Source: Gemmatimonadota bacterium
GTDB lineage: Bacteria > Gemmatimonadota > Gemmatimonadetes > Gemmatimonadales > GWC2-71-9
Length of the DNA: 64,000 nucleotides
Assembly (NCBI GenBank): GCA_039586365.1
Contig: JBDHKN010000002.1
Span: 1 to 64,000 of the forward strand
Direction: 5' to 3'
In this document: positions 1 through 64,000 of the stretch, in pieces
Numbering within the stretch: position 1 is the stretch's first letter
How the letters are laid out: every line of letters begins with the position of its first letter
Notes under the pieces: model-generated
Seen by the model: the letters and a program-made list of their open reading frames with translations, nothing else
What the model was told of the DNA's origin: nothing
Databases searched by the model: none
Translations under genes and position numbers: made by a program

Positions 1-125
<125 letters not shown>

Positions 126-240
126 CTAGTGAGTTGAAGATCCATTGTCTACGCTGACTATGTCGGCGACCAGCCGTCAGCAATCGGCAATCAGCCTTGA
201 TCCGCTCAGAGCGGAAGGTTGATAGCCACTCTCCCCACCA

Positions 241-313
<73 letters not shown>

Positions 314-319
314 AACAAG

Positions 320-393
320 AGCGGGCGACGGGGCTCGAACCCGCGACCCTCAGCTTGGAAGGCTGATGCTCTACCAGTCTGAGCTACGCCCGC
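320..393 (-). tRNA. tRNA-Gly(TCC)
   Basis: GCGGGCGTAGCTCAG...CTTCCAA...GGTTCGAGCCC...GCCCGCT cloverleaf. Confidence 0.95.
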
Positions 394-456
394 GGCTCTA
401 GCGACTGACTGTCAGCTCTCAGCGAACAGCTATCAGCTATCAGCTGACAGCTCTCA

Positions 457-539
457 TGGTGGGGGAAGGATTCGAACCTTCGTAGGCGTTCGCCGGCAGA
501 TTTACAGTCTGCTCCCTTTAGCCACTCGGGCACCCCACC
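457..539 (-). tRNA. tRNA-Tyr(GTA)
   Basis: GGTGGGGTGCCCGAGTGGCTAAAGGG...CTGTAAA, long variable arm, GGTTCGAATCC. Confidence 0.95.
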
Positions 540-643
540 ATTGCCCGTATTCGTCCCACCCAAACAGACCACCCCGCACAAACAGTCGGGGTGGACACCT
601 ATCGTGCAGGGACGGTCGTCGCTCCCTACCTCCGGGATTTTGA

Positions 644-719
644 TGGAGCTGACGAAGGGACTCGAACCCTTAACCTGCTGATTACAAATCAGCTGCTCTG
701 CCAATTGAGCTACGTCAGC
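644..719 (-). tRNA. tRNA-Thr(TGT)
   Basis: GCTGACGTAGCTCAATTGGCAGAGC...TTTGTAA...GGTTCGAGTCCC...GTCAGCTCCA. Confidence 0.95.
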
Positions 720-745
720 TTGAGGCCGAATTCTCCAAGCCTCTA

Positions 746-774
746 AGCATAATGGCGGGGGTATATACAGTCAA
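746..774 (-). promoter_or_regulatory. sigma70-type promoter of the tRNA-tuf operon
   Basis: TTGACT-N17-TATGCT about 27 nt upstream of the first tRNA. Confidence 0.7.
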
Positions 775-810
775 CTGCCTATATGGCTGCAACTTGGCTC
801 AACCCTGTTG

Positions 811-2247
811 TTACCCGGCTCGAATCTTCCAGCGAGTGCCCTCCGGGGTGTCTTCCAGCTCCACCGCTTGCTCAGCCAGCTCCGCTCTGATTCTGTCCGC
901 CAGGATGTAATCCCGACTGACCCGAGCGGCTTGCCGGGCGGCGATCCGTTCCTCCACCCAGGCGCGGAGAGCTGAGTCAACATCGACTGAAGTGGGCAGC
1001 AAATCCAAAACCTCGATCGTTCGGTCCAATACCGCCAGTGCGGACCCGGCCTCAGCCGCGCTCCAGCCCCCGCGATCTAGCTCACGGTTGGCCTCCCGGA
1101 CAAACGAGAAGACGGCAGCTACTGCTTGAGGCGCGTTCAGATCTTCATCCATGCTGGCGCGGAACTCTGCGGCAAGCCCGGAGGCAGCCGGCACCAAATC
1201 CCCCTCACCGGCATCAGCGCCTGCCACCCCAGCGAGCCGCTCCCTAAACTCTCCGAGACGCCTCACTCCCTCAGTGGCGGCGCCGAGAGCCTCGTCGGTG
1301 AAGCTGAGTTGCTGCCGATAGTGCGTCGAGTAGCAAAGCAGCCTGACTGCCGCCGCATCGATCCCTTCCTCCCGGAGGTCTCGCGCCGTTAGTGTGTTGC
1401 CGAATCGCTTCGACATCTTAGTCCCACCAATCGTAAGAAACTCACCGTGCATCCAATAGCGGGCGAACGGCTGTCCGGTTGCTCCCTCCGACTGGGCGAT
1501 CTCGTTTTCGTGGTGAGGAAAGACGAGGTCTATGCCGCCGGCATGGATATCGAGGGTCGCCACACCATAGCGTCGTTGAATCTCGGACAGGGCGATTGCA
1601 GAGCACTCAAGGTGCCATCCCGGCCGACCTCTACCGAACGGAGCTTCCCAGCTTGCACCGACCGCCTCGTCCGGTCCCGAGACGGCTTTCCAGAGCGCGA
1701 AGTCACGGACATCTTCCTTGCTGTAATCATCGCTCGCAATGCGTGACCCTGCCTTGAGTTCCCGCCTCTCCACCTGAGACAGTCGACCATAGCCTTCGAA
1801 TCGGTCCACAGCGAAGTAGACCGATCCGTCCTCACTACGATAGGCCAAACCCCGGTCCAACAGCACGCTAACAAGCTCTATCATCGCATCGATAGACCCG
1901 GTCGCTCTCGGGTAGGTGTTGGCCGGCTTGACACGCAAGTACTCGCAGTCTGCGAAGAACGCCTCGACGTAACCCCTGGTGTGCTCCTCCAGGCGCAGAT
2001 CCGCCTCTGCAGCGGCCAGGATCGTTCGATCGTCCACGTCCGTCAGATTCATGATCTGGAACACCTCATACCCAAGGAACTCCAGATAGCGACGCAGCAG
2101 GTCCTCAAACAAAAAGGTGCGGAAGTTACCGATATGAGCGTAGTTCCAGACCGTAGGGCCACACGTATACATGGTCACCCGGCCCGAGTGAAGGGGCTCA
2201 AATGGCTCTATCCGGCGCGAGAGTGTGTTGTAGATCCTAAGTCCCAT
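811..2247 (-). CDS. cysS: Cysteine--tRNA ligase
   Basis: YTCGPTV, HIGN, GRPGWHLECS, FPHHENE and KMSK motifs; start taken at MGLRIYNT. Confidence 0.97.
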   Translation of the reverse strand: MGLRIYNTLSRRIEPFEPLHSGRVTMYTCGPTVWNYAHIGNFRTFLFEDLLRRYLEFLGYEVFQIMNLTDVDDRTILAAAEADLRLEEHTRGYVEAFFADCEYLRVKPANTYPRATGSIDAMIELVSVLLDRGLAYRSEDGSVYFAVDRFEGYGRLSQVERRELKAGSRIASDDYSKEDVRDFALWKAVSGPDEAVGASWEAPFGRGRPGWHLECSAIALSEIQRRYGVATLDIHAGGIDLVFPHHENEIAQSEGATGQPFARYWMHGEFLTIGGTKMSKRFGNTLTARDLREEGIDAAAVRLLCYSTHYRQQLSFTDEALGAATEGVRRLGEFRERLAGVAGADAGEGDLVPAASGLAAEFRASMDEDLNAPQAVAAVFSFVREANRELDRGGWSAAEAGSALAVLDRTIEVLDLLPTSVDVDSALRAWVEERIAARQAARVSRDYILADRIRAELAEQAVELEDTPEGTRWKIRAG

Positions 2248-2697
2248 CGCTTGCCAAACCACTGGAGAGGGTTGTCAACTTTCGCCCTTGCGGCTGGAGC
2301 GCTCTCTCACTGCACGACTCACAGCCCCGGCTGTGCATCCGTAACCTAAGACTTTTCAACGGCTTCGGGCGAAGAAACCTAGGTTCTGTGGGCCTGCCGG
2401 TCAACGCACATCCCTCACCACCGCCTCCCCTCACAAGGCGGGGACAATTGGACTTCCAGTTGAGTAATTCAACACCGGTGTAGCAATTTTCAACATGCCG
2501 CCTAATCGATTGCAGGGTAGACATTTACCTTCACAAGCGCCGCAGTGTCATCCATCAAGTGGTGAATATTTCGACAATCGCTTCGTCCAACTGCGTGGCG
2601 ATATTCTACGTTGCATTTCCATGTTCGTGCTGCTAACCCACTACAAATAAAGGGCTTACTGCTGCCTGCAGGAACCGATGAAGGTACTGTTCACAGC

Positions 2698-2713
2698 CGG
2701 CTCGGCACTTGCC
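2698..2713 (+). promoter_or_regulatory. sigma54 (-24/-12) promoter candidate for the GcvH-like/two-component operon
   Basis: CGGCTCG-GCAC-TTGCC (GG-N10-GC) about 60 nt before the ATG at 2773; the operon encodes a GAFTGA activator. Confidence 0.6.
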
Positions 2714-2772
2714 TGTATTATGGAAGCACAAGGCCCGATCTGAGACAACGTGCAAGGTGGAGATGAGTCCCA

Positions 2773-3465
2773 ATGGTAGTCATACTAGTCATACTCACGG
2801 CCGCAACGATTCTGACGCTCGAGTGGTACCTGAGCCACCGTCGCCAGCTAGCGGCGCAGGTAGTCCGAGCACGCAGCCCGATGCCGGCAGGTCGCGACAA
2901 GTCGGGGGTACTGTCGCTCGAGGGTTTTCTTTTCCACCCCGGTCACACGTGGGTCCGGGTCCACGAGGATGGACTCGCATCCGTCGGCGTCACAGATTTC
3001 GCCGCAAACTTCGCTGGCGATGTCTGCGGGATCGAACTGCCGAACGAAGGTGACCGACTCCAGCAAGGCCAACCAGCCTGGACTCTGGTCTCGGCCAGGA
3101 AACGGCACTTGCAGCAGCTGATGCCTATAGACGGCCGTGTCCTGGCTATAAACCGGGACCTCCTCCGGGATCCCGACCTCGCCCAGCGCGATCCCTACGA
3201 AGCCGGCTGGATCCTGCGCGTTAGACCGCGCAACCTCCCCTCCAACCTGAGTAATCTGCTACCTGCAAGGGCCGCAAGAGCCTGGATTGACGCCACTCGC
3301 GCGAGAATCGCTGCCCAGCTCAATCCTTCCTTGGGATCGTTGGCTTATGATGGCGGTGAATGGGCTGCCGGGTTCGGAGATCGAATAGAGGACCCTGAAT
3401 GGGAAGAGCTAAGACAGGATCTGTTCCCGGCAAGCGAAGTCGACCGGCAGTCAGGCCGTGAATAG
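2773..3465 (+). CDS. GcvH-like (H-protein fold) protein with N-terminal membrane anchor
   Basis: HPGHTWV, VGVTDFA, PIDGRV..IN, DPYEAGWI motifs; hydrophobic N-terminus; ESVK lipoylation signature not conserved. Confidence 0.8.
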   Translation: MVVILVILTAATILTLEWYLSHRRQLAAQVVRARSPMPAGRDKSGVLSLEGFLFHPGHTWVRVHEDGLASVGVTDFAANFAGDVCGIELPNEGDRLQQGQPAWTLVSARKRHLQQLMPIDGRVLAINRDLLRDPDLAQRDPYEAGWILRVRPRNLPSNLSNLLPARAARAWIDATRARIAAQLNPSLGSLAYDGGEWAAGFGDRIEDPEWEELRQDLFPASEVDRQSGRE

Positions 3466-3560
3466 GAGTCGGATCAGGCCAGACTCCGACTCGTCACCAC
3501 GAACACCAGGATCGAGTAGGGGTTGCAGGAGCAGGGAATGCGCGCACCTCCGAACACGCC

Positions 3561-4304
3561 ATGGACCGCCTGCCGCTAAGACCGAATAGCGCACGGCCGC
3601 CCCCAGACAATGCGCTTTCCTGCGTGTGGATGACGGCGGGGCTGGTGGCGTACAAACTGTGCGATCGCGAATACGATTGCGAGAATTGCCCACTCGATGC
3701 CGCACTGCGCGGCCCGACGTCGAACTCGCACGGGTCCACCTCCTCATCAAATCGCCAGGGCAGATGGGAGTTCCGCAAAGACCGGCAGTACCACCCTTCT
3801 CACAGTTGGGTCAAGGAAATCGACGAAACGCGTGTGCGAGTGGGGCTCGACGCATTCGCCGGACGGCTCCTGGATCAGATCACCTCAGTTGTACTGCCGC
3901 CCATTTCCACCCGGATTCTCTGCGGAAGGCCCGCATGTTGGGTCATCGATGACGCAGAGCTGCTGCCGGTCCGAGCAGCTGTCTCCGGAACAGTACTGCA
4001 GAAGAACGGCGCCGTGCAGCACAACCCATCCCTAATCGCCCAATCCGCTTATGACGATGGTTGGCTATTGGAGGTCCAGTGCTGTGGCCCTCTCAGCGAG
4101 CAGCCGGGACTCGTATCGGCCCACCAACAACAAGAAGAGACCACTACACAATTGAGGCAGCTCGCGAAATTTGGCGCCCAGGACCCCACTGCGGACAGCA
4201 GACTCGGTCCAACAATGGCGAATGGAGGAGAGCCGATCACCAGTCTGCGCCGGTTCTTGGGGGCCAAGCGCTATCATCGTCTGATTCAACAGTTCCTCAG
4301 CTGA
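3561..4304 (+). CDS. GcvH-like protein with N-terminal Cys cluster (CxWMxAG...C-x5-CxxC)
   Basis: CVWMTAGLVAYKLCDREYDCENC followed by HSWV, VGLDAFA, VSGTV and YDDGWL; no Lys at the lipoyl position. Confidence 0.8.
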   Translation: MDRLPLRPNSARPPPDNALSCVWMTAGLVAYKLCDREYDCENCPLDAALRGPTSNSHGSTSSSNRQGRWEFRKDRQYHPSHSWVKEIDETRVRVGLDAFAGRLLDQITSVVLPPISTRILCGRPACWVIDDAELLPVRAAVSGTVLQKNGAVQHNPSLIAQSAYDDGWLLEVQCCGPLSEQPGLVSAHQQQEETTTQLRQLAKFGAQDPTADSRLGPTMANGGEPITSLRRFLGAKRYHRLIQQFLS

Positions 4305-4396
4305 ATCACGCGCATTGCTGCACTGCTGGCAGATCACTCCGAGTTTGACCATCTTCCTCACGTCGTAGGAAATGTAGCACGGCCCAACCTGCGGAG

Positions 4397-6094
4397 TTGT
4401 GCATGCAGCTGAAGTACCGAAGACGCTGGCTCGTGGAAACAGCCAGAGGCGCACTGAGTTCCCTGACCGTGCAGCTGTTCGGGCTGCTATTCGCTGTAAT
4501 CGCCGTCGCCTTTGGCGTCTACGCTCTCATCAGTGTCCAAACAATAGGGGATAACTACCAGCGGACTGTCCATGAGTCCGTTGAGCGGTTTAGCAACCTA
4601 ATCCAACGATCAACGCACTATGGGATGTTGCTCAATCGCAAGGAGGACGTCCACGAGATAATCCGGGCCATCGCGGCTGAACCTGGAGTAGAGGGCGTGC
4701 GGGTCTATGACAAGCAAGGCGTGATCATCTTCTCCGCCCGTCCCAGCGACATAGGGCACCAAGTGGATCTCCAGGCTGAGGCCTGCGTGAGTTGTCATGA
4801 TTCGGATACTCCACTGGTTTCGGTGCCCGTGGACAACAGGGCCCGGATTTTCGTCGGGCCGACGGGCAACCGGGTTCTTGGGCTAATTAACCCGATAGAG
4901 AACAGCGCGGAGTGCTACAACGCGGCCTGCCACGCCCATTCACCGAACCAGAACGTTCTGGGCGTGCTCGATGTCACCATGTCCATGGCTCAGACCGACC
5001 GGAGACTGGCAACTGTCAAGAGCCAGACAATGGTTGCGGCTGGCGTGATCACGTTGCTCGCCGGCCTGCTATCGGCCGCTTTCATCCTCTCGATGGTTAG
5101 GAAACCTGTGAAGCAACTGATAGCCGGAGCCGAGCGGGTCGCGAACGGGAACCTCGACACCGAAATCACTGTCCACAATCGCAACGAAGTGGGGCAGCTG
5201 GCGGTCGCTTTCAACAACATGACGCGGGACCTGCGAGGTGCGCAGCAAGAATTGACCACTTGGTCCGACAGACTGGAGGTGAAGCTACAAGAGAAGACCG
5301 ACGAGCTGAGTCGGACCCAGCGCCAGGTGGCACATATGGACAAGATGGCATCGCTCGGGAAGCTCGCTGCCACTGTGGCTCATGAATTGAATAATCCCTT
5401 GGCCGGCATCCTGAACTACGCCAAGCTCGTGGAGAGGAAGCTTGCTGAGGGCTCCTCGATCCCGGAAAGCGAAGAACTCGGACGCTACTTGAGTCTGATA
5501 CAGAAGGAGGCAAGCCGTACAGGCGCGATCGTTCGCGGCCTGCTAGCGTTCGCACGACCATCAGGTGCGGCAATGACCTTGCATTCACTCAACACAATTA
5601 TCGAACGGTCGGTCATGCTGGTGCATCATCACATTGAGATGGCCAACATCCAGTTAGACGCGGAGCCGATCGATTGTGATGACCACGTTCTGTGCGACGG
5701 CGACCAACTTCAACAAGCCATGGTAGCTCTGTTGGTAAATGCCGTAGAAGCGATGCCAAATGGTGGCACACTGCGGATTTCCGGTCGCTGCGGTGAGGAC
5801 TCAATCCAGCTCTGTGTTGCTGATACCGGCCTCGGCATTCCAGAGGAAGCGATTCCCCACATCTTCGAGCCTTTCTTCTCATCGAAGGAGAAAGGAACAG
5901 GAGTCGGCCTCGGCCTCGCCGTAGTCTATGGCATCGTCCGGCATCACTCCGGGCAGATTGAGGTCGACTCGGCGGTCGACCAAGGTACGACATTTAGAAT
6001 CACCCTGCCGCGGGATCCGACTCGAAACGAGAGCGCAACGGTGGCTGCTTCCAGCAGGCAGCCACCGGAGAACAGTGATTCGGTCGGCAGGTGA
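4397..6094 (+). CDS. Sensor histidine kinase with periplasmic c-type heme motifs, HAMP, HisKA and HATPase
   Basis: Two TM helices flanking CVSCH and CYNAACH; AHELNNP H-box; N, G1, F and G2 boxes. Confidence 0.93.
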   Translation: MCMQLKYRRRWLVETARGALSSLTVQLFGLLFAVIAVAFGVYALISVQTIGDNYQRTVHESVERFSNLIQRSTHYGMLLNRKEDVHEIIRAIAAEPGVEGVRVYDKQGVIIFSARPSDIGHQVDLQAEACVSCHDSDTPLVSVPVDNRARIFVGPTGNRVLGLINPIENSAECYNAACHAHSPNQNVLGVLDVTMSMAQTDRRLATVKSQTMVAAGVITLLAGLLSAAFILSMVRKPVKQLIAGAERVANGNLDTEITVHNRNEVGQLAVAFNNMTRDLRGAQQELTTWSDRLEVKLQEKTDELSRTQRQVAHMDKMASLGKLAATVAHELNNPLAGILNYAKLVERKLAEGSSIPESEELGRYLSLIQKEASRTGAIVRGLLAFARPSGAAMTLHSLNTIIERSVMLVHHHIEMANIQLDAEPIDCDDHVLCDGDQLQQAMVALLVNAVEAMPNGGTLRISGRCGEDSIQLCVADTGLGIPEEAIPHIFEPFFSSKEKGTGVGLGLAVVYGIVRHHSGQIEVDSAVDQGTTFRITLPRDPTRNESATVAASSRQPPENSDSVGR

Positions 6095-6120
6095 ACCACC
6101 GAGGGCCGAGGCAGACCACC

Positions 6121-7467
6121 ATGCGACAAGAAGCTGGTAGCATCCTGATTGTGGACGATGAATTGTCTGTACGCGACTCGCTTGAGCAGTGGTTCAGGAT
6201 GGACGGATATCGGACCGGGGGCGCTGCTGACGCCAACCAAGCGCTCGAGTTGCTCCAGGCAGGTCAGTGGGACATCGTGCTGCTCGATATCAAGATGCCG
6301 GGTATCGACGGGATGGAACTCCAGCGCCGGCTCCGTAAGATCGACCCAGACCTGATCGTCATCATGATCACTGCCTACGCGTCTGTCGAAACTGCTGTTC
6401 AGGCCCTCAAAGAGGGAGCGTTCGACTACATCACCAAGCCGATCGACCCCGACGAACTGAGCCACATTGTGAGGCGTGCCAGCGAACAGCGACGGCTGCG
6501 ATCGGAGAACGTGAGATTGAAAGAGAAGGTCGAGCAGCTCTCAACACCGAGCCAGATTGTGGGTGAAAGCCAGCAGATGGCAGAGGTGCTCGAATTAGTC
6601 CGATCAGTAGCCATGACGGACGCGACGGTTCTGATCCGTGGCGAGAGCGGGACGGGAAAAGAACTCATCGCGCAGGCGATCCATGCCAACAGCCAGAGGC
6701 GCTACTTCCCGATCGTCCCGGTCAACTGCGGAGCATTACCCGAGTCTCTGCTGGAAAGCGAGTTGTTCGGACATGAGAAGGGAGCTTTTACCGGTGCCCA
6801 GTACCGACGCAAGGGCAAACTGGAGATGGCCAACGGCGGCACTCTGTTTCTGGACGAAGTTGGCACCATACATCTGAAGACCCAAGTCGACCTTCTCAGA
6901 GTACTCGAGACCAAGGAGTTCACGAGATTGGGGGGTAGCCGGCCGACGCAGGTTGAGTTCCGAGTTGTCGCCGCCACCAATCAGAATCTCGAGAAGCTAG
7001 TGGAACAGGGAAGTTTCAGGGAAGATCTCTACTTCCGACTCAACGTCTTCACCATCTCAATACCCCCGCTGCGAGAGCGGCGCGAAGACATTCCGCTATT
7101 GGCCCAGCATTTCCTCGAGGACTATTCGCTGCAGATGAACCGGGCTTTCTCGGACTTCCATCCCAAGGCTATGGACCTGCTTGTTCGTTACGGCTGGCCG
7201 GGGAATGTGCGTGAGCTTGCCAACGCAGTCGAAAGAGCACTTGTCGTGGGTAAACCTCCCACTGTCCACGCCCAAGACCTTCCGCTGCAGTTGAGCGAGA
7301 GCACCGCGATCGGAGTTGGGGAATCGTTGGCGGACGTGGAACGAGCACACGTCGAACAGATACTGGACCGCACCGGCTGGAACATAACCAGGGCGGCGGA
7401 GATTCTGAAGATCGATCGAGCAACACTGTACAACAAGATCAAGAAGTACGGCCTGCAGCACCGGTAG
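6121..7467 (+). CDS. NtrC-family sigma54-dependent response regulator
   Basis: Receiver domain (VDDE, DIKMP), GESGTGKE, GAFTGA, Fis-type HTH. Confidence 0.96.
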   Translation: MRQEAGSILIVDDELSVRDSLEQWFRMDGYRTGGAADANQALELLQAGQWDIVLLDIKMPGIDGMELQRRLRKIDPDLIVIMITAYASVETAVQALKEGAFDYITKPIDPDELSHIVRRASEQRRLRSENVRLKEKVEQLSTPSQIVGESQQMAEVLELVRSVAMTDATVLIRGESGTGKELIAQAIHANSQRRYFPIVPVNCGALPESLLESELFGHEKGAFTGAQYRRKGKLEMANGGTLFLDEVGTIHLKTQVDLLRVLETKEFTRLGGSRPTQVEFRVVAATNQNLEKLVEQGSFREDLYFRLNVFTISIPPLRERREDIPLLAQHFLEDYSLQMNRAFSDFHPKAMDLLVRYGWPGNVRELANAVERALVVGKPPTVHAQDLPLQLSESTAIGVGESLADVERAHVEQILDRTGWNITRAAEILKIDRATLYNKIKKYGLQHR

Positions 7468-7473
7468 GCAGCG

Positions 7474-8010
7474 GTGTCCGGACTCCACCTAGTGCCGATC
7501 TACTTAGCCGATCGACACCGCATATTGGACCGACTGGGCGTCGCGCTGGAGCGCACCTTCCTGACGACGGTCCGCATTCGCAAGCCCTGGTTTGACCCAG
7601 AGGTGTCGTTCGACAAATCTCGTGGACAATACAACTCCAGCGCGTTGCTGAAGCTGCTCCTCGATGATCCGGCATACTCGGGTGGGAAGGTGCTGGGTGT
7701 GGTTGGTGTGGACCTGTTTGCTCCCGTCCTCACATACGTATTTGGAGAGGCTCAGCTCGACGGGCGCGCGTCTGTTGTCTCGCTCCACCGCCTGCGCCCT
7801 GAAGTCTACGGACTAACGGCCGACGATCATCTACTCTTCACGCGTTTACTAAAGGAGTCAACACACGAGTTGGGACACTGCTTCGGTCTACTCCACTGCG
7901 CCGAGCCAGCTTGTGTCATGCATGCGTCAACGTACGTCGAAGAGATTGATGTCAAATCCGAATGGTTCTGCAAGTCCTGCCAGACTACAGTACGGAGTAC
8001 CGCTGGATGA
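7474..8010 (+). CDS. Archaemetzincin-family Zn protease (M54)
   Basis: HELGHCFGLLHC...CVM...FCKSC; RGQYNS and YVFGEA motifs. Confidence 0.9.
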   Translation: MSGLHLVPIYLADRHRILDRLGVALERTFLTTVRIRKPWFDPEVSFDKSRGQYNSSALLKLLLDDPAYSGGKVLGVVGVDLFAPVLTYVFGEAQLDGRASVVSLHRLRPEVYGLTADDHLLFTRLLKESTHELGHCFGLLHCAEPACVMHASTYVEEIDVKSEWFCKSCQTTVRSTAG

Positions 8011-8032
8011 GACCAGCAGTGCCCGGGTAACC

Positions 8033-8773
8033 CTACGGCCTTCCCAGCACTGCCGACAACACCATCGGGCCCAAGATCCAGGTGACGATGCCGCCAACGG
8101 CAAGGCTCACGACTGGCATCCCGATGTGCCACACCTGAAACCGCTCTCCGTCGAGTACCCTCAGGCCGAGGGCCCACAGCGCAACACACCAGAGGCTGAC
8201 CAAGTTCACGCGGGCGTCGAGGATCTCTATCCATGCCGGAGCTCGAGACTCAGAAGTCCACAAGAGCAGCGGCCCTGTGTTGAACCGGTTGGCGAGCTCG
8301 ATGGCCAGGCCCGGCGCTGGATCGGGACCAACGTTAGTACTGTAGGTCATGACCAGCTCGCCGACTTGCTGGACGAGCAACGGAGCCAACCCCAAGACGG
8401 CCAGTGTCAACAGTGTCTCGCGACAATCTCGTGAGGCAGCCAGTATCGGCTCAGCAAGGAGCACCAGGAGTGTGGCGGCCAATACCAGGGTTGGAGACGG
8501 TACCAACCGCTCGGCTATTATCAAGCGCGTGAGCCCATCCTGCATAGCGGCATAATGAACATCCACCTCACTCACCCCAGTGGATGCCAATGCCAGGTGC
8601 AGCACTGAAAGCTGGCGGGGTAGCGTTGCAGCTCCAAAGACAACGAGCAGTGCTGTTGCCGTAAGCAGAATACCCGCAAAATTGGGACGCCGAACCATAG
8701 ACTCGACTGTGCCAAGTGGATCCACGAGTATCGTGACGAAGCGACACCTCAGCAAAGGGCGAATCTTATTCAC
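8033..8773 (-). CDS. Multi-pass membrane protein, Yip1-like
   Basis: ILVDPLGTVESM start pattern with about 5 TM segments; GTG start overlaps the stop of the ABC ATPase; start uncertain. Confidence 0.55.
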   Translation of the reverse strand: MNKIRPLLRCRFVTILVDPLGTVESMVRRPNFAGILLTATALLVVFGAATLPRQLSVLHLALASTGVSEVDVHYAAMQDGLTRLIIAERLVPSPTLVLAATLLVLLAEPILAASRDCRETLLTLAVLGLAPLLVQQVGELVMTYSTNVGPDPAPGLAIELANRFNTGPLLLWTSESRAPAWIEILDARVNLVSLWCVALWALGLRVLDGERFQVWHIGMPVVSLAVGGIVTWILGPMVLSAVLGRP

Positions 8774-9692
8774 GGTTTCCTCCAAGACGACTTGCGGCTT
8801 CATGCAGGATGTCCTCCAGAGCTCTGTATCGTACGCGCGACGCAGAGACAGCAACGCGGCACGTCCGGCAGGTGGCAAGAACCTTTTCAACCGTCAAGCC
8901 GCCGGTGAGTGGTACAGCCACCCCCTCTGCGGTCTGAACCGAACCGGGGAATCTCTCGATAAGCCGCTCCGTGCTCACCGATGTCGAGGAGTTGAGCGAC
9001 AGCTCCGCGACCCGTTCGGTCAGCAATTGGGCGAGCCTCACGTCTGCTACCAGGCGGCCCTGCCACAGGAGCAACACGCGTGTGGCGAGCTTCTCCAATG
9101 TGGCAAGATCGTGTGAGGCAATCATCACAATTCTCCCAGAGGCTGCCAGTTTCGATATGTGCAGCCTCAACCGACTGGCCACCAAAGGATCAGCACCGGT
9201 GAGTACCTCGTCGAGAACCAGCACCGCGCTTCCCGTGACCGCAGCCCCGGCCAGAGCCAACCTTTGAACCATGCCGCGTGAGTAGTCTGCAATACGCCGC
9301 CCACCGAATGCTTCCAAAGCGGCCAACTCGACAGCCCACTGAACCAGAGTCGTTCTTCCTTCGGGGTGATCGGACCTGTGGCTTGCGAGGTATTCAAGCC
9401 ACTCAACACCAGTCAGTTCGGACGGCAATACGGGAGGATCTGCAGCGTACCCCACCAGACGCCTCGCGGCACGTGTGCCAACATGATGTCCGGCAACCAT
9501 CGCCGCGCCGGAACCCAACGGGAGGTCGCCAGCAATCAGCCTCAGTAACGTCGTCTTGCCAGCTCCATTAGGTCCCACCAGCCCGACTATCTCTCCGCCA
9601 CTGACTCGGAAAGAGCAAGGGTGCAGAGCAACCCGACCACGCCTGCCAGCGCCGAAGGACCGAGCTGCCCTATGCACGACAAGCGTGATCAC
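8766..9692 (-). CDS. ABC transporter ATP-binding protein
   Basis: GPNGAGKTT, YSRGMVQR, VLVLDE, SH; GTGA overlap with the upstream stop. Confidence 0.9.
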   Translation of the reverse strand: MITLVVHRAARSFGAGRRGRVALHPCSFRVSGGEIVGLVGPNGAGKTTLLRLIAGDLPLGSGAAMVAGHHVGTRAARRLVGYAADPPVLPSELTGVEWLEYLASHRSDHPEGRTTLVQWAVELAALEAFGGRRIADYSRGMVQRLALAGAAVTGSAVLVLDEVLTGADPLVASRLRLHISKLAASGRIVMIASHDLATLEKLATRVLLLWQGRLVADVRLAQLLTERVAELSLNSSTSVSTERLIERFPGSVQTAEGVAVPLTGGLTVEKVLATCRTCRVAVSASRVRYRALEDILHEAASRLGGNRE

Positions 9693-10423
9693 GGCAAGAT
9701 CTCCACAGGTGGGCGTTGCGCCCGATGCACCGACCCAATTGCCCAAGCAGCCCCGCCGACGCCCAGCAGCAGCCAGGTGAGCAATACCAAGGAGTCGGAG
9801 TATCCTGGCTGTGCGACGAGGCGCGCTGCCCTCCAGTTGAGAGGCAGCAGGTTCCAGAGGAGTACCGCCGGGCCCTGAACCACAGGCCATTTCGCTAGCG
9901 CCACGTGAACCGCCGATGGAGGGATACCGCCGAGCCACGTCCCCGCTAGTCCGAGGGTAGCTGCGGCCGACGAGCCAAGGATTGGGGCGCAGCCGAGCAC
10001 GCAGGATGTGGTGACCGCGGTGTAAACAAGTGCCACGATCGCCAGACTGCACAATCCGCTCAGCGAGGATACCGGCGCTCCAAGCACCAACACACCTACA
10101 CATACCAGGGGAAGTGTGACCAGTAGTGAACCGATGGTGCGACCAACTGGAACCATCCACCACGGTCCGGCCACCCGGTATGCACACGTCAGAGCTCCGC
10201 CTGGCGCCACCAGCCTAGAGCCAGCCACGGCGGCAAGCGTACCCGCAATCAGCAGCACCGTTCTCGAATCTGGGGGCAGCGTCGCATCCGCTTTGGATCG
10301 CAGGAGCCGGAGTGCCGTCACGACCAGCACCAGGAATCCGGCTAAGCGCGGCGTGCGATGCCGCAGCACCAGTTGTGAGGCCAGCACAGCCTCGGCCTTG
10401 GTCGCCAGAACGGTGGCAGTCAT
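9689..10423 (-). CDS. Hydrophobic membrane protein, probable ABC-2-type permease
   Basis: About 6 TM segments, coupled to the ABC ATPase. Confidence 0.6.
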   Translation of the reverse strand: MTATVLATKAEAVLASQLVLRHRTPRLAGFLVLVVTALRLLRSKADATLPPDSRTVLLIAGTLAAVAGSRLVAPGGALTCAYRVAGPWWMVPVGRTIGSLLVTLPLVCVGVLVLGAPVSSLSGLCSLAIVALVYTAVTTSCVLGCAPILGSSAAATLGLAGTWLGGIPPSAVHVALAKWPVVQGPAVLLWNLLPLNWRAARLVAQPGYSDSLVLLTWLLLGVGGAAWAIGSVHRAQRPPVEILP

Positions 10424-10499
10424 CGCGGCCAAGCGGCGGGGAGCCGTGTGCTCCCCGCCACCGCCTGATCGGCCACGTTGTGTTGCGCAAGAGCCGAGT

Positions 10500-10715
10500 T
10501 CAGTCCTCGACCATGCAGATTCCGCCTCGGATCAAGTAGCACCATCCCCGAATCGCCGTCATGTATTCTGAATTGGCATCGAAATCGTCGTCGCATGTTT
10601 CTACTGCCTCTGCGAGACAGGCTACCAGTTTGCTCTCCTGTGCGTCCGCCGGTTGCGGATTCGGTAAGATCCCGACCAAACCGGACAACAACGCGGCTGC
10701 AACGAAACGCCTCAT
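10500..10715 (-). CDS. Small secreted 4-Cys peptide (71 aa)
   Basis: Strong RBS GGAGGAGG; signal-like MRRFVAAALLSGLVGILPNPQPADA/Q; mature part C-x7-C-x17-C-x7-C. Confidence 0.7.
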   Translation of the reverse strand: MRRFVAAALLSGLVGILPNPQPADAQESKLVACLAEAVETCDDDFDANSEYMTAIRGWCYLIRGGICMVED

Positions 10716-10960
10716 AGGCACCTCCTCCACGTCTCGCGTGGTTCTCAGGGCCGACCAGGCGGTCAGTCCACTCGGGACCTGGCGCAAGTGTACCGCTCGA
10801 CGGCGCGAAGATCGTAACCGAACCAACGCGAACGGGTTCGTTTCCTTGCTATCGGTATCGGGGGGTGTGATTAGGTGGGATGACATTGAAAGGCCGCTGG
10901 CTCAACCACTCGGGAAGGCCGCGGCCTAGACACTATCTCCTTCAGACGATGGATGGGAGT

Positions 10961-11761
<801 letters not shown>

Positions 11762-11852
11762 AGCGGCGTCACGCCTCCCTATTCAAGTGCGCATGTCACG
11801 GTTGGGGCACGCACACCAATGAAACAGATGGTTCTGCTCTCCACCAGTCGTC

Positions 11853-12137
11853 CTATGGGGACGGGTGCCCCTGAGGCAGCCCTCCGCGTCCACGTACCTC
11901 TAGGAGAACCCGCTCCGTAAACTCAACTCGCTCAGCAAGATCCACCACCTCACCCCGGAGCTCGCCCAGCTCTTCCTCGATCCGCCCAGCCAGGTCGTCG
12001 AGACGTTCCGCAAGCAGGGGATCGACAGCACCACCGTGTTTGGCTCGCAGTGCCTCGGCAACCGCCGTGGACAAGTCCGAATGGAAGAACCAGCGGGCAC
12101 ACACGATAAGCGCGATGGCTAGGAACAGCGAGCCCAA
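11853..12137 (-). CDS. PspB-like small membrane protein, copy 5
   Basis: N-terminal TM, coiled coil, DLAERVEFTERVL; start uncertain (TTG). Confidence 0.7.
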   Translation of the reverse strand: MGSLFLAIALIVCARWFFHSDLSTAVAEALRAKHGGAVDPLLAERLDDLAGRIEEELGELRGEVVDLAERVEFTERVLLEVRGRGGLPQGHPSP

Positions 12138-12223
12138 CCGGCCCTCCTAAGTCTAAGATCTATTATTTGCACGACTTCCGCTACTTCTGCGGCAGCAGCC
12201 CTGAGGCCTCCGGCATACTGAAC

Positions 12224-12250
12224 TACGCCTCCGCCACACCTATTGTTTCA
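12224..12250 (-). promoter_or_regulatory. ECF-sigma-type promoter candidate
   Basis: TGAAAC-N17-CGTA in the intergenic gap before copy 5 and pspA; resembles the B. subtilis sigmaW consensus TGAAAC-N16-CGTA. Confidence 0.55.
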
Positions 12251-12262
12251 CGATTGAACGTT

Positions 12263-12559
12263 CTATTCGGGTTTCGGCAGCCCTGAACCGGGGGGAAGCT
12301 GGTCCAGATCCCGCTGCTTGGCCAGGAGTCGCTCAGTGAAATCGACCCGCTCCTGCACCTCGGACAGCTCCTGTCTGATGAGATCGAGCTCCTCCATGAC
12401 AGCAATCTGTGACTCTTCGAGGCGATCGATTGTCTCCTTGGCTGGACCTAAGCTCCCGCCTTTGATCCGCTCTGCGATGGCTCGGCCGATCGGCGAAACA
12501 CTGAGGAGGAACAGCGTCCCACCGCCAAAAATCAGAGTGATGGCGAGAATGTCTTCCAT
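12263..12559 (-). CDS. PspB-like small membrane protein, copy 4
   Basis: TM, SPIGRAIAERI, EVQERVDFTERLL. Confidence 0.85.
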   Translation of the reverse strand: MEDILAITLIFGGGTLFLLSVSPIGRAIAERIKGGSLGPAKETIDRLEESQIAVMEELDLIRQELSEVQERVDFTERLLAKQRDLDQLPPGSGLPKPE

Positions 12560-12862
12560 CTAGCCGCCCGCTCCCCCGGAATCGAGTCGCTGGCGTTGCT
12601 GTTGAGCCAACATCCGCTCGGTGAAGTCGATCCGTTCCTCGAGCTCCTGCAGCCGCTCGGCTCCCAGCTCCAAAGCGTCAACACGCACTCTGAGATCCTC
12701 AAGCTCGTGCAGCGCTGCGCCGCTGCTAGACGTCATCTGACGTTCGTGACGGCGATCCAGGTGACGGTTGATGGTCTTGTATACCAGCCACATCGCAAGC
12801 ACACCCATCCCCATCCCGAGTACTGGGAACACGACGTTCTGAATCCAGAGCCAGTCAGGCAT
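12560..12862 (-). CDS. PspB-like small membrane protein, copy 3
   Basis: Start MPDWLWIQ; TM, ELEERIDFTERML. Confidence 0.85.
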   Translation of the reverse strand: MPDWLWIQNVVFPVLGMGMGVLAMWLVYKTINRHLDRRHERQMTSSSGAALHELEDLRVRVDALELGAERLQELEERIDFTERMLAQQQRQRLDSGGAGG

Positions 12863-13148
12863 CAGTCTCACTCCCGAGCTGAGGACCGTCGCGGCGCATG
12901 GCCAGCAGACGCTCAGCGAAATCAACTCTTTCCTCGAGCTCCGCCACGCGGTCATCCGTAATGTCGGCCGAATCCAGCCTTACCTGCAGCAACCGCACTG
13001 CTTCCCGAAGGGAGACAACCTCGTCTGAGCTCGGGTGACTTGCGCTTCTTCGCTCCAAGTAGCGAACCCCGGCCTTCACAATCGGGAACAATATTACGAC
13101 CGTGGTAACCATACCCGCTAGCGGAATCAGCATATCCCAGTTGAACAT
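12855..13148 (-). CDS. PspB-like small membrane protein, copy 2
   Basis: TM, ELEERVDFAERLL. Confidence 0.85.
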   Translation of the reverse strand: MFNWDMLIPLAGMVTTVVILFPIVKAGVRYLERRSASHPSSDEVVSLREAVRLLQVRLDSADITDDRVAELEERVDFAERLLAMRRDGPQLGSETDA

Positions 13149-13150
13149 GG

Positions 13151-13429
13151 CTACTCGCTGTCTTGTTGTAGCAGCGGTGGCCCAGGCTGCTTCGCCAGCA
13201 TGCGCTCAGCGAAGTCGAGTCGTTCTTCCATCTCCGTCACACGATAACGGAGCTCATCGATTTCAGTGTGGAGCGCTTCAGTTTCTTGCAGGGAATTGTC
13301 TTGTAGTTTGCTTCCCGCCAGGCGCTCTCCGAGACCCTTCCCCAGTGGGCCGCGGAAAATCACAACCGCAGCTATGGAGATGAAGAGTGTCATGGGGACT
13401 AGGAAAGGTCCGATCTCAGCACCCATCAC
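13151..13429 (-). CDS. PspB-like small membrane protein, copy 1
   Basis: TM, GPLGKGLGERL, EMEERLDFAERML. Confidence 0.85.
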   Translation of the reverse strand: MMGAEIGPFLVPMTLFISIAAVVIFRGPLGKGLGERLAGSKLQDNSLQETEALHTEIDELRYRVTEMEERLDFAERMLAKQPGPPLLQQDSE

Positions 13430-13472
13430 CAGAGTCCTTTCTTGTGTCGGTTCCCGACCGTCTCCACACCAG

Positions 13473-13498
13473 TACGACAGGTAACCCGAATAGTGTCA
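13473..13498 (-). promoter_or_regulatory. ECF-sigma-type promoter candidate heading the PspB-like array
   Basis: TGACAC-N16-CGTA about 45 nt upstream of copy 1. Confidence 0.5.
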
Positions 13499-13548
13499 GT
13501 CATGGTGCTGCGAGGAAGTGCAACTGCACTCACCTCGCTTTCGCGGGC

Positions 13549-16389
13549 TCAGTTCAGCAAACGCCCTAGATATTTACCGGTGTATGAAGCTGGATTCTGC
13601 GCGATCTCCTCGGGAGCACCGGCCGCCACAACCATGCCTCCGGCATCTCCTCCCTCAGGACCCAAATCAATCACCCAGTCTGCCGTCTTCACAACCTCCA
13701 GATTGTGCTCGATCACTACAACCGTGTTTCCCTTGTCCACCAAGCGGTGCAGCACGTCAAGGAGCAGCCTGACGTCCTCAAAATGCAGTCCAGTGGTGGG
13801 TTCATCCAGTATGTACAGAGTGCGACCGGTGTCACGTTTGCTGAGTTCAGTAGCCAGCTTTACTCGCTGAGCCTCTCCTCCTGAGAGTGTAGTGGCGCTC
13901 TGGCCCAGGTGTACGTAACCGAGCCCAACATCATTCAGCAACTCCAGACGATGTCTAATGCGGGGCTGGTGCTCAAAGAATTCCAATGCGTCCGCCACTG
14001 TCATATCTAGGACGTCAGCAACGGAGCGGCCCTTGTACCGTACCTCGAGCGTTTCACGATTGTACCGCCGTCCCTTGCAGACATCACAGGAAACATAGAC
14101 ATCGGGAAGGAAGTGCATCTCTATCTTGACTAGCCCATCGCCCTGGCACGACTCGCACCGTCCTCCTTTGACGTTGAATGAGAACCGCCCTGGGCCGTAG
14201 CCACGGATTTTGGACTCGGCCAGCTGGGAGTACAGCGTCCTAATGGGTGTGAAGAGACCGGTGTAGGTTGCTGGATTCGACCGTGGCGTGCGCCCGATCG
14301 GACTCTGATCGATGTCCAGCACCTTGTCAATCGCCTCGAGCCCGTGAATGGACACATGCTTACCAGGGATGATCTTGGCTCCGTAGAAATGGCGTGCCAA
14401 GGCACGGTAGAGGATGTCAGATACCAAAGTCGATTTTCCGGATCCCGACACGCCGGTTACCGCGACGAAGGCACCCAGTGGGAACCGCACATGAATGTTC
14501 CTCAGGTTGTGTTGTTCGGCTCCTACCACAACGAGGGAGCGCTCTAGGTCTACCGGACGGCGGCTTGACGGAACTGCGATTCGCAGCTCCCCGCGCATGT
14601 ACCGACCGGTCAGCGATGTACGATGGTTGGAGACATCGTCCACCGTTCCCTCGACTATCACCCGCCCTCCGTCACGACCCGCCCTTGGTCCGAGATCGAT
14701 GACGTGATCTGCAGCCCGTATGGTTTCTTCGTCATGCTCTACTACAAGCACGGTGTTTCCCAGATCACGCAGCCCGGCAAGCGTGCCCAGCAGCCGTGCA
14801 TTGTCCCTCGGGTGCAGCCCGACTGACGGCTCGTCCAGAACGTACAGGACTCCGACCAGTCGACTGCCCACCTGCGTTGCCAACCTTATTCGTTGTACTT
14901 CTCCCCCGGCCAGCGACGATGCAGAACGACCCAAGGTCAGGTACTCCAACCCAACATCGCAGAGGAACCGTAGGCGGTCGCAGACTTCTTTGAGAATAGG
15001 CCGCGCGATTTCCGGGTCGAGGCCGGGCCGGCCCTTGCGGCGCAGGGGGAGATTGTCAAAGAAGGCGAGCGCCGCAGAAACCGAAAGGTCGACTAACTCC
15101 CCAATGTTCCTACCACCCACTAAGACACTTAGACTCTCCTGTCTCAGGCGATGCCCACCGCACTCTTCGCAGGGAAGCTGAGTCATGTACTCTTGCAGTT
15201 GATCCCGCACGGAATCCGAGCTAGTCTCCCTGTAGCGCCGTTCAACATTCCTCAGGATGCCCTCCCAGGGTGCTTCATAACGTCCCTGATGCCGATCCGA
15301 CTTGTAGCGGAACTTCAGCGTCCGACCTGGGATTCCGTACAGCAACGCTGCTTTGACAGAATCGGAGAGTTCTCCCCAAGGAGAGGATAGATCGAACTTG
15401 AGTTCCCGGGCCAGCGTCGGCAGCACCGTATTGCGTAAGTACCCGCGAGGTTCGCCCCACGGGAGGACCACTCCCTCCGGAATCGCGATTCTCGGATCGC
15501 CCAATACCAGATCAGGGCTTACAACCCGGCGTGTGCCGAGACCACCACAGTCGGGGCAGGCTCCGTATGGGGAGTTGAATGAGAACTGACGTGGCTCAAG
15601 CTCTGCCAGAGAGTAGCCGCATTCAGGACACGCGAATCGCTCAGCAAACAGCACGGTGTCGGCCGCCCTTCCGTGCCTGACTACGTGGATCAAACCTTCA
15701 GAGGCTCGCAGGGCTGTTTCCACCGAGTCGTGTAGTCTGCGCCGGTCTACCTCTCGTATCACCAGCCTGTCCACGAGAAGACCTATGTCATGGTTTACCC
15801 GTCGGTTCAGTCTGGGTGGATTCGCCAGGTCGTAAACCTCCCCATCAACCAGAACCCTGACGAAACCCTGGCGACGGGCGCCCTCGAAAAGATCCTTGAA
15901 CTCGCCCTTCCGTCCGCGCACCAGGGGAGCGATGATCTCGATCTTGGTTCCCGCGCGCCAACTGAGGATGACGTCGGTTATCTGCGACGCACTCTGGCGC
16001 TCGATCGGCGAGCCGTCGTTGGGGCAATGAGGAATGCCTACTCTGGCCCAGAGAAGCCGAAGGTAGTCGTAGATCTCGGTAACCGTGCCGACGGTGGAAC
16101 GTGGATTGTGACCCGCGGCCTTCTGCTCTATTGATATCGCAGGAGAGAGCCCCTCGATGGCATCGACATCGGGTTTCTCCATGAGGCCAAGGAACTGCCT
16201 GGCATAGGCGGAGAGGGACTCGACGTAGCGCCGCTGACCCTCAGCATATATGGTGTCGAAAGCGAGCGACGATTTCCCCGATCCCGAGAGGCCAGTTATG
16301 ACGGTCATCTTGTTGCGGGGTATCTCCACGTTCACGCTCTGCAGGTTGTGAACGCGGGCTCCGCGAACGATTAAGGGACTTTGTACCAT
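13549..16389 (-). CDS. uvrA: Excinuclease ABC subunit A
   Basis: [23 protein letters not shown], two ABC cassettes, Zn fingers, LSGGEAQR. Confidence 0.98.
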
Positions 16390-16454
16390 AACCGCTGAAC
16401 GTAGAGCGCCTGGGCCTACTCGGTCAACGGTCCCACTGACTGTGGCCAGGTAAC

Positions 16455-16483
16455 TTGCCATCCCGCGTGTCAGGCCATAGTTT
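16455..16483 (+). promoter_or_regulatory. sigma70-type promoter candidate for the cutA operon
   Basis: TTGCCA-N17-TAGTTT about 32 nt before the cutA ATG. Confidence 0.4.
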
Positions 16484-16515
16484 GTCGATCCCTTCAACCG
16501 GTCGGGTCCAGTGGA

Positions 16516-16860
16516 ATGAGTTCCGGCGGTCAGGTTTCAGCTCTGGTGGTTCTGACCACACTCGCCAATATTCAGGATGCTCGATCCTTGGTGAGCCGGC
16601 TGGTGAACGATCGCCTTGTTGCCTGCGGAACAATCGTAGAAAATGCTCTGTCGGTTTACACGTGGCAGGGCCAGTTGGAGGAGACAGCAGAAACTCTGGT
16701 GGTTCTAAAGACCACGAGTGATCGCTGGGACGATCTGGAATCTGCGGTACACGAATTGCACACCTATGACGTACCAGAGCTTCTGGCGCTTCCTGTTGTG
16801 GAGGGACTCCCTGCATACCTAGGCTGGCTGGCCGACCAAACGGGAGACGAATCAGAATGA
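16516..16860 (+). CDS. cutA: Divalent-cation tolerance protein CutA
   Basis: LVACG, SVYTWQG, LKT, HTYDVPE, YLGW. Confidence 0.93.
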   Translation: MSSGGQVSALVVLTTLANIQDARSLVSRLVNDRLVACGTIVENALSVYTWQGQLEETAETLVVLKTTSDRWDDLESAVHELHTYDVPELLALPVVEGLPAYLGWLADQTGDESE

Positions 16861-17747
16861 CGCGGCGCAACCGGGGTAAGAAGCGGCGCATGAGGAAACG
16901 AGCCACACGGGAAGCAGCCCGATCACAGGCGGGGGCCAGCAGCGTGAGCGGCACGGCGGATTCGGCACTGCTCGAAGCGGCCAATGTTTCCCTGCAGAGA
17001 CTCCCGTTTGAACTCTCCGAGGACGATGTCTCGGTGGACCAACCTGAGCAGGTGGGATCGTCTCTTGGTGCAGCCCTTGTTGAGATACCTACCCCGGCAG
17101 AACAACCACCGATAGAGCCTCCTGGAGCTGTGGCCGAAGATGTCCTGGACCGAGCGGCGCGAGATGCCAGTGAGCAGGGAGATCTCGAGCGTGCAAGGCA
17201 GATTTATGCCGAACTCCTACGCATCGATCCAGACAACCTGACGGCCGGGAACAATCTCGCCTTGGTTCTTGATCGGATGGGAGCCCACGATGAAGCTCTC
17301 GAGCAGCTAGGTCGGTGCTTGGAGATCGATCCTACCAACGTACAAGTACTGGTGAATCGAGGAGCCACCCTAGCCACCCAGGGATGGTTCGGGCAAGCTG
17401 AGCTTGACCTCAGAGCTGCTTTACAGCACGATCCCGCCAACGCAGAGGCGCATTTCAATCTAGGTCTGGTAGTAGTGCGCAGAGGTCTTTGGGCGGAAGC
17501 AGTTCCGCCCCTACGACGTGCAATCGAACTGGACAGCAGTTTCGCTGCCGCCTACTTCTATCTTGGGGCTGCGCTGAACCACATTGATGACCTAGAAGGT
17601 TCCCTGCAGGCATACCAGCGAGCCACAGAACTCCAGCCTACCAATGCGGAAGCCTTCTACGGTCTGGGGATCATCCTTGACAGACTCAACAGACCTGACG
17701 AAGCTGCTCAGATGTATCGCCGCTCCCGGGAGCTTGCTGGGCGGTGA
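16857..17747 (+). CDS. Tetratricopeptide repeat protein
   Basis: About 6 TPR units (NNLA, FNLG, FYLG, YGLG); start uncertain. Confidence 0.85.
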   Translation: MTRRNRGKKRRMRKRATREAARSQAGASSVSGTADSALLEAANVSLQRLPFELSEDDVSVDQPEQVGSSLGAALVEIPTPAEQPPIEPPGAVAEDVLDRAARDASEQGDLERARQIYAELLRIDPDNLTAGNNLALVLDRMGAHDEALEQLGRCLEIDPTNVQVLVNRGATLATQGWFGQAELDLRAALQHDPANAEAHFNLGLVVVRRGLWAEAVPPLRRAIELDSSFAAAYFYLGAALNHIDDLEGSLQAYQRATELQPTNAEAFYGLGIILDRLNRPDEAAQMYRRSRELAGR

Positions 17748-18247
17748 TCCGCGTCGTAGTGGACGATATCGCGTTCGTGTCTGCGGACGCGGTGATCCGT
17801 CCCACGACGACCACTCTGGAGCCCACCTCTGCTTCCCTCCGCAGATTGGAACAAGTGGGGGGGCCGGGCTTCTGGAAACAACTCTCGCCACACTCTGAAC
17901 TCGCTGTAGGATCCGCCGTAGTAACCGCCGCCGGGGATCTGTCGGCAGATTATGTGGTGCACGCCGTGATTAGCAGCGCCGACCTGCCTGTCACAATTCA
18001 ACAAGTGAGGCAGGCACTGATCAGCGCACTGCAGCGAGCCGGAGATTGGCAGCTCGCCAGAGTGGCAATCCCACCGGTTGGGACAGGTGCGGGTAACCTC
18101 CAGATGGAAGATGCTGCGCAAGTGATGGTTGAAGTAATCAGCAAATCGATGACAGCGGCCACTTGCCCGCGGGAGGTGCTCATTGTGGTAGACAGTGAAG
18201 AAGACCGCGCCGTGTTCGACGTTTACTTGAAGAGACTGCGCCAGTGA
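17744..18247 (+). CDS. Macro-domain protein (degenerate loop 1)
   Basis: DDIA..ADAVI, GSAVVTAAGDL, YVVHAV, IPPVGTGAG; NAAN and GGG are replaced. Confidence 0.85.
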   Translation: MIRVVVDDIAFVSADAVIRPTTTTLEPTSASLRRLEQVGGPGFWKQLSPHSELAVGSAVVTAAGDLSADYVVHAVISSADLPVTIQQVRQALISALQRAGDWQLARVAIPPVGTGAGNLQMEDAAQVMVEVISKSMTAATCPREVLIVVDSEEDRAVFDVYLKRLRQ

Positions 18248-19791
18248 CCCGCCGTGCCGCTGCTGTGGGAATCGTGCTGATCTGGGCCGGTGCCCTGGCC
18301 TGGCTCGCGAAGAACGAGTACCTGCGGCCCCGCTCGGAGTTGCTGGCCGACGCGGCACTGCGGATACCGCCGGGGGCCAGTTACTATGTCCTCGAGTTGG
18401 GTGACCAACAGGTCGGTTATGCATCCAGCAAGGTGGACACTCTGCCGGACACGATCCAGGTGCAGGATGTTATGTTGCTGGAGTTCCCGGCGTTGGGAAC
18501 TGTCCAAAGAGTGGAGGCTCGCACAGAAGCGATCCTGACGCGGACGCTCCGATTGCGGAGTTTCGAAGCGGTGATGAGAGGTGATGGCGTTCGTTTCGCC
18601 GCTATCGGAACAGTCTCGGGTGACACTCTACTCACCGTGGCAGTCGAGAGCGGTGACAACCAACAGATCATAGAAATCCCATTGGAGCGTGAGATCGTCT
18701 TGCCCGCACTGCTTCCCCTCCATTTGGTGTTCGGGGCGGACCTGGTGGTCGGAGCTACGTACGCGATCCGGCTGTTTGACCCACTGTTGCTGCGGGAACG
18801 TGACATGGACGTCACCGTGACAGCCGAGTCGACCCTTGCAATCCCTGATTCGGCGTCTTACGACTCGACAACAGCCATGTGGGTGCCGGCACGGTGGGAC
18901 ACACTCCACGCCTGGCAGATTTCCCAGAACCTAGGTGGTGTCTCGCTTGACGCCTGGATCGACGAACTCGGTCAGGTGGTTGAAGCCACGTCACCAGTTG
19001 GATTCAACATGCGGCGCACTGCTTTCGAGATCGCATTCGAGAACTACCAGCGAGGTGGTGGTACACAGCTAGATGCACTGACCGGCGGTGACATAATTCG
19101 TCAGTCAGCAATCGCATCTAACGTCGTCTTGACTCCAAGCGACATTGACGAGTTGCGGGTGCTGTTGTCAGGCGTCGAGCCTGATGGGTTTGACCTAACC
19201 GGGGGGCGACAGACGATGAGCGGTGACACACTCATTATACGTCGTGAGGCCTCGGACCAACTGGCCGCCGATCCCGATCGTTTCTCACCCGACCGCAGCC
19301 GCGAGTTCGCCACATATACACAGCCCGGTCCCCTGATTCAGAGCCGCGACCCACGCATCCAGGCTCAGGCGCGCCAGATCGTGGGCCGGAGGAGAGATAC
19401 GGCGAACAGGGCGGAAGCACTGAACGATTGGGTGTACCAGAATATCGACAAGAGAATCACCATCAGCGTTCCCAGCGCCCTTGAGGTATTGGCAACCCGC
19501 CGCGGGGACTGCAACGAACACACCGTTCTCTACGTCGCCCTGGCTCGGGCCGCTGGCATCCCAGCGAGGACGGCTGCCGGGCTGGTCTACATGGGAGGTC
19601 GTTTCTACTATCACGCTTGGCCCGAGGTCTACCTCAAAGGGTGGGTTGCCGTGGACCCAACTTTGGGCCAGTTCCCGGCCGATGCAGCTCACCTACGGTT
19701 CACCATCGGCGGGTTGGCTCAGCAGGTCGAACTGGTGAGATTGATCGGGCGGCTGCAAATCGAGGTGTTGGCAACAGAAGAAGGACAATGA
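18244..19791 (+). CDS. Exported or membrane-anchored transglutaminase-like protein
   Basis: GDCNEH, YHAW, VDPT catalytic triad motifs; N-terminal hydrophobic segment. Confidence 0.88.
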   Translation: MTRRAAAVGIVLIWAGALAWLAKNEYLRPRSELLADAALRIPPGASYYVLELGDQQVGYASSKVDTLPDTIQVQDVMLLEFPALGTVQRVEARTEAILTRTLRLRSFEAVMRGDGVRFAAIGTVSGDTLLTVAVESGDNQQIIEIPLEREIVLPALLPLHLVFGADLVVGATYAIRLFDPLLLRERDMDVTVTAESTLAIPDSASYDSTTAMWVPARWDTLHAWQISQNLGGVSLDAWIDELGQVVEATSPVGFNMRRTAFEIAFENYQRGGGTQLDALTGGDIIRQSAIASNVVLTPSDIDELRVLLSGVEPDGFDLTGGRQTMSGDTLIIRREASDQLAADPDRFSPDRSREFATYTQPGPLIQSRDPRIQAQARQIVGRRRDTANRAEALNDWVYQNIDKRITISVPSALEVLATRRGDCNEHTVLYVALARAAGIPARTAAGLVYMGGRFYYHAWPEVYLKGWVAVDPTLGQFPADAAHLRFTIGGLAQQVELVRLIGRLQIEVLATEEGQ

Positions 19792-20546
19792 TCCGGCTCG
19801 AAGGACTGACAAAACTGTTCGGCAGGTTCACTGCCGTAGACTGCATCGATCTTCACGTCCCGCGGGGCGAGTTATTTGGCTTCTTGGGACCCAATGGGGC
19901 CGGCAAAACGACGACACTGCGTATGATTGCGGGGATCCTCCGGCCCACTGCTGGACGAGTCTGGATCGGCGGTGACGATCTCATAGCGCAGCCGATGGCA
20001 GCAAAGTCTCGACTCGGATTCATACCCGACCGACCCTTCATCTACGAGAAACTGACCGGATCCGAGTTTCTCCGCTTTGTAGCAGGTCTGTTTGGTCATG
20101 ACGGTCAGAAAGTCGAGTATCGTATCAACGAATTGCTGGATCTGTTCGAGCTCTCGGTCTGGAAGGACGAACTTATCGAATCCTACAGCCACGGCATGCG
20201 TCAGAAGCTCATCATCTCGAGTGCCCTTATACACCGGCCAGAGTGTATAGTCGTCGACGAACCCATGGTCGGATTGGATCCCAAAGGCGCTCGCTTGCTG
20301 AAAGACATCTTCCGCGGTTTCGCTGATCGTAATGGTACGGTTCTCATGAGCACGCACACACTGGAAGTGGCAGAGGCGATGTGCGACAGGATCGGCATCA
20401 TACAGGAAGGCAAGATCGTGGCCTGTGGATCGATGGACGAGCTGCGAAGGCAAACTGCAGCGGGTGATGTGTCTCTGGAAGAACTCTTTCTCAAACTCAC
20501 AGGTGGAGCAGCCGTCCGAGAACTCACGGCTGTGCTGGAAGATTGA
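19788..20546 (+). CDS. ABC transporter ATP-binding protein
   Basis: GPNGAGKTT, YSHGMRQK, DEPMVGLDP; start MIRLEG overlaps the upstream stop. Confidence 0.95.
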   Translation: MIRLEGLTKLFGRFTAVDCIDLHVPRGELFGFLGPNGAGKTTTLRMIAGILRPTAGRVWIGGDDLIAQPMAAKSRLGFIPDRPFIYEKLTGSEFLRFVAGLFGHDGQKVEYRINELLDLFELSVWKDELIESYSHGMRQKLIISSALIHRPECIVVDEPMVGLDPKGARLLKDIFRGFADRNGTVLMSTHTLEVAEAMCDRIGIIQEGKIVACGSMDELRRQTAAGDVSLEELFLKLTGGAAVRELTAVLED

Positions 20547-22228
20547 TCCGGCCTGTCACTCTGATTCTCACACCGAAGTGGCGCAGTACTCTCACTCGGA
20601 TCCGGCAAGAGCGAAGCACCAGCGGTACTAGAGCTCTCATCATAGGTGGTGTGGGGCTCGTTTTTTGGTTGGGGATCTTCGGTGTCGTTTACCGAGTGTT
20701 GCACTACTTCCGAGGAGTCGAGGAGATCGGTCCCCTACTGGCCGGCAAACTGCTGGGTCTAGTACTACTTTCATTCCTTTCTATTCTCCTGCTTTCCAAC
20801 GTAATCACGTCTCTGTCGTCATTCTTCCTCGCCAAAGACCTGGACCTCTTGATCTCCTCGCCGGTGGATTGGCTCCATCTGTACTTGAGCAAGTTGGCAG
20901 AGACACTGCTTCACAGCTCATGGATGGTAGCCCTGATGGCGGTGCCCATCTTCTGCGCATACGGCATCATCTACCACGGAGGCCTGCTGTTTCCACTGTT
21001 CACCCTGGTGGTGTTTGCGCCACTCGTGGTAATTCCAACGGTGATCGGGAGTGCTGTGACTCTGACGCTTGTGAATGTCTTTCCAGCACGCCGTACGCGT
21101 GACCTCCTCTCAGTAATCGCAATCGGTGCCGCCGGAGTGCTCGTCCTGCTCTTCCGGATGATTCGCCCAGAACGGCTTGCCAGACCGGAGGGATTCGCCA
21201 ACCTACTTGACTTCATCACACTGCTGCGAACGCCCACCTCACCCTACCTACCGAGCGAGTGGGCAACAGACGCTCTGATGGGATACCTCGTCGGCCCATT
21301 CGACACCTTCCCGTTGATACTGCTCTGGAGCACTGCTGCGGCATTCGTGGTTTTGGGTGCCCTGCTACACCGTAGCTTGTACCCACGCGGCTTTACCCGA
21401 GCTCAAGAAGGATCAGAGCGCTTTGTTAGGGGATGGATCTGGCGGGCAATTCTTGGCCCTGTGTTCAGGCCCGTGTCAGTGGCGAAACGCGAATTCATCG
21501 TAAAAGATATGAAACTGTTCTTTCGCGACACAACCCAGTGGAGTCAACTCATCTTGTTGGCTGTTCTCGTCGTAATCTACCTCTTCAACATTCGAGCACT
21601 GCCTCTGTTCTCGGGCGAACAGGTTCCGTTTGTTATGGTGACCGTCATTTCATTCCTCAACCTCGGCCTCGCTGGCTTTGTCCTCGCATCGATCGCTGCC
21701 CGATTCATCTTCCCATCGATCTCCCTGGAGGGCCGGCAGATGTGGTTGCTTCGCTCGAGCCCGCTGGATCTTGGTGCGTTGCTCTGGTCGAAGTATTGGA
21801 TTGGCACCATACCGCTCTTGGTGTTGGCTCTTGGGATCACGGTTTTCACCAACGTACTCCTCAAAGTGACACCGTTCATGATGGCTGTTGGAGTCGCAAC
21901 GATCGTCTTGCTGACACTGGCAATAAGCGCAATGGCCCTTGGCTTTGGTGCTTTGTACCCTCAGTTCGAGACAGAAAACGCTGCGCAGATCCCCACTTCG
22001 TACGGTGGGCTCGTCTTCATGATGTCGACGATCGCTTTGCTGGCATTGGTGATCGTCGTCGAGGCGGTTCCCGTATCTGCATACCTTCGAAGCACGTTCA
22101 ATGGAGAACATGTTCGAGTGGACGCAGGTATGGTCGGTGCATTCGCTGCAGTGGTCATCATCTGTCTGTCGGCAACGATTATCCCTCTCAAGGTGGGACT
22201 GCGGAGAATGGAGCAGTTCGAATTCTAG
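20543..22228 (+). CDS. ABC-2-type permease (about 12-14 TM)
   Basis: Highly hydrophobic; SLEGRQMWLLRSSP motif; coupled to the ATPase. Confidence 0.85.
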   Translation: MIRPVTLILTPKWRSTLTRIRQERSTSGTRALIIGGVGLVFWLGIFGVVYRVLHYFRGVEEIGPLLAGKLLGLVLLSFLSILLLSNVITSLSSFFLAKDLDLLISSPVDWLHLYLSKLAETLLHSSWMVALMAVPIFCAYGIIYHGGLLFPLFTLVVFAPLVVIPTVIGSAVTLTLVNVFPARRTRDLLSVIAIGAAGVLVLLFRMIRPERLARPEGFANLLDFITLLRTPTSPYLPSEWATDALMGYLVGPFDTFPLILLWSTAAAFVVLGALLHRSLYPRGFTRAQEGSERFVRGWIWRAILGPVFRPVSVAKREFIVKDMKLFFRDTTQWSQLILLAVLVVIYLFNIRALPLFSGEQVPFVMVTVISFLNLGLAGFVLASIAARFIFPSISLEGRQMWLLRSSPLDLGALLWSKYWIGTIPLLVLALGITVFTNVLLKVTPFMMAVGVATIVLLTLAISAMALGFGALYPQFETENAAQIPTSYGGLVFMMSTIALLALVIVVEAVPVSAYLRSTFNGEHVRVDAGMVGAFAAVVIICLSATIIPLKVGLRRMEQFEF

Positions 22229-22262
22229 TCGCTGACACAGCCTCCCGCCTAGGTAAAAGAGT

Positions 22263-22291
22263 GCTGGGGTGGGACTGGATCCCACCCCAGC
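22263..22291. terminator. GC-rich hairpin between convergent operons
   Basis: GCTGGGGTGGGA-CTGGA-TCCCACCCCAGC perfect 12-bp stem; no clear U tract. Confidence 0.5.
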
Positions 22292-22668
22292 TACGTCTTG
22301 CTCCGGCCAGTTGCTGCTACGGTATCTCCTGGGACACCACGATACGGTACTGCACACCCCAGATACTCGCCCGGTAATCATCATCGGTCTCAGTGGCAAG
22401 ATCAGAGCATCGATGGCGCCGATTCCGATTCGGTCGCGTCCTGCGTATCGGTTCTCAAGCTGGACGCCTCACACCGTTGCACCGATAGCGGTGTGACCAA
22501 CTTCACACTCGAATAGGAGCGTTGCTCGCTCTCGCTGGAGTGAACGTAGTGTCGTGAGTTGCCCTTCGCTATGATGAGAAGCGATATCACTACGTGCGGC
22601 GGGTCACGCTGGATGAAGGCGTAGGAAATAGAGAGCGCAGCTGAGCTGATCCCCCTACTCACCAAGTG

Positions 22669-23202
22669 CTAGGCTTGTCTCGCCCCGCACTCCCCACAGA
22701 ACTGGGCACCCGGTGGGATTGCTGTTCCACACTGTGAACAGCCCGGTCCTGACCCGGACGTTACGAACGGTCTGCCACAGCTGGAGCAGAACTTGGCTGC
22801 GGCTTCGGGTCGGGGGCCACATACCGGACAAACCGCAGTCACCTCTGCGCGGGCCCGCCTTACTGCAGCCTCGGCAGGATCGTCCCCGACTGCAACCGCG
22901 TCCTCTCTCACTGCATCTTCCGCCCTAATAGCCGTCAGTGCTTCAGCAGAGTACTTAGCTTTGAGTGATGCGTAGTCGTCGTCTGACAGTTTGCCCGTCG
23001 CCCGATCGAACTCTATCTCCTTCAGAGCCATCAGCGCCTGGATCTTGGTCGAACCGGACTCCTGCGGGTCTGTGAAGTCAATTTCATCGAGCAACGACGC
23101 AGACCCTCGACTGGCGGAAGCAGCGGCTGGGCGAACCAAAGGCTCCAGCACGAGCGCTAGCGCAGCCAACGCCACGAATACCCCGGCGAGCATTTCGAAC
23201 AT
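22669..23202 (-). CDS. Membrane-anchored protein with CcmI-like N-terminal region and C-terminal double zinc ribbon
   Basis: TM; ALKEIEFDRATGKLSDDDY; CPVC/CSSC/CSQC/CGEC; directly downstream of ccmH. Confidence 0.75.
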   Translation of the reverse strand: MFEMLAGVFVALAALALVLEPLVRPAAASASRGSASLLDEIDFTDPQESGSTKIQALMALKEIEFDRATGKLSDDDYASLKAKYSAEALTAIRAEDAVREDAVAVGDDPAEAAVRRARAEVTAVCPVCGPRPEAAAKFCSSCGRPFVTSGSGPGCSQCGTAIPPGAQFCGECGARQA

Positions 23203-23662
23203 AATCAACGATCCAAGCACCTACGATCGCAATTGCCATCCCGGGCAGCGCGTACCCGACCAAATTGAATCCTTCCTTTCGCGGGGCCATCAACACCAAT
23301 TCACCGTACTGCGCCACAAACTCGTCGATGACTTCCTGTGCAGTCTTCCCTTGTTCCACTAGCGATATCACCTGACGGTGCAAAGCAGGCGACGTCTGGC
23401 AAGTGAAGTCGGTGGTCCTACAGGTGTACACATCGAGGTTGCAGCCACACGTACAACGCAGCTGCTCCTCGATTCCGACTACGAAGGGATCATTCTCATA
23501 GTCAGTGATCGGACGACGCGGTTGGCCGGCCATGCTAGGACTGGGAAGGAGGCCGACTGCCGAGTCACGTTGACTAGGTTCCTGGATGGCAGCAGCGGGA
23601 AAAACTGCACATAGCCACAGGGTGAGCAGGCCCAACCTCCCGAGCGCATCGCTACCCCCCAT
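23084..23662 (-). CDS. ccmH: Cytochrome c biogenesis protein CcmH-like (3' end possibly disrupted)
   Basis: EQLRCTCGC, GKTAQEVIDEFVAQYGELVL.AP; C-terminus overlaps the next gene by about 120 nt. Confidence 0.75.
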   Translation of the reverse strand: MGGSDALGRLGLLTLWLCAVFPAAAIQEPSQRDSAVGLLPSPSMAGQPRRPITDYENDPFVVGIEEQLRCTCGCNLDVYTCRTTDFTCQTSPALHRQVISLVEQGKTAQEVIDEFVAQYGELVLMAPRKEGFNLVGYALPGMAIAIVGAWIVDYVRNARRGIRGVGCASARAGAFGSPSRCFRQSRVCVVAR

Positions 23663-25697
23663 CGGCCGCCACCGCTTCGTCGACCAGCTTCACCTGATAG
23701 CCGACCATTGCGCGCCGCAGAGAAGCGCGAGTTGGCCCACCACCGGGCCACATTGTGACGACCGCACCAATAACGAGGACAACACCACCATACCAAATCC
23801 ACCATACTAAGGGATTCAGGGTGAATCGATACACAGCCTCCTCAGTACCATCTACTGATCCGGCAAATACAATGTAGACATCCTCACGGAGACCACTGCG
23901 GATCGCGGCTTCTGTCGCAGGTTGGAATGTAGGCTGTCTGAAAGAATCCCAATACTGACGCTTCTCGCTCGTCATGACGCCCAACCGTTCATCCCCGCGC
24001 GACACGTCAACACTGGCGGCCGACACGAAACGATTGAGCTGCTCGTATTGAGATATGCCAACATGCGTGAAGATGTATTCGTAGCCAAAGGCTGACCGCA
24101 TCGTGACCGACTCTCCAGGTTTGAGCGAAGCTTCCATTTCTTTCTTGAACGCTGCGCCCGCAAACCCCACGAAGTAGATCACCACACCTATGTGGACTAT
24201 GTAGCCGCCGTAACGACGCCGGTTGCGCCCCACCAGCCGGGCGAACGCAAGGGCGTAATTCTCACCATGCAGCCGATGCCGGGCCCCCACACCACGTACA
24301 AACTCCTGAGCGACGGTGACCAGAACGAATGCCCCGAGCACGAAAGCCACACCGGCGTAAAAGTCCCTCAGACCAAACGCATACAACGCAGCTCCAACAA
24401 CCAGAGCCAAGACTACCGGGCTCGCGAACTGGCGCTTGAGATTGCGAGGACTGGCCTTACGCCATGCGATCAGTGGGCCGATTCCCGTCAGCGCAAGCAG
24501 TGCCAAGCCGATCGGGATGTTAACCTGATTGAAGAATGGGGGTCCAACGGTCACCTGTGTGCCACGAACCAACTCCGATAGTATCGGGAACATCGTTCCC
24601 CACAGAACGGAGAACGACATCCCCACCAAGAGAAGGTTGTTGAACAGAAAGCTCGCTTCTCGCGACACCATGCTCTCAAGTTGCGACTCTGCCGTGAGGT
24701 ACGGGAAGCGAGTCCAGAGGAGCCAGGTCAGTGCAACCGCAGACACGATCAAGAAGACGAGGAAGAAATACCCGACCGAGGACTGCGCGAATGAGTGCAC
24801 GCTGGAAATAATGCCGCTGCGGGTAATGAAAGTGCCAAAGATGGCTAACATGAAGCTCATAACGATGAGGATCATGTTCCACTTCTTCAGCATACCGCGT
24901 TTCTCTTGAATCATTACCGAATGAAGAAACGCCGTCATAGTGAGCCAAGGCAGGAAGCTGGCGTTCTCGACCGGATCCCACGCCCAATAGCCACCCCAGC
25001 CTAGCTCGACGTAGGCCCACCACATACCCAACGTGATACCGATCGACAGGAAAACCCACGATACGATGGTCCATCTGCGTATCGCGTGAAGCCATCCCGT
25101 ATCCAGTCGTCTTGTGATCAGGGCTGCGACAGCGAAAGCAAACGGCACTGTGATGCTCACGTATCCCAAATACAGCATGGGTGGGTGAATTACCATCCCC
25201 GGATTCTGGAGTTGGGGATTGAGGCCATTGCCATCTGGCGGTGTAAATGGGAGACGCTCGAACGGGTTGGAGGCAAAGAGCACCACGGCAACGAAGAACA
25301 GTGTCACCATCGACGTGACCGCTGCGACGTACGGCATCAGGTAGTCGTATCGCTTGGGGGTGAGCCATTGAGCCGCTGCAGCGAAGATCGCCAGAATCAG
25401 CGCCCAGAACAGCAGGCTGCCCGACTGACCACCATAGAACGCGGAGATCACATAAGGTGTCGGCAGGTTACTGCTCGTATATGACCAAACGTATTGCACG
25501 TTGAAGTCATGCCGCAGCAGAGCAACGAGCAGACAGGCAGAGGCCACGGAGATAATCCCAAGCAAGGCGTACGCAGTCCGCCGCGCACTCTGCATCAGTT
25601 CGGCGCGCCCCTGCACACCTCCAATGATCCCCACAACGCTGCCCCACACTGCTACCAGCAGCGCCAGCCACAGCGCAAGTTGTCCGAGGATAGTCAC
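23652..25697 (-). CDS. ccmF: Cytochrome c heme lyase CcmF
   Basis: IHPPMLYLGY, WAYVELGWGGYWAWDPVEN, SVHSF, GPPFFN. Confidence 0.97.
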   Translation of the reverse strand: MTILGQLALWLALLVAVWGSVVGIIGGVQGRAELMQSARRTAYALLGIISVASACLLVALLRHDFNVQYVWSYTSSNLPTPYVISAFYGGQSGSLLFWALILAIFAAAAQWLTPKRYDYLMPYVAAVTSMVTLFFVAVVLFASNPFERLPFTPPDGNGLNPQLQNPGMVIHPPMLYLGYVSITVPFAFAVAALITRRLDTGWLHAIRRWTIVSWVFLSIGITLGMWWAYVELGWGGYWAWDPVENASFLPWLTMTAFLHSVMIQEKRGMLKKWNMILIVMSFMLAIFGTFITRSGIISSVHSFAQSSVGYFFLVFLIVSAVALTWLLWTRFPYLTAESQLESMVSREASFLFNNLLLVGMSFSVLWGTMFPILSELVRGTQVTVGPPFFNQVNIPIGLALLALTGIGPLIAWRKASPRNLKRQFASPVVLALVVGAALYAFGLRDFYAGVAFVLGAFVLVTVAQEFVRGVGARHRLHGENYALAFARLVGRNRRRYGGYIVHIGVVIYFVGFAGAAFKKEMEASLKPGESVTMRSAFGYEYIFTHVGISQYEQLNRFVSAASVDVSRGDERLGVMTSEKRQYWDSFRQPTFQPATEAAIRSGLREDVYIVFAGSVDGTEEAVYRFTLNPLVWWIWYGGVVLVIGAVVTMWPGGGPTRASLRRAMVGYQVKLVDEAVAADGG

Positions 25698-25701
25698 GGG
25701 T

Positions 25702-26106
25702 TCACGCCGTGGGCTCCGCTTCGTAGCGTGAACCGCATTTGGCGAGCAGTGTCGTGGCTCGGAAAGTTCCGTCAGCCATCAACCGCCCTTCAACCACGAC
25801 GTCGGCGTCGTCGGTGAACGTGTCTGGGGCGAGTCCCCTATAGACAACCGGATATGTCTGCACTCCGTCGGTGACTTCGAACGTGATCGTCTGCGAGGCA
25901 ACATCCCGCTCGATGCTCCCCGTGACCACGCGGGCACCCATCCGTACCCCCACATCGCGAAAAGCGGCATCGGTCTGGACCCTCTCAGCAAGCTCAGCGG
26001 GCGTTACGAAATAGACCCCAGTATCCTTGATACCCGATGCCATCAAGTATCCGACGCTGACCGTGATAAGGACCGCGCCCATTGCGAATTTGCTACTTGC
26101 TCTCAT
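25702..26106 (-). CDS. ccmE: Heme chaperone CcmE, CxxxY variant
   Basis: YFVTP, VRMGARV, YRGLAPDTF, VVVEG, LLAKCGSRY. Confidence 0.92.
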   Translation of the reverse strand: MRASSKFAMGAVLITVSVGYLMASGIKDTGVYFVTPAELAERVQTDAAFRDVGVRMGARVVTGSIERDVASQTITFEVTDGVQTYPVVYRGLAPDTFTDDADVVVEGRLMADGTFRATTLLAKCGSRYEAEPTA

Positions 26107-26200
26107 CTCCGTCCGTCTCCATGTGGTCCGCTGAATATAGAATACTCCCCAGCACCCTGAAAGGTTGCCGTAGACTGGTGAACAAACCACAACCTGTTTC

Positions 26201-27653
26201 TTAAGGAAACTTCACTCCGGAGCGCGCCCAATGCAGGGCAGCGGCCACAGCCCGCTGCCATTCGGCGTAATTGACCGTGTCGGACGGCTGCGGATCGAAC
26301 ACTGTGTAGGCCTGTTCCTGAGCGAACTCCTCGGCGCTCTGCCACACACCGACACCCACACCCGCCAGCCCGGCGGCACCCAGACTTGTGGTCTCCACCA
26401 CTCTAGGGCGGGCAACCTGGACACCGAGAACGTCGGCCTGGAACTGCATGAGCCAGTTGTTCTTAGCCGCACCTCCATCTACCCGCAGCAACCCCAACGG
26501 TACGCCTGAATCCCGCTCCATTGCTTCCACCACGTCCTTGGTGCTGTAGGCCATGGATTCGAGCGTGGCCCGGACCAGGTGCTCTGTGCGGGTACCCCTC
26601 GTCAGTCCTACGATCGTCCCGCGGGCCTCCGCTTCCCAGTAGGGCGCCCCCAGGCCTGCCAAAGCCGGCACGAAATAGACCCCCCCACTGTCCGTGATGG
26701 ATAGGGCCAACTGCTCTGTCTCAGCCGCGTCGCCGATCAGCTTAAGCCCGTCCCGCAACCACTGTACAGCCGCACCTGCAATGAAGATGGAGCCCTCGAG
26801 CGCGTACGTCGGCTGACCGGCCCTGTCACATGCCACGGTCGTCACTACACCCTGGCCGGAGAAACGCGCCAGTACCATAGGTGCATTTCGCCTGTCCAGG
26901 ATCCCAGCACGCCTGACCGAACAGCGCCGCCTGCTGGTCACCCGCCATCCCGCTTACCGGGATTCCCCGACCGAAATGCTCGGGCTCCGTGATACCAACC
27001 ACTTCACTTGAGTTTCGGACAGCGGGCAGGCAGTCCCGCGGAACACCGAAGATTTCCAGCAACTCGTCGTCCCAACCGAACTGGTCGATACCGTATAGGA
27101 GCGTACGAGAGGCGTTGGTGTGGTCGGTGACAAAGACCCGACCGGCAGTCAGTTGATACACGAGCCACGAGTCGATTGTGCCAAATACGGCCTGGCCGGC
27201 TTCGGCACGGGAGCGCAACCCTGGTACGTGATTCAGTAGCCACTCCATCTTGGTTGCGGAGAAATAAGGATCCCACACGAGACCGGTCTTGCCCCTGATA
27301 AAGGCATCACCGAACTGGTCCCGAAGGGATCGGCATCGGTCGGCGGTCCGGCGATCTTGCCAGACTATAGCTCGGTGGAGGGGCTCGCCTGTCTGCCGAT
27401 CCCACACCACCACCGTCTCGCGTTGATTGGTGATCCCAATGGCAGAAGGCAGCACGCCAGCTTGTCTCACGGCCTCGCGGGCGACGTTGAGTGTCACCAC
27501 CCAGATCTCCTTCGGGGCGTGCTCCACCCAACCGGGCTGGGGAAAATGTTGAGTGAACTCCTGATAGGAACGTCCGAGCATGCTCCCATCCGCTGCAAAC
27601 ACCAGCGCCGTCGATCCTGTGGTCCCTTGATCCAGAGCAAGTACGCTTTTCAC
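26201..27653 (-). pseudogene. glpK: Glycerol kinase split by a frameshifting internal deletion (real or assembly error)
   Basis: DQGTTGS...GDQQAALFGQ...TYGTGAFL in one frame; VTTVA...YALEGS...VDGGA in another; about 10 expected residues missing at ~26860. Confidence 0.85.
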
Positions 27654-27659
27654 TGGTTG

Positions 27660-28718
27660 CTACCTCTGCTGGAGGAGTCGAGGGATAGCATGCAGATAAG
27701 GTGGTTTGACCAACCCTCGATCCGTGATGATAGCGGTGACAAGACTCGCCGGTGTGATATCGAAGGCCGGGTTATACACTTCCGCTCCGGCAGCCGCTCC
27801 GACTTCGTGTGCGGCTCGGAGCTCGATTGGGATCTCGCTTCCCGTGGATAACGAAATGTCAAACGTGCTGCGGGGCGCCGCTACGAATAACGGGATGTGG
27901 TGGCCCTGCGCTAGTACCGCCAATCCGTAGGTCCCGATCTTGTTGGCCACATCACCATTTGCTGCTATCCGATCAGCACCGGTGATCACCAAATCGACTC
28001 TCCCAGCCGCCATTACTGCCGCAGCGGCACTATCCACTATCGCCGTTACCTTGATCCCTGCCCTGGCAAGCTCCCATGAAGTCAACCTCGTTCCCTGACG
28101 CAGCGGGCGAGCCTCACAAGAAATCACGTCGACTCGCTTGCCCTGGTCCCGCGCCACATAGATGGCGGCGAGGGCTGTCCCTATGCCCCCAGTTGCAAGC
28201 GCACCGGCGTTACAGTGAGTCAATACTGTCGCACCATCCTTTATCACTTCTGCACCTGCTTCGCCGATAGCCTGGCACATGTCGCGGTCCTCGTCCCAAA
28301 TGCGCTGTGCGACAGCCCGCAGGTCTTCCACGACGGTCCGAGGCTCGGCCCCGGTCTCAAAGGCTCGGTTTGCCGCAGAGCACAACCGCCCCACAGCCCA
28401 GGCCAGGTTGACTGCGGTGGGGCGTGCGGCAGCAAGTCGGATTGCTTCGCTGTTCAGCCAAGCGGGAGTGAGTATACTGCGCGACTCGGCTTCAGCAGCT
28501 GCAGCCGCAAGACCCATCGCTGCCACGATCCCCAGCATGGGGGCACCCCTTACCCGCAGGGATTGTATGGCTTCGATCATATCGTCGACCGATACGGCCT
28601 CGCGATAGGACTCCTGATCAGGGAGGAGCGTTTGGTCCAGATAGCGCACCGCACCGGACGGTGTCCACGAAATCGGCTCGAAATCGAGATTCATGTAGGA
28701 GAAGTTACTGCCAGACAC
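27660..28718 (-). CDS. mtnA: S-methyl-5-thioribose-1-phosphate isomerase
   Basis: VRGAP, RPTAVNL, THCNAGALAT, GADRIAANGDVANKIGTY, NPAFDITP. Confidence 0.96.
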   Translation of the reverse strand: MSGSNFSYMNLDFEPISWTPSGAVRYLDQTLLPDQESYREAVSVDDMIEAIQSLRVRGAPMLGIVAAMGLAAAAAEAESRSILTPAWLNSEAIRLAAARPTAVNLAWAVGRLCSAANRAFETGAEPRTVVEDLRAVAQRIWDEDRDMCQAIGEAGAEVIKDGATVLTHCNAGALATGGIGTALAAIYVARDQGKRVDVISCEARPLRQGTRLTSWELARAGIKVTAIVDSAAAAVMAAGRVDLVITGADRIAANGDVANKIGTYGLAVLAQGHHIPLFVAAPRSTFDISLSTGSEIPIELRAAHEVGAAAGAEVYNPAFDITPASLVTAIITDRGLVKPPYLHAIPRLLQQR

Positions 28719-28774
28719 TCAATCGAGTGAAGGAGGTCTTGACACCCGAGGGTGATCATTCAACTGCGTGCTCG

Positions 28775-29677
28775 CTAGCGACGTCCCTCATCTCTCCTCA
28801 AGGTCAGCTCCAAAGCGGCATCAAACGCCATGCGATCAATCCCGCCCTCGCCAATTGCGGCTGGATCGAGACGAAGCGCATTCCAATACGATTCCAACGA
28901 GCGGGAATGTTCCCTGTTGAAGAAGGCCGCCCTACCGAGCGCGCGCCAGTATTCGGCGCGCGTCGAATCGAGTGAGAGCGCCGCCGTTAGGTGACCAACT
29001 GCATCATCGAATCCCCCCAGACTGGTGAGGACAACTCCTAGTCGGTACCGCGCTGATGCGTCGGCTGAATCTGCAGCGACCTCTCTGTAGAGATCTGGCA
29101 ACTGATCAATGACCCGCACTCTGGGGCGGCGAGACAGAGATGAAGTAGTGCTGGCGGTGGGAACAGCTCTCATCCCGACTCCGAGAGCCGCGAGGAGGGC
29201 TACGCTGATCAACAACGGTAACCAACTCCCAACCAACTCACCCTTCAGCCAAGCGAGCTGCACTCCCGGATCGATGGGTTCTTCGGTCGGGTCCAGCCTG
29301 CGGTGGAGCCGGAACATGAAGATACCGATTGGCGGACCCACGATGCCCGCAGCTACCACACTCAGGAGTGGGATCAGCGAGAACCACCTGTCTGGGGGCA
29401 GAAACAGCAGGCCACCCGCGGCATAGAGGGGGATCGCCGCGACGAACCCTCGCATGAGAGCAGCCCGTTTGGTCGGTCCAAAGTCCGGCGTCCCCGCGAC
29501 CAGGCTCCCGACGGTGAATCCGGCAACCGCAAAAACACCAACCAGGATGGTGAGCCCTATTCCCGAGGTGTAGCCGGGCAGAACTCCTCTCAGGACTCCA
29601 ACCGCCGCCGCATATATCGCTCCGAAAACAGCAGCAAGGAATCCCGCGTCAAAATCTAGCGGTAGCCGTGCTCGCAT
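28775..29677 (-). CDS. Membrane protein with C-terminal TPR repeats
   Basis: About 5 TM segments then YRLG and WRALG TPR-like helices. Confidence 0.7.
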   Translation of the reverse strand: MRARLPLDFDAGFLAAVFGAIYAAAVGVLRGVLPGYTSGIGLTILVGVFAVAGFTVGSLVAGTPDFGPTKRAALMRGFVAAIPLYAAGGLLFLPPDRWFSLIPLLSVVAAGIVGPPIGIFMFRLHRRLDPTEEPIDPGVQLAWLKGELVGSWLPLLISVALLAALGVGMRAVPTASTTSSLSRRPRVRVIDQLPDLYREVAADSADASARYRLGVVLTSLGGFDDAVGHLTAALSLDSTRAEYWRALGRAAFFNREHSRSLESYWNALRLDPAAIGEGGIDRMAFDAALELTLRRDEGRR

Positions 29678-29777
29678 AAGTCGCTCTTGCCTACGAGATG
29701 ACTGTTGACCTTGCCGACAAGCCCAACTGGTGCGGGAGACCAGTCACAGCCACCACGATTCCACCTTGCGGCACCTC

Positions 29778-29957
29778 CTAACCCATCCAGAAGCCCTTGC
29801 GATGGGAGACACCAAGAACCTTGCGACAATGTGAGCAGAAGTAGATGAATCGGCGCCCCAAGAAACCTCTGAGATCTTGAAACAGCACCCCCCTGAGTTC
29901 CGTCGAACAGTAGGGACAAATAGGATTGACGTTTTCGGCTCTCTCAAGTTCAATCAT
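29778..29957 (-). CDS. 59-aa zinc-ribbon microprotein (below the ORF-track cutoff)
   Basis: RBS GAGGAG then MIELERAENVNPICPYCSTELRGVLFQDLRGFLGRRFIYFCSHCRKVLGVSHRKGFWMG*; two CxxC motifs. Confidence 0.8.
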   Translation of the reverse strand: MIELERAENVNPICPYCSTELRGVLFQDLRGFLGRRFIYFCSHCRKVLGVSHRKGFWMG

Positions 29958-30041
29958 GGCAGATCTCCTCGCACAATGTAGCCACCCTGCCGTATCATGT
30001 GGATGCGGCGAACATCAGCGCGGTAAAGGAAGCGATAGCGC

Positions 30042-30536
30042 CTACTCTTGCGATACCGGTTGATACGCGGACTCGATCACAACCGGGTCTACCGGAACAT
30101 TCTGAAAGGGACCTTGGTTATCGGTGCGAACTGCAGCAATCCTGTCCACCACATCCATCCCGTCCACTACTTTTCCAAAGACCGCGTAGCCAAAATCCCG
30201 TGCGCCATGGTCGAGCGAAGAATTGTCCTGCAGGTTGATGAAGAACTGTGACGTGGCGCTGTTGATATCCTGAGTTCGAGCCATCGAGAGCGTCCCCCGT
30301 TTGTTCTGGAGCCCGTTCTTGGCTTCATTCGCGATGGGGGCCCGTGTTGTCTTCTTTTCCAGGTCTCGAGTGAAACCACCGCCCTGGATGACAAAACCAG
30401 GGACAACGCGATGTAACGTCGTGCCGTTGTAGAACCCTGCATTCACGTACGAAAGGAAGTTCTCCACGGTGACGGGCGATGCCTCGGGGTATGTCTCCAC
30501 CGTGATCTTTCCGTGGTTCGTCTCGAGAACAACCAT
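30042..30536 (-). CDS. Cyclophilin-type peptidyl-prolyl isomerase
   Basis: [34 protein letters not shown]. Confidence 0.95.
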
Positions 30537-30552
30537 CGAAGTTCACTCCTCC

Positions 30553-31101
30553 CTAGGGGATCCTGTCCCAATCCTGGCTAACGAAGGCATACATCAACTG
30601 GTCGATGATCTTGCCGTCCTTGATTGCACTGCGTCGCATCCTTCCTTCCAATACATAGCCAGCCTTTTCCAGCACACGGAACGATGCGACGTTCCACTCA
30701 TACGGCACTGCGTAGACTCGAGCGAGATCATGGGTTCTTATTGCGTACTGGGTTACCGCCCGCAGTGCAGCAGTAGTTATTCCCCTACCCCAGAACTCTT
30801 CACCCAACCAATAGCCGATCTCTGCCGAACACCGTTCGACGTCGTCTCGCAAGCCGAAACCGATGGCCCCAATCGCCACGTCGCCAATGGTGATCGCAAA
30901 GTACGTCTGCGGAATCAGGTTCGTCACCCTTCCCAGAAAATCCCGCGCATCTTCCCGCGTGTAAGGGTGAGGAAAACCATCCCGCAGATTGATCCAGATA
31001 TTGCGGTTGTTCGCGTGTCGTAACAGCGAGTCTTCGTCGGAGCGTCTCCAAGATCGCACGCTGCACTCTGCAAGGTTCAGCTGTATCGACACGGCACTCA
31101 C
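30553..31101 (-). CDS. GNAT N-acetyltransferase (RimJ/RimL-like)
   Basis: EIGYWLG..FWGRGI, NVASFRVLEKAGY. Confidence 0.92.
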   Translation of the reverse strand: MSAVSIQLNLAECSVRSWRRSDEDSLLRHANNRNIWINLRDGFPHPYTREDARDFLGRVTNLIPQTYFAITIGDVAIGAIGFGLRDDVERCSAEIGYWLGEEFWGRGITTAALRAVTQYAIRTHDLARVYAVPYEWNVASFRVLEKAGYVLEGRMRRSAIKDGKIIDQLMYAFVSQDWDRIP

Positions 31102-31425
31102 CTATGACCTGAGCATAACGAGCATCATCTTGAACTCGCTCACCGCCTGCAAGGAATGAGGCACTCCGGCGGGCAGTAGCAGCAGTTCGCCTCCCTTGAC
31201 ATCATGGACGGCGTCGGACACTGCAATTCTCGCTTCACCTTCCGCGATGTAAACGAGTGCATCGTAGGGTACCGTGTGTTCACTGAGGCTTTCCCCTTCC
31301 GCAAACGCGAACAGCGTTACCGAACCCGAGTCCTTCTTCAACACACTGCGGCTCACAACCGAACCATCCTGAAACTGGACCAGATCCGTCAGCCTGGCTC
31401 GCTTCGCGACCGAGTCATCGTGCAT
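31102..31425 (-). CDS. Cupin domain protein
   Basis: LFAFAEGESLSEH...PAGVPHSL. Confidence 0.9.
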   Translation of the reverse strand: MHDDSVAKRARLTDLVQFQDGSVVSRSVLKKDSGSVTLFAFAEGESLSEHTVPYDALVYIAEGEARIAVSDAVHDVKGGELLLLPAGVPHSLQAVSEFKMMLVMLRS

Positions 31426-31845
31426 CGACGCTCACTCCTTTCTCTTGCTGCGCTTGACACCCAATCACCAGCGCACCTGCGCGATTTCGCGCTTGCTCCT
31501 CAAAATACAGCCAGCAGTAGTCCTCCGCTGGATCGAGCCGCGGACCACGTGATCCACTCCCCGACAGGATGGCGCGGCACCTCGGAGAGCCACAGGTCAT
31601 CATCCTTCCTTCATACTTTCTTCACGATCCCCGGTCTAGCATCGTACCAACGAACCATCTGAGAGAGTACGTTCGGCCTGAGAGGGTTAGTCCGGCCAAA
31701 CGGACCAGTCAGCCCGCTTCTAAAGCGACAAGCCCGACCATTACGCAAGCCGCGCCGGCATAGCACATTTGGCTCATCCGGATGTGGCGGCACTCGTTGG
31801 TCGTGCCGCGGTCGAGCTGGAAACATTCACAGCGGGAAGGAGCAG

Positions 31846-32565
31846 ATGCCCCAACAAGTTCCCCGCCTGCTGGCGGTGTTTGTGGTGGCTTTCGCAGCGT
31901 TCCTCGTGGCCAGGCAATTCCTGGTTCCTGATACCTTCGGGGATATCGGGCATTACCGCGCCGGTGCGATCGACTCGATAGTCGCTCACGAGAAGAAGTA
32001 TGCAGGACACCAGGAGTGTACGCTCTGCCACAGCTCGATCGCCGAGACCCGCTTGGCTTCAAACCACCGAGGCGTGAGGTGCGAGGTGTGCCATGGCCCG
32101 GCTGCGGACCATGTAGCTGCCCCGTTGGACGTCCAACCGCCGGCACCTCGAGAGCGTGGTCTCTGCGTCCTGTGCCACGCGTACAACCCGTCACGACCGA
32201 CGGGCTTCCCACAAATCGATCCGGTAGCTCACAACCCCCTCTTGCCCTGCATGGGTTGTCACGAGCCCCATGCGCCGGAACCCCCGGTCGTACCCGGAGA
32301 GTGTAGCGCTTGTCATGGACAGATCGCCAGGCAGAAGGCGGTATCGCACCACGCTGGTTTGCCGTGCACGACCTGCCACGCAGCGCCGCAGTCACACAAG
32401 GTCGATCCCCGATCGGTCCGGCCCACCAAACCGCAGGACCGGACATTCTGCGGCACGTGCCATGCCCAGGGGATACAGGGCGCACCCCAAATCGATCTGC
32501 GCACCCACAACCCAACCTATCTGTGTTGGCAGTGCCACTACCCCCACTTTCCTGAGACGGAATGA
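31846..32565 (+). CDS. Membrane-anchored octaheme cytochrome c
   Basis: 8 CxxCH; N-terminal TM or signal; first gene of the NrfC/NrfD-like triad. Confidence 0.9.
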   Translation: MPQQVPRLLAVFVVAFAAFLVARQFLVPDTFGDIGHYRAGAIDSIVAHEKKYAGHQECTLCHSSIAETRLASNHRGVRCEVCHGPAADHVAAPLDVQPPAPRERGLCVLCHAYNPSRPTGFPQIDPVAHNPLLPCMGCHEPHAPEPPVVPGECSACHGQIARQKAVSHHAGLPCTTCHAAPQSHKVDPRSVRPTKPQDRTFCGTCHAQGIQGAPQIDLRTHNPTYLCWQCHYPHFPETE

Positions 32566-33371
32566 TGGCAGACAACGGCAGGATTCCCGACCCGACCCAC
32601 AGTCCTCCTGCGACAGAGGACCTGGGCCGACGCGAGTTCTTGAACGAAGTTCTCACAGTATGCGGTGGAGCGGTACCGCTGTTCTTGGGCGCAGTCCGCG
32701 TGCCATTGGCTGCCGCGCAAGAGACCGGGTATGACGCGACCGAACACTTCTACGGAATGGGCGTCGATGTCAACAGATGTATCGGCTGCGGCCGCTGCGT
32801 GAGCGCTTGCACCATCGAGAATGATGTACCTCCGGAACCGCACTTCACCAACACGTGGGTCGAGCGCTACGTCATTGGCACCGATGGCACGGTGGTCGTG
32901 GACAGCCCCGATGCAGGAATGAGCGGCTTCCCGCCCACGGAGCATGAAGAAGGCATCCTCAAGACTTTCTTCGTACCCAAGTTGTGCAACCACTGCGAGG
33001 AAGCTCCGTGCGTACAGGTCTGTCCGGTAGGAGCCACCTTCACTACCGACGATGGAGTGGTCTTGGTGGACGAAGAGTATTGCATCGGGTGCCGCTACTG
33101 CATTCAGGCGTGCCCTTACGGCGCGCGGTACCTTCACCCAGAAAAGCACGTTGCGGGTAAGTGCACTTTCTGCTACCACCGATTGGTCGAAGGGTTGGTG
33201 CCGGCCTGCGTGGAGGTCTGTCCTACCGAAGCGCGCATTTTTGGAGAGGTGGAGGGTCGCCCGACCCCGCTAGCCCAATTCACGCGTTTCAACCAGGTGC
33301 AGACTCTCAAGCCACACCTGAACACCAAACCGAAGGTGTACTACGCCAATCTGGATGGGGAGGTGAGGTAG
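32562..33371 (+). CDS. NrfC/DmsB-like 4Fe-4S protein with Tat signal
   Basis: GRREFL; CIGCGRC, CNHCEEAPCVQVCP, CIGCRYCIQACP, KCTFC. Confidence 0.93.
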   Translation: MMADNGRIPDPTHSPPATEDLGRREFLNEVLTVCGGAVPLFLGAVRVPLAAAQETGYDATEHFYGMGVDVNRCIGCGRCVSACTIENDVPPEPHFTNTWVERYVIGTDGTVVVDSPDAGMSGFPPTEHEEGILKTFFVPKLCNHCEEAPCVQVCPVGATFTTDDGVVLVDEEYCIGCRYCIQACPYGARYLHPEKHVAGKCTFCYHRLVEGLVPACVEVCPTEARIFGEVEGRPTPLAQFTRFNQVQTLKPHLNTKPKVYYANLDGEVR

Positions 33372-33374
33372 ACG

Positions 33375-34568
33375 ATGCAGGGTTACATCTATCCCAACGA
33401 GTTCGAGCTCCAGTGGAGCCTCCTCATAGTCCTCTATCCCTACATCACCGGACTCGTGGCTGGCGCGTTCATCCTGGCATCCCTGGAGCGCGTCTTCAAC
33501 GTGAAAGAAGTGCAGCCAACCTATAGGCTGTCGCTGCTCACCGCATTGGCATTCCTCCTGGTTGCCACACTTCCCTTGCTCGCACACTTGGGCCACCCAG
33601 AAAGATCATACGAGATCTTTCTGACACCCAACCGCAAGTCGGCCATGGCCATGTTCGGGTTCGTGTATGCCTGGTATTTGATGGTCGTGTTGTTGGTGGA
33701 GATCTGGTTCGACTACCGCAAGGACATGGTGCAGTGGTATCAACAGTCGAGTGGTCTCAAGCGTTGGTTCTACTACGCGCTTACTCTTGGAGCCACTGAT
33801 GTCTCCGAGAAATCGCTCAAGTTTGACGACAGCGCCGGACGTTGGATAACGATCATCGGGATCCCGTCAGCTTTTCTGCTGCATGGTTACGTTGGTTTCA
33901 TCTTTGGCTCTATCAAGGCCAACCCCTGGTGGAGCAGCGTACTGATGCCCGTCGTGTTCCTGTTCTCCGCAATCGTGTCAGGTATCGCGCTGGTCCTAGT
34001 TCTCTACATGCTTACCACGATGTTCCGCTGGCGAAAGATCGATATGGCATGTTTGGAGAAACTTGCTCAGTTTCTGTTCTACGCGCTGATCGTCGATTTC
34101 TCCTTAGAGGCGTTGGATTTCTTGCACCGCCTGTACGAGTCGGAGGAGTCGATCGAGATTCTGTCGCAAATGATACAGAGCCGGCTTTTCATTAGCCTCA
34201 TAGTGCTCCAGGTCCTCATGGGGACAGTCATCCCACTTGTCCTACTCGGCCTCACCTCACCTGCTTTGAAAAAGGGTGGGTTCGTCAAGGCTGCACCTGA
34301 GCTCAAACAGTTGATCTTCTTGACCTCCGCGGTTCTTGTGCAGATCGGGATCTTCAGCATCCGCTGGAACGTCGTGATAGGAGGGCAACTCTTCTCCAAG
34401 AGCCTACGGGGACTAACGGTATACAAGGTGGAATTACTTGGAATCGAGGGCTTAGCCGTGACTATGGGGCTCTTGTTCCTACCATTCGTAATCCTCTGGG
34501 TGCTGGTGAAGATACTCCCGCCGTGGACTGACACGGGAGCGCGTGCTGCATCTGCGGCCGCAGGATAG
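33375..34568 (+). CDS. NrfD/PsrC-family quinol-interacting membrane subunit
   Basis: W..LIVLYPYITG, HLGHPER, HGYVG, RWNVVIGGQ; multiple TM. Confidence 0.92.
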   Translation: MQGYIYPNEFELQWSLLIVLYPYITGLVAGAFILASLERVFNVKEVQPTYRLSLLTALAFLLVATLPLLAHLGHPERSYEIFLTPNRKSAMAMFGFVYAWYLMVVLLVEIWFDYRKDMVQWYQQSSGLKRWFYYALTLGATDVSEKSLKFDDSAGRWITIIGIPSAFLLHGYVGFIFGSIKANPWWSSVLMPVVFLFSAIVSGIALVLVLYMLTTMFRWRKIDMACLEKLAQFLFYALIVDFSLEALDFLHRLYESEESIEILSQMIQSRLFISLIVLQVLMGTVIPLVLLGLTSPALKKGGFVKAAPELKQLIFLTSAVLVQIGIFSIRWNVVIGGQLFSKSLRGLTVYKVELLGIEGLAVTMGLLFLPFVILWVLVKILPPWTDTGARAASAAAG

Positions 34569-34638
34569 GCGACCCCTAACAGTACGGGTCTGGAGAGGCT
34601 GGCAATACCCTGACTGCAACCGTCGAGCGGAGGCCGAG

Positions 34639-35055
34639 ATGAATCGCATCAGCAAGAGGATCAGTAGTGCACTCTCTGGAGTGAAGTGCCCGGGCTGCAA
34701 CAAGTTCGTGGTACCGACACTAATGCCAGACCAGGAGCCGCCCGTGGAGACGCAAGACACTGGCCGCCGATGGTCTTTCGTCTGGCGCCCTCCAAGCGGA
34801 GAGGTATGTCCGGAGTGTTTCTTCCCACTGGCACGGTACGCTCGGCGCGTCAAGTGGATCCGGCTGTTCACCACTGGCGTCGTGCTACTGACGATCTCGT
34901 TTCTGCTGTACCTTATCATGAGATTCGGCAGTTCCAGCCAGGTACTCTTGTGGGTGTTGAGGACAGCGACTACTGTAGGGCTTCTCGCTTTTCTAGTAGG
35001 ACTGGTTGGACTGATCGTTGGAGGGCGTAGCAGTCCGGGACCGATCGACTCTTGA
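34639..35055 (+). CDS. Small membrane protein with N-terminal CxxC...CxxC and two TM helices
   Basis: CPGC...CPEC then two hydrophobic segments. Confidence 0.65.
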   Translation: MNRISKRISSALSGVKCPGCNKFVVPTLMPDQEPPVETQDTGRRWSFVWRPPSGEVCPECFFPLARYARRVKWIRLFTTGVVLLTISFLLYLIMRFGSSSQVLLWVLRTATTVGLLAFLVGLVGLIVGGRSSPGPIDS

Positions 35056-35167
35056 ACTCGTGGATCATGCGCGGAGCATGTTACGTAAGTAGGGTTGACG
35101 GCCGCAACCCAAATGCGCCCCGGATAATCGCGGGCCTTGTGGCCCTTCTTCAGACGTCGGGGAGACC

Positions 35168-36454
35168 ATGCTGATGGCTAGGCCGTCGGTGACAGCACTG
35201 GGGACTCTAGTTTCCCTCGCGCTCGCGGCTGTGCCACCGGGCGCTACTGGGCAGTCGCAGGGAGAGCAGCAGCCGGACAACTGCCAGACGTGCCACGAGG
35301 TGCTCGATGAGCGTCTTGCAGCACCTGCCAGAGCCTTCACCGAGGACATTCACGCGGCAAAGGGCTTTGGCTGTGTAGCCTGTCACGGGGGCGACCCCAG
35401 AGAGGCAGGCATGCAGGGCATGGACCGGACCAAAGGATTCGTGGGAAGGCCAAGCGCCCGGGAGATCCCTGTCATCTGCGGCAGGTGCCACTCCGACGCA
35501 GAGTTCATGAGGCGGTACAATCCGGCGCTGCGAGTGGATCAGGTGACCGAGTATCGGACCTCGGTGCACGGGCAGCTACTGCTTGGGCAAGGCGATACGA
35601 AGGTCGCGACCTGCAACAGCTGCCACCCAGCACATTCGATAAGGCCGTCGTCAGATCCCCTGTCGAGCGTGCACCCCCTGAGAGTGGTCGAGACCTGCGG
35701 TGGGTGCCACGCGGACACCACCTACATGCAGCCCTACGACATCCCCACGGACCAGCGCGAAAGGTACGAGCAGAGCATCCACTGGCAGATGCTTTCGATC
35801 GAGGGGGACCTCTCCGCGCCGACGTGCAACGACTGTCACGGCAACCATGGGGCTGCACCACCGGGACTCTCCTGGGTCGGCAACGTGTGCGGACAATGCC
35901 ACTCGGTTATGGCTGATAACTACGGGCAGAGCCGACACGCAGAGACCTTCGCCCTTCTAGGTGTACCAGGTTGCGCAACCTGTCATCAGAACCACGCCAT
36001 CAAGCAGGCCAGCGACGAGATGTTGGGGCTTGATGAGGGGGCCGTCTGCGCTAGATGCCACTCAGCCGAGGACGCGGGCGGGCAGGCGGCGAAGGCAATG
36101 CGGTCACTCCTCGACTCGCTCGGTCGCTCGTTTGCGGAGGCCGACTCAATCCTCAGACAGGCAGAGCGGGCAGGAATGGAGGTGAGCGAGGCGCTCTTCC
36201 AACTGGGCAGTGCGAACAACGCTGCGGTGTTGGCACGGGCGTCCATGCATGCATTTGACGTGGTGGCCGTGAGGGAGAAGGTCGAAGACGGACTGGAGAT
36301 CACAGCTGAAGCACACGAACGTGGCCAGGAGTCGCTGGACGAGCTTCAGTTCCGGCGGGCCGGCCTCGCTATTTCGGTCACGATAATCATACTGCTGATA
36401 GTGGGACTCCTACTCGCGATCCGGCAGATAGAACACAGGCGACGGACGACTTGA
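35168..36454 (+). CDS. Nonaheme cytochrome c with helical stalk and C-terminal TM anchor
   Basis: Signal peptide, 9 CxxCH, C-terminal TM; precedes Rieske and cytochrome b. Confidence 0.92.
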   Translation: MLMARPSVTALGTLVSLALAAVPPGATGQSQGEQQPDNCQTCHEVLDERLAAPARAFTEDIHAAKGFGCVACHGGDPREAGMQGMDRTKGFVGRPSAREIPVICGRCHSDAEFMRRYNPALRVDQVTEYRTSVHGQLLLGQGDTKVATCNSCHPAHSIRPSSDPLSSVHPLRVVETCGGCHADTTYMQPYDIPTDQRERYEQSIHWQMLSIEGDLSAPTCNDCHGNHGAAPPGLSWVGNVCGQCHSVMADNYGQSRHAETFALLGVPGCATCHQNHAIKQASDEMLGLDEGAVCARCHSAEDAGGQAAKAMRSLLDSLGRSFAEADSILRQAERAGMEVSEALFQLGSANNAAVLARASMHAFDVVAVREKVEDGLEITAEAHERGQESLDELQFRRAGLAISVTIIILLIVGLLLAIRQIEHRRRTT

Positions 36455-36469
36455 CGCAGGGAAATTGCA

Positions 36470-36952
36470 ATGGCTGAGGACGTACCGACTCCCGGGACCT
36501 CCCGCAGGAGATTCATCGACTGGCTCCTGGGCAGGACGCTCATCACGTGGCTTCTCAGCACCAGTTTCGGCGGCCTGGTACTGGCCGTTGTGTACCCGGC
36601 AGGTCGCTACCTCGTGCCGCCCGAGGCTGGTGAGTCCGCCGCAACGTCGGTGACCTTGCCCTTCGCCCCAGACGACATCTCGCCCAACAGTGCCGAGATC
36701 TTCAGGTTCGGCAGCCGCCCGGGGCTCTTGGTAAAGACAGCTGCGGGTGAACTCCGGGCCTACTCAGCCACGTGTACCCATCTGGGATGTATCGTCCAGT
36801 ATCGGAACGACATCGCGCACATCTGGTGTGCTTGCCACAACGGGCACTTTGATCTGAACGGTGTCAACATCCAGGGGCCACCTCCTGCACCCCTGGAGAC
36901 GTACGCGGTCAACGTGAGTGAGGACCGGATCGTCGTGAGCCGGAGAACCTGA
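36470..36952 (+). CDS. Rieske 2Fe-2S protein (canonical)
   Basis: Tat SRRRFI; CTHLGC and CACH boxes; GPPPAPL. Confidence 0.95.
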
Positions 36953-36953
36953 C

Positions 36954-38051
36954 ATGGCCCGTGTGCATCGGTGGTTGGCGGTCTTTCAGGCGTGGCTTGA
37001 CCAACGTGTCGAGCTAGATGCCTTTAAGGCACTTGTCAAGAAGAAGGAGGTACCGGTACATCGACACACTGTCTGGTATTACCTGGGAGGGATGACCCTC
37101 TTCCTGTTCGTGGTTCAGGTTGCCACGGGCATACTCCTGCTCTTCTATTACCGACCGAGCGCGGAGGAAGCCTTCGAGTCGGTTCAGTTCCTGATGGCAG
37201 AAGTCGAATTCGGTTGGTTGGTGCGCTCGATCCACTCATGGGCGGCCAACATAATGATCTTCACTCTGTTCCTCCATCTCTTCAGCGTGTTGCTCCTCAA
37301 GGCATACCGCCCACCGCGAGAGATCACTTGGTTCTCTGGCGTAGCACTTCTGGCAACTGCCCTGGGGTTCGGGTTCACTGGGTACCTGCTACCATGGAAC
37401 GAACTGGCGTACTTCGCGACGCGGGTCGGAACGGAGATTACGGGCGCGATACCCCTCGTGGGAGACTTTCTACTCCGGGTCGCGCGTGGCGGAGATGATG
37501 TCACCGGTGCGACACTCACGCGATTCTACGCGTTTCATGTGGCGGTGCTCCCAGCAGTCACGACCGCGCTCTTGGGCATCCACTTGCTCCTCGTTCAGAA
37601 GCAAGGCATGAGCGTCCCGCCTAGTGTGGAGCGCGCAAGCGGCGGTAAGCGGGTGATGCCTTTCTTCCCGGACTTCCTCCTGCGGGACCTCGTGGGTTGG
37701 CTCGTGGCGTTGGCATTCCTCGCTGCGCTGGCTGCATATTTCCCGGCGGAACTCGGGGAGAAGGCCGACCCCTTCTTACCGGCCCCCGCAGGTATCAAGC
37801 CCGAGTGGTATTTCATGTTCATGTTTCAGACCCTGAAATATCTGCCGGCCCACATTCTCGGCATCGAGGGTGAAGTCGTGGGCATTCTGGGGTTCGCCTT
37901 GGGTGGTGTCCTCTTCCTACTCATCCCGCTGTTGGACCGCCGCACGGGCCGCGGTGAGCCCAGCAAGTTGTTCACGTGGATCGGGATAGGGATCATTGTC
38001 TACGTGGTCGTGTTGACCTACCTCGGCTACACGGTGGATCCCACGACGTAG
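36954..38051 (+). CDS. Cytochrome b of a Rieske/cytb complex (b6-like plus subunit IV fused)
   Basis: IHSW...LHL, FHV...IHL heme His pairs; GYLLPW; IKPEWY. Confidence 0.95.
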
Positions 38052-38294
38052 GGCCCGCTGCCGGTCTTGACGCCACTTCGCCAGCGGGACCCGTCTGAGA
38101 CCAGCCTCACAGGATCTTCACGGTTGGTTACCGGCAGTACCGTACATTGAGGTCGGTCGACGAGAAGGAGCGTTGGACCAGGCGACCGGATGGGCGAGTG
38201 AAGAGCAACCACCGGCAGTCGCGTGTGGATGCCTGACCGACCAACCCGAGGCATTCATAGCCGCACCCACACTCCCTGCCGCGGGGTTATGGAG

Positions 38295-39047
38295 ATGACC
38301 AACAAGAGCAAGACATCCAAGCCCACCTTCTGCCCACATTGTGGCACCCCTGCCAGCGGCAAATTCTGTATCAAGTGTGGCACGCCCCTGAAAGGGGCTA
38401 GCTGCCCGAGCTGTGGTGCGCCACTTCAACCCGGTGCGAACTTCTGCCACAACTGTTCTCACCGCCTCGGCAATAGCCGAGGCGCGAACTCGGTACTGCC
38501 GTGGGCCCTCGCCGGTGCAGCGGCTGTCGTCCTGATTATCGTGGCGGTGATCAACTTGGGACCGTCCTCACCTTTGCCTACTGCCCTCCCATCAGCCTTA
38601 GCATCACAGGGAGCAGTGACACCCAGCACACCGCGGGGCGAAGCGGACGCCCTGTTCGAGCGGGCCATGACCGCGTTCGAGAATGGTGACTCCTCGCAAG
38701 CTGCCTTCTCCGGGCAGATGGCGTTGAACGCCTACGCGCTACTCGAAGATCTCGATCCCGACGCCCACTTCCACATCGGGCTGCTGCGGCAAATCGAGGG
38801 TGACTTCGACGCTATGTTGGCCCAGGCGGACTCGATAGAGCAGCTGTCCCCAGGACATCTGTTTCCCCCCATTCTCCGTCACCGAGTCGGACGCATGAGC
38901 GGAGACGACGATCTGATGCAACGGTCGTACAGGCGGTTTCTCGAGCGCTACGAAGGTGAGATAGTGACCAATAGGTTCGAATACGATGCACACAACAGGC
39001 TGATCGACAGCTTCCGAACTGAAGCCCGGCAGGCTGTGGGGATGTGA
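38295..39047 (+). CDS. Double zinc-ribbon, TM and helical (TPR-like) protein
   Basis: CPHC/CIKC/CPSC/CHNC, one TM, DAHFHIG; start uncertain. Confidence 0.75.
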   Translation: MTNKSKTSKPTFCPHCGTPASGKFCIKCGTPLKGASCPSCGAPLQPGANFCHNCSHRLGNSRGANSVLPWALAGAAAVVLIIVAVINLGPSSPLPTALPSALASQGAVTPSTPRGEADALFERAMTAFENGDSSQAAFSGQMALNAYALLEDLDPDAHFHIGLLRQIEGDFDAMLAQADSIEQLSPGHLFPPILRHRVGRMSGDDDLMQRSYRRFLERYEGEIVTNRFEYDAHNRLIDSFRTEARQAVGM

Positions 39048-39108
39048 ACGAAGGGGAGGCGGGATATGGCCTGACTTACACAACAAACCCTACAATCCAG
39101 GACACAAC

Positions 39109-39726
39109 ATGCCCCAATCACGCTCTTCGTTCGCCATCGCCATGGAAGACTACAAGGCGGCTGGTGGCCTGCGGCCCGGTATTGCTCTCACGCTTGCCGC
39201 CGTGGCTCTCATAGCGGCGATCGCCGTCGGAGCGGTGCACATCATCGATCTCGGCAAATCCCGCGAGTCGATCGATGAGCGAGGCCGCACCATCAGGGCG
39301 ATCCACTCGTACAACGCCGCACTCGAGGTCTGGCGTAAGATGGCCGTTACACCGACCCAGTTCCCAGAGCAAACGAGGTTGCGCGACAGCATCTCGACCA
39401 CGTTGACGGCTCAGCTTTCGGCGCTCGAAGAGCAAGTGCAGGACTCCGTGGATAAGAGGCTCGTCGCGCAAGTGCTAGAAGATTTGCGGCAGCCTTCCGA
39501 CGCAGAAGTCTGGGGCCCTGAGCTCGGGATCCGGGGTCGTGCTGCCATGATTGTCTTGACGGCGCGCCAAGACTCTGCTCTCGTCCGAATAGCTGCCGGT
39601 CAGGGTCGGTCTCAGTTCTTCGCCGCTGTGTTCATCGGGTTATCTCTCCTGGCGGCCGGCATATTGGTTGTACCGATGTCGTGGGTGTATGTGCGGTTCA
39701 AGAGGGGGCATCCGATGGGGACGTGA
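39109..39726 (+). CDS. Two-TM membrane protein with helical extracytoplasmic domain
   Basis: TM, about 120 aa helical region, TM, very short tail. Confidence 0.65.
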   Translation: MPQSRSSFAIAMEDYKAAGGLRPGIALTLAAVALIAAIAVGAVHIIDLGKSRESIDERGRTIRAIHSYNAALEVWRKMAVTPTQFPEQTRLRDSISTTLTAQLSALEEQVQDSVDKRLVAQVLEDLRQPSDAEVWGPELGIRGRAAMIVLTARQDSALVRIAAGQGRSQFFAAVFIGLSLLAAGILVVPMSWVYVRFKRGHPMGT

Positions 39727-39809
39727 GTAGAGGGAGCGGGGAGCGCGGAGCGGGGAGCTGGATCTTCCGGAGCCGATCGGGACCACAGGAGGGTCCCGTT
39801 CCCTCTAAC

Positions 39810-39843
39810 GAGCTACGGGCGGGAAACTTCCCGCCCGTAGCTC
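39810..39843. terminator. Perfect 16-bp inverted repeat between convergent genes
   Basis: GAGCTACGGGCGGGAA-AC-TTCCCGCCCGTAGCTC. Confidence 0.65.
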
Positions 39844-39869
39844 CAAAACAACTCTAAAAGCCTTCCGAT

Positions 39870-40268
39870 CTAACCGGCTGGTTTGTGGCACAGCGTGCAG
39901 TACTTGACGTCTCTTCCCTCGTGGCTGGCTGGAGCGTCAGGCACAGGCTCCATGGCACCAGCTTTGTGACACATCATGCACTGCTCACGCCCGGCGATGT
40001 CGTGCGGTATTGCCTTGGCATCCGCTGTGAGCATCGGTGAGTCCGTGGCATGACACCACAGGCAGCTCTCGTTGCCCCGGTCGGCATGACTAGCCGGGGC
40101 GTCTGGTACGGGCTCCATGGCACCGGCTGTGTGGCACATCAGGCACTGCTCACGCCCGGCTGTGTCGTGGCTAACTGGCTTGGGCCTATCCTGAGCCAGT
40201 ACTGGTGCCGTCCAGAGACCCGCTACCAACACGAATCCAGCGACGGCAAAGAAACGGCCATGCTTCAT
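39870..40268 (-). CDS. Small periplasmic tetraheme cytochrome c (tandem diheme duplication)
   Basis: Signal peptide (VLA/Q); CLMCH, CLWCH, CMMCH, CTLCH; internal ~55-aa repeat. Confidence 0.9.
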   Translation of the reverse strand: MKHGRFFAVAGFVLVAGLWTAPVLAQDRPKPVSHDTAGREQCLMCHTAGAMEPVPDAPASHADRGNESCLWCHATDSPMLTADAKAIPHDIAGREQCMMCHKAGAMEPVPDAPASHEGRDVKYCTLCHKPAG

Positions 40269-40387
40269 CTGTTTGACTCCCGGTTCAGTTTAGGAGGATT
40301 CTAATTGCCACAGCGAAGTTGTGTCCTGCGGACCTGCTTCGCTGTCCCACACGAGACGGACTGAGCCTCTCTCGAAGGGACTGTAGC

Positions 40388-40402
40388 GCAAGGAACGTTC
40401 CG
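40388..40402 (-). promoter_or_regulatory. sigma54 promoter candidate for the tetraheme cytochrome
   Basis: CGGAACG-TTCC-TTGC (GG-N10-GC) about 120 nt upstream of the ATG. Confidence 0.6.
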
Positions 40403-40504
40403 AAGATACGCCATCCCTCCAGATTGTGCGAGCCTCGGTTTTGCCACAAGTTCGGCGCCGAACGGGGCAAACTTGCAGCCGGCGCCAATCGTCCACCAGC
40501 CAAT

Positions 40505-40522
40505 TGTCCTAAAAATAGGACA
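40505..40522. promoter_or_regulatory. Palindromic activator-site (UAS) candidate
   Basis: TGTCCTA-AAAA-TAGGACA about 100 nt upstream of the sigma54 site. Confidence 0.45.
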
Positions 40523-40556
40523 CCACAGTGTGCAGCAAGTTCCGGACGGTCCCCTG

Positions 40557-41471
40557 CTACCCCACCCCAGGAATCGACGAACCGTGACAGACAGAACACA
40601 TCGAGGGGTTCTTGTCTCTCAGCCGATCGGCATCGAATCCCGGTCCGTGCGGATTGACCCTGCCTGACAACGCAGAATGGCAGCGCAGGCAGTCGCTCTC
40701 AGCGTGGCACGCCACGCATGATTCGAGACTTTGCCGCGCAGCCTGTCCGTGCCCGGCAATGAAGTTTTGCTTGGCGTCGTGGTAACGCGACCCAATACCC
40801 CCGATCGCCGTGAGGCCCGCCTGAAGATGGCAGCTGGCGCAGAAGGAGCGCACGTTGTGGCAATCGCTGCACGAGAGTTCGCGAGTATACGCAGCCGTTG
40901 GGTGCTCGGACAGGAAATTGGCTGGATGATAACCAGGGGATCCCGTGGCGGGGTTCGGCTGGTGGCACTCCAAACAGTCACCCCTCACATGGCAACCAGC
41001 ACAGGTTTCTGGCGCTGCCGCAGCTTCAGCTGAGTGGCGATTCCGGAAATCGCTGCCGTGCCACACCGAAGGGCTATTGAGCGCCTCCGACTTGCTGTGA
41101 CAGTCGCGGCATTGGCCAGCCATCGGAAGCTCTCCGGCCACCACATGACAGTCAGCGCACTCATTGCTTGCAGCTTCGATGTGGCGTCCGTGCTCGAACC
41201 TCAGATTGGACTGTGGCCGCGGCTCGGTCGGCGTCCAGTCTATCGCGGGCTGCAGATTGCCGTCGTGACACGCCGCGCAAAACGTCGGCTGCGGATAGGG
41301 AGAAGCATCCGGCTGCGTTACACCACCGTGGCACGCGTCACACCCGAACAACCCCGCATGCTTATCGTGGGGGAACGGCTTCGAAATAACGACTGACGCC
41401 AAAGGAGCCCATCCCATTCCCACGGCAACCGTTGTCACCGCCAGCAACGCCAACAACTTGATCGCTCTCAT
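40557..41471 (-). CDS. Periplasmic undecaheme cytochrome c
   Basis: Signal peptide; 11 CxxCH; overlaps the porin stop (ATGA). Confidence 0.92.
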   Translation of the reverse strand: MRAIKLLALLAVTTVAVGMGWAPLASVVISKPFPHDKHAGLFGCDACHGGVTQPDASPYPQPTFCAACHDGNLQPAIDWTPTEPRPQSNLRFEHGRHIEAASNECADCHVVAGELPMAGQCRDCHSKSEALNSPSVWHGSDFRNRHSAEAAAAPETCAGCHVRGDCLECHQPNPATGSPGYHPANFLSEHPTAAYTRELSCSDCHNVRSFCASCHLQAGLTAIGGIGSRYHDAKQNFIAGHGQAARQSLESCVACHAESDCLRCHSALSGRVNPHGPGFDADRLRDKNPSMCSVCHGSSIPGVG

Positions 41472-42982
41472 CGTACCCCCCTTCCTTCGGGAATGCGGAG
41501 AATGGCAGGATGCAACCCACCTCCTCTTGGTGTAGTCCCGAAGTCAAACGACAGCCCCGCGTTCAGTCGCCACTGGTCCCAGCTGAGGCGTGCGGCGTCA
41601 CTGCGTTGGCGGACTTCGTCATAGCGACGCACCTCTGCGTTCAGACGAACACCGCCGACTGTCCGATAGTCGAACCGCAGCGCGTATGACCGGACGTCGG
41701 CCTCGTTGAAGCGGAACTCCAGGGGTCGCTGCAAGCGTTGGGCGTGCCCCGTCACGCTGAGCGCCTCGGTCGGAGTGAAGGTAGCTAGCCCCTCGTACCC
41801 CACAGACCTGGAGCCCAGACCCTCGTCCACCCAGTGGCCAGCTTCGAACCTCCAGGCCCTGAGGCCATTATAGGCAGCCCCCAGCTTCCAGCGCCACCCG
41901 TCCGACTCCACCTGTTGTAGTCGCGTTGAGGCCTCGGTGTCGTCGAACTCGTAAATCTCACCTGACGTCCTCACCTCCAGTCCACCAATGGGAGAAATCG
42001 AGAGCGACCCGAATCCTGCATTGTAAGGTACCGGGCTGAACGCTCCCCAAATCGTCCACAGATCGAAACGAGGTCTGTACCGGCGGGCACCCACCGTCAG
42101 GCGTCCCATGCCTCTAGGTGCGATGTAGGTCGCCGAGGCGTCCGCAGTTCCCCACAAGCCGGCCGCCACGTCATACTCAGCGCCACCCGATACTGTGATG
42201 TTGCTTGCAGGGCTCAGATCCAGATCGAATGCCACTCGATCGGACACCAGGTTCTCCGATTCAGGGTCGATCTCTCGCTGCCAAATCGCCTGTCCAAAAA
42301 CCTGCGAGAACGACAGTCCCAGCCCAGCACCAACTATCAGTTGGCGATCACGGGGCTGGAATTCGTCCAGTGGGTTTAGAGCACCACTTGTCACCGGGAG
42401 TGCCACTCCTCGCGCCAAACCCCAACCACCATAGCCCAGCACCCGCAGTTTCCGACCCAAAGGCATGACTTCGGCTTTCACTCCATCGAAGCCAGTCCAT
42501 CCGAATCTCGTGGCAACATGTGTCCGGCCCGCCTGTGCAACCAGACTCCGTTGGGTGTACTCGAGGTACCCTTCCAGCAGCTGTACCTCAGGATCGGTGC
42601 CGGGCCAGACGTCCGCCTTGGACAGGTCAGTGCCGAAACGCACTTTGGTGTTCAGTCGTAAGCCGGAGACGCCGAAACCCCAGGCACTGGCATCCACAGT
42701 CGCCACAACCGGGTGCCCTCTCAGATCCGGTCCTGGACGGTAGAACGTGCAGTACTCCACGCCTGCCGGGCAGTAGGCGGCATAGCCGTCAGCGGTGAGG
42801 AAGGACCCATCACCGGTGAGTCGCACATCGGCAGCCAATACGCTGTCGATAGAGTACCCGCGGTACGATATGCCCTGGTATCGCGCGTCGAGTCGTGCCC
42901 GATAGCCCTGGGCACTGACGGGCGCTGCCCATGTCACGACGATCCCGACGGCCAAAGTTGCCAACAGCTTCGATGACTTCAT
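41468..42982 (-). CDS. Outer-membrane beta-barrel protein (porin of a putative porin-cytochrome conduit)
   Basis: Signal peptide, alternating amphipathic aromatic/Gly-rich strands, terminal LNAGLSFDF strand; coupled to a multiheme gene. Confidence 0.75.
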   Translation of the reverse strand: MKSSKLLATLAVGIVVTWAAPVSAQGYRARLDARYQGISYRGYSIDSVLAADVRLTGDGSFLTADGYAAYCPAGVEYCTFYRPGPDLRGHPVVATVDASAWGFGVSGLRLNTKVRFGTDLSKADVWPGTDPEVQLLEGYLEYTQRSLVAQAGRTHVATRFGWTGFDGVKAEVMPLGRKLRVLGYGGWGLARGVALPVTSGALNPLDEFQPRDRQLIVGAGLGLSFSQVFGQAIWQREIDPESENLVSDRVAFDLDLSPASNITVSGGAEYDVAAGLWGTADASATYIAPRGMGRLTVGARRYRPRFDLWTIWGAFSPVPYNAGFGSLSISPIGGLEVRTSGEIYEFDDTEASTRLQQVESDGWRWKLGAAYNGLRAWRFEAGHWVDEGLGSRSVGYEGLATFTPTEALSVTGHAQRLQRPLEFRFNEADVRSYALRFDYRTVGGVRLNAEVRRYDEVRQRSDAARLSWDQWRLNAGLSFDFGTTPRGGGLHPAILRIPEGRGVR

Positions 42983-43065
42983 GAAGCCCCCTCCGCAGTG
43001 AGACTCAAGCGCGGCAGGTCTGAGTGATCAACAACATCGGAACCCAAGGTTAGCTCAGACTACTC

Positions 43066-45909
43066 CTACTGATAGCCGAACAGCATTGCGTATACTATCA
43101 GCGCGATCAGGGTAAGGCCAATAGCTAGGGCAGTGAAGCCCAGCACCTTGAACATCACTTGTAGTTTCCGAGGATACGGATGCGCTAGGTGCTCCGCCAG
43201 TTTCCCCTCTCGTACAAGCTCTTCGTATTCCCTGGGCTTGTCCTCCTTCAACTCCTCCACTGATACCCTACCCGTGAATATCACCGGGTCCATGGGAAAT
43301 TTATCAGGCCGGAAGTGGGTGTTGAAGAAGTGGATTGTGAAAATGAAGCCCACCGCCAACAAGGCTTCGTCACTGTGCACGATGGTAGCCACGTTCACCC
43401 ACCACCCTGGGATCACTGCAGTGAAGAACTCGGGGAACCACAGGAGCAGGCCGGTCGAACCGATGACCATCATGCCCCAGAATACCGCGAAGTAGTCGAA
43501 CTTCTCCCAATAGGTATATCGTCCGTACTCCGGACGAGGGCCGCGGCCCAGGAACCACTTGATCGATCCCCAGAACTCCCTGAGATCTGTCTTGTTGAAG
43601 ATGAGGGAATTCTCGGAAAAAATGAACCTCACCCAGTTCTTACCTGACGCCTTCTTCTGCTTGAACACATCAACCAGATGGACGATGAACACCGTGATCA
43701 GGGCAACCGCTCCAACCCGGTGCAAGAACCCCGTCGTAGTGAAGCCACCAACGACTGAAGAAATGACCTGCGCCCAACGGGCATAGGAGAATTTCAGCAC
43801 CATCCCCGTCAGCGCCAGGGTGAAAAAGCTGAACAGCATGACCAAGTGCAACCCACGGTGGAACGTACTGAAGCGCTTGTACAGCTTCTCTTCGGGAGCG
43901 GGCTTGTGTCGTTTCCAGACACCGGGCGACCGGGTCAGCCTGAAGAGCCAGGCCCCGGTATGAATTAGAGCAAAGGTGAGCGTGCCCACCAGCAGCGCCG
44001 TCATTCCCCAGAAGGCATAGAAGAGTAAGGGGTACTTGTCCTGGTCGTGGTGTGTAGCGTGGGTCAGATAACCCGTGAAGCGACGGTTGGCACCTGGGTG
44101 ACAGGAACTGCAAGTCTCGATGATGTTCCGCCGGCTCAACGTAGATGCGGGCTCTGATGTCGGTAAGATGTTGTGGGTTCCGTGACAATCGTAGCACTTC
44201 GCGGCAGCGGCGTCACCCAGCCGAGACACCTTCCCGTGGAAGGTGTCAAAGAAGGTCTCTGCCTCATCGGTATGGCAGTTGCCACACTGGGTCATCTCGC
44301 GCAGGCGGAAATCTGCCAGGTCCGTGCGACTGATGGAGTGCGACGTGTGGCAGTCTTCGCAGGTGGGGAGCTCGGTCTCTCCCGCTGCCTGACCATTGCC
44401 GGGCCAGTGAATGCTGGCCATGAATACCTCTGCGATTCCGTGATGACAGCTGCCGCACGTTCCTGCGAGGTTGTCGCGGTGTACAGACGACTCAGGGTCA
44501 TCGGGTGCCAGCTCTTTGTGCGGCGTGTGGCAACTGGGGCAAGTCGCCGTAACCACCAAGCCGCTTTCGAACAGGCCCTTCCCATGGATGCTCATTTCGT
44601 AGCTCTCCACGGGAGGAACTAGCTCTAGCGTCTCTCCCAGTGCAACCAGCGGTTCCTGCGCTGCCTCATCCAGTTGTCGGGCCAGATGGTTAGACTCGAC
44701 CCGAACGGCAGCTTTCTGCCCCCGACGGTGGCAGTTGGCGCACAGCCCCGGAACGTTGCGCGCAAAGGTAGGAGACGCAGGAACCAAATGGCTCTGTATC
44801 GCGTGTTTGCCGTGGCAGTCGAGGCAAGTCGGCGCATCGGGATCATTCTGAGCGACCAAGCGACCATGGATACCCGAGGTGTAATCACTCACCTGTTCGG
44901 TGTGGCAAGGGCTGCAATCGACAGGAGATGAGATCGTGGCGCAGGGCCGCGTCAACGTGATGCTGACGTCACTGTGGCATTGGGCACAAGGTGTATCCGA
45001 GTGGACAGATAGATTGTGCGCCTGCTCATCTACGTAAAGTGAAACCGAGTCACCCTGAGCGATACCTGTGAGATTCGGATCACTGTGGCAACGTAGGCAG
45101 TTCTGATTTGCCGCACCCGCTTCGTACAACACGCCTCTAACGGTGTGCGGTGCGTGGCAGTCGACGCACACCGGGATCATGTCTGGCTGTTCCCGCCAAC
45201 GCCGGCCCTCGATCACCTGCCGATGTACCTGTTCGATCTGCGAGTGACACTGCTCGCATGTCCTCGCCACATTGTTGTGATTGATGCTAGATCGCGGATC
45301 AGTGTGCGGCAGTATGAAGTGTGACGTGTGACACGAAGTGCAGACTGCAGTGACCGTGAGTCCCTGTCTGAACAAACCCTCGCCGTGAATGGAAAGCGAG
45401 TAATTGACCAGGATCGAATCCTGCGGAATGTTGCGTGTCCTGGCAACGGGCGCACCTTCCCTGTGGCACTCACCACAGAGGAAGGGGATGTTCATCACCC
45501 TTGTGGGCGATCGCGGATCTGTGTGAGACAGTACGTCGTGAGTCCCGTGACAATCCTGACAGGTGGGTGCCAATAGGTCCCCACGCGCGCCAGCCTGACC
45601 GTGAAGTGACGCTGTGTGTTGTCTCTGTTGCTCGGCATGACACATGCCGCAGTCGACCTTGAAGCGGTCCTCCGGGTGTGGAAACTCCAAGCCCATGTGG
45701 CAGGTCGTGCACTGCATCTCCGCGCTGCCGTGGACCGAACCCGAGAACGTCTCTGTGGTGACAACCAATCGAGGTGCCTCAGCCGCCGGAAACATCGCGG
45801 CATTCCCGTGACACATGAGGCATGTCTCACTGTCCTGAGCCGCGGTCGGGATGGCCGCGAACAGGCTCACAATCACGAATCCAAAGGACACAACGAGAAT
45901 CTTCCGCAT
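43066..45909 (-). CDS. CbcL-like fusion: 19-heme cytochrome c plus FdnI-type cytochrome b
   Basis: 19 CxxCH then TM region with RYTYWEKFDYFAVFWG, HSDEA, HFF; start at MRKILVV. Confidence 0.9.
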   Translation of the reverse strand: MRKILVVSFGFVIVSLFAAIPTAAQDSETCLMCHGNAAMFPAAEAPRLVVTTETFSGSVHGSAEMQCTTCHMGLEFPHPEDRFKVDCGMCHAEQQRQHTASLHGQAGARGDLLAPTCQDCHGTHDVLSHTDPRSPTRVMNIPFLCGECHREGAPVARTRNIPQDSILVNYSLSIHGEGLFRQGLTVTAVCTSCHTSHFILPHTDPRSSINHNNVARTCEQCHSQIEQVHRQVIEGRRWREQPDMIPVCVDCHAPHTVRGVLYEAGAANQNCLRCHSDPNLTGIAQGDSVSLYVDEQAHNLSVHSDTPCAQCHSDVSITLTRPCATISSPVDCSPCHTEQVSDYTSGIHGRLVAQNDPDAPTCLDCHGKHAIQSHLVPASPTFARNVPGLCANCHRRGQKAAVRVESNHLARQLDEAAQEPLVALGETLELVPPVESYEMSIHGKGLFESGLVVTATCPSCHTPHKELAPDDPESSVHRDNLAGTCGSCHHGIAEVFMASIHWPGNGQAAGETELPTCEDCHTSHSISRTDLADFRLREMTQCGNCHTDEAETFFDTFHGKVSRLGDAAAAKCYDCHGTHNILPTSEPASTLSRRNIIETCSSCHPGANRRFTGYLTHATHHDQDKYPLLFYAFWGMTALLVGTLTFALIHTGAWLFRLTRSPGVWKRHKPAPEEKLYKRFSTFHRGLHLVMLFSFFTLALTGMVLKFSYARWAQVISSVVGGFTTTGFLHRVGAVALITVFIVHLVDVFKQKKASGKNWVRFIFSENSLIFNKTDLREFWGSIKWFLGRGPRPEYGRYTYWEKFDYFAVFWGMMVIGSTGLLLWFPEFFTAVIPGWWVNVATIVHSDEALLAVGFIFTIHFFNTHFRPDKFPMDPVIFTGRVSVEELKEDKPREYEELVREGKLAEHLAHPYPRKLQVMFKVLGFTALAIGLTLIALIVYAMLFGYQ

Positions 45910-46147
45910 CCAGACTCCAGCCAAACTCGCACACGCTGTGTGAGCCCCATTCCCTCGCACAACCACACCCCCGCAATAGCTTCTGGCATACCTCGCAGCC
46001 GGGGTCCGGGACATTTCCCCAGCCTTCCCACCATCTAGAATTTACTTATCACGTGCTGCTCTCCAGCCTCCTTAAAGAGTTCCTCATCAGCGATTTAGAG
46101 GATTCCGGCAGAGTCCGGCCACGCAACTCCGGGGCTCGTGCGCGCAA

Positions 46148-48094
46148 TCAAGCCTCGGAGCTTGCTCCAGACTCCTCCCCTACGTGCGCGATCTCCTCTT
46201 TGTACCAGCGGCCGTGATGTTCCTCCGCAGTCTTCTTGGACATCTTGCCAGTCAGCCAGGTCCAGTTCATGGGATACTCGCCAGGATAGAAGAACACGAA
46301 GAAGAAGTGCCAAACGACGATGGCCAGCGTCGCCAACCAAGCCTCGTAGTAGTGGATAGTCTGCGAGATTGTAACGGCGATTGCCGGTAAGAACCCAACC
46401 GCCACTGTCGGGAACCATAGCACGAAGCCTGTGAGGGCCATTACGACTGTCCCCCAAACCAGCGCCCAGTATTCTGCCTTCTGCGTGTAGTCGTAACGGC
46501 CGAACTTGGCTTTCTTCTCGCTGCGCCATGTGTAGTACTTCATGTTAGCCCAGAAATCCTTCACGTCTTGCAGGTTAGGCAGCATCGCCCAAAACTCTTT
46601 CCTCCCGCGTTTGACGGAGATGATGTACCACAGGTGGCTGAGAGATACAAGGACCATGACAACAGCACCGATGCGGTGGAGAGTCGAACGTACCGGTTCA
46701 GTCATACCCACTACGGACAACTGCTTCACCCACCAAGCATCGGGGAACCTCAGCGCAAATCCCGTGAGCACCAGCAGCCAAAAGGACACCAAGAGACCCA
46801 CATGTTGTATTCTCTGTACTACATCCAAGCGCAGGATTGACTCGGCGGACATGGCCTCCTTCCGGCGCTTGATGGCGTAGAAACTCAGAATCACCACGTT
46901 GTGGAGCAGCATACCGCCGATCGTAAGGGCGATCAACCAAAGGTAGACGCTCTTTATCAAGCGATTGATGGGGTTGGATATGACGGATGTGGCCTCATGC
47001 GTGTAGCTTGCAGCGAACTGTTGATCCGCACCGGGGTGACATTGTTGGCAGGTTTGCACGACGTTGCTGATGTAGATCGTGGACGTAGAGTCCGATGCCG
47101 GCAAGACCCGGTGCGTCGAGTGGCAGCTGACACAAGTGGCCGCAAGCTCGTAACCGCGCCGCGATGCCCAGCCATGGTAGCTGTCCACATATGAGCCTAC
47201 TTCGCCTCCCCTGAGACCATAGGTAGCCACAATGACCGGATCGTCATGGCAGGTGCCACAGGTTTCCGTAGCAAGTCGCGCCGCGTATGTGGTGGCATCA
47301 GGATCGTTGTGTGAGAGGATTAGGTGTTCCCCGTGGCAGTCATTGCATGTGGGGCTGTCACTCACTCCAGCCCGTAGAGCTCTACCGTGAATCGATTGTT
47401 CGTACTCGATCTGGACATCTTGGTGGCACTTGCCGCATGTGCTCGAGACGTTCATGTGGCTCACACTAGACGTGGGATCGTCGGGTGATCCGAGATTGTG
47501 CACCCCATGACAATCGTTGCAGTTTGCTGCGGCGCTGATTCCCTCCTCAGACCGTTGCCCATGAATCGACTCAGCGTAGGATACCGCAGGCCGAGCAACC
47601 TTCACGATAGCATCGGTGAGAAGACCCTGGGTCCCGTGACAAGTGGCACAAGTGGCAGGAACATTGAGTCTATGCGTCGGCGCCCTGGGGTCCGCGCTCC
47701 GCAGTATTCCGTGAGTGCCGTGACAAGTCTTGCACGCGGGCGCGTTCGGACTGCCTCGGTCCAGCGCATAACCATGCATGCTGCGTTGGTAGATATCAGC
47801 AATCGCCGAGTGACAGCTGCCGCAATTCACCGTGGGCATGTCGTCTGGATGCGGAAAGATGACACCCTGATGACACATTGCACAGGAGAATCCAAGTACC
47901 CCGTGGACCGAGTTACTGTATTCTTCCTGTGCCACTACTAGCCGTGAAGGATCCTCTGTACCCGCGAACAGTGACACGTCCGCATGACACATCATGCAGG
48001 GTAACTCACCCTGAGCAACCAAAGTACGGCTATCTATGACTACAGCTGCGACGGCGGCGATCAATGCCGTCAGTCGTGTCGCACGCATACTCAT
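46148..48094 (-). CDS. CbcL-like fusion: 11-heme cytochrome c plus FdnI-type cytochrome b
   Basis: 11 CxxCH then QRIQH, RYDYTQKAEYWA, HYYEA, WHFF. Confidence 0.9.
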   Translation of the reverse strand: MSMRATRLTALIAAVAAVVIDSRTLVAQGELPCMMCHADVSLFAGTEDPSRLVVAQEEYSNSVHGVLGFSCAMCHQGVIFPHPDDMPTVNCGSCHSAIADIYQRSMHGYALDRGSPNAPACKTCHGTHGILRSADPRAPTHRLNVPATCATCHGTQGLLTDAIVKVARPAVSYAESIHGQRSEEGISAAANCNDCHGVHNLGSPDDPTSSVSHMNVSSTCGKCHQDVQIEYEQSIHGRALRAGVSDSPTCNDCHGEHLILSHNDPDATTYAARLATETCGTCHDDPVIVATYGLRGGEVGSYVDSYHGWASRRGYELAATCVSCHSTHRVLPASDSTSTIYISNVVQTCQQCHPGADQQFAASYTHEATSVISNPINRLIKSVYLWLIALTIGGMLLHNVVILSFYAIKRRKEAMSAESILRLDVVQRIQHVGLLVSFWLLVLTGFALRFPDAWWVKQLSVVGMTEPVRSTLHRIGAVVMVLVSLSHLWYIISVKRGRKEFWAMLPNLQDVKDFWANMKYYTWRSEKKAKFGRYDYTQKAEYWALVWGTVVMALTGFVLWFPTVAVGFLPAIAVTISQTIHYYEAWLATLAIVVWHFFFVFFYPGEYPMNWTWLTGKMSKKTAEEHHGRWYKEEIAHVGEESGASSEA

Positions 48095-48243
48095 TCATCT
48101 CCCAGTTTCGGACTATAGCCGCCAGACCAATAATGATGCTCGCGGCGCGGGCGATTGGCGCTGGGACTAGACCCACGACGGACTTTCTCCTTGCTACACT
48201 GCAAGCAGCTGACAGCGATTCCCTGCGGGTTCCCTATCTTCGT

Positions 48244-50229
48244 CTAACCGCTCAGTGAACCCACCTGGTGGCATGCATCGCACACCAACGGAGCGTTGTG
48301 CTCCACTTTGTCAGTATGACATACGGTACAGACCTGGCGACTCCACTTGTCGATTCCCACAACCGCGCCCCCATGACACTGCGAACACTGCAGGTGAGCG
48401 AAGCTCAGCGCATGGTTGGATTTCGCTCCCTCTCGATGACAGGAGAGACAAGTTGCCTCGGGTTGGTGGTGCCGATCGTGACAGGTGTCGCAGTTGAGGC
48501 CTCTAGCACTCATGGACGGTGTCTGGTGGCACATCGCGCAGGCCAGATCTGCTTCACGGTGCGGTTCGTGCGAAAAGTCGCCCATTGAATGCACCTGCAC
48601 CTCTGAAGGGGCACCGCCCACACCCTCATGGCATCGAGCGCAGTTCATCGCTCCGATCTCGCGGTGGTGGCAGGAGTTGCACGCCACCACGCTCGCAAGC
48701 GTTGTCTTCCCGTGATCGTCCAGCGGTGTATGACAGGCGGTGCATTCGAGTCCAGCACCGACCGCGTGCCGTTCGTGACTGACAATTCGGTCTCTGAACC
48801 GCACATCCCTCCGCTCGACGCCGAGGTGGCAGCTGAGGCACACATTGTCATTCAGCTTCGGCCCTAAGTCGACGGTCGGAACCCCAAAAGGCAGGCCACC
48901 ATCCATAACGGCTTCATTCATTAGATCCAGAGCAGCCCGCAGCAGCTCGTCGGCAAACGCGACATTGTGCGTTCCTCTCCCGACTCTTACGAATTCGAGG
49001 TTCTCTTCCGCCAGGCTCAGGAGGCTATCAATCTTGGCCCGCGAGCGAATGGGCGCGGAACCAGCCGCTCTGCGGGCACCAGCAACCACCTGACTCACTG
49101 ACACCAGTCTCCGCTGCATCTCTTGCTGCCAGGAAGGCAGGATGTTGGCATAACGGATACCGTGACAAGACAGGCAAGTGGCCTCACCGGCCAACTGGAC
49201 TTCCTCGTGTCCCTCGACCTCACGCGGTAGCCCGTGGCAACTCTGGCATGACACTCGAGCTAGGAACATTGAGCTGGGCATCTCCTCAGCACCGTGACCA
49301 CCCAACCCTGCATAGAGTCGTTGCTGCGCCTCGTGCGTACGCTGGTGACAGGCGCGGCAGTCAAGGTCGAACGTGGGCCTTAGCGAGACAACCCGATGGT
49401 CCATTCGCTCGTGACATTGGGTGCACTCGACGTTGTGCTCCGCTATATGAGTCCGATGCACCAACTCAGTGTTGTCGAACAAAACAACGCGTTCCGGCTC
49501 GTTGTGGCAGTTGAAACAGCGCGACTCCTCAGCTAGTCCAGATCCCGAGACGACCTCACCGTGACAAGAAAGGCACGACACCATGTCCCGGATGTACTGC
49601 GGGTGATCAACCACGAAGCCAGCCGGTGATTCCACCCGAGGCGGTGACTTGTGACAGCCGGTACACCCCGCTATGGGCTCACCCTCGGGTGTCTCCTTGA
49701 AGTGACAGAGATAGCATGTCGACTCGGTGACCCTGAGGTGGTCACCCTGAACGATCTGCGAGTGACAGCTGGTGCAGCGAAGTTGCTTGCCGCGCCGCAG
49801 CTCGCCCAAATGGTGCGCGTGGTCGAACTGGATCCCTCTGAACACCACGATGCCTTCGAGCTTCCTCTGCTCATGACAGCCCGAACGGAGACACGCCGCA
49901 TCTTCTATCTCCGCCCAAGGTTTCATGCCATAGGTACCGGTCACGTATTTCACGACCTGGTTGGCAGCCTGGATCTTGCCCATCGCCTCGGCCCTGATCC
50001 CTGGCGCATAGTGGCACTCGATACAGGGCACGTCGTTGTGGGATGAGCCGGCCCAGGATTCGTAGTAGGGAATCATGATGTGGCAGTTGTCGCAGAACCC
50101 TGGCTGAGCGCTGTATTCGATGAAACCAACGGTGCTCACGGCCGCCAGAATCACGAAGAGGACCCCTACCTGGATCAGGATCCTGACCGGTCGGGCGAGT
50201 CGCCGGAATCTGTGCGACAGGTCTGTCAT
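48244..50229 (-). CDS. NapC/NirT-headed giant multiheme cytochrome c (21 CxxCH plus 1 CX4CH)
   Basis: N-terminal TM, FCDNCH.M...Y.SW..SSH..V.CIECH; CLRSGCH; central helical region with GTHN. Confidence 0.9.
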   Translation of the reverse strand: MTDLSHRFRRLARPVRILIQVGVLFVILAAVSTVGFIEYSAQPGFCDNCHIMIPYYESWAGSSHNDVPCIECHYAPGIRAEAMGKIQAANQVVKYVTGTYGMKPWAEIEDAACLRSGCHEQRKLEGIVVFRGIQFDHAHHLGELRRGKQLRCTSCHSQIVQGDHLRVTESTCYLCHFKETPEGEPIAGCTGCHKSPPRVESPAGFVVDHPQYIRDMVSCLSCHGEVVSGSGLAEESRCFNCHNEPERVVLFDNTELVHRTHIAEHNVECTQCHERMDHRVVSLRPTFDLDCRACHQRTHEAQQRLYAGLGGHGAEEMPSSMFLARVSCQSCHGLPREVEGHEEVQLAGEATCLSCHGIRYANILPSWQQEMQRRLVSVSQVVAGARRAAGSAPIRSRAKIDSLLSLAEENLEFVRVGRGTHNVAFADELLRAALDLMNEAVMDGGLPFGVPTVDLGPKLNDNVCLSCHLGVERRDVRFRDRIVSHERHAVGAGLECTACHTPLDDHGKTTLASVVACNSCHHREIGAMNCARCHEGVGGAPSEVQVHSMGDFSHEPHREADLACAMCHQTPSMSARGLNCDTCHDRHHQPEATCLSCHREGAKSNHALSFAHLQCSQCHGGAVVGIDKWSRQVCTVCHTDKVEHNAPLVCDACHQVGSLSG

Positions 50230-51476
50230 GACGTGCGGTCCCGCCCGGCCAAATCCCTGAACTTGAACCAGGCAAACACAATCGCAGAGATGGCAAGGAA
50301 CCACACCGGCACTAGCAACAGCTTGTGTTCCCAGCGGCGCTCCGCTCTCACTTCGGCGGTAGTCCGAACCAGCTCGGTGTTTGAGCGCACACTGCGGGCG
50401 AGTTCGTCAAGGAGGTCCACGTCCAGACTGTGCAGTGCCAGCGCCATCTGCCGATACTCGGTTACCGCCGTTTGGTACCGGAACCGCTCGTCAGAAACTT
50501 GCTTGCCGCCGACTGTCAGAGTTGCTATCGCCTGCTCAGCGGAGACCAAATCCGCAGCTGCTTCAACCACCGACTCTTGCAGGTCCACACCTAGCAGTCC
50601 CGCTCGGCTGCTTGGCTCATGGCAGTTGACGCAGACTGAAGCGATTCCGTCCGGAGGCACCCTCTCCGTACCATGGTTGCTGTGACATCCCAGGCATCCG
50701 GCGAGCTCGCCATCCCGGGACGGCTCATTGTGAGGTCCCTGAAGAAACGCTCTCCCGATCAGAAGGTGGCAGTGGTCGCAAACGTTCACTACTTCATTGA
50801 CGCCGGGCGGAAGTGCGGCGTGGGAACCGTGACAACCCATACACGTAGGAGCCGCAAAATTCGATCTCTCGAAGACTGCGATTCCATGAGCGCTGTTTCG
50901 ATATTCCGCGAACTGGTCTGTCGGAATACCGTACTGCTGCATCAGCTGGGCATCCTCATGGCAACGGGCGCAGGTACCCGGGATATTGGTCGGGTAGACG
51001 TTGCTCCTGCCGTCTTCCGGGGGAAGAATCGTGTGGGCGTCGTGGCAATCGGTGCAGGTCGGTGCGTTCAGGTCGCGCCGTTCGAGAAGCAGCTCGCCGT
51101 GTCGGCTGGTGCGGAACTCGGCCAGCTGACCGGCTGGAATGCCGTACTGGCGCATCATGTCTGCGTCCGCGTGACACGACGAACACAGTTCGATGGTCGC
51201 CAGCTTCCCCGGAGTGCCGATATACCGCCCACGGTGCGCTTGGTCTCGCTCGTAGGAAGTGGGATCGCCACCGTGACAGTCGTGACACCTGATACCGTGT
51301 TCCGAGTGGATTCCCAGCGTGAATGCCCTGCGTTTCTCGGCGTGGCAGATGAGACATCCATAAGTGGTATCGGCGGCCATACTCAGACCACCCTGCTGGT
51401 CGGCGCTCCACGCGGGTGCTGGTAGCAGCCAGCCGAGAATCCCGGCAGTCAGGGCGAGTCGCATTGTGTTTCTCAC
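50226..51476 (-). CDS. Nonaheme cytochrome c with C-terminal TM (paralog of 35168-36454)
   Basis: Signal peptide, 9 CxxCH with similar spacing (CHGGDP, APTC), helical stalk, TM. Confidence 0.92.
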   Translation of the reverse strand: MRNTMRLALTAGILGWLLPAPAWSADQQGGLSMAADTTYGCLICHAEKRRAFTLGIHSEHGIRCHDCHGGDPTSYERDQAHRGRYIGTPGKLATIELCSSCHADADMMRQYGIPAGQLAEFRTSRHGELLLERRDLNAPTCTDCHDAHTILPPEDGRSNVYPTNIPGTCARCHEDAQLMQQYGIPTDQFAEYRNSAHGIAVFERSNFAAPTCMGCHGSHAALPPGVNEVVNVCDHCHLLIGRAFLQGPHNEPSRDGELAGCLGCHSNHGTERVPPDGIASVCVNCHEPSSRAGLLGVDLQESVVEAAADLVSAEQAIATLTVGGKQVSDERFRYQTAVTEYRQMALALHSLDVDLLDELARSVRSNTELVRTTAEVRAERRWEHKLLLVPVWFLAISAIVFAWFKFRDLAGRDRTS

Positions 51477-52801
51477 GGCTCCCTCCCAGCGGGGTCGGAG
51501 TCTTCTTCACCTGGTGCGGGACGGGGCGGCGTTGGGCCTAAATCTCTGAGTGGCAGCCCGGCCTCTGGAATCTCAGACGCACCTCGCACGGACTCTGCAG
51601 CGGGTCGCGACGATGGACTTACCGATCGGATTTGACGTCCCGTGAGCCAGGCCACACCGAAACCGATGAAGAAGATCAACCCGAGAGCCGCAGCTAGGGG
51701 CCTGTGTCTCAGCCGCCTTTCCGGCCTACGGTCAAATAGCGGAACCAGCACTAGGCTAAATCCAAGTAGTGTGAATCCCGTAAGACCCCACGGACCGAGG
51801 AAGCGAATGAGAGCGAGCGACACATCGACCGGGACCCAGGTGGATACCAGTTCACCTGGAACCAGATACGGATTCGCGGCATCCCCCACCGGTCGGGGGA
51901 ACAGAGCGGCCAACGAAATGGCTACAGCAAGAACCAAGACCACCACTACGAATGACCGGAGAAGGTGGTTCGGGAAGAACGGGATGCCCTGCGGGAAGTC
52001 CTCCAGTTTCCACTGCGCACTTGCGCGCCAAGAATCTCGATCCTCACGGACGTCAGTCGGAGGCGCGACACCCCGACGGCGAACGAGTGTGAAATGGTAA
52101 ACCAACAAGACCAGCGCAATCCACGGCAACACGATCACGTGTAAAGCGAAGAAGCGACTCAGCGTGGCACCCGAGACAATAGCGTCTCCCATGATTGCTT
52201 CCGTGATGACACCGCCCAGCAGCACTGTGCTCGACATCACGTCTAGCACTTCCGACACAGTCCAATAAGCCCATTGGTCCCACGGAAGCAGGTACCCTGT
52301 GGCACCGAAGGCGAGAACGATGAACAGCAGCAGCAGGCCGACGAGCCAATTGGTTTCGCGTGGCGGCTTGTAGGCAGCCGCGAAGTAGACGCGCCCCATA
52401 TGCGCCAGCACAGCGAGCACGATCAGATTGGCGGACCAAACATGCAGGTCGCGTATCAGCCATCCAAATGAGACGTCTGAGACAATGTGCTGTATGCTCG
52501 GGTAGGCCTCCTGTACCGACGGCCGGTAGAACAAAGCGAGGAGGACTCCTGTTACCACCAAGATCATGAAGAGGAGGTACGTGATCCCACCAAACGCATG
52601 GCGCCACCCGACGTGCGGCGGCAGCCGGTAGCGCAGCGCCTTCTGCAGTGCTTGGTCGATTCGCAGGCTGCGATCAATGGGCCCATAAAGGAGTCCGAGG
52701 AAACGAGCTACACCGAGAATGCTGGCGTCGGTGCTCGCCTTGATGTCGGTCCACATGTTCGTGAACCAACTCGTCACCGCCCTCCACGTTCGCCCGATCA
52801 T
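51473..52801 (-). CDS. Cytochrome b paralog retaining four heme His but lacking PEWY
   Basis: LHVW...AHM, LHV...YHF, GYLLPWD; ELVSTWVP at the PEWY position. Confidence 0.9.
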   Translation of the reverse strand: MIGRTWRAVTSWFTNMWTDIKASTDASILGVARFLGLLYGPIDRSLRIDQALQKALRYRLPPHVGWRHAFGGITYLLFMILVVTGVLLALFYRPSVQEAYPSIQHIVSDVSFGWLIRDLHVWSANLIVLAVLAHMGRVYFAAAYKPPRETNWLVGLLLLFIVLAFGATGYLLPWDQWAYWTVSEVLDVMSSTVLLGGVITEAIMGDAIVSGATLSRFFALHVIVLPWIALVLLVYHFTLVRRRGVAPPTDVREDRDSWRASAQWKLEDFPQGIPFFPNHLLRSFVVVVLVLAVAISLAALFPRPVGDAANPYLVPGELVSTWVPVDVSLALIRFLGPWGLTGFTLLGFSLVLVPLFDRRPERRLRHRPLAAALGLIFFIGFGVAWLTGRQIRSVSPSSRPAAESVRGASEIPEAGLPLRDLGPTPPRPAPGEEDSDPAGREP

Positions 52802-53256
52802 GCTTCATCCCCAACGTACACCACGCCGTTTCGCAAGAAGACCGAGTAGCGCTGCAACGGCGTGGTGGTAAGACCTGCAACGACGTTGCCCTGCAGATCG
52901 AAGACAACGTAATTGCAGGGAGACACCACTCTCAGAGATTCCAGATCCCAGCGCAGCACGCAGCCGTCTTTGGGGGATGTTCCCTGCAGCCCGACGAAGC
53001 GTTGCTCGCCACTCCGCACCACCAAAACCGTCCTGTCCCCCCAACTCACTATACGGCTCGCACCAACCGGAAAATCGGCTTCTCGCGCCACCCTAACACC
53101 GGGCAGCAGTTCTGAGATTTCCAGATGCTCCCGAGGCAACACGTACAGGGCAAGGATCAAACCCAACCCGGCCAGCATCAGGAGGGTCACGGCACCTAGC
53201 AGGAGATCGTTGAAGCCAAGTTTGGCGGGTTGGCTCTCATCGCCCATATCAATCAT
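52798..53256 (-). CDS. Pseudo-Rieske protein without Fe-S ligands
   Basis: TM plus Rieske-like layout; SPKDGC and SPCN boxes; FD.QG.V.AG...PL..Y.V; no twin-Arg. Confidence 0.8.
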   Translation of the reverse strand: MIDMGDESQPAKLGFNDLLLGAVTLLMLAGLGLILALYVLPREHLEISELLPGVRVAREADFPVGASRIVSWGDRTVLVVRSGEQRFVGLQGTSPKDGCVLRWDLESLRVVSPCNYVVFDLQGNVVAGLTTTPLQRYSVFLRNGVVYVGDEA

Positions 53257-53441
53257 CTCTTAAGCTCTTTCGCTCACGCTACAACACTCCAGAAGTTACG
53301 CTCCACCATCCGGCACGGGACCCTCATGCAGCAGGCCCCGTCCTGCAGGAGGAGGGCGGGGCCACAGCTTCGAATGATTGTCTCTGGCGGTCGCAGCTGA
53401 CACGCACGTACCGGCCGTGCCACAAGCGGCGTTGTGTCACA

Positions 53442-54992
53442 TCAATCCCGCGTTCCCCGCGACGGTTGTGCGTCAATCGTCAAATCGACTCCGGCTGGCA
53501 GCACGATCCCGTAGTGGTCCGCTGCCGCGGTGATAGAAGCCTTCAGAAGGGCCTCGAGGAATGGTGGATTGTGGACTCCATTGCCACTAGTGGGATGGGC
53601 GCCGAACTCAACCGTGTCGTTCGCGGCCACCACAATGAAGGCCTCCCGGAAGTATGGCGTGTCGTCCGTGGCCGCCAGCTGTGCATTCCATAGCACTCCC
53701 TCAGCGAACGTGAACAACGTGTCAGACACATCCAGCTCTTTCGGACCAATGGTCGCAACGATCTGTGCCAACACGCCAGCATCGGTGGGAGCCGCGTCCA
53801 GGTGGTCGTCGCCGTTGGAGTCGACCCAGATCTGGCCCAAGAGTACATTCAGCTCGTCGGCGAACGCTTCGTAGATCGCTTGGGAGTTGGCCTCGGTGCC
53901 ATGACAGCTTGCACAGGCGCTGAACGTGCGCTCGTCGTTAGTGCAAGGACCGGGCTCCGGAATCCCGTCCGCATCCACACACGGAATGGCCTCAAAGCTG
54001 TGTCCCACGCTTTGGAAGAATTCGGGCTGGGTCACAGTGAACGATGCAACGTGGCAGGTTGCACAAAGACCGGGATTGACGGCGGGATTGCCGTGGGCAC
54101 CGGTCAATCCATCTAGCCACTCGAAGCCCGGCGCCCACCAACCGATGTTCTGACCGAGCACCAAAGGACCTTGGGCACCGTGCGGCCCGTGCGTAGTTGC
54201 AGTCGGTACCGTCGTCGTACTATGACACTTGATGCAAAGGTTGTTCTTCGTGGCTACCGAGATCGGGGCCCGCAATTGGCCGGGATTCGGGCCGCCGTGA
54301 GGGTCGTGGCACACCGCACACGTGATGTCCAACAGCTCTCCGGTACCCTTTTCCAGATAGTCCGCCGACACCCCGAACTGACTCTCGAGCGCTTTCGTAC
54401 CCTCATGACAATCGTTGCACGGCGACCTTCCCTTGGCGAAGCTGGTGGTGTTCCCGTGGCGGGACTCCTCCCACTGCTCGACAAAGGGATGGTGTGCGTC
54501 GCTGTGGCATTCGCCACATCCGTTGGTGGCAGCCTCGCCAACTGCGATTGACGCTAGGGGTCGTGTGAACGTCGGATCGCTCACATGGTTGACCCCTGGG
54601 CCATGGCAAGATTCGCACTGCACATCTTGATACGCCGAATCGGCGACCAAGCTAAACCCAGCCGGTTCAGCCAGCGCGTTGCCCAGCTCATTGACCGTAT
54701 GGCATCCCTCGCATGATTCCTCCGCGAAATCGGAACTCTGCAACCCAGCCCAGGCGTCGGCATGTGCTGTCTCGGCCCATTCAGCCTGCTTGTCGGCATG
54801 GCAGTTACCGCAGGTCGTCTGCTTCTCCGCCGTCAGGTAGTAGCCCAGGAAGCCGGAGGCAGCATCCGGCGGCGGGTTGAACGGCTCTACATCGCGGAAA
54901 ACAATGTCATCTTTGGTACAACCCGTGGCCAACACCACAGATGCCACGAACGTTGCGAGCCAGCGACGCGAGGAAAACGGATGTTCGTGCAC
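53442..54992 (-). CDS. Nonaheme cytochrome c lipoprotein
   Basis: Lipobox LATG-C; 9 CxxCH; C-terminal GVHN helical region. Confidence 0.88.
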   Translation of the reverse strand: MHEHPFSSRRWLATFVASVVLATGCTKDDIVFRDVEPFNPPPDAASGFLGYYLTAEKQTTCGNCHADKQAEWAETAHADAWAGLQSSDFAEESCEGCHTVNELGNALAEPAGFSLVADSAYQDVQCESCHGPGVNHVSDPTFTRPLASIAVGEAATNGCGECHSDAHHPFVEQWEESRHGNTTSFAKGRSPCNDCHEGTKALESQFGVSADYLEKGTGELLDITCAVCHDPHGGPNPGQLRAPISVATKNNLCIKCHSTTTVPTATTHGPHGAQGPLVLGQNIGWWAPGFEWLDGLTGAHGNPAVNPGLCATCHVASFTVTQPEFFQSVGHSFEAIPCVDADGIPEPGPCTNDERTFSACASCHGTEANSQAIYEAFADELNVLLGQIWVDSNGDDHLDAAPTDAGVLAQIVATIGPKELDVSDTLFTFAEGVLWNAQLAATDDTPYFREAFIVVAANDTVEFGAHPTSGNGVHNPPFLEALLKASITAAADHYGIVLPAGVDLTIDAQPSRGTRD

Positions 54993-55189
54993 GGTCTACC
55001 TCGAGGAGAAGTGTATGGTACTCTTTGACTTCTAGTATCCCAATTATGAAGGAGAACAGCAAGTGGTTCCCCTATTCCGTTAAGGCTTCTTCAGCATCTA
55101 TTTATGCGCTTTCGGACACCGTTGTGGAGTCCTGAGAATTCACGAGGAGTGTGGGTCCAATCCGTTTCCAAGAGGGTAGGGTACAGTAC

Positions 55190-55651
55190 GTGAGTGACCA
55201 GCTTTCTACAAGGCAGCGTGTCGCCCTCAGAGCGGTATGCCGAACGATTCTCCCCGCCCCAATCAGTGATCTGGAGGGTATCGCTCTCGAGCAATCTACT
55301 GGGCGGGCAGAACAACTGATTGCGTCGCTCGCCGACCCCGGGAACCGCGCACGCCTCTTGGCCCTCCTGACGGTCCTGGGTTCGCCCATCGCGAACCTCG
55401 TTCTGGGGGGCCGGGCTGCTGCACTCCAAGCGATGGAGCGGTCGGACCGTGAGGAAGTCCTCCGTGGATGGACTCAATCCCGAGTGCCCCAGACCAATCT
55501 GCGGTGCGGGGAAACAGGTGAGTCTCATGAGGTACCGGGGCTCTACGTCGCCGCCGCGAGCGTGTTCCCCACCTCGAGCGGTGTGAACCCCATGATCACT
55601 ATCATGACAATAGCAGATCACGTCGCACGGGGGCTGGCTGACCGCTTGTGA
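55190..55651 (+). pseudogene. Internally deleted GMC oxidoreductase (long-chain alcohol oxidase-like) remnant
   Basis: N-terminal helical part joined directly to the GMC C-terminus GLYVAAASVFPTSSGVNPMITIM; FAD-binding GxGxxG core absent. Confidence 0.7.
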
Positions 55652-55679
55652 GGACGCGCGAGCCTAGAGCAACGAGTCA

Positions 55680-55708
55680 GGCCGGCCTTCGTCCCACGAA
55701 GACCGGCC
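55680..55708. terminator. Hairpin between convergent genes
   Basis: GGCCGGCCTTCGT-CCC-ACGAAGACCGGCC. Confidence 0.45.
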
Positions 55709-55756
55709 CGCTCATGACGCTCAAGTCAGCTTATCAGAGGTGCGGCTGCCGGTCCA

Positions 55757-57241
55757 CTAGTTGTGAATGCCGTTAGCCTTCGTTGCCAGCTCCGCCATGG
55801 TCCTCTGGCTGAAGCCCCCGCCCTCCGCAGATACCGGGTCCGTATGACAGGAATAGCAGGCAAAATCGAGAGTCACCCATCCCTTGTCCATAAACGTTCC
55901 ACCGGCATCGAACATGTTGTCCTTGATCAGATTGCCATCGGTGTTGATTCCGAAGATGTGGGTGCGCACGTCACCCTCAAAACCGTGCACTGCTCTCGCT
56001 GACATCGTGGCCCGCGGCATATGACAATCCACGCAGCCCGGAGCCGAATTATGCGAATTGTTGGCCGCCTGATCCGGGTGACAACTTTCACACGTTGCCA
56101 CTATACCCCCGTTGGCAGCGTTGCCGTACAGGACGCCAACATGTGCGTCATGGCAGTCGTTGCAGCTCAGGTTTGCGTGAGTTCCCGCCAACAGCTCATT
56201 GTACTGTTCGTGATGTCTGATAAAGCCACCACTGGCAGGGATGGTCTGAGCGTCACCGCGGATATGGCACTGACCGCACAATTCTGCGCTGTCGTCTACC
56301 GTGATGTCAGACCCTGATTGGCTCGCGACATGATTCGCACCGGGACCGTGACACGCTTCGCAAGTAATCCCCGTCTCCTCCCAGGTACCAGCTATGCCCA
56401 CAAGACCATCCTGATGCACGCCACCATTGTCAGCAAAGCTCTGCCATCCAGTTGTATGACAGGCGCCGCAATCGTACGGCTTCCGTTCAGTATCTGTCGC
56501 CTGGTATGGTACCCACTCCGATGGCAGGCCACCCCCCAAGTCACTCCGCGGCAGGTTGTACTGCACGTCGACACCGTCCATCGCATTGGTCATGACCCAA
56601 CCCGAATCGGCGGTTATGTAGCGTGCTTTCCACCCATACCCCCCAATCACGTAAGCTATGTCGCTCCAGGCCGCTCTCGAAGCCCCGGGTGGAGGCGTCG
56701 GTACCTCGCTGTGTGGATACTCGGGCGCTTGCCCGTTCACGATCTTGTTCAGCTTGTAGGGATGACCCGAGTTGAGCATTTCCTCGGAGTAGTTGAAGTG
56801 ACAGTTCCTGCATACATGGCTAGTCACGTAGCCCCGCGCCGAATGCGCGATGATCGCAAAAATACCGTCACTCTCGTCCTCGCCCGTCTGCCCGATGGTA
56901 TCCTTCGCAACCGCCTTCACGGTTACGCTGAACACGTTGGCATCGGGAACCGTCCAAGTGTAGCTGGAGCCTGTGACACCGCTGGCGATCATGGCTTCAA
57001 AACCACCAGAGAGATAGCTGAGGTCGACGCCCACCACTCCAATATCGTCCGTCGCGGTCCAAGTGATCTCAACGTTTGAACCTGGCTGAACGACTTCACC
57101 ACCGTTGGGGGCTGTGAGCTGAATGGTGGGTGGGTTGTCCTCCGGAGAGACGATCGGCTCCGTCCCATCGTCACACCCCGCAACCAGCCCGACAACCACG
57201 AGCACAGAGAGTCCAGCTAGCAACTTTCGCACTGGCTTCAT
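55757..57241 (-). CDS. Octaheme cytochrome c lipoprotein with N-terminal Ig-like domain
   Basis: Lipobox LVAG-C; APNGGE...ITWTATD...YTWTVP Ig-like strands; 8 CxxCH; start MKPVRK. Confidence 0.88.
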   Translation of the reverse strand: MKPVRKLLAGLSVLVVVGLVAGCDDGTEPIVSPEDNPPTIQLTAPNGGEVVQPGSNVEITWTATDDIGVVGVDLSYLSGGFEAMIASGVTGSSYTWTVPDANVFSVTVKAVAKDTIGQTGEDESDGIFAIIAHSARGYVTSHVCRNCHFNYSEEMLNSGHPYKLNKIVNGQAPEYPHSEVPTPPPGASRAAWSDIAYVIGGYGWKARYITADSGWVMTNAMDGVDVQYNLPRSDLGGGLPSEWVPYQATDTERKPYDCGACHTTGWQSFADNGGVHQDGLVGIAGTWEETGITCEACHGPGANHVASQSGSDITVDDSAELCGQCHIRGDAQTIPASGGFIRHHEQYNELLAGTHANLSCNDCHDAHVGVLYGNAANGGIVATCESCHPDQAANNSHNSAPGCVDCHMPRATMSARAVHGFEGDVRTHIFGINTDGNLIKDNMFDAGGTFMDKGWVTLDFACYSCHTDPVSAEGGGFSQRTMAELATKANGIHN

Positions 57242-57460
57242 AGACCATGACTCCTCTCCAAGGTGCGTGACCACATCCAGAGCCGATACGATTCCTGTTG
57301 CGTCAGCCGCTAGATTGCGACGGTGCAGTGGACATGATCGGTCTGCCTGGACAGTATCACAACCCGTAGCAATGCGCAGGCGCCGCAAGCTAGCTTGGGC
57401 GACTATCTGAAGCATACTATCACAAGGATGTTGGCATTACAAGAACGGAGTAACTGACAC

Positions 57461-58765
57461 CTAAGCCAACACCCTCCGCAGCAGGTCCAACGCTCGCTCG
57501 GCATCGTCTTCGCTAAAGGTTAACGAGGGTCTGAACCGGATGGACCTGGGACCGCACACCAGAACAGCCAAGCCCTCATCCCAGCACCGCCGCCGGATGC
57601 TCTCCCGTATCTCCCCATCGGGTAAGTCCAGGGCCAACATCAGACCTCGGCCACGCACGTTGCTCACACTGGGGAACTCTGTCTGCAACCCTGCGAGACC
57701 TTCCAGGAAGATTCTCCCGACCTTGGCCGCGTTCTCTACCAGACGATCCTCAGCGATGATCTGTAGGTAGCGGGCACAACGGACCATGTCCACGAGGTTG
57801 CCACCCCAGGTGGAATTGATCCGCGAGGAGACGTGGAACACATTGGTCTCGACCGTGTCGATCCGCCGCGTACTCATCATGCCACAGACCTGCGTCTTCT
57901 TGCCGAAGGCAAGAATGTCGGGCGTCACCCCGAGCTGCTGGTAGGCCCACATTGAGCCGGTCATGCCGACACCCGTCTGAATCTCGTCGAATATCAACAA
58001 GGCGTCACGTTCATCGGCAATGGCCCGTAGCTTGTGGAAGAAATCGGGACGGAAGTGGTTGTCGCCTCCCTCTCCCTGAATCGGTTCGATCAGAATCCCG
58101 GCTATCCCATGGGGATCCCTGTCAAACGCTGCGTGGATCTCGGCTATGGATTGTGCCTCCGCCGCCGCGACAGAAGCTTCATTCAACGGGAAGTGGATCT
58201 TGGGGTTTGATACTCTCGGCCAGTCGAACTTGGGATAGTCACGAACCTTGAGTGGCTCGGTGTTAGTGACCGAGACCGCGTAACCGGTGCGCCCGTGAAA
58301 TGCCTCCCGGAAGTGGAGAATCTTGTCACCACCCCCCGCAATTCCCCCAGCCCTATTGCGCTGCACCTTCCAGTCGAACGCCGCCTTCATCGCATTTGCC
58401 ACCGCCACCGACCCGCCAGCGACGAAGAACAGGTAGGGAAACTCAGCCGGCGCTGCAATGTCACGAAAGGTCTCGACAAACGCCGCGAACTCGCGGCTGT
58501 ATACATCGCTGTTGGCGGGATTGCTCAACGCAGCGACCATGAGTGACTGGCGGAACCCTTCGTCGCACATCTTGGGGTGGTTGTGGCCCACCGGCAACGA
58601 CGCGAAGTATGAATAGCAATCCAGGTACTCCTTGCCATCAAGCGCATCTACCATGATCGAACCACGCGATTTCTCAAGGTCGATCACCATGTGAAAGCCG
58701 TCGACCAGAACATTCTCCCGAAGTACTGGGAAAACTCGATCGGCTGGCACAGATATCTGAGGCAT
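57461..58765 (-). CDS. lat: L-lysine 6-transaminase
   Basis: LVDG, AFHGRTGY, IEPIQGEGGDNH, DEIQTG, FGKKTQVCG, STWGGN. Confidence 0.92.
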   Translation of the reverse strand: MPQISVPADRVFPVLRENVLVDGFHMVIDLEKSRGSIMVDALDGKEYLDCYSYFASLPVGHNHPKMCDEGFRQSLMVAALSNPANSDVYSREFAAFVETFRDIAAPAEFPYLFFVAGGSVAVANAMKAAFDWKVQRNRAGGIAGGGDKILHFREAFHGRTGYAVSVTNTEPLKVRDYPKFDWPRVSNPKIHFPLNEASVAAAEAQSIAEIHAAFDRDPHGIAGILIEPIQGEGGDNHFRPDFFHKLRAIADERDALLIFDEIQTGVGMTGSMWAYQQLGVTPDILAFGKKTQVCGMMSTRRIDTVETNVFHVSSRINSTWGGNLVDMVRCARYLQIIAEDRLVENAAKVGRIFLEGLAGLQTEFPSVSNVRGRGLMLALDLPDGEIRESIRRRCWDEGLAVLVCGPRSIRFRPSLTFSEDDAERALDLLRRVLA

Positions 58766-59171
58766 TGTTGTCTCCCGAGCATCTTTGTTGAGTCGGTCGT
58801 CCCGATCACTGGAGTCTGCCTAGAGCGGGACGGCGATCGCGACGCGGGTGCGTCTAGATACTCACGGAGTTCGGTGGCGCAAAAATCCCTGGACGGGCGT
58901 TTTGAGGAAGGAGTTTTGACACTGCGTGTCCCGGCATAACCTGTCTCATCCCGGCTCCCGAATGACTGTCGTTAAATGTAGCGGTGCGGGCTGACTCTGG
59001 CGATCAGAACCAAGCAACCGCGACTCCTCACACGCTGTGATGGTGTGTCTGCACTCGGCGCGCCTAGACGGCCCACTGGCAGATCGGCCTGGTTGTTCCA
59101 CCGCTTCAGAACCACGGCAGCGCCGGATTCCGAGTGCACGCTCACCTACTCAACACCTCCGTGTCAGTGTC

Positions 59172-60539
59172 TCAGACCGGCTGTGTCGCAGACCTGCGCC
59201 AGAGCCAAAACGCCGGCAAGCCAAGAAAGATTAGGCCCGATCCGATTGCCGCGTTAGCCGGATTGGAAAGCACAGAACTGACTACCACGTATAGAGCGGC
59301 CACCACAAACAGGCCCGGGACCCACGGATAGCCCGGCGTCCGAAAGCCGCTCGGCAAATCTCGGCGCCCGTTCGGCTCTCGATACCGAAAAACGAACACG
59401 GTCGCGCCACAGAGGCCAAAGAAGATCCAGTCACCGAACACCACGTAATCGAGCAACTGGCCGTAAGTCCCACTGAGTGTCAGCAGAATCGCCCAGACCG
59501 CCTGGAAGACTATCGCAACGCTGGGCGTTCTGAAGCGCTCGTGTAGCTGCGCTGCGCGACGGAAGAACACCCCGTCTCGCGCCATAGCCTGGTACACCCG
59601 CGGCGTTACCAGAATCACGAGGTTGAGGAATCCGAACGTCGAAACAGCAATGCCCGCCGCAATGAACGTTGCCCCGTGACGGCCAACTGTGCGAGTCATC
59701 ACATCGGCGGCTGGAGCCAGGCTGCCAGCCAGGCCTGGGACTCCGAGCTGACGGACATAGACGATGTTGGCCATGACATAGACGAGGACGACTCCAGCCA
59801 CCCCGAGTATCAATGCTCGAGGTAGCGTACGCTCCGACTCGATGATTTCCTCCGCGACGAAGTTGGTTTGCTGCCAGCCACCGTATGCGAACAGTACCGG
59901 GATCAACGCCACACCGATGGCTGCTGCGAGGCCGCCCGGTCCACTTGGGTTTGGGAGACTGACCGACCCAGACACGGGAAGCGACGGTGCCCGTGCGATT
60001 GCTAGGCCAAGGATGATGAGACCGGCCAGCGCCACCAGTTTCAGGACGGTGAAGATGTTCTGAGTGGCAGCACCCGGACGCACTCCAGCATAGTTGATCA
60101 GCGACAGAATCACGATTGCGCCTATGGCGAGCGGTACCACAGATCTCTCACCTAGTCCTACCAGCACCGCGGCGTACCGCGCGAACGTCACTGCCACCGC
60201 CGCGATCGCCCCCGTCGCGATTACCAGAAGCAGGGTCCAACCGTAAAGGAAGGCCGGTAGCGGGCCAAAGGCATCACGGAGGTAGACGTATCCACCTCCG
60301 GCACGCGGACGTCGTGCGCCAAGCTCAGCGAAACAAAAAGCCCCGGCGAGGGCTATCGCACCACCGATCACCCACACCCCAACCGTCAGAACTCCGCTCC
60401 CGACCCGTTGAGCTACGATAGCAGGATTGAGGAAGATGCCGGCACCGATGATCCCACCCATAACCAGCATGGTAGCGTCGAACAACCCCAAGCGACGCGC
60501 GTACTCAGCACGGGGATGTGAAGGTCCGTGTGGTCTCAC
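59172..60539 (-). CDS. APC-family amino acid permease
   Basis: GGIIGAGIF, AELG..PRAGGGYVY, FAYGGWQ; about 12 TM; start uncertain. Confidence 0.92.
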   Translation of the reverse strand: MRPHGPSHPRAEYARRLGLFDATMLVMGGIIGAGIFLNPAIVAQRVGSGVLTVGVWVIGGAIALAGAFCFAELGARRPRAGGGYVYLRDAFGPLPAFLYGWTLLLVIATGAIAAVAVTFARYAAVLVGLGERSVVPLAIGAIVILSLINYAGVRPGAATQNIFTVLKLVALAGLIILGLAIARAPSLPVSGSVSLPNPSGPGGLAAAIGVALIPVLFAYGGWQQTNFVAEEIIESERTLPRALILGVAGVVLVYVMANIVYVRQLGVPGLAGSLAPAADVMTRTVGRHGATFIAAGIAVSTFGFLNLVILVTPRVYQAMARDGVFFRRAAQLHERFRTPSVAIVFQAVWAILLTLSGTYGQLLDYVVFGDWIFFGLCGATVFVFRYREPNGRRDLPSGFRTPGYPWVPGLFVVAALYVVVSSVLSNPANAAIGSGLIFLGLPAFWLWRRSATQPV

Positions 60540-60543
60540 TGCC

Positions 60544-60879
60544 TCACCTTGAGAGGCTCCCTCGCCGCGGCCTCCAGCGATGTCTGGTGAGATCGATTCG
60601 ATCCTCCTCGTCAAAGTGCACGCCTTCAGCCTCGAGCAACGCTCGCTGCACAGCTCCGTGACCCACTTCTGAGCGCCTACTCACCTGCCCTTTGGCGTTG
60701 ACCACCCTATGCCACGGCACATCGTTCTGGTCCGGTAACGCACTCAACGCATAACCCACTTGCCGGGCATGCCCGGGGAGCAACACCAGGTCAGCCACCT
60801 GACCATAGGTCGCCACGCGCCCTGCTGGAATGCGCCTTATGACCGCGTAGATACGCTGATAAACGCCGTGAGTTGCCAC
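60544..60879 (-). CDS. Alkyltransferase-like protein (ATL, MGMT family)
   Basis: IPAGRVATYGQVA, ARQVG, PWHRV (Trp replaces the catalytic Cys). Confidence 0.92.
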   Translation of the reverse strand: MATHGVYQRIYAVIRRIPAGRVATYGQVADLVLLPGHARQVGYALSALPDQNDVPWHRVVNAKGQVSRRSEVGHGAVQRALLEAEGVHFDEEDRIDLTRHRWRPRRGSLSR

Positions 60880-60882
60880 GGC

Positions 60883-61089
60883 CTACTCCAGTTCGATATC
60901 TCCTTCGATGACCTTCTTGAGCGGCAGCCCGTCGATTTCGAGCGTAGCGCGAGCCCGGAGAGTCTCGCCACCTTTGAGACCACCGCCTCGGACCGCCTCG
61001 TCTACCGCCTTTTCGATCTCGCGCTGCCCCGTGATACCAAAGGTCTTCAGAAACTGCCGCATCGTGAGGTTGAACTTCTCTTCGTTCAT
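60883..61089 (-). CDS. Small conserved hypothetical protein (DUF6494-like)
   Basis: MNEEKFN..MRQFLK.FGITGQREIEKAV; RBS GGAGG. Confidence 0.75.
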   Translation of the reverse strand: MNEEKFNLTMRQFLKTFGITGQREIEKAVDEAVRGGGLKGGETLRARATLEIDGLPLKKVIEGDIELE

Positions 61090-61728
61090 GGGGCCTCCAA
61101 GACTTGAGAGAAGACAGGCGATAGCATCACAGGAATATGACCGCAGGGCAAGGAGGTTGCCAAACGCCTTGGGGTAGGTCGTCGGACAAGCGTGTACACC
61201 CTGCTAGAGTGCAGAACCAACTGCCGCCGGCCCCATCAGAGAACCATGCGGTCGCTGTTATGTCATGCTATGAACGCAGTTGTTGTCGAACCACCAGACT
61301 CCGCGCAACAGCCGGTACGTATGGATCTTGCATTAGTCACGGTTACCACCTAACTCCGTCTGCAGCGTCTGTTCTCGAGTGCGTTGAAGAGACATTTCCC
61401 TAACCGGAGACGGCGAACCCGGTCCGCTCTTGTCTTGCACCACATTGGCCGTCGCCGAACCCCTCTTGGCAAGTTGCTGAGCTGCTGGCTGTTCGCTGCC
61501 CGCTGAACACTACTGTCCTCTCGTAACTGACAGACTGCGCACTTCACATTAGCATATAATGCATATATATATAATCAATAGTGTCGCCACCCATGCGTTC
61601 CGGTGCCCTGGACCAGGCGCGACGTGAAGTCTGGGATTCTCCCTGGGAGGCGCCCGAAAAGCTCCCGGCGGTGGCACTGCCGCTCGGCGTGCGGCGTGAG
61701 TGGTCGAGGCCTTTCCTCGACGAACTCT

Positions 61729-61747
61729 TACATATATGGTATATGTA
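61729..61747. promoter_or_regulatory. AT-rich palindrome, candidate PadR operator
   Basis: TACATATA-TGG-TATATGTA about 35 nt upstream of the padR-like start. Confidence 0.45.
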
Positions 61748-61782
61748 TACATTACAACATCAACGGAATGACCGGACTCTAT

Positions 61783-62178
61783 ATGGCAGACAAGACTACT
61801 CAAGCATCCGACCGTGACGTAGAGGCAATGCTACCGTTGACACCGCTATCATTTCAGATCCTGCTGGCTCTAGTTGACAGCGAGCGCCACGGATACGGCA
61901 TCATGAAGGAGATCGAGCGGCGGACCAAGGGGGGAATGACGACAGCTACCGGCCCCCTTTACCTGGCGGCTCAACGTCTACTGGAAGCCGGACTGATAGC
62001 CGAATCCGACAAGCGACCAGCTCCGGAGTTGGACGACCAGCGGCGCAGGTACTACAGGCTGACGCCGTTCGGTAAGCGGGTTGCTGCTGCGGAGGTGAAG
62101 CGGATGGCTCATCTGGTAGATGTCGCCTTCGACAAAGACCTGGTTTCAGGCAAGATCAAGATTTCCGGGGGCGGCTAA
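61783..62178 (+). CDS. PadR-family transcriptional regulator
   Basis: ILLAL...HGYGIM, GPLY, RRYYRLT..G; start MADKTT. Confidence 0.92.
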   Translation: MADKTTQASDRDVEAMLPLTPLSFQILLALVDSERHGYGIMKEIERRTKGGMTTATGPLYLAAQRLLEAGLIAESDKRPAPELDDQRRRYYRLTPFGKRVAAAEVKRMAHLVDVAFDKDLVSGKIKISGGG

Positions 62179-62181
62179 GGA

Positions 62182-64000
62182 CTAGCTGCCCCTCGCCAAT
62201 ACCTGCTGAAACCTCGGGTGCTGTCGAATCCCCTTCCAAGCGGGGTGGACACTGAACCACTTCGTAGAGTAGCGGGACGGAACGCTCACCAGTATTTCTA
62301 CCTGATCGAGGGCCGTTTCGTACTCGCCTATCGCCGCGTAGATATGAGCGAGGCCGAACACATTGTCCGGTCCCTCCCACGCGTCGTTCGCTACTGAACG
62401 CAGCTCCACCCCCTTCAACCCCTCCCGCACCGCGGCGCTGTCACGTTTAAGCCCGGCATACGCTACGCCGAGGAGAGTGTGACAAATGGCGCAATCCGGC
62501 TCGGTCTCGATCCTCTGCTCGGTCGCGACCCGCAGGGAATCATAGTATGCCCTCGCCAGCCCCGACCGGCCCAACATCGAGTTCGCGTCGGCCAGTGCCA
62601 ACAAATACCTCTCGTAACGGCCTCCAATTGCCGCTGGAGGCAGATCCAACAGAGCCTGCCTGAGCTCACCGTTTACAAGCTTGAATCCCGCTAGGACTGG
62701 TTCCAAAGCCACGAGCTGCTCAACTACGTCCGTCAGTTCGCCGAGCCTTGCCCCTTCGTGCAACCAACCAACCGCCTCATCGATGTCTCCGAATTGGTTG
62801 AGCATCAGACAAGCCTTGAGGACATACGCGTCGGCCAGGTCGGGAGCCAATTGGATCGCTGCATCGAAGTAGCGGTCGGCCTTGCTGTAACTCCGCATCC
62901 TTAGATGCGTCTCGCCCAGGGCTATGAGCGCAGGTCGGTTGCGGGGATCCAACTCCAATATGTTCTCAAGGTTGGCTATCGCTTCATCCCACTGACCAAG
63001 TCGCCGCTGCAGGTGCGCCACCAGGTAGAGAGCGTCGAAATCATTCGGTCTGACCCGCCGAGCATCCGCTGCCAGCTCGAGCGCCCGGTCAAACTTGCCC
63101 AGCGCGTAGAGGTAGTTGGCCTGGGCGAGTACAGCCTCCGGTAGGTCGGGTGCGAGGGCAAGGGCTTTTTCCGCCGCGATACCTGCCCTCTCTACCCCGT
63201 CAAGACTTGCACCTCCGGTCATGCTTATGGCCACGAGAGCGTTCGCCAACCCCGCATATGCCAGAGCGAAGTTGCTATCCTGCTCAACTGCACGCTGATA
63301 CATCGTGGCGGCTCGGCGATTGTCATCGAGCATCGCGCTGCGATGGTAGAAGTGACTACCGCTAGCGTAGTAGCTCCACGCTTCCGGGTCGGCAGTCGGC
63401 TTGAACTCCAACGCCTTGCGTTCAGGGGCCAGAATCACGACGTCGAGCGCCCGACCGACCCGTTCGGCAATGTCCGATTGCAGCTGAAAAATCTCTCCCA
63501 ACGGAGCTTCATATGAGTCTGCCCAGAGGATTGACGCATCCGATACACGAACGAGTTCCGGACTCACTCGCACGAAAGTTCTACCGCCGTTCAACTCAGC
63601 TCGCTGTACCGAACCTCGCAGGAGATACTGCACTCCGAGATCACGTCCAATGGTGTTGATCGCCTGACCTCCGACGGATTCTTCGTCGGAGTGACGGTAG
63701 GCGACTACGGTTAGGCCGGACAGACCAGCCAATCTGTTCCGTATCGCTTCGGCTGTACCCTCGGCGAAGAACTCGTCGCCAGCCGAGCCCCGATCTTCGA
63801 ACGGCAATACTGCAAGCCGCGGGTGCCCGTCGCCCGCGACTGGCTCTCCGTCCCGCAACCACATACCCAGACTCCCGACGATGAGGAGTACAGCCATCGC
63901 CGCACCCACCACGATTCCCGTCGTGAACTTCGGTTGCAGCCGCACGATCGTATCTGGACGAGCATCTGTCCCGGCGGGAATCCGGGAATCGAGTGCCTGA
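62182..64000 (-). CDS. C-terminal part of a TM, TolB-like and TPR protein (5' end beyond the window; typical of Ser/Thr kinase or cyclase fusions)
   Basis: LAVLPF, LWAD.Y...IFQLQSDIA, multiple TPRs, HPRFQ; reading frame open to the window edge. Confidence 0.85.
   Translation of the reverse strand, partial: QALDSRIPAGTDARPDTIVRLQPKFTTGIVVGAAMAVLLIVGSLGMWLRDGEPVAGDGHPRLAVLPFEDRGSAGDEFFAEGTAEAIRNRLAGLSGLTVVAYRHSDEESVGGQAINTIGRDLGVQYLLRGSVQRAELNGGRTFVRVSPELVRVSDASILWADSYEAPLGEIFQLQSDIAERVGRALDVVILAPERKALEFKPTADPEAWSYYASGSHFYHRSAMLDDNRRAATMYQRAVEQDSNFALAYAGLANALVAISMTGGASLDGVERAGIAAEKALALAPDLPEAVLAQANYLYALGKFDRALELAADARRVRPNDFDALYLVAHLQRRLGQWDEAIANLENILELDPRNRPALIALGETHLRMRSYSKADRYFDAAIQLAPDLADAYVLKACLMLNQFGDIDEAVGWLHEGARLGELTDVVEQLVALEPVLAGFKLVNGELRQALLDLPPAAIGGRYERYLLALADANSMLGRSGLARAYYDSLRVATEQRIETEPDCAICHTLLGVAYAGLKRDSAAVREGLKGVELRSVANDAWEGPDNVFGLAHIYAAIGEYETALDQVEILVSVPSRYSTKWFSVHPAWKGIRQHPRFQQVLARGS

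Follow-up and report, generated by a model that had tools for sequence, protein, structure and literature searches.

The window, the 64,000-nucleotide stretch of a Gemmatimonadota contig analysed here, carries two sets of genes encoding a 9-haem cytochrome c, a Rieske-type protein and a cytochrome b, together with further multihaem cytochrome genes (Table 1). The gene order is 9-haem cytochrome, Rieske, cytochrome b in set A and Rieske, cytochrome b, 9-haem cytochrome, 22-haem cytochrome (psR, cbB, c9B, c22) in set B; all reading frames of both sets are open at the originally predicted coordinates, and the two 9-haem cytochromes flanking the Rieske and cytochrome b genes have nine CxxCH motifs each. 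The set B genes had also been described as coupled by ATGA overlaps throughout; the coupling holds, but the three junctions read ATGA, GTGA and ATGA. A homologue of the 9-haem cytochrome upstream of psR precedes psR in many related loci. Scans for promoters (5 vs 5.3) and terminators (8 vs 11.6) performed no better than on shuffled sequences, and RNA run X1 (7% of words) yielded few short contigs, two of them, of 151 bases, identical inside c9B at a depth of ~2, and thus no evidence of transcription. No solved structure matches c9B or the 19-haem fusion by sequence.

Table 1. Genes and motifs of sets A and B and of the surrounding cytochrome cluster, in window coordinates.
Feature	Position	Strand	Remarks
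Set A 9-haem cytochrome	35168..36454	+	paralogue of c9B (33% identity)
Set A canonical Rieske protein	36470..36952	+	SRRRF, CTHLGC, CACH
Set A canonical cytochrome b	36954..38051	+	YLGG, four His, PEWY (reads KPEWY)
4-haem cytochrome	39870..40268	-	
11-haem periplasmic cytochrome	40557..41471	-	adjoins probable porin
Probable outer-membrane beta-barrel	41468..42982	-	no Pfam/NCBIfam match; nearest named Atlas clusters are porins, 0.92 (lead only)
19-haem c + FdnI-like b cytochrome fusion	43066..45909	-	CbcL-like architecture
11-haem c + FdnI-like b cytochrome fusion	46148..48094	-	CbcL-like architecture
c22, 22-haem cytochrome c	48244..50229	-	N-terminal TM helix; NrfH/NapC-like quinol dehydrogenase domain (CxxCHxM, Lys85)
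c9B, 9-haem cytochrome c	50226..51476	-	GTG start; helical stalk; TM anchor at C-terminus; predicted partners cbB and psR
cbB, b6-like fused cytochrome b, 442 aa	51473..52801	-	four haem His; Ala69 (no haem ci Cys); remodelled Qo region; conserved N-terminal extension
cbB STWV at PEWY Qo motif position	51833..51844	-	residues 320-323
psR, cluster-less Rieske-fold subunit, 152 aa	52798..53256	-	single TM helix; lacks twin-arginine and the cluster ligands; retains Cys99-Cys114
psR Rieske box II remnant SPCN	52912..52923	-	residues 112-115
psR Rieske box I remnant SPKDGC	52960..52977	-	residues 94-99
9-haem cytochrome upstream of psR	53442..54992	-	lipoprotein-like N-terminus
8-haem cytochrome	55757..57241	-	Ig-like domain; lipoprotein-like N-terminus

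Alignment of psR to the set A Rieske protein (26% identity, E 4e-9) bears out the original prediction that all four [2Fe-2S] ligands are replaced (CTHLGC to SPKDGC, CACH to SPCN), that the disulfide cysteines Cys99 and Cys114 are retained and that the twin-arginine signal is gone, the N-terminus reading AKLGF instead of SRRRF. A PF00355 search gave no psR match; its Rieske fold is supported by a profile match to the Chlorobaculum Rieske protein 8hn2 and by a fold model (pLDDT 87), for which 8hn2 is again the best match with an rmsd of 1.3 Å over 96 columns. The protein therefore combines the Rieske fold, N-terminal transmembrane anchor and disulfide pair of the Rieske/cytochrome b family with the loss of the CxH/CxxH ligands and twin-arginine motif of Q-cycle complexes. 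Among 117 homologues taken from 255 candidates, none has Cys at position 94 or 112 or His at 115 and a single one has His at 96, while both disulfide cysteines occur in 116, the exception being truncated; Asp97 is found in 107 and Ser112-Pro113 in 116. An RR.F motif occurs in one homologue and a loose RR motif in two; the genome encodes TatC. In the literature searched, we found no description of a cluster-less Rieske protein in a cytochrome b complex.

The partner cbB keeps the four haem ligands (His120, His134, His221 and His236) and carries STWV opposite the PEWY of the set A cytochrome b, both as predicted. Its best sequence matches are cytochrome b6 chains (2zt9_A, E 1e-54) and subunit IV (E 7e-6); it departs from the b6f type, with its split b6 and subunit IV and CxGG motif, in being fused and in reading AFGG. 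In the 119 closest homologues, the best of 1492 hits, all four histidines are invariant and none has a PEWY-like motif (also 0/63): the sequence is [ST][ST]W[VIA], with Trp alone kept, and the printed PEWY variants are PDWY, APWY, PVWY, PPWF, GPWF and SxWF. The Qo region is altered further by Thr181 at the WGA glycine (115 of 119), Trp177 (114) and Ser328 at the ef-helix Tyr position (112), and bulky residues at the WGA glycine are described to block quinone binding in bc1 (PMC7908018). From these sequences we infer that a cbB/psR complex would likely be incapable of bifurcated quinol oxidation for want of the cluster. Glu184 (115/119) and Asp326 (117/119), polar residues new to this family and conserved in it, point towards the former Qo crater and may mark a new active site. 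On the N side, Arg241 (119/119) and His279 (117/119) are near-invariant and His68 is common (103/119); the bc1-type Qi Asp position is occupied by Ser283 and the haem ci Cys position by Ala69 (Ala in 108 homologues, Met in 8, Val in 3). A cytoplasmic N-terminal extension contains invariant residues and is modelled as helices at high confidence.

The losses had been read as concerted and selective rather than as random decay, and this holds across the family: the same replacements recur in the 117 psR and 119 cbB homologues (49-95% identity), none of the former retaining CxH/CxxH and none of the latter PEWY, and dN/dS indicates purifying selection, staying below 1 in all 1732 psR pairs (maximum 0.72) and all 1633 cbB pairs (maximum 0.47) with usable dS. 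Furthermore, the order of set B is conserved over 70 loci, and the set occurs in 7 of the 12 family groups sampled: cbB follows psR in 66/66 loci with room (two as read-through ORFs), c9B is in place at 58/59 loci and c22 at 53/55, and c22 is present in 40 of 42 psR genomes, with no genome of this class holding c22 without psR. The notion that set B is a decaying or mis-sequenced copy of set A can be practically dismissed on these grounds, even if cbB seems to be selected a little less strongly than cbA (median dN/dS 0.25 vs 0.13) and a few MAG loci have frameshifts or a broken c9B (L020, L038, L048, L058, L062). Apparent natural cbB-c9B fusions, read-through ORFs at L020, L038 and L044, were rejected as likely frameshifts or an N gap.

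The description of set B as a degenerate twin of set A, by contrast, does not stand, as the two sets share 26% identity in the Rieske protein, 36% in cytochrome b and 33% in the 9-haem cytochrome, and in the 9-haem trees set B groups with an operon, still intact, from another family. Set B is an old lineage whose sister operon retains an intact Rieske protein. The case for orthology with the operons of G009 and G006 is made by gene order, c22 and the 9-haem trees; cytochrome b trees give no supported join of G009/G006 or L188 with cbB (G009 is a long unplaced branch in a quick tree, and the deep joins of a b6-domain tree are unstarred), in the Rieske tree psR groups neither with the G009/G006 proteins nor with those of L188, and a profile of the cbB N-terminal extension ranks G009 first of 52 rows, several of them duplicates, at a non-significant 5.8 bits. 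The L188 9-haem cytochrome forms a long branch outside both A and B, so we treat this split cytochrome b operon, which keeps CFGG, as a more distant relative. Three states can thus be compared, namely an intact cluster (G009, G006), three ligands without the disulfide (L187/L188, P0154 group) and the disulfide without ligands (set B), a natural series in which to ask what dimer, b haems and Rieske head contribute beyond bifurcation.

Set B was found in 42 of 401 sampled Gemmatimonadota genomes. It had been expected always to accompany a canonical set A, which is not the case: set A is present in 31 of the 42, its 9-haem orthologue is absent from the other 11, including the 100%-complete G046 and the 99%-complete G207, and 10 genomes have set A without set B. 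Another canonical cytochrome b is nonetheless encoded in 40 of the 42, compared with 99 of 359 other genomes. In the two exceptions, G191 (96% complete) and G269 (93%), cbB is the sole PF00033 match; two such cases are about what incomplete assembly would produce, so that set B is only putatively independent of a canonical partner, a point against the stand-alone complex favoured below. This co-occurrence lends some weight to a somewhat unlikely reading in which set B would supply the catalytically inactive half of an asymmetric dimer, the other half being a canonical Rieske/cytochrome b of set A or other origin, and low-potential electrons from the partner's Qo site would cross from bL to bL into cbB. 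It would agree with 12 of 70 loci in which a set A gene lies no more than 10 kb from psR, with another Rieske/PEWY cytochrome b pair closing the same gene run in some genomes without set A (G046), and with an aromatic residue three positions before the helix D His, which we take to serve as the bL-bL bridge, common to the A and B cytochromes b. The companions in the nine set B genomes with a second cytochrome b but no set A, however, are seven RPEWY cytochrome b/c fusions, one PDWY and one PEWF protein from three distant lineages, hard to fit to a co-evolved interface; the set A-only genomes, the two exceptions and the linkage of set B to c22 and the cytochrome cluster rather than to set A also speak against it, and kinship and shared lifestyle could yield the same co-occurrence. 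Were such a heterodimer real, it would be a natural counterpart of engineered asymmetric bc1 dimers. A quite improbable elaboration makes set B the export half of this dimer, the low-potential electron leaving via bL-to-bL transfer through a membrane-proximal c22 haem; the loss of the cluster and haem ci, together with that of the Qi Asp and the Qo site, would then prevent short-circuiting or quinone dumping, and quinone-based bifurcation would supply minerals or partner cells with electrons of a potential lower than that of quinol.

A complex model with one copy per chain, without haems and without c22, scored 0.68 (best of three controls, 0.00), with runs agreeing in at least 93% of contacts and partner pLDDT of at least 81; the mark applied is reached by 116/157 solved and 2/215 mismatched pairs, counts that hold roughly here. 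In this model c9B is predicted to contact cbB and psR, its transmembrane helix lying on helix E of the cytochrome b. The cbB contacts are confined to the c9B stalk and transmembrane helix and the c9B haem domain touches psR only, no contact between that domain and cbB being named; with stalk helices of about 25-30 residues, the c9B haems would sit far above bL. The empty psR tip is predicted to dock on c9B haem 7, which, with the conserved Cys pair, Asp97 and Ser112-Pro113, could suggest a replacement redox or metal site at the tip, formed by the Cys99-Cys114 disulfide or by a metal bound through Asp97 and the Cys pair, perhaps with Glu184/Asp326. We consider this very improbable, given that thiols, reacting by two electrons, are poor partners for one-electron haems, that in the related L187/L188, P0154 group it is the disulfide that is gone while three ligands remain, and that the disulfide is described as structural in canonical Rieske proteins (PMC7908018). 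The same geometry bears on an unlikely alternative in which cbB acts as a quinone-reactive, non-bifurcating transmembrane wire with a remodelled Qo or an N-side site, electrons passing between bH, bL and the nearest c-haem and forming a redox loop if they run inward. The conservation of the haem histidines and of Arg241, His279, His68, Glu184, Asp326 and Thr181, the helical N-terminal extension and the median cbB dN/dS all fit such a wire; the altered Qi Asp and haem ci Cys positions and the expected distance from bL to the c9B haems do not, although a c22 haem could bridge that gap.

The predicted count of 22 haems in c22 is matched by 21 CxxCH motifs and one CX4CH. Its N-terminal domain aligns to NrfH 2j7a (E 4e-7 in the PDB, 1e-12 in NCBIfam) and passes the PF03264 cut-off, scoring below that of NrfH (48 vs 134 bits), and it has the NapC/NirT/NrfH hallmarks of an N-terminal transmembrane helix, CxxCHxM at haem 1 and the quinol-site Lys, with Met52 of this motif and Lys85 invariant in 56/56 homologues. 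At the acidic distal position of haem 1 in NrfH, which we take to be Asp89, c22 carries Asn90 (56/56) and Gln91 (42/56, Met in 14/56); the family f10 homologues have Glu at 90. The CymA Lys matching Lys85 is described as needed for quinol interaction (PMC2762525). The c22 N-terminal domain, which had escaped the original prediction, thus has a putative NrfH-like quinol site, and it is one that can occur alone, since c22-like genes lack an adjacent Rieske/cytochrome b in five of the six family f10 loci fetched. A quinone-pathway search of this 86%-complete genome gave no futalosine-pathway match and no MenB match over cut-off.

We favour, at a probability of roughly 45%, a reading of set B as a module that works without a Q-cycle, passes electrons from quinol to multihaem cytochromes for extracellular electron transfer and has psR as a brace. 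Its proteins would assemble as a stand-alone complex, oxidising quinol and feeding a predicted route for electrons out of the cell. As a brace, psR would hold c9B in place and, for want of a cofactor, have no more need of Tat; periplasm-side quinol chemistry would have shifted to the NrfH-like domain of c22, making the Rieske/Qo site redundant; and both quinol electrons would enter the c-haem chain, so that fewer protons are moved per electron and low-potential acceptors become usable, with canonical complexes such as set A serving high-potential ones. Parallel quinol oxidases tuned to acceptor potential are described in Geobacter (ImcH/CbcL/CbcBA; 10.1101/2021.04.15.440034). In the weakest step, haems bL and bH would be retained for folding and perhaps as a secondary route towards a changed N-side site; against it, the four haem histidines and many N-side residues vary no more than they would in an active enzyme, a conservation that a scaffold does not call for, Glu184 and Asp326 possibly form a new active site, and the Asn/Gln at the NrfH Asp position keeps the activity of c22 putative.

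The Rieske cluster and the Qo site are the defining features of the Rieske/cytochrome b family, and the conserved, selected loss of both would mean that the scaffold is reusable without a Q-cycle; the 42 genomes could likewise be a sign that uncultured Gemmatimonadota transfer electrons out of the cell in a potential-dependent way. Set A has the same three components with canonical motifs intact and another gene order, and forms a separate clade, dispensable for set B, whose 9-haem orthologues extend to another class-level family. With the b6f/green-clade complexes (PetC, PetB, PetD) set B shares PPHV..GGIT, Arg241 and Phe284 of cbB, but it lacks the cluster ligands, twin-arginine, PEWY and haem ci Cys, fuses b6 and subunit IV by a variable linker and has c9B and c22 in place of cytochrome f. 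CbcL/CbcBA and NrfH/CymA resemble it in what is likely non-bifurcating quinol oxidation into multihaem chains, c22 having the NrfH Met and Lys; they lack the Rieske/cytochrome b scaffold, and c22 lacks the acidic residue. Quinol might also be oxidised by the two CbcL-like b/c fusions already encoded in the operon, an observation to be counted against the module proposed here. The Geobacter Ext/Cbc6 clusters (Rieske ExtO, cytochrome b ExtP, ExtQ, porin ExtI) similarly place Rieske/cytochrome b genes within a porin-multihaem cluster (PMC5877670), and subfamily L of Dibrova et al. 2017 is described with a deviant SxWF motif, with Ser for Pro as in STWV (PMC5600118). ExtO, however, is a Fe-S Rieske protein by its published description, and the cytochrome b there mostly comes as a split protein with CxGG; on the ExtP model, which has a cut-off of 290 bits, cbB reaches 210, no better than set A (221), and no other Ext model matches at E 1e-4. 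Finally, the anammox complexes Kustd1480-85 and Kuste4569-74 combine a b6-like core with hexa- and octahaem cytochromes instead of cytochrome f (PMC12954380), resembling set B in this use of multihaem cytochromes, and differ in a cluster-binding Rieske protein and an NAD(P) oxidoreductase unseen in set B; the kuste4569 domain is the third fold match for psR.

Set B clearly descends from a Q-cycle Rieske/cytochrome b complex yet fails that complex's defining tests. ORFs and motifs in the window proved to be as originally described for both sets, and of the set B gene overlaps, all claimed to be ATGA, two are and the middle one reads GTGA. The A and B paralogues are distant (Rieske 26%, cytochrome b 36% and 9-haem cytochrome 33% identity), and the window genome, 86% complete, encodes TatC and two further Rieske/cytochrome b sets with intact Rieske boxes (C64:14860-18184 and C92:17199-21835), one of PEWF and the other of APWY type. 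The PEWF-type set precedes genes for a putative 8-haem HAO-like cytochrome and a putative molybdoenzyme resembling periplasmic nitrate reductase.

Features of the window
Feature	Coordinates	Strand	Description
Set A	35168-38051	+	order 9-haem cytochrome, Rieske, cytochrome b; SRRRF, CTHLGC, CACH, PEWY
Set B	50226-53256	-	order psR, cbB, c9B; then c22
psR	52798-53256		Rieske-fold subunit, 152 aa (P0001)
cbB	51473-52801		cytochrome b, 442 aa
c9B	50226-51476		9-haem cytochrome
c22	48244-50229		22-haem cytochrome; 21 CxxCH and one CX4CH
Two c/b fusions			downstream of set B; CbcL-like architecture, 11 + 19 haems, FdnI-like b domains
Probable beta-barrel (lead only); 11-haem and 4-haem cytochromes			downstream of set B
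Two lipoprotein-like multihaem cytochromes, one being the 9-haem cytochrome of the next row			upstream of set B
9-haem cytochrome	53442-54992		upstream
8-haem cytochrome, 4Fe-4S protein, NrfD-type membrane subunit	31846-35055	+	upstream of set A

The psR subunit is a Rieske fold lacking the cluster ligands. It has no Pfam match; a profile built on 83 homologues picks out the Rieske domain of Chlorobaculum, 8hn2 (E 1e-12), also the top fold match of the predicted structure (pLDDT 87; rmsd 1.3 Å across 96 columns), and the non-Rieske fold that was to count against the original prediction was thus not seen. All 117 homologues, drawn from 255 candidates, lack Cys at both 94 and 112 as well as His at 115, and a single one has His at 96, with Cys99 and Cys114 retained in 116; family-specific invariants include Arg68, Trp72, Gly73, Trp103, Ser112 and Pro113, and the twin-arginine motif RR.F occurs once (1/117). 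A His at 116, one position on, is found in 31/117 and is unable to restore the site, and a replacement redox site on psR is in our view highly improbable. Other Rieske-like proteins (P0153, P0182 and P0203) display varied partial ligand losses (CPRTGC/CPCD; box I absent; CPH-GC/DPCH), and further cluster-less Rieske-like proteins may, as leads only, be represented by two unnamed clusters of ~170 aa that come second and third for psR in the ESM Atlas, with Actinomycetota (0.90) and Chloroflexota (0.89) as their commonest sources.

Its partner, cbB, is a fused cytochrome b of the b6-like type: the closest solved relatives are cytochrome b6 chains, with weaker matches to subunit IV, and the predicted structure (pLDDT 80) matches bc1 cytochrome b folds. 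All 119 closest homologues, the best of 1492 matches, retain the four haem His, and a PEWY-like motif is found in none of them, nor in 63 locus-derived sequences; the site opposite reads Ser/Thr-Thr/Ser-Trp-Val. By motif alignment and residue numbering, on which all positional equivalences rest, the Qo region is remodelled beyond this motif, with Thr181 at the WGA glycine position (115/119), Trp177 (114/119), Ser328 at the ef-helix Tyr position (112/119), and the new residues Glu184 (115/119) and Asp326 (117/119). A bulky residue at the WGA glycine is described as blocking quinone binding (PMC7908018). On the N side, Ala69 replaces the haem ci Cys and Ser283 the bc1-type Qi Asp, and Arg241 (119/119) and His279 (117/119) are conserved. 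PEWY loss by itself is not unusual, as variants in print include APWY, PPWF, GPWF and SxWF (PMC4122944; PMC5600118, section 8 and Fig. S1); for its pairing with a ligand-less Rieske protein we found no description in the literature searched, the excerpts of PMC3509893 and PMC12954380 covering cluster-bearing complexes only. In a separate observation, cytochrome b6-like domains of ~500-530 aa occur in 8 of 15 genomes searched for PF00033 (L129, L140-L145, L185 and L186), the one tested (L129) being fused to an Fe-S/HdrA-like part.

A pattern scan returned 70 loci, 68 from named Gemmatimonadota and 2 unnamed, which are selected for the altered box I because the pattern spans it. In these, cbB follows psR in all 66 loci with room (two as read-through ORFs), c9B comes next in 58/59 and c22 in 53/55. 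Pairwise Nei-Gojobori dN/dS, restricted to pairs with dS 0.05-1.5, has a median of 0.31 and a maximum of 0.72 for psR (1732/2346 pairs), a median of 0.25 and a maximum of 0.47 for cbB (1633/2016 pairs), and values of 0.21 and 0.13 for the set A Rieske (52/78 pairs) and cytochrome b (28/45 pairs), all inflated by saturation, with the nearest pairs at ~0.06-0.2. Decay of set B, which would predict ratios near 1, is rejected and keeps next to no probability, in agreement with the earlier claim that the losses are not random; constraint on cbB is somewhat weaker than on its set A counterpart.

In a model of cbB, psR and c9B, the score for c9B was 0.68 and that of the best of three controls 0.00, with at least 93% contact agreement between runs and partner pLDDT of at least 81; the score mark is reached by 116/157 solved and 2/215 mismatched pairs, counts only roughly valid here. 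The c9B transmembrane helix packs on cbB helix E, resembling cytochrome c1 or f, so the score may partly reflect likeness to solved complexes. Its stalk lies against the ab loop and, on psR, against the hairpin region at 71-76, and the interface joins the empty psR tip (93, 97-100, 113-116) to the c9B haem 7 motif (236-239); 208 is the only other haem-domain residue named there, unnamed residues being uncertain rather than absent. The model holds one copy of each chain; in real dimers, the Rieske head is swapped between monomers. As the modelled stalk helices span 25-30 residues, the c9B haems would sit far from bL, and the proposal that cbB acts as an active haem wire, one of two original suggestions, is unlikely.

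A candidate quinol site lies in c22, whose N-terminal domain matches NrfH 2j7a (E 4e-7) and TIGR03153 (E 1e-12, but under the cut-off). Met52 of its CxxCHxM motif and Lys85 are invariant (56/56), and the Lys matching Lys85 in CymA is described as needed for quinol interaction (PMC2762525); Asn/Gln replaces the acidic distal residue, so quinol activity of c22 is not certain. Five of six family f10 loci fetched carry a c22 homologue without adjoining Rieske/cytochrome b genes. Our leading proposal, at slightly under even odds (about 0.45), is that set B passes electrons from quinol to multihaem cytochromes without bifurcation; in this module psR would brace c9B, c22 would oxidise quinol, and the b haems would be structural or a side path. 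Brought to light alongside are an intact sister operon, a three-ligand relative and two-sided co-occurrence counts, besides the complex model.

At E < 1e-50, psR is present in 42 of 401 phylum genomes, 40 of which also encode c22. The original claim that set B always accompanies triad A did not hold: the set A 9-haem orthologue is present in 31 and absent from 11 of these, and set A occurs without set B in 10 genomes, so set B does not need set A. Nine of the 11 carry another canonical Rieske/cytochrome b (seven RPEWY cytochrome b/c fusions, one PDWY, one PEWF), and in G191 and G269 alone was cbB the only cytochrome b match; two misses among 42 genomes at ~95% completeness is the chance expectation. 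Phylum-wide, a non-cbB PF00032 match accompanies set B in 40/42 genomes against 99/359 others, the PF00032 model overlooking some cytochromes b, such as the C92 copy. This count argues against a stand-alone reading and keeps alive an asymmetric heterodimer of set B with a canonical complex; this we consider rather unlikely, since the companions stem from four distant lineages and kin genomes are not independent. In several genomes (L117 and the ends of loci L008, L010, L012, L016, L030, L039, L045, L046 and L050), the set B run's porin and 16-haem genes are directly followed by a different Rieske gene, with an RPEWY cytochrome b/c fusion next where seen.

Two genomes of another family, outside the window's class (G009 and G006), have the set B gene order with an intact Rieske protein (CPHKGC/CPCH and CTHKGC/CPCH, twin Arg present), a PEWY or PDWY cytochrome b, and 9-haem and 20-haem cytochromes. 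Their cytochromes b (L101:5437-6543; L102:8416-9520, the latter, from G006, in two frames) nevertheless deviate at Qo, bearing Lys at the WGA glycine position and Arg for the GY tyrosine. Two 9-haem trees group them with c9B (SH-aLRT 100; 95/92 with L188 as outgroup) and the set A cytochrome with a different family, which places the A/B split early; cytochrome b and Rieske trees gave no resolution of the relation to G009/G006. A third state is found in two of six metagenome loci returned (L187/L188), where the Rieske protein keeps three of the four ligands but neither disulfide Cys. Cytochrome b6 is split there and carries CFGG, Thr181 as in cbB and, near the N-terminus, a motif (LIYGPVD) resembling that of cbB; subunit IV reads PMWL, and 9-haem and NapC-like 10-haem cytochromes are present as well. 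A NapC-like cytochrome is linked to intact, three-ligand and ligand-less Rieske states alike, from which we infer that this partner came first and on more than one occasion rendered the Rieske/Qo site superfluous.

This second degenerate lineage (L188:905-4938, L187; P0154, P0181, P0291, P0411, P0412) has lost the first His and both disulfide Cys and mostly retains Cys and Cys-x-x-His, with Asn for this His in P0411; the gene downstream of the L187/L188 set we take to encode a Rex-like regulator. The metagenome loci L189-L192 pair intact Rieske ligands (CTHMNxC or CTFMDDC / CPCH) with a split cytochrome b6 in which Glu or Asn apparently stands in for the last haem His of helix D. The Rieske protein and subunit IV of these loci are extended at the N-terminus by short additional domains, and the loci may represent another eroded bc-type complex.

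From gene content, the surroundings of set B read as a putative porin-cytochrome cluster, reminiscent of the Geobacter Ext cluster, where a Rieske/cytochrome b pair is described amid porin and multihaem genes (PMC5877670). The genes upstream of set A would form a further quinone-reactive module of the same cluster. Parallel quinol oxidases in Geobacter are described as suiting different acceptor potentials, with differing yields (10.1101/2021.04.15.440034). For the 9-haem cytochrome at 53442-54992, a single solved relative came up, the weak match 6i5b (E 3e-8).
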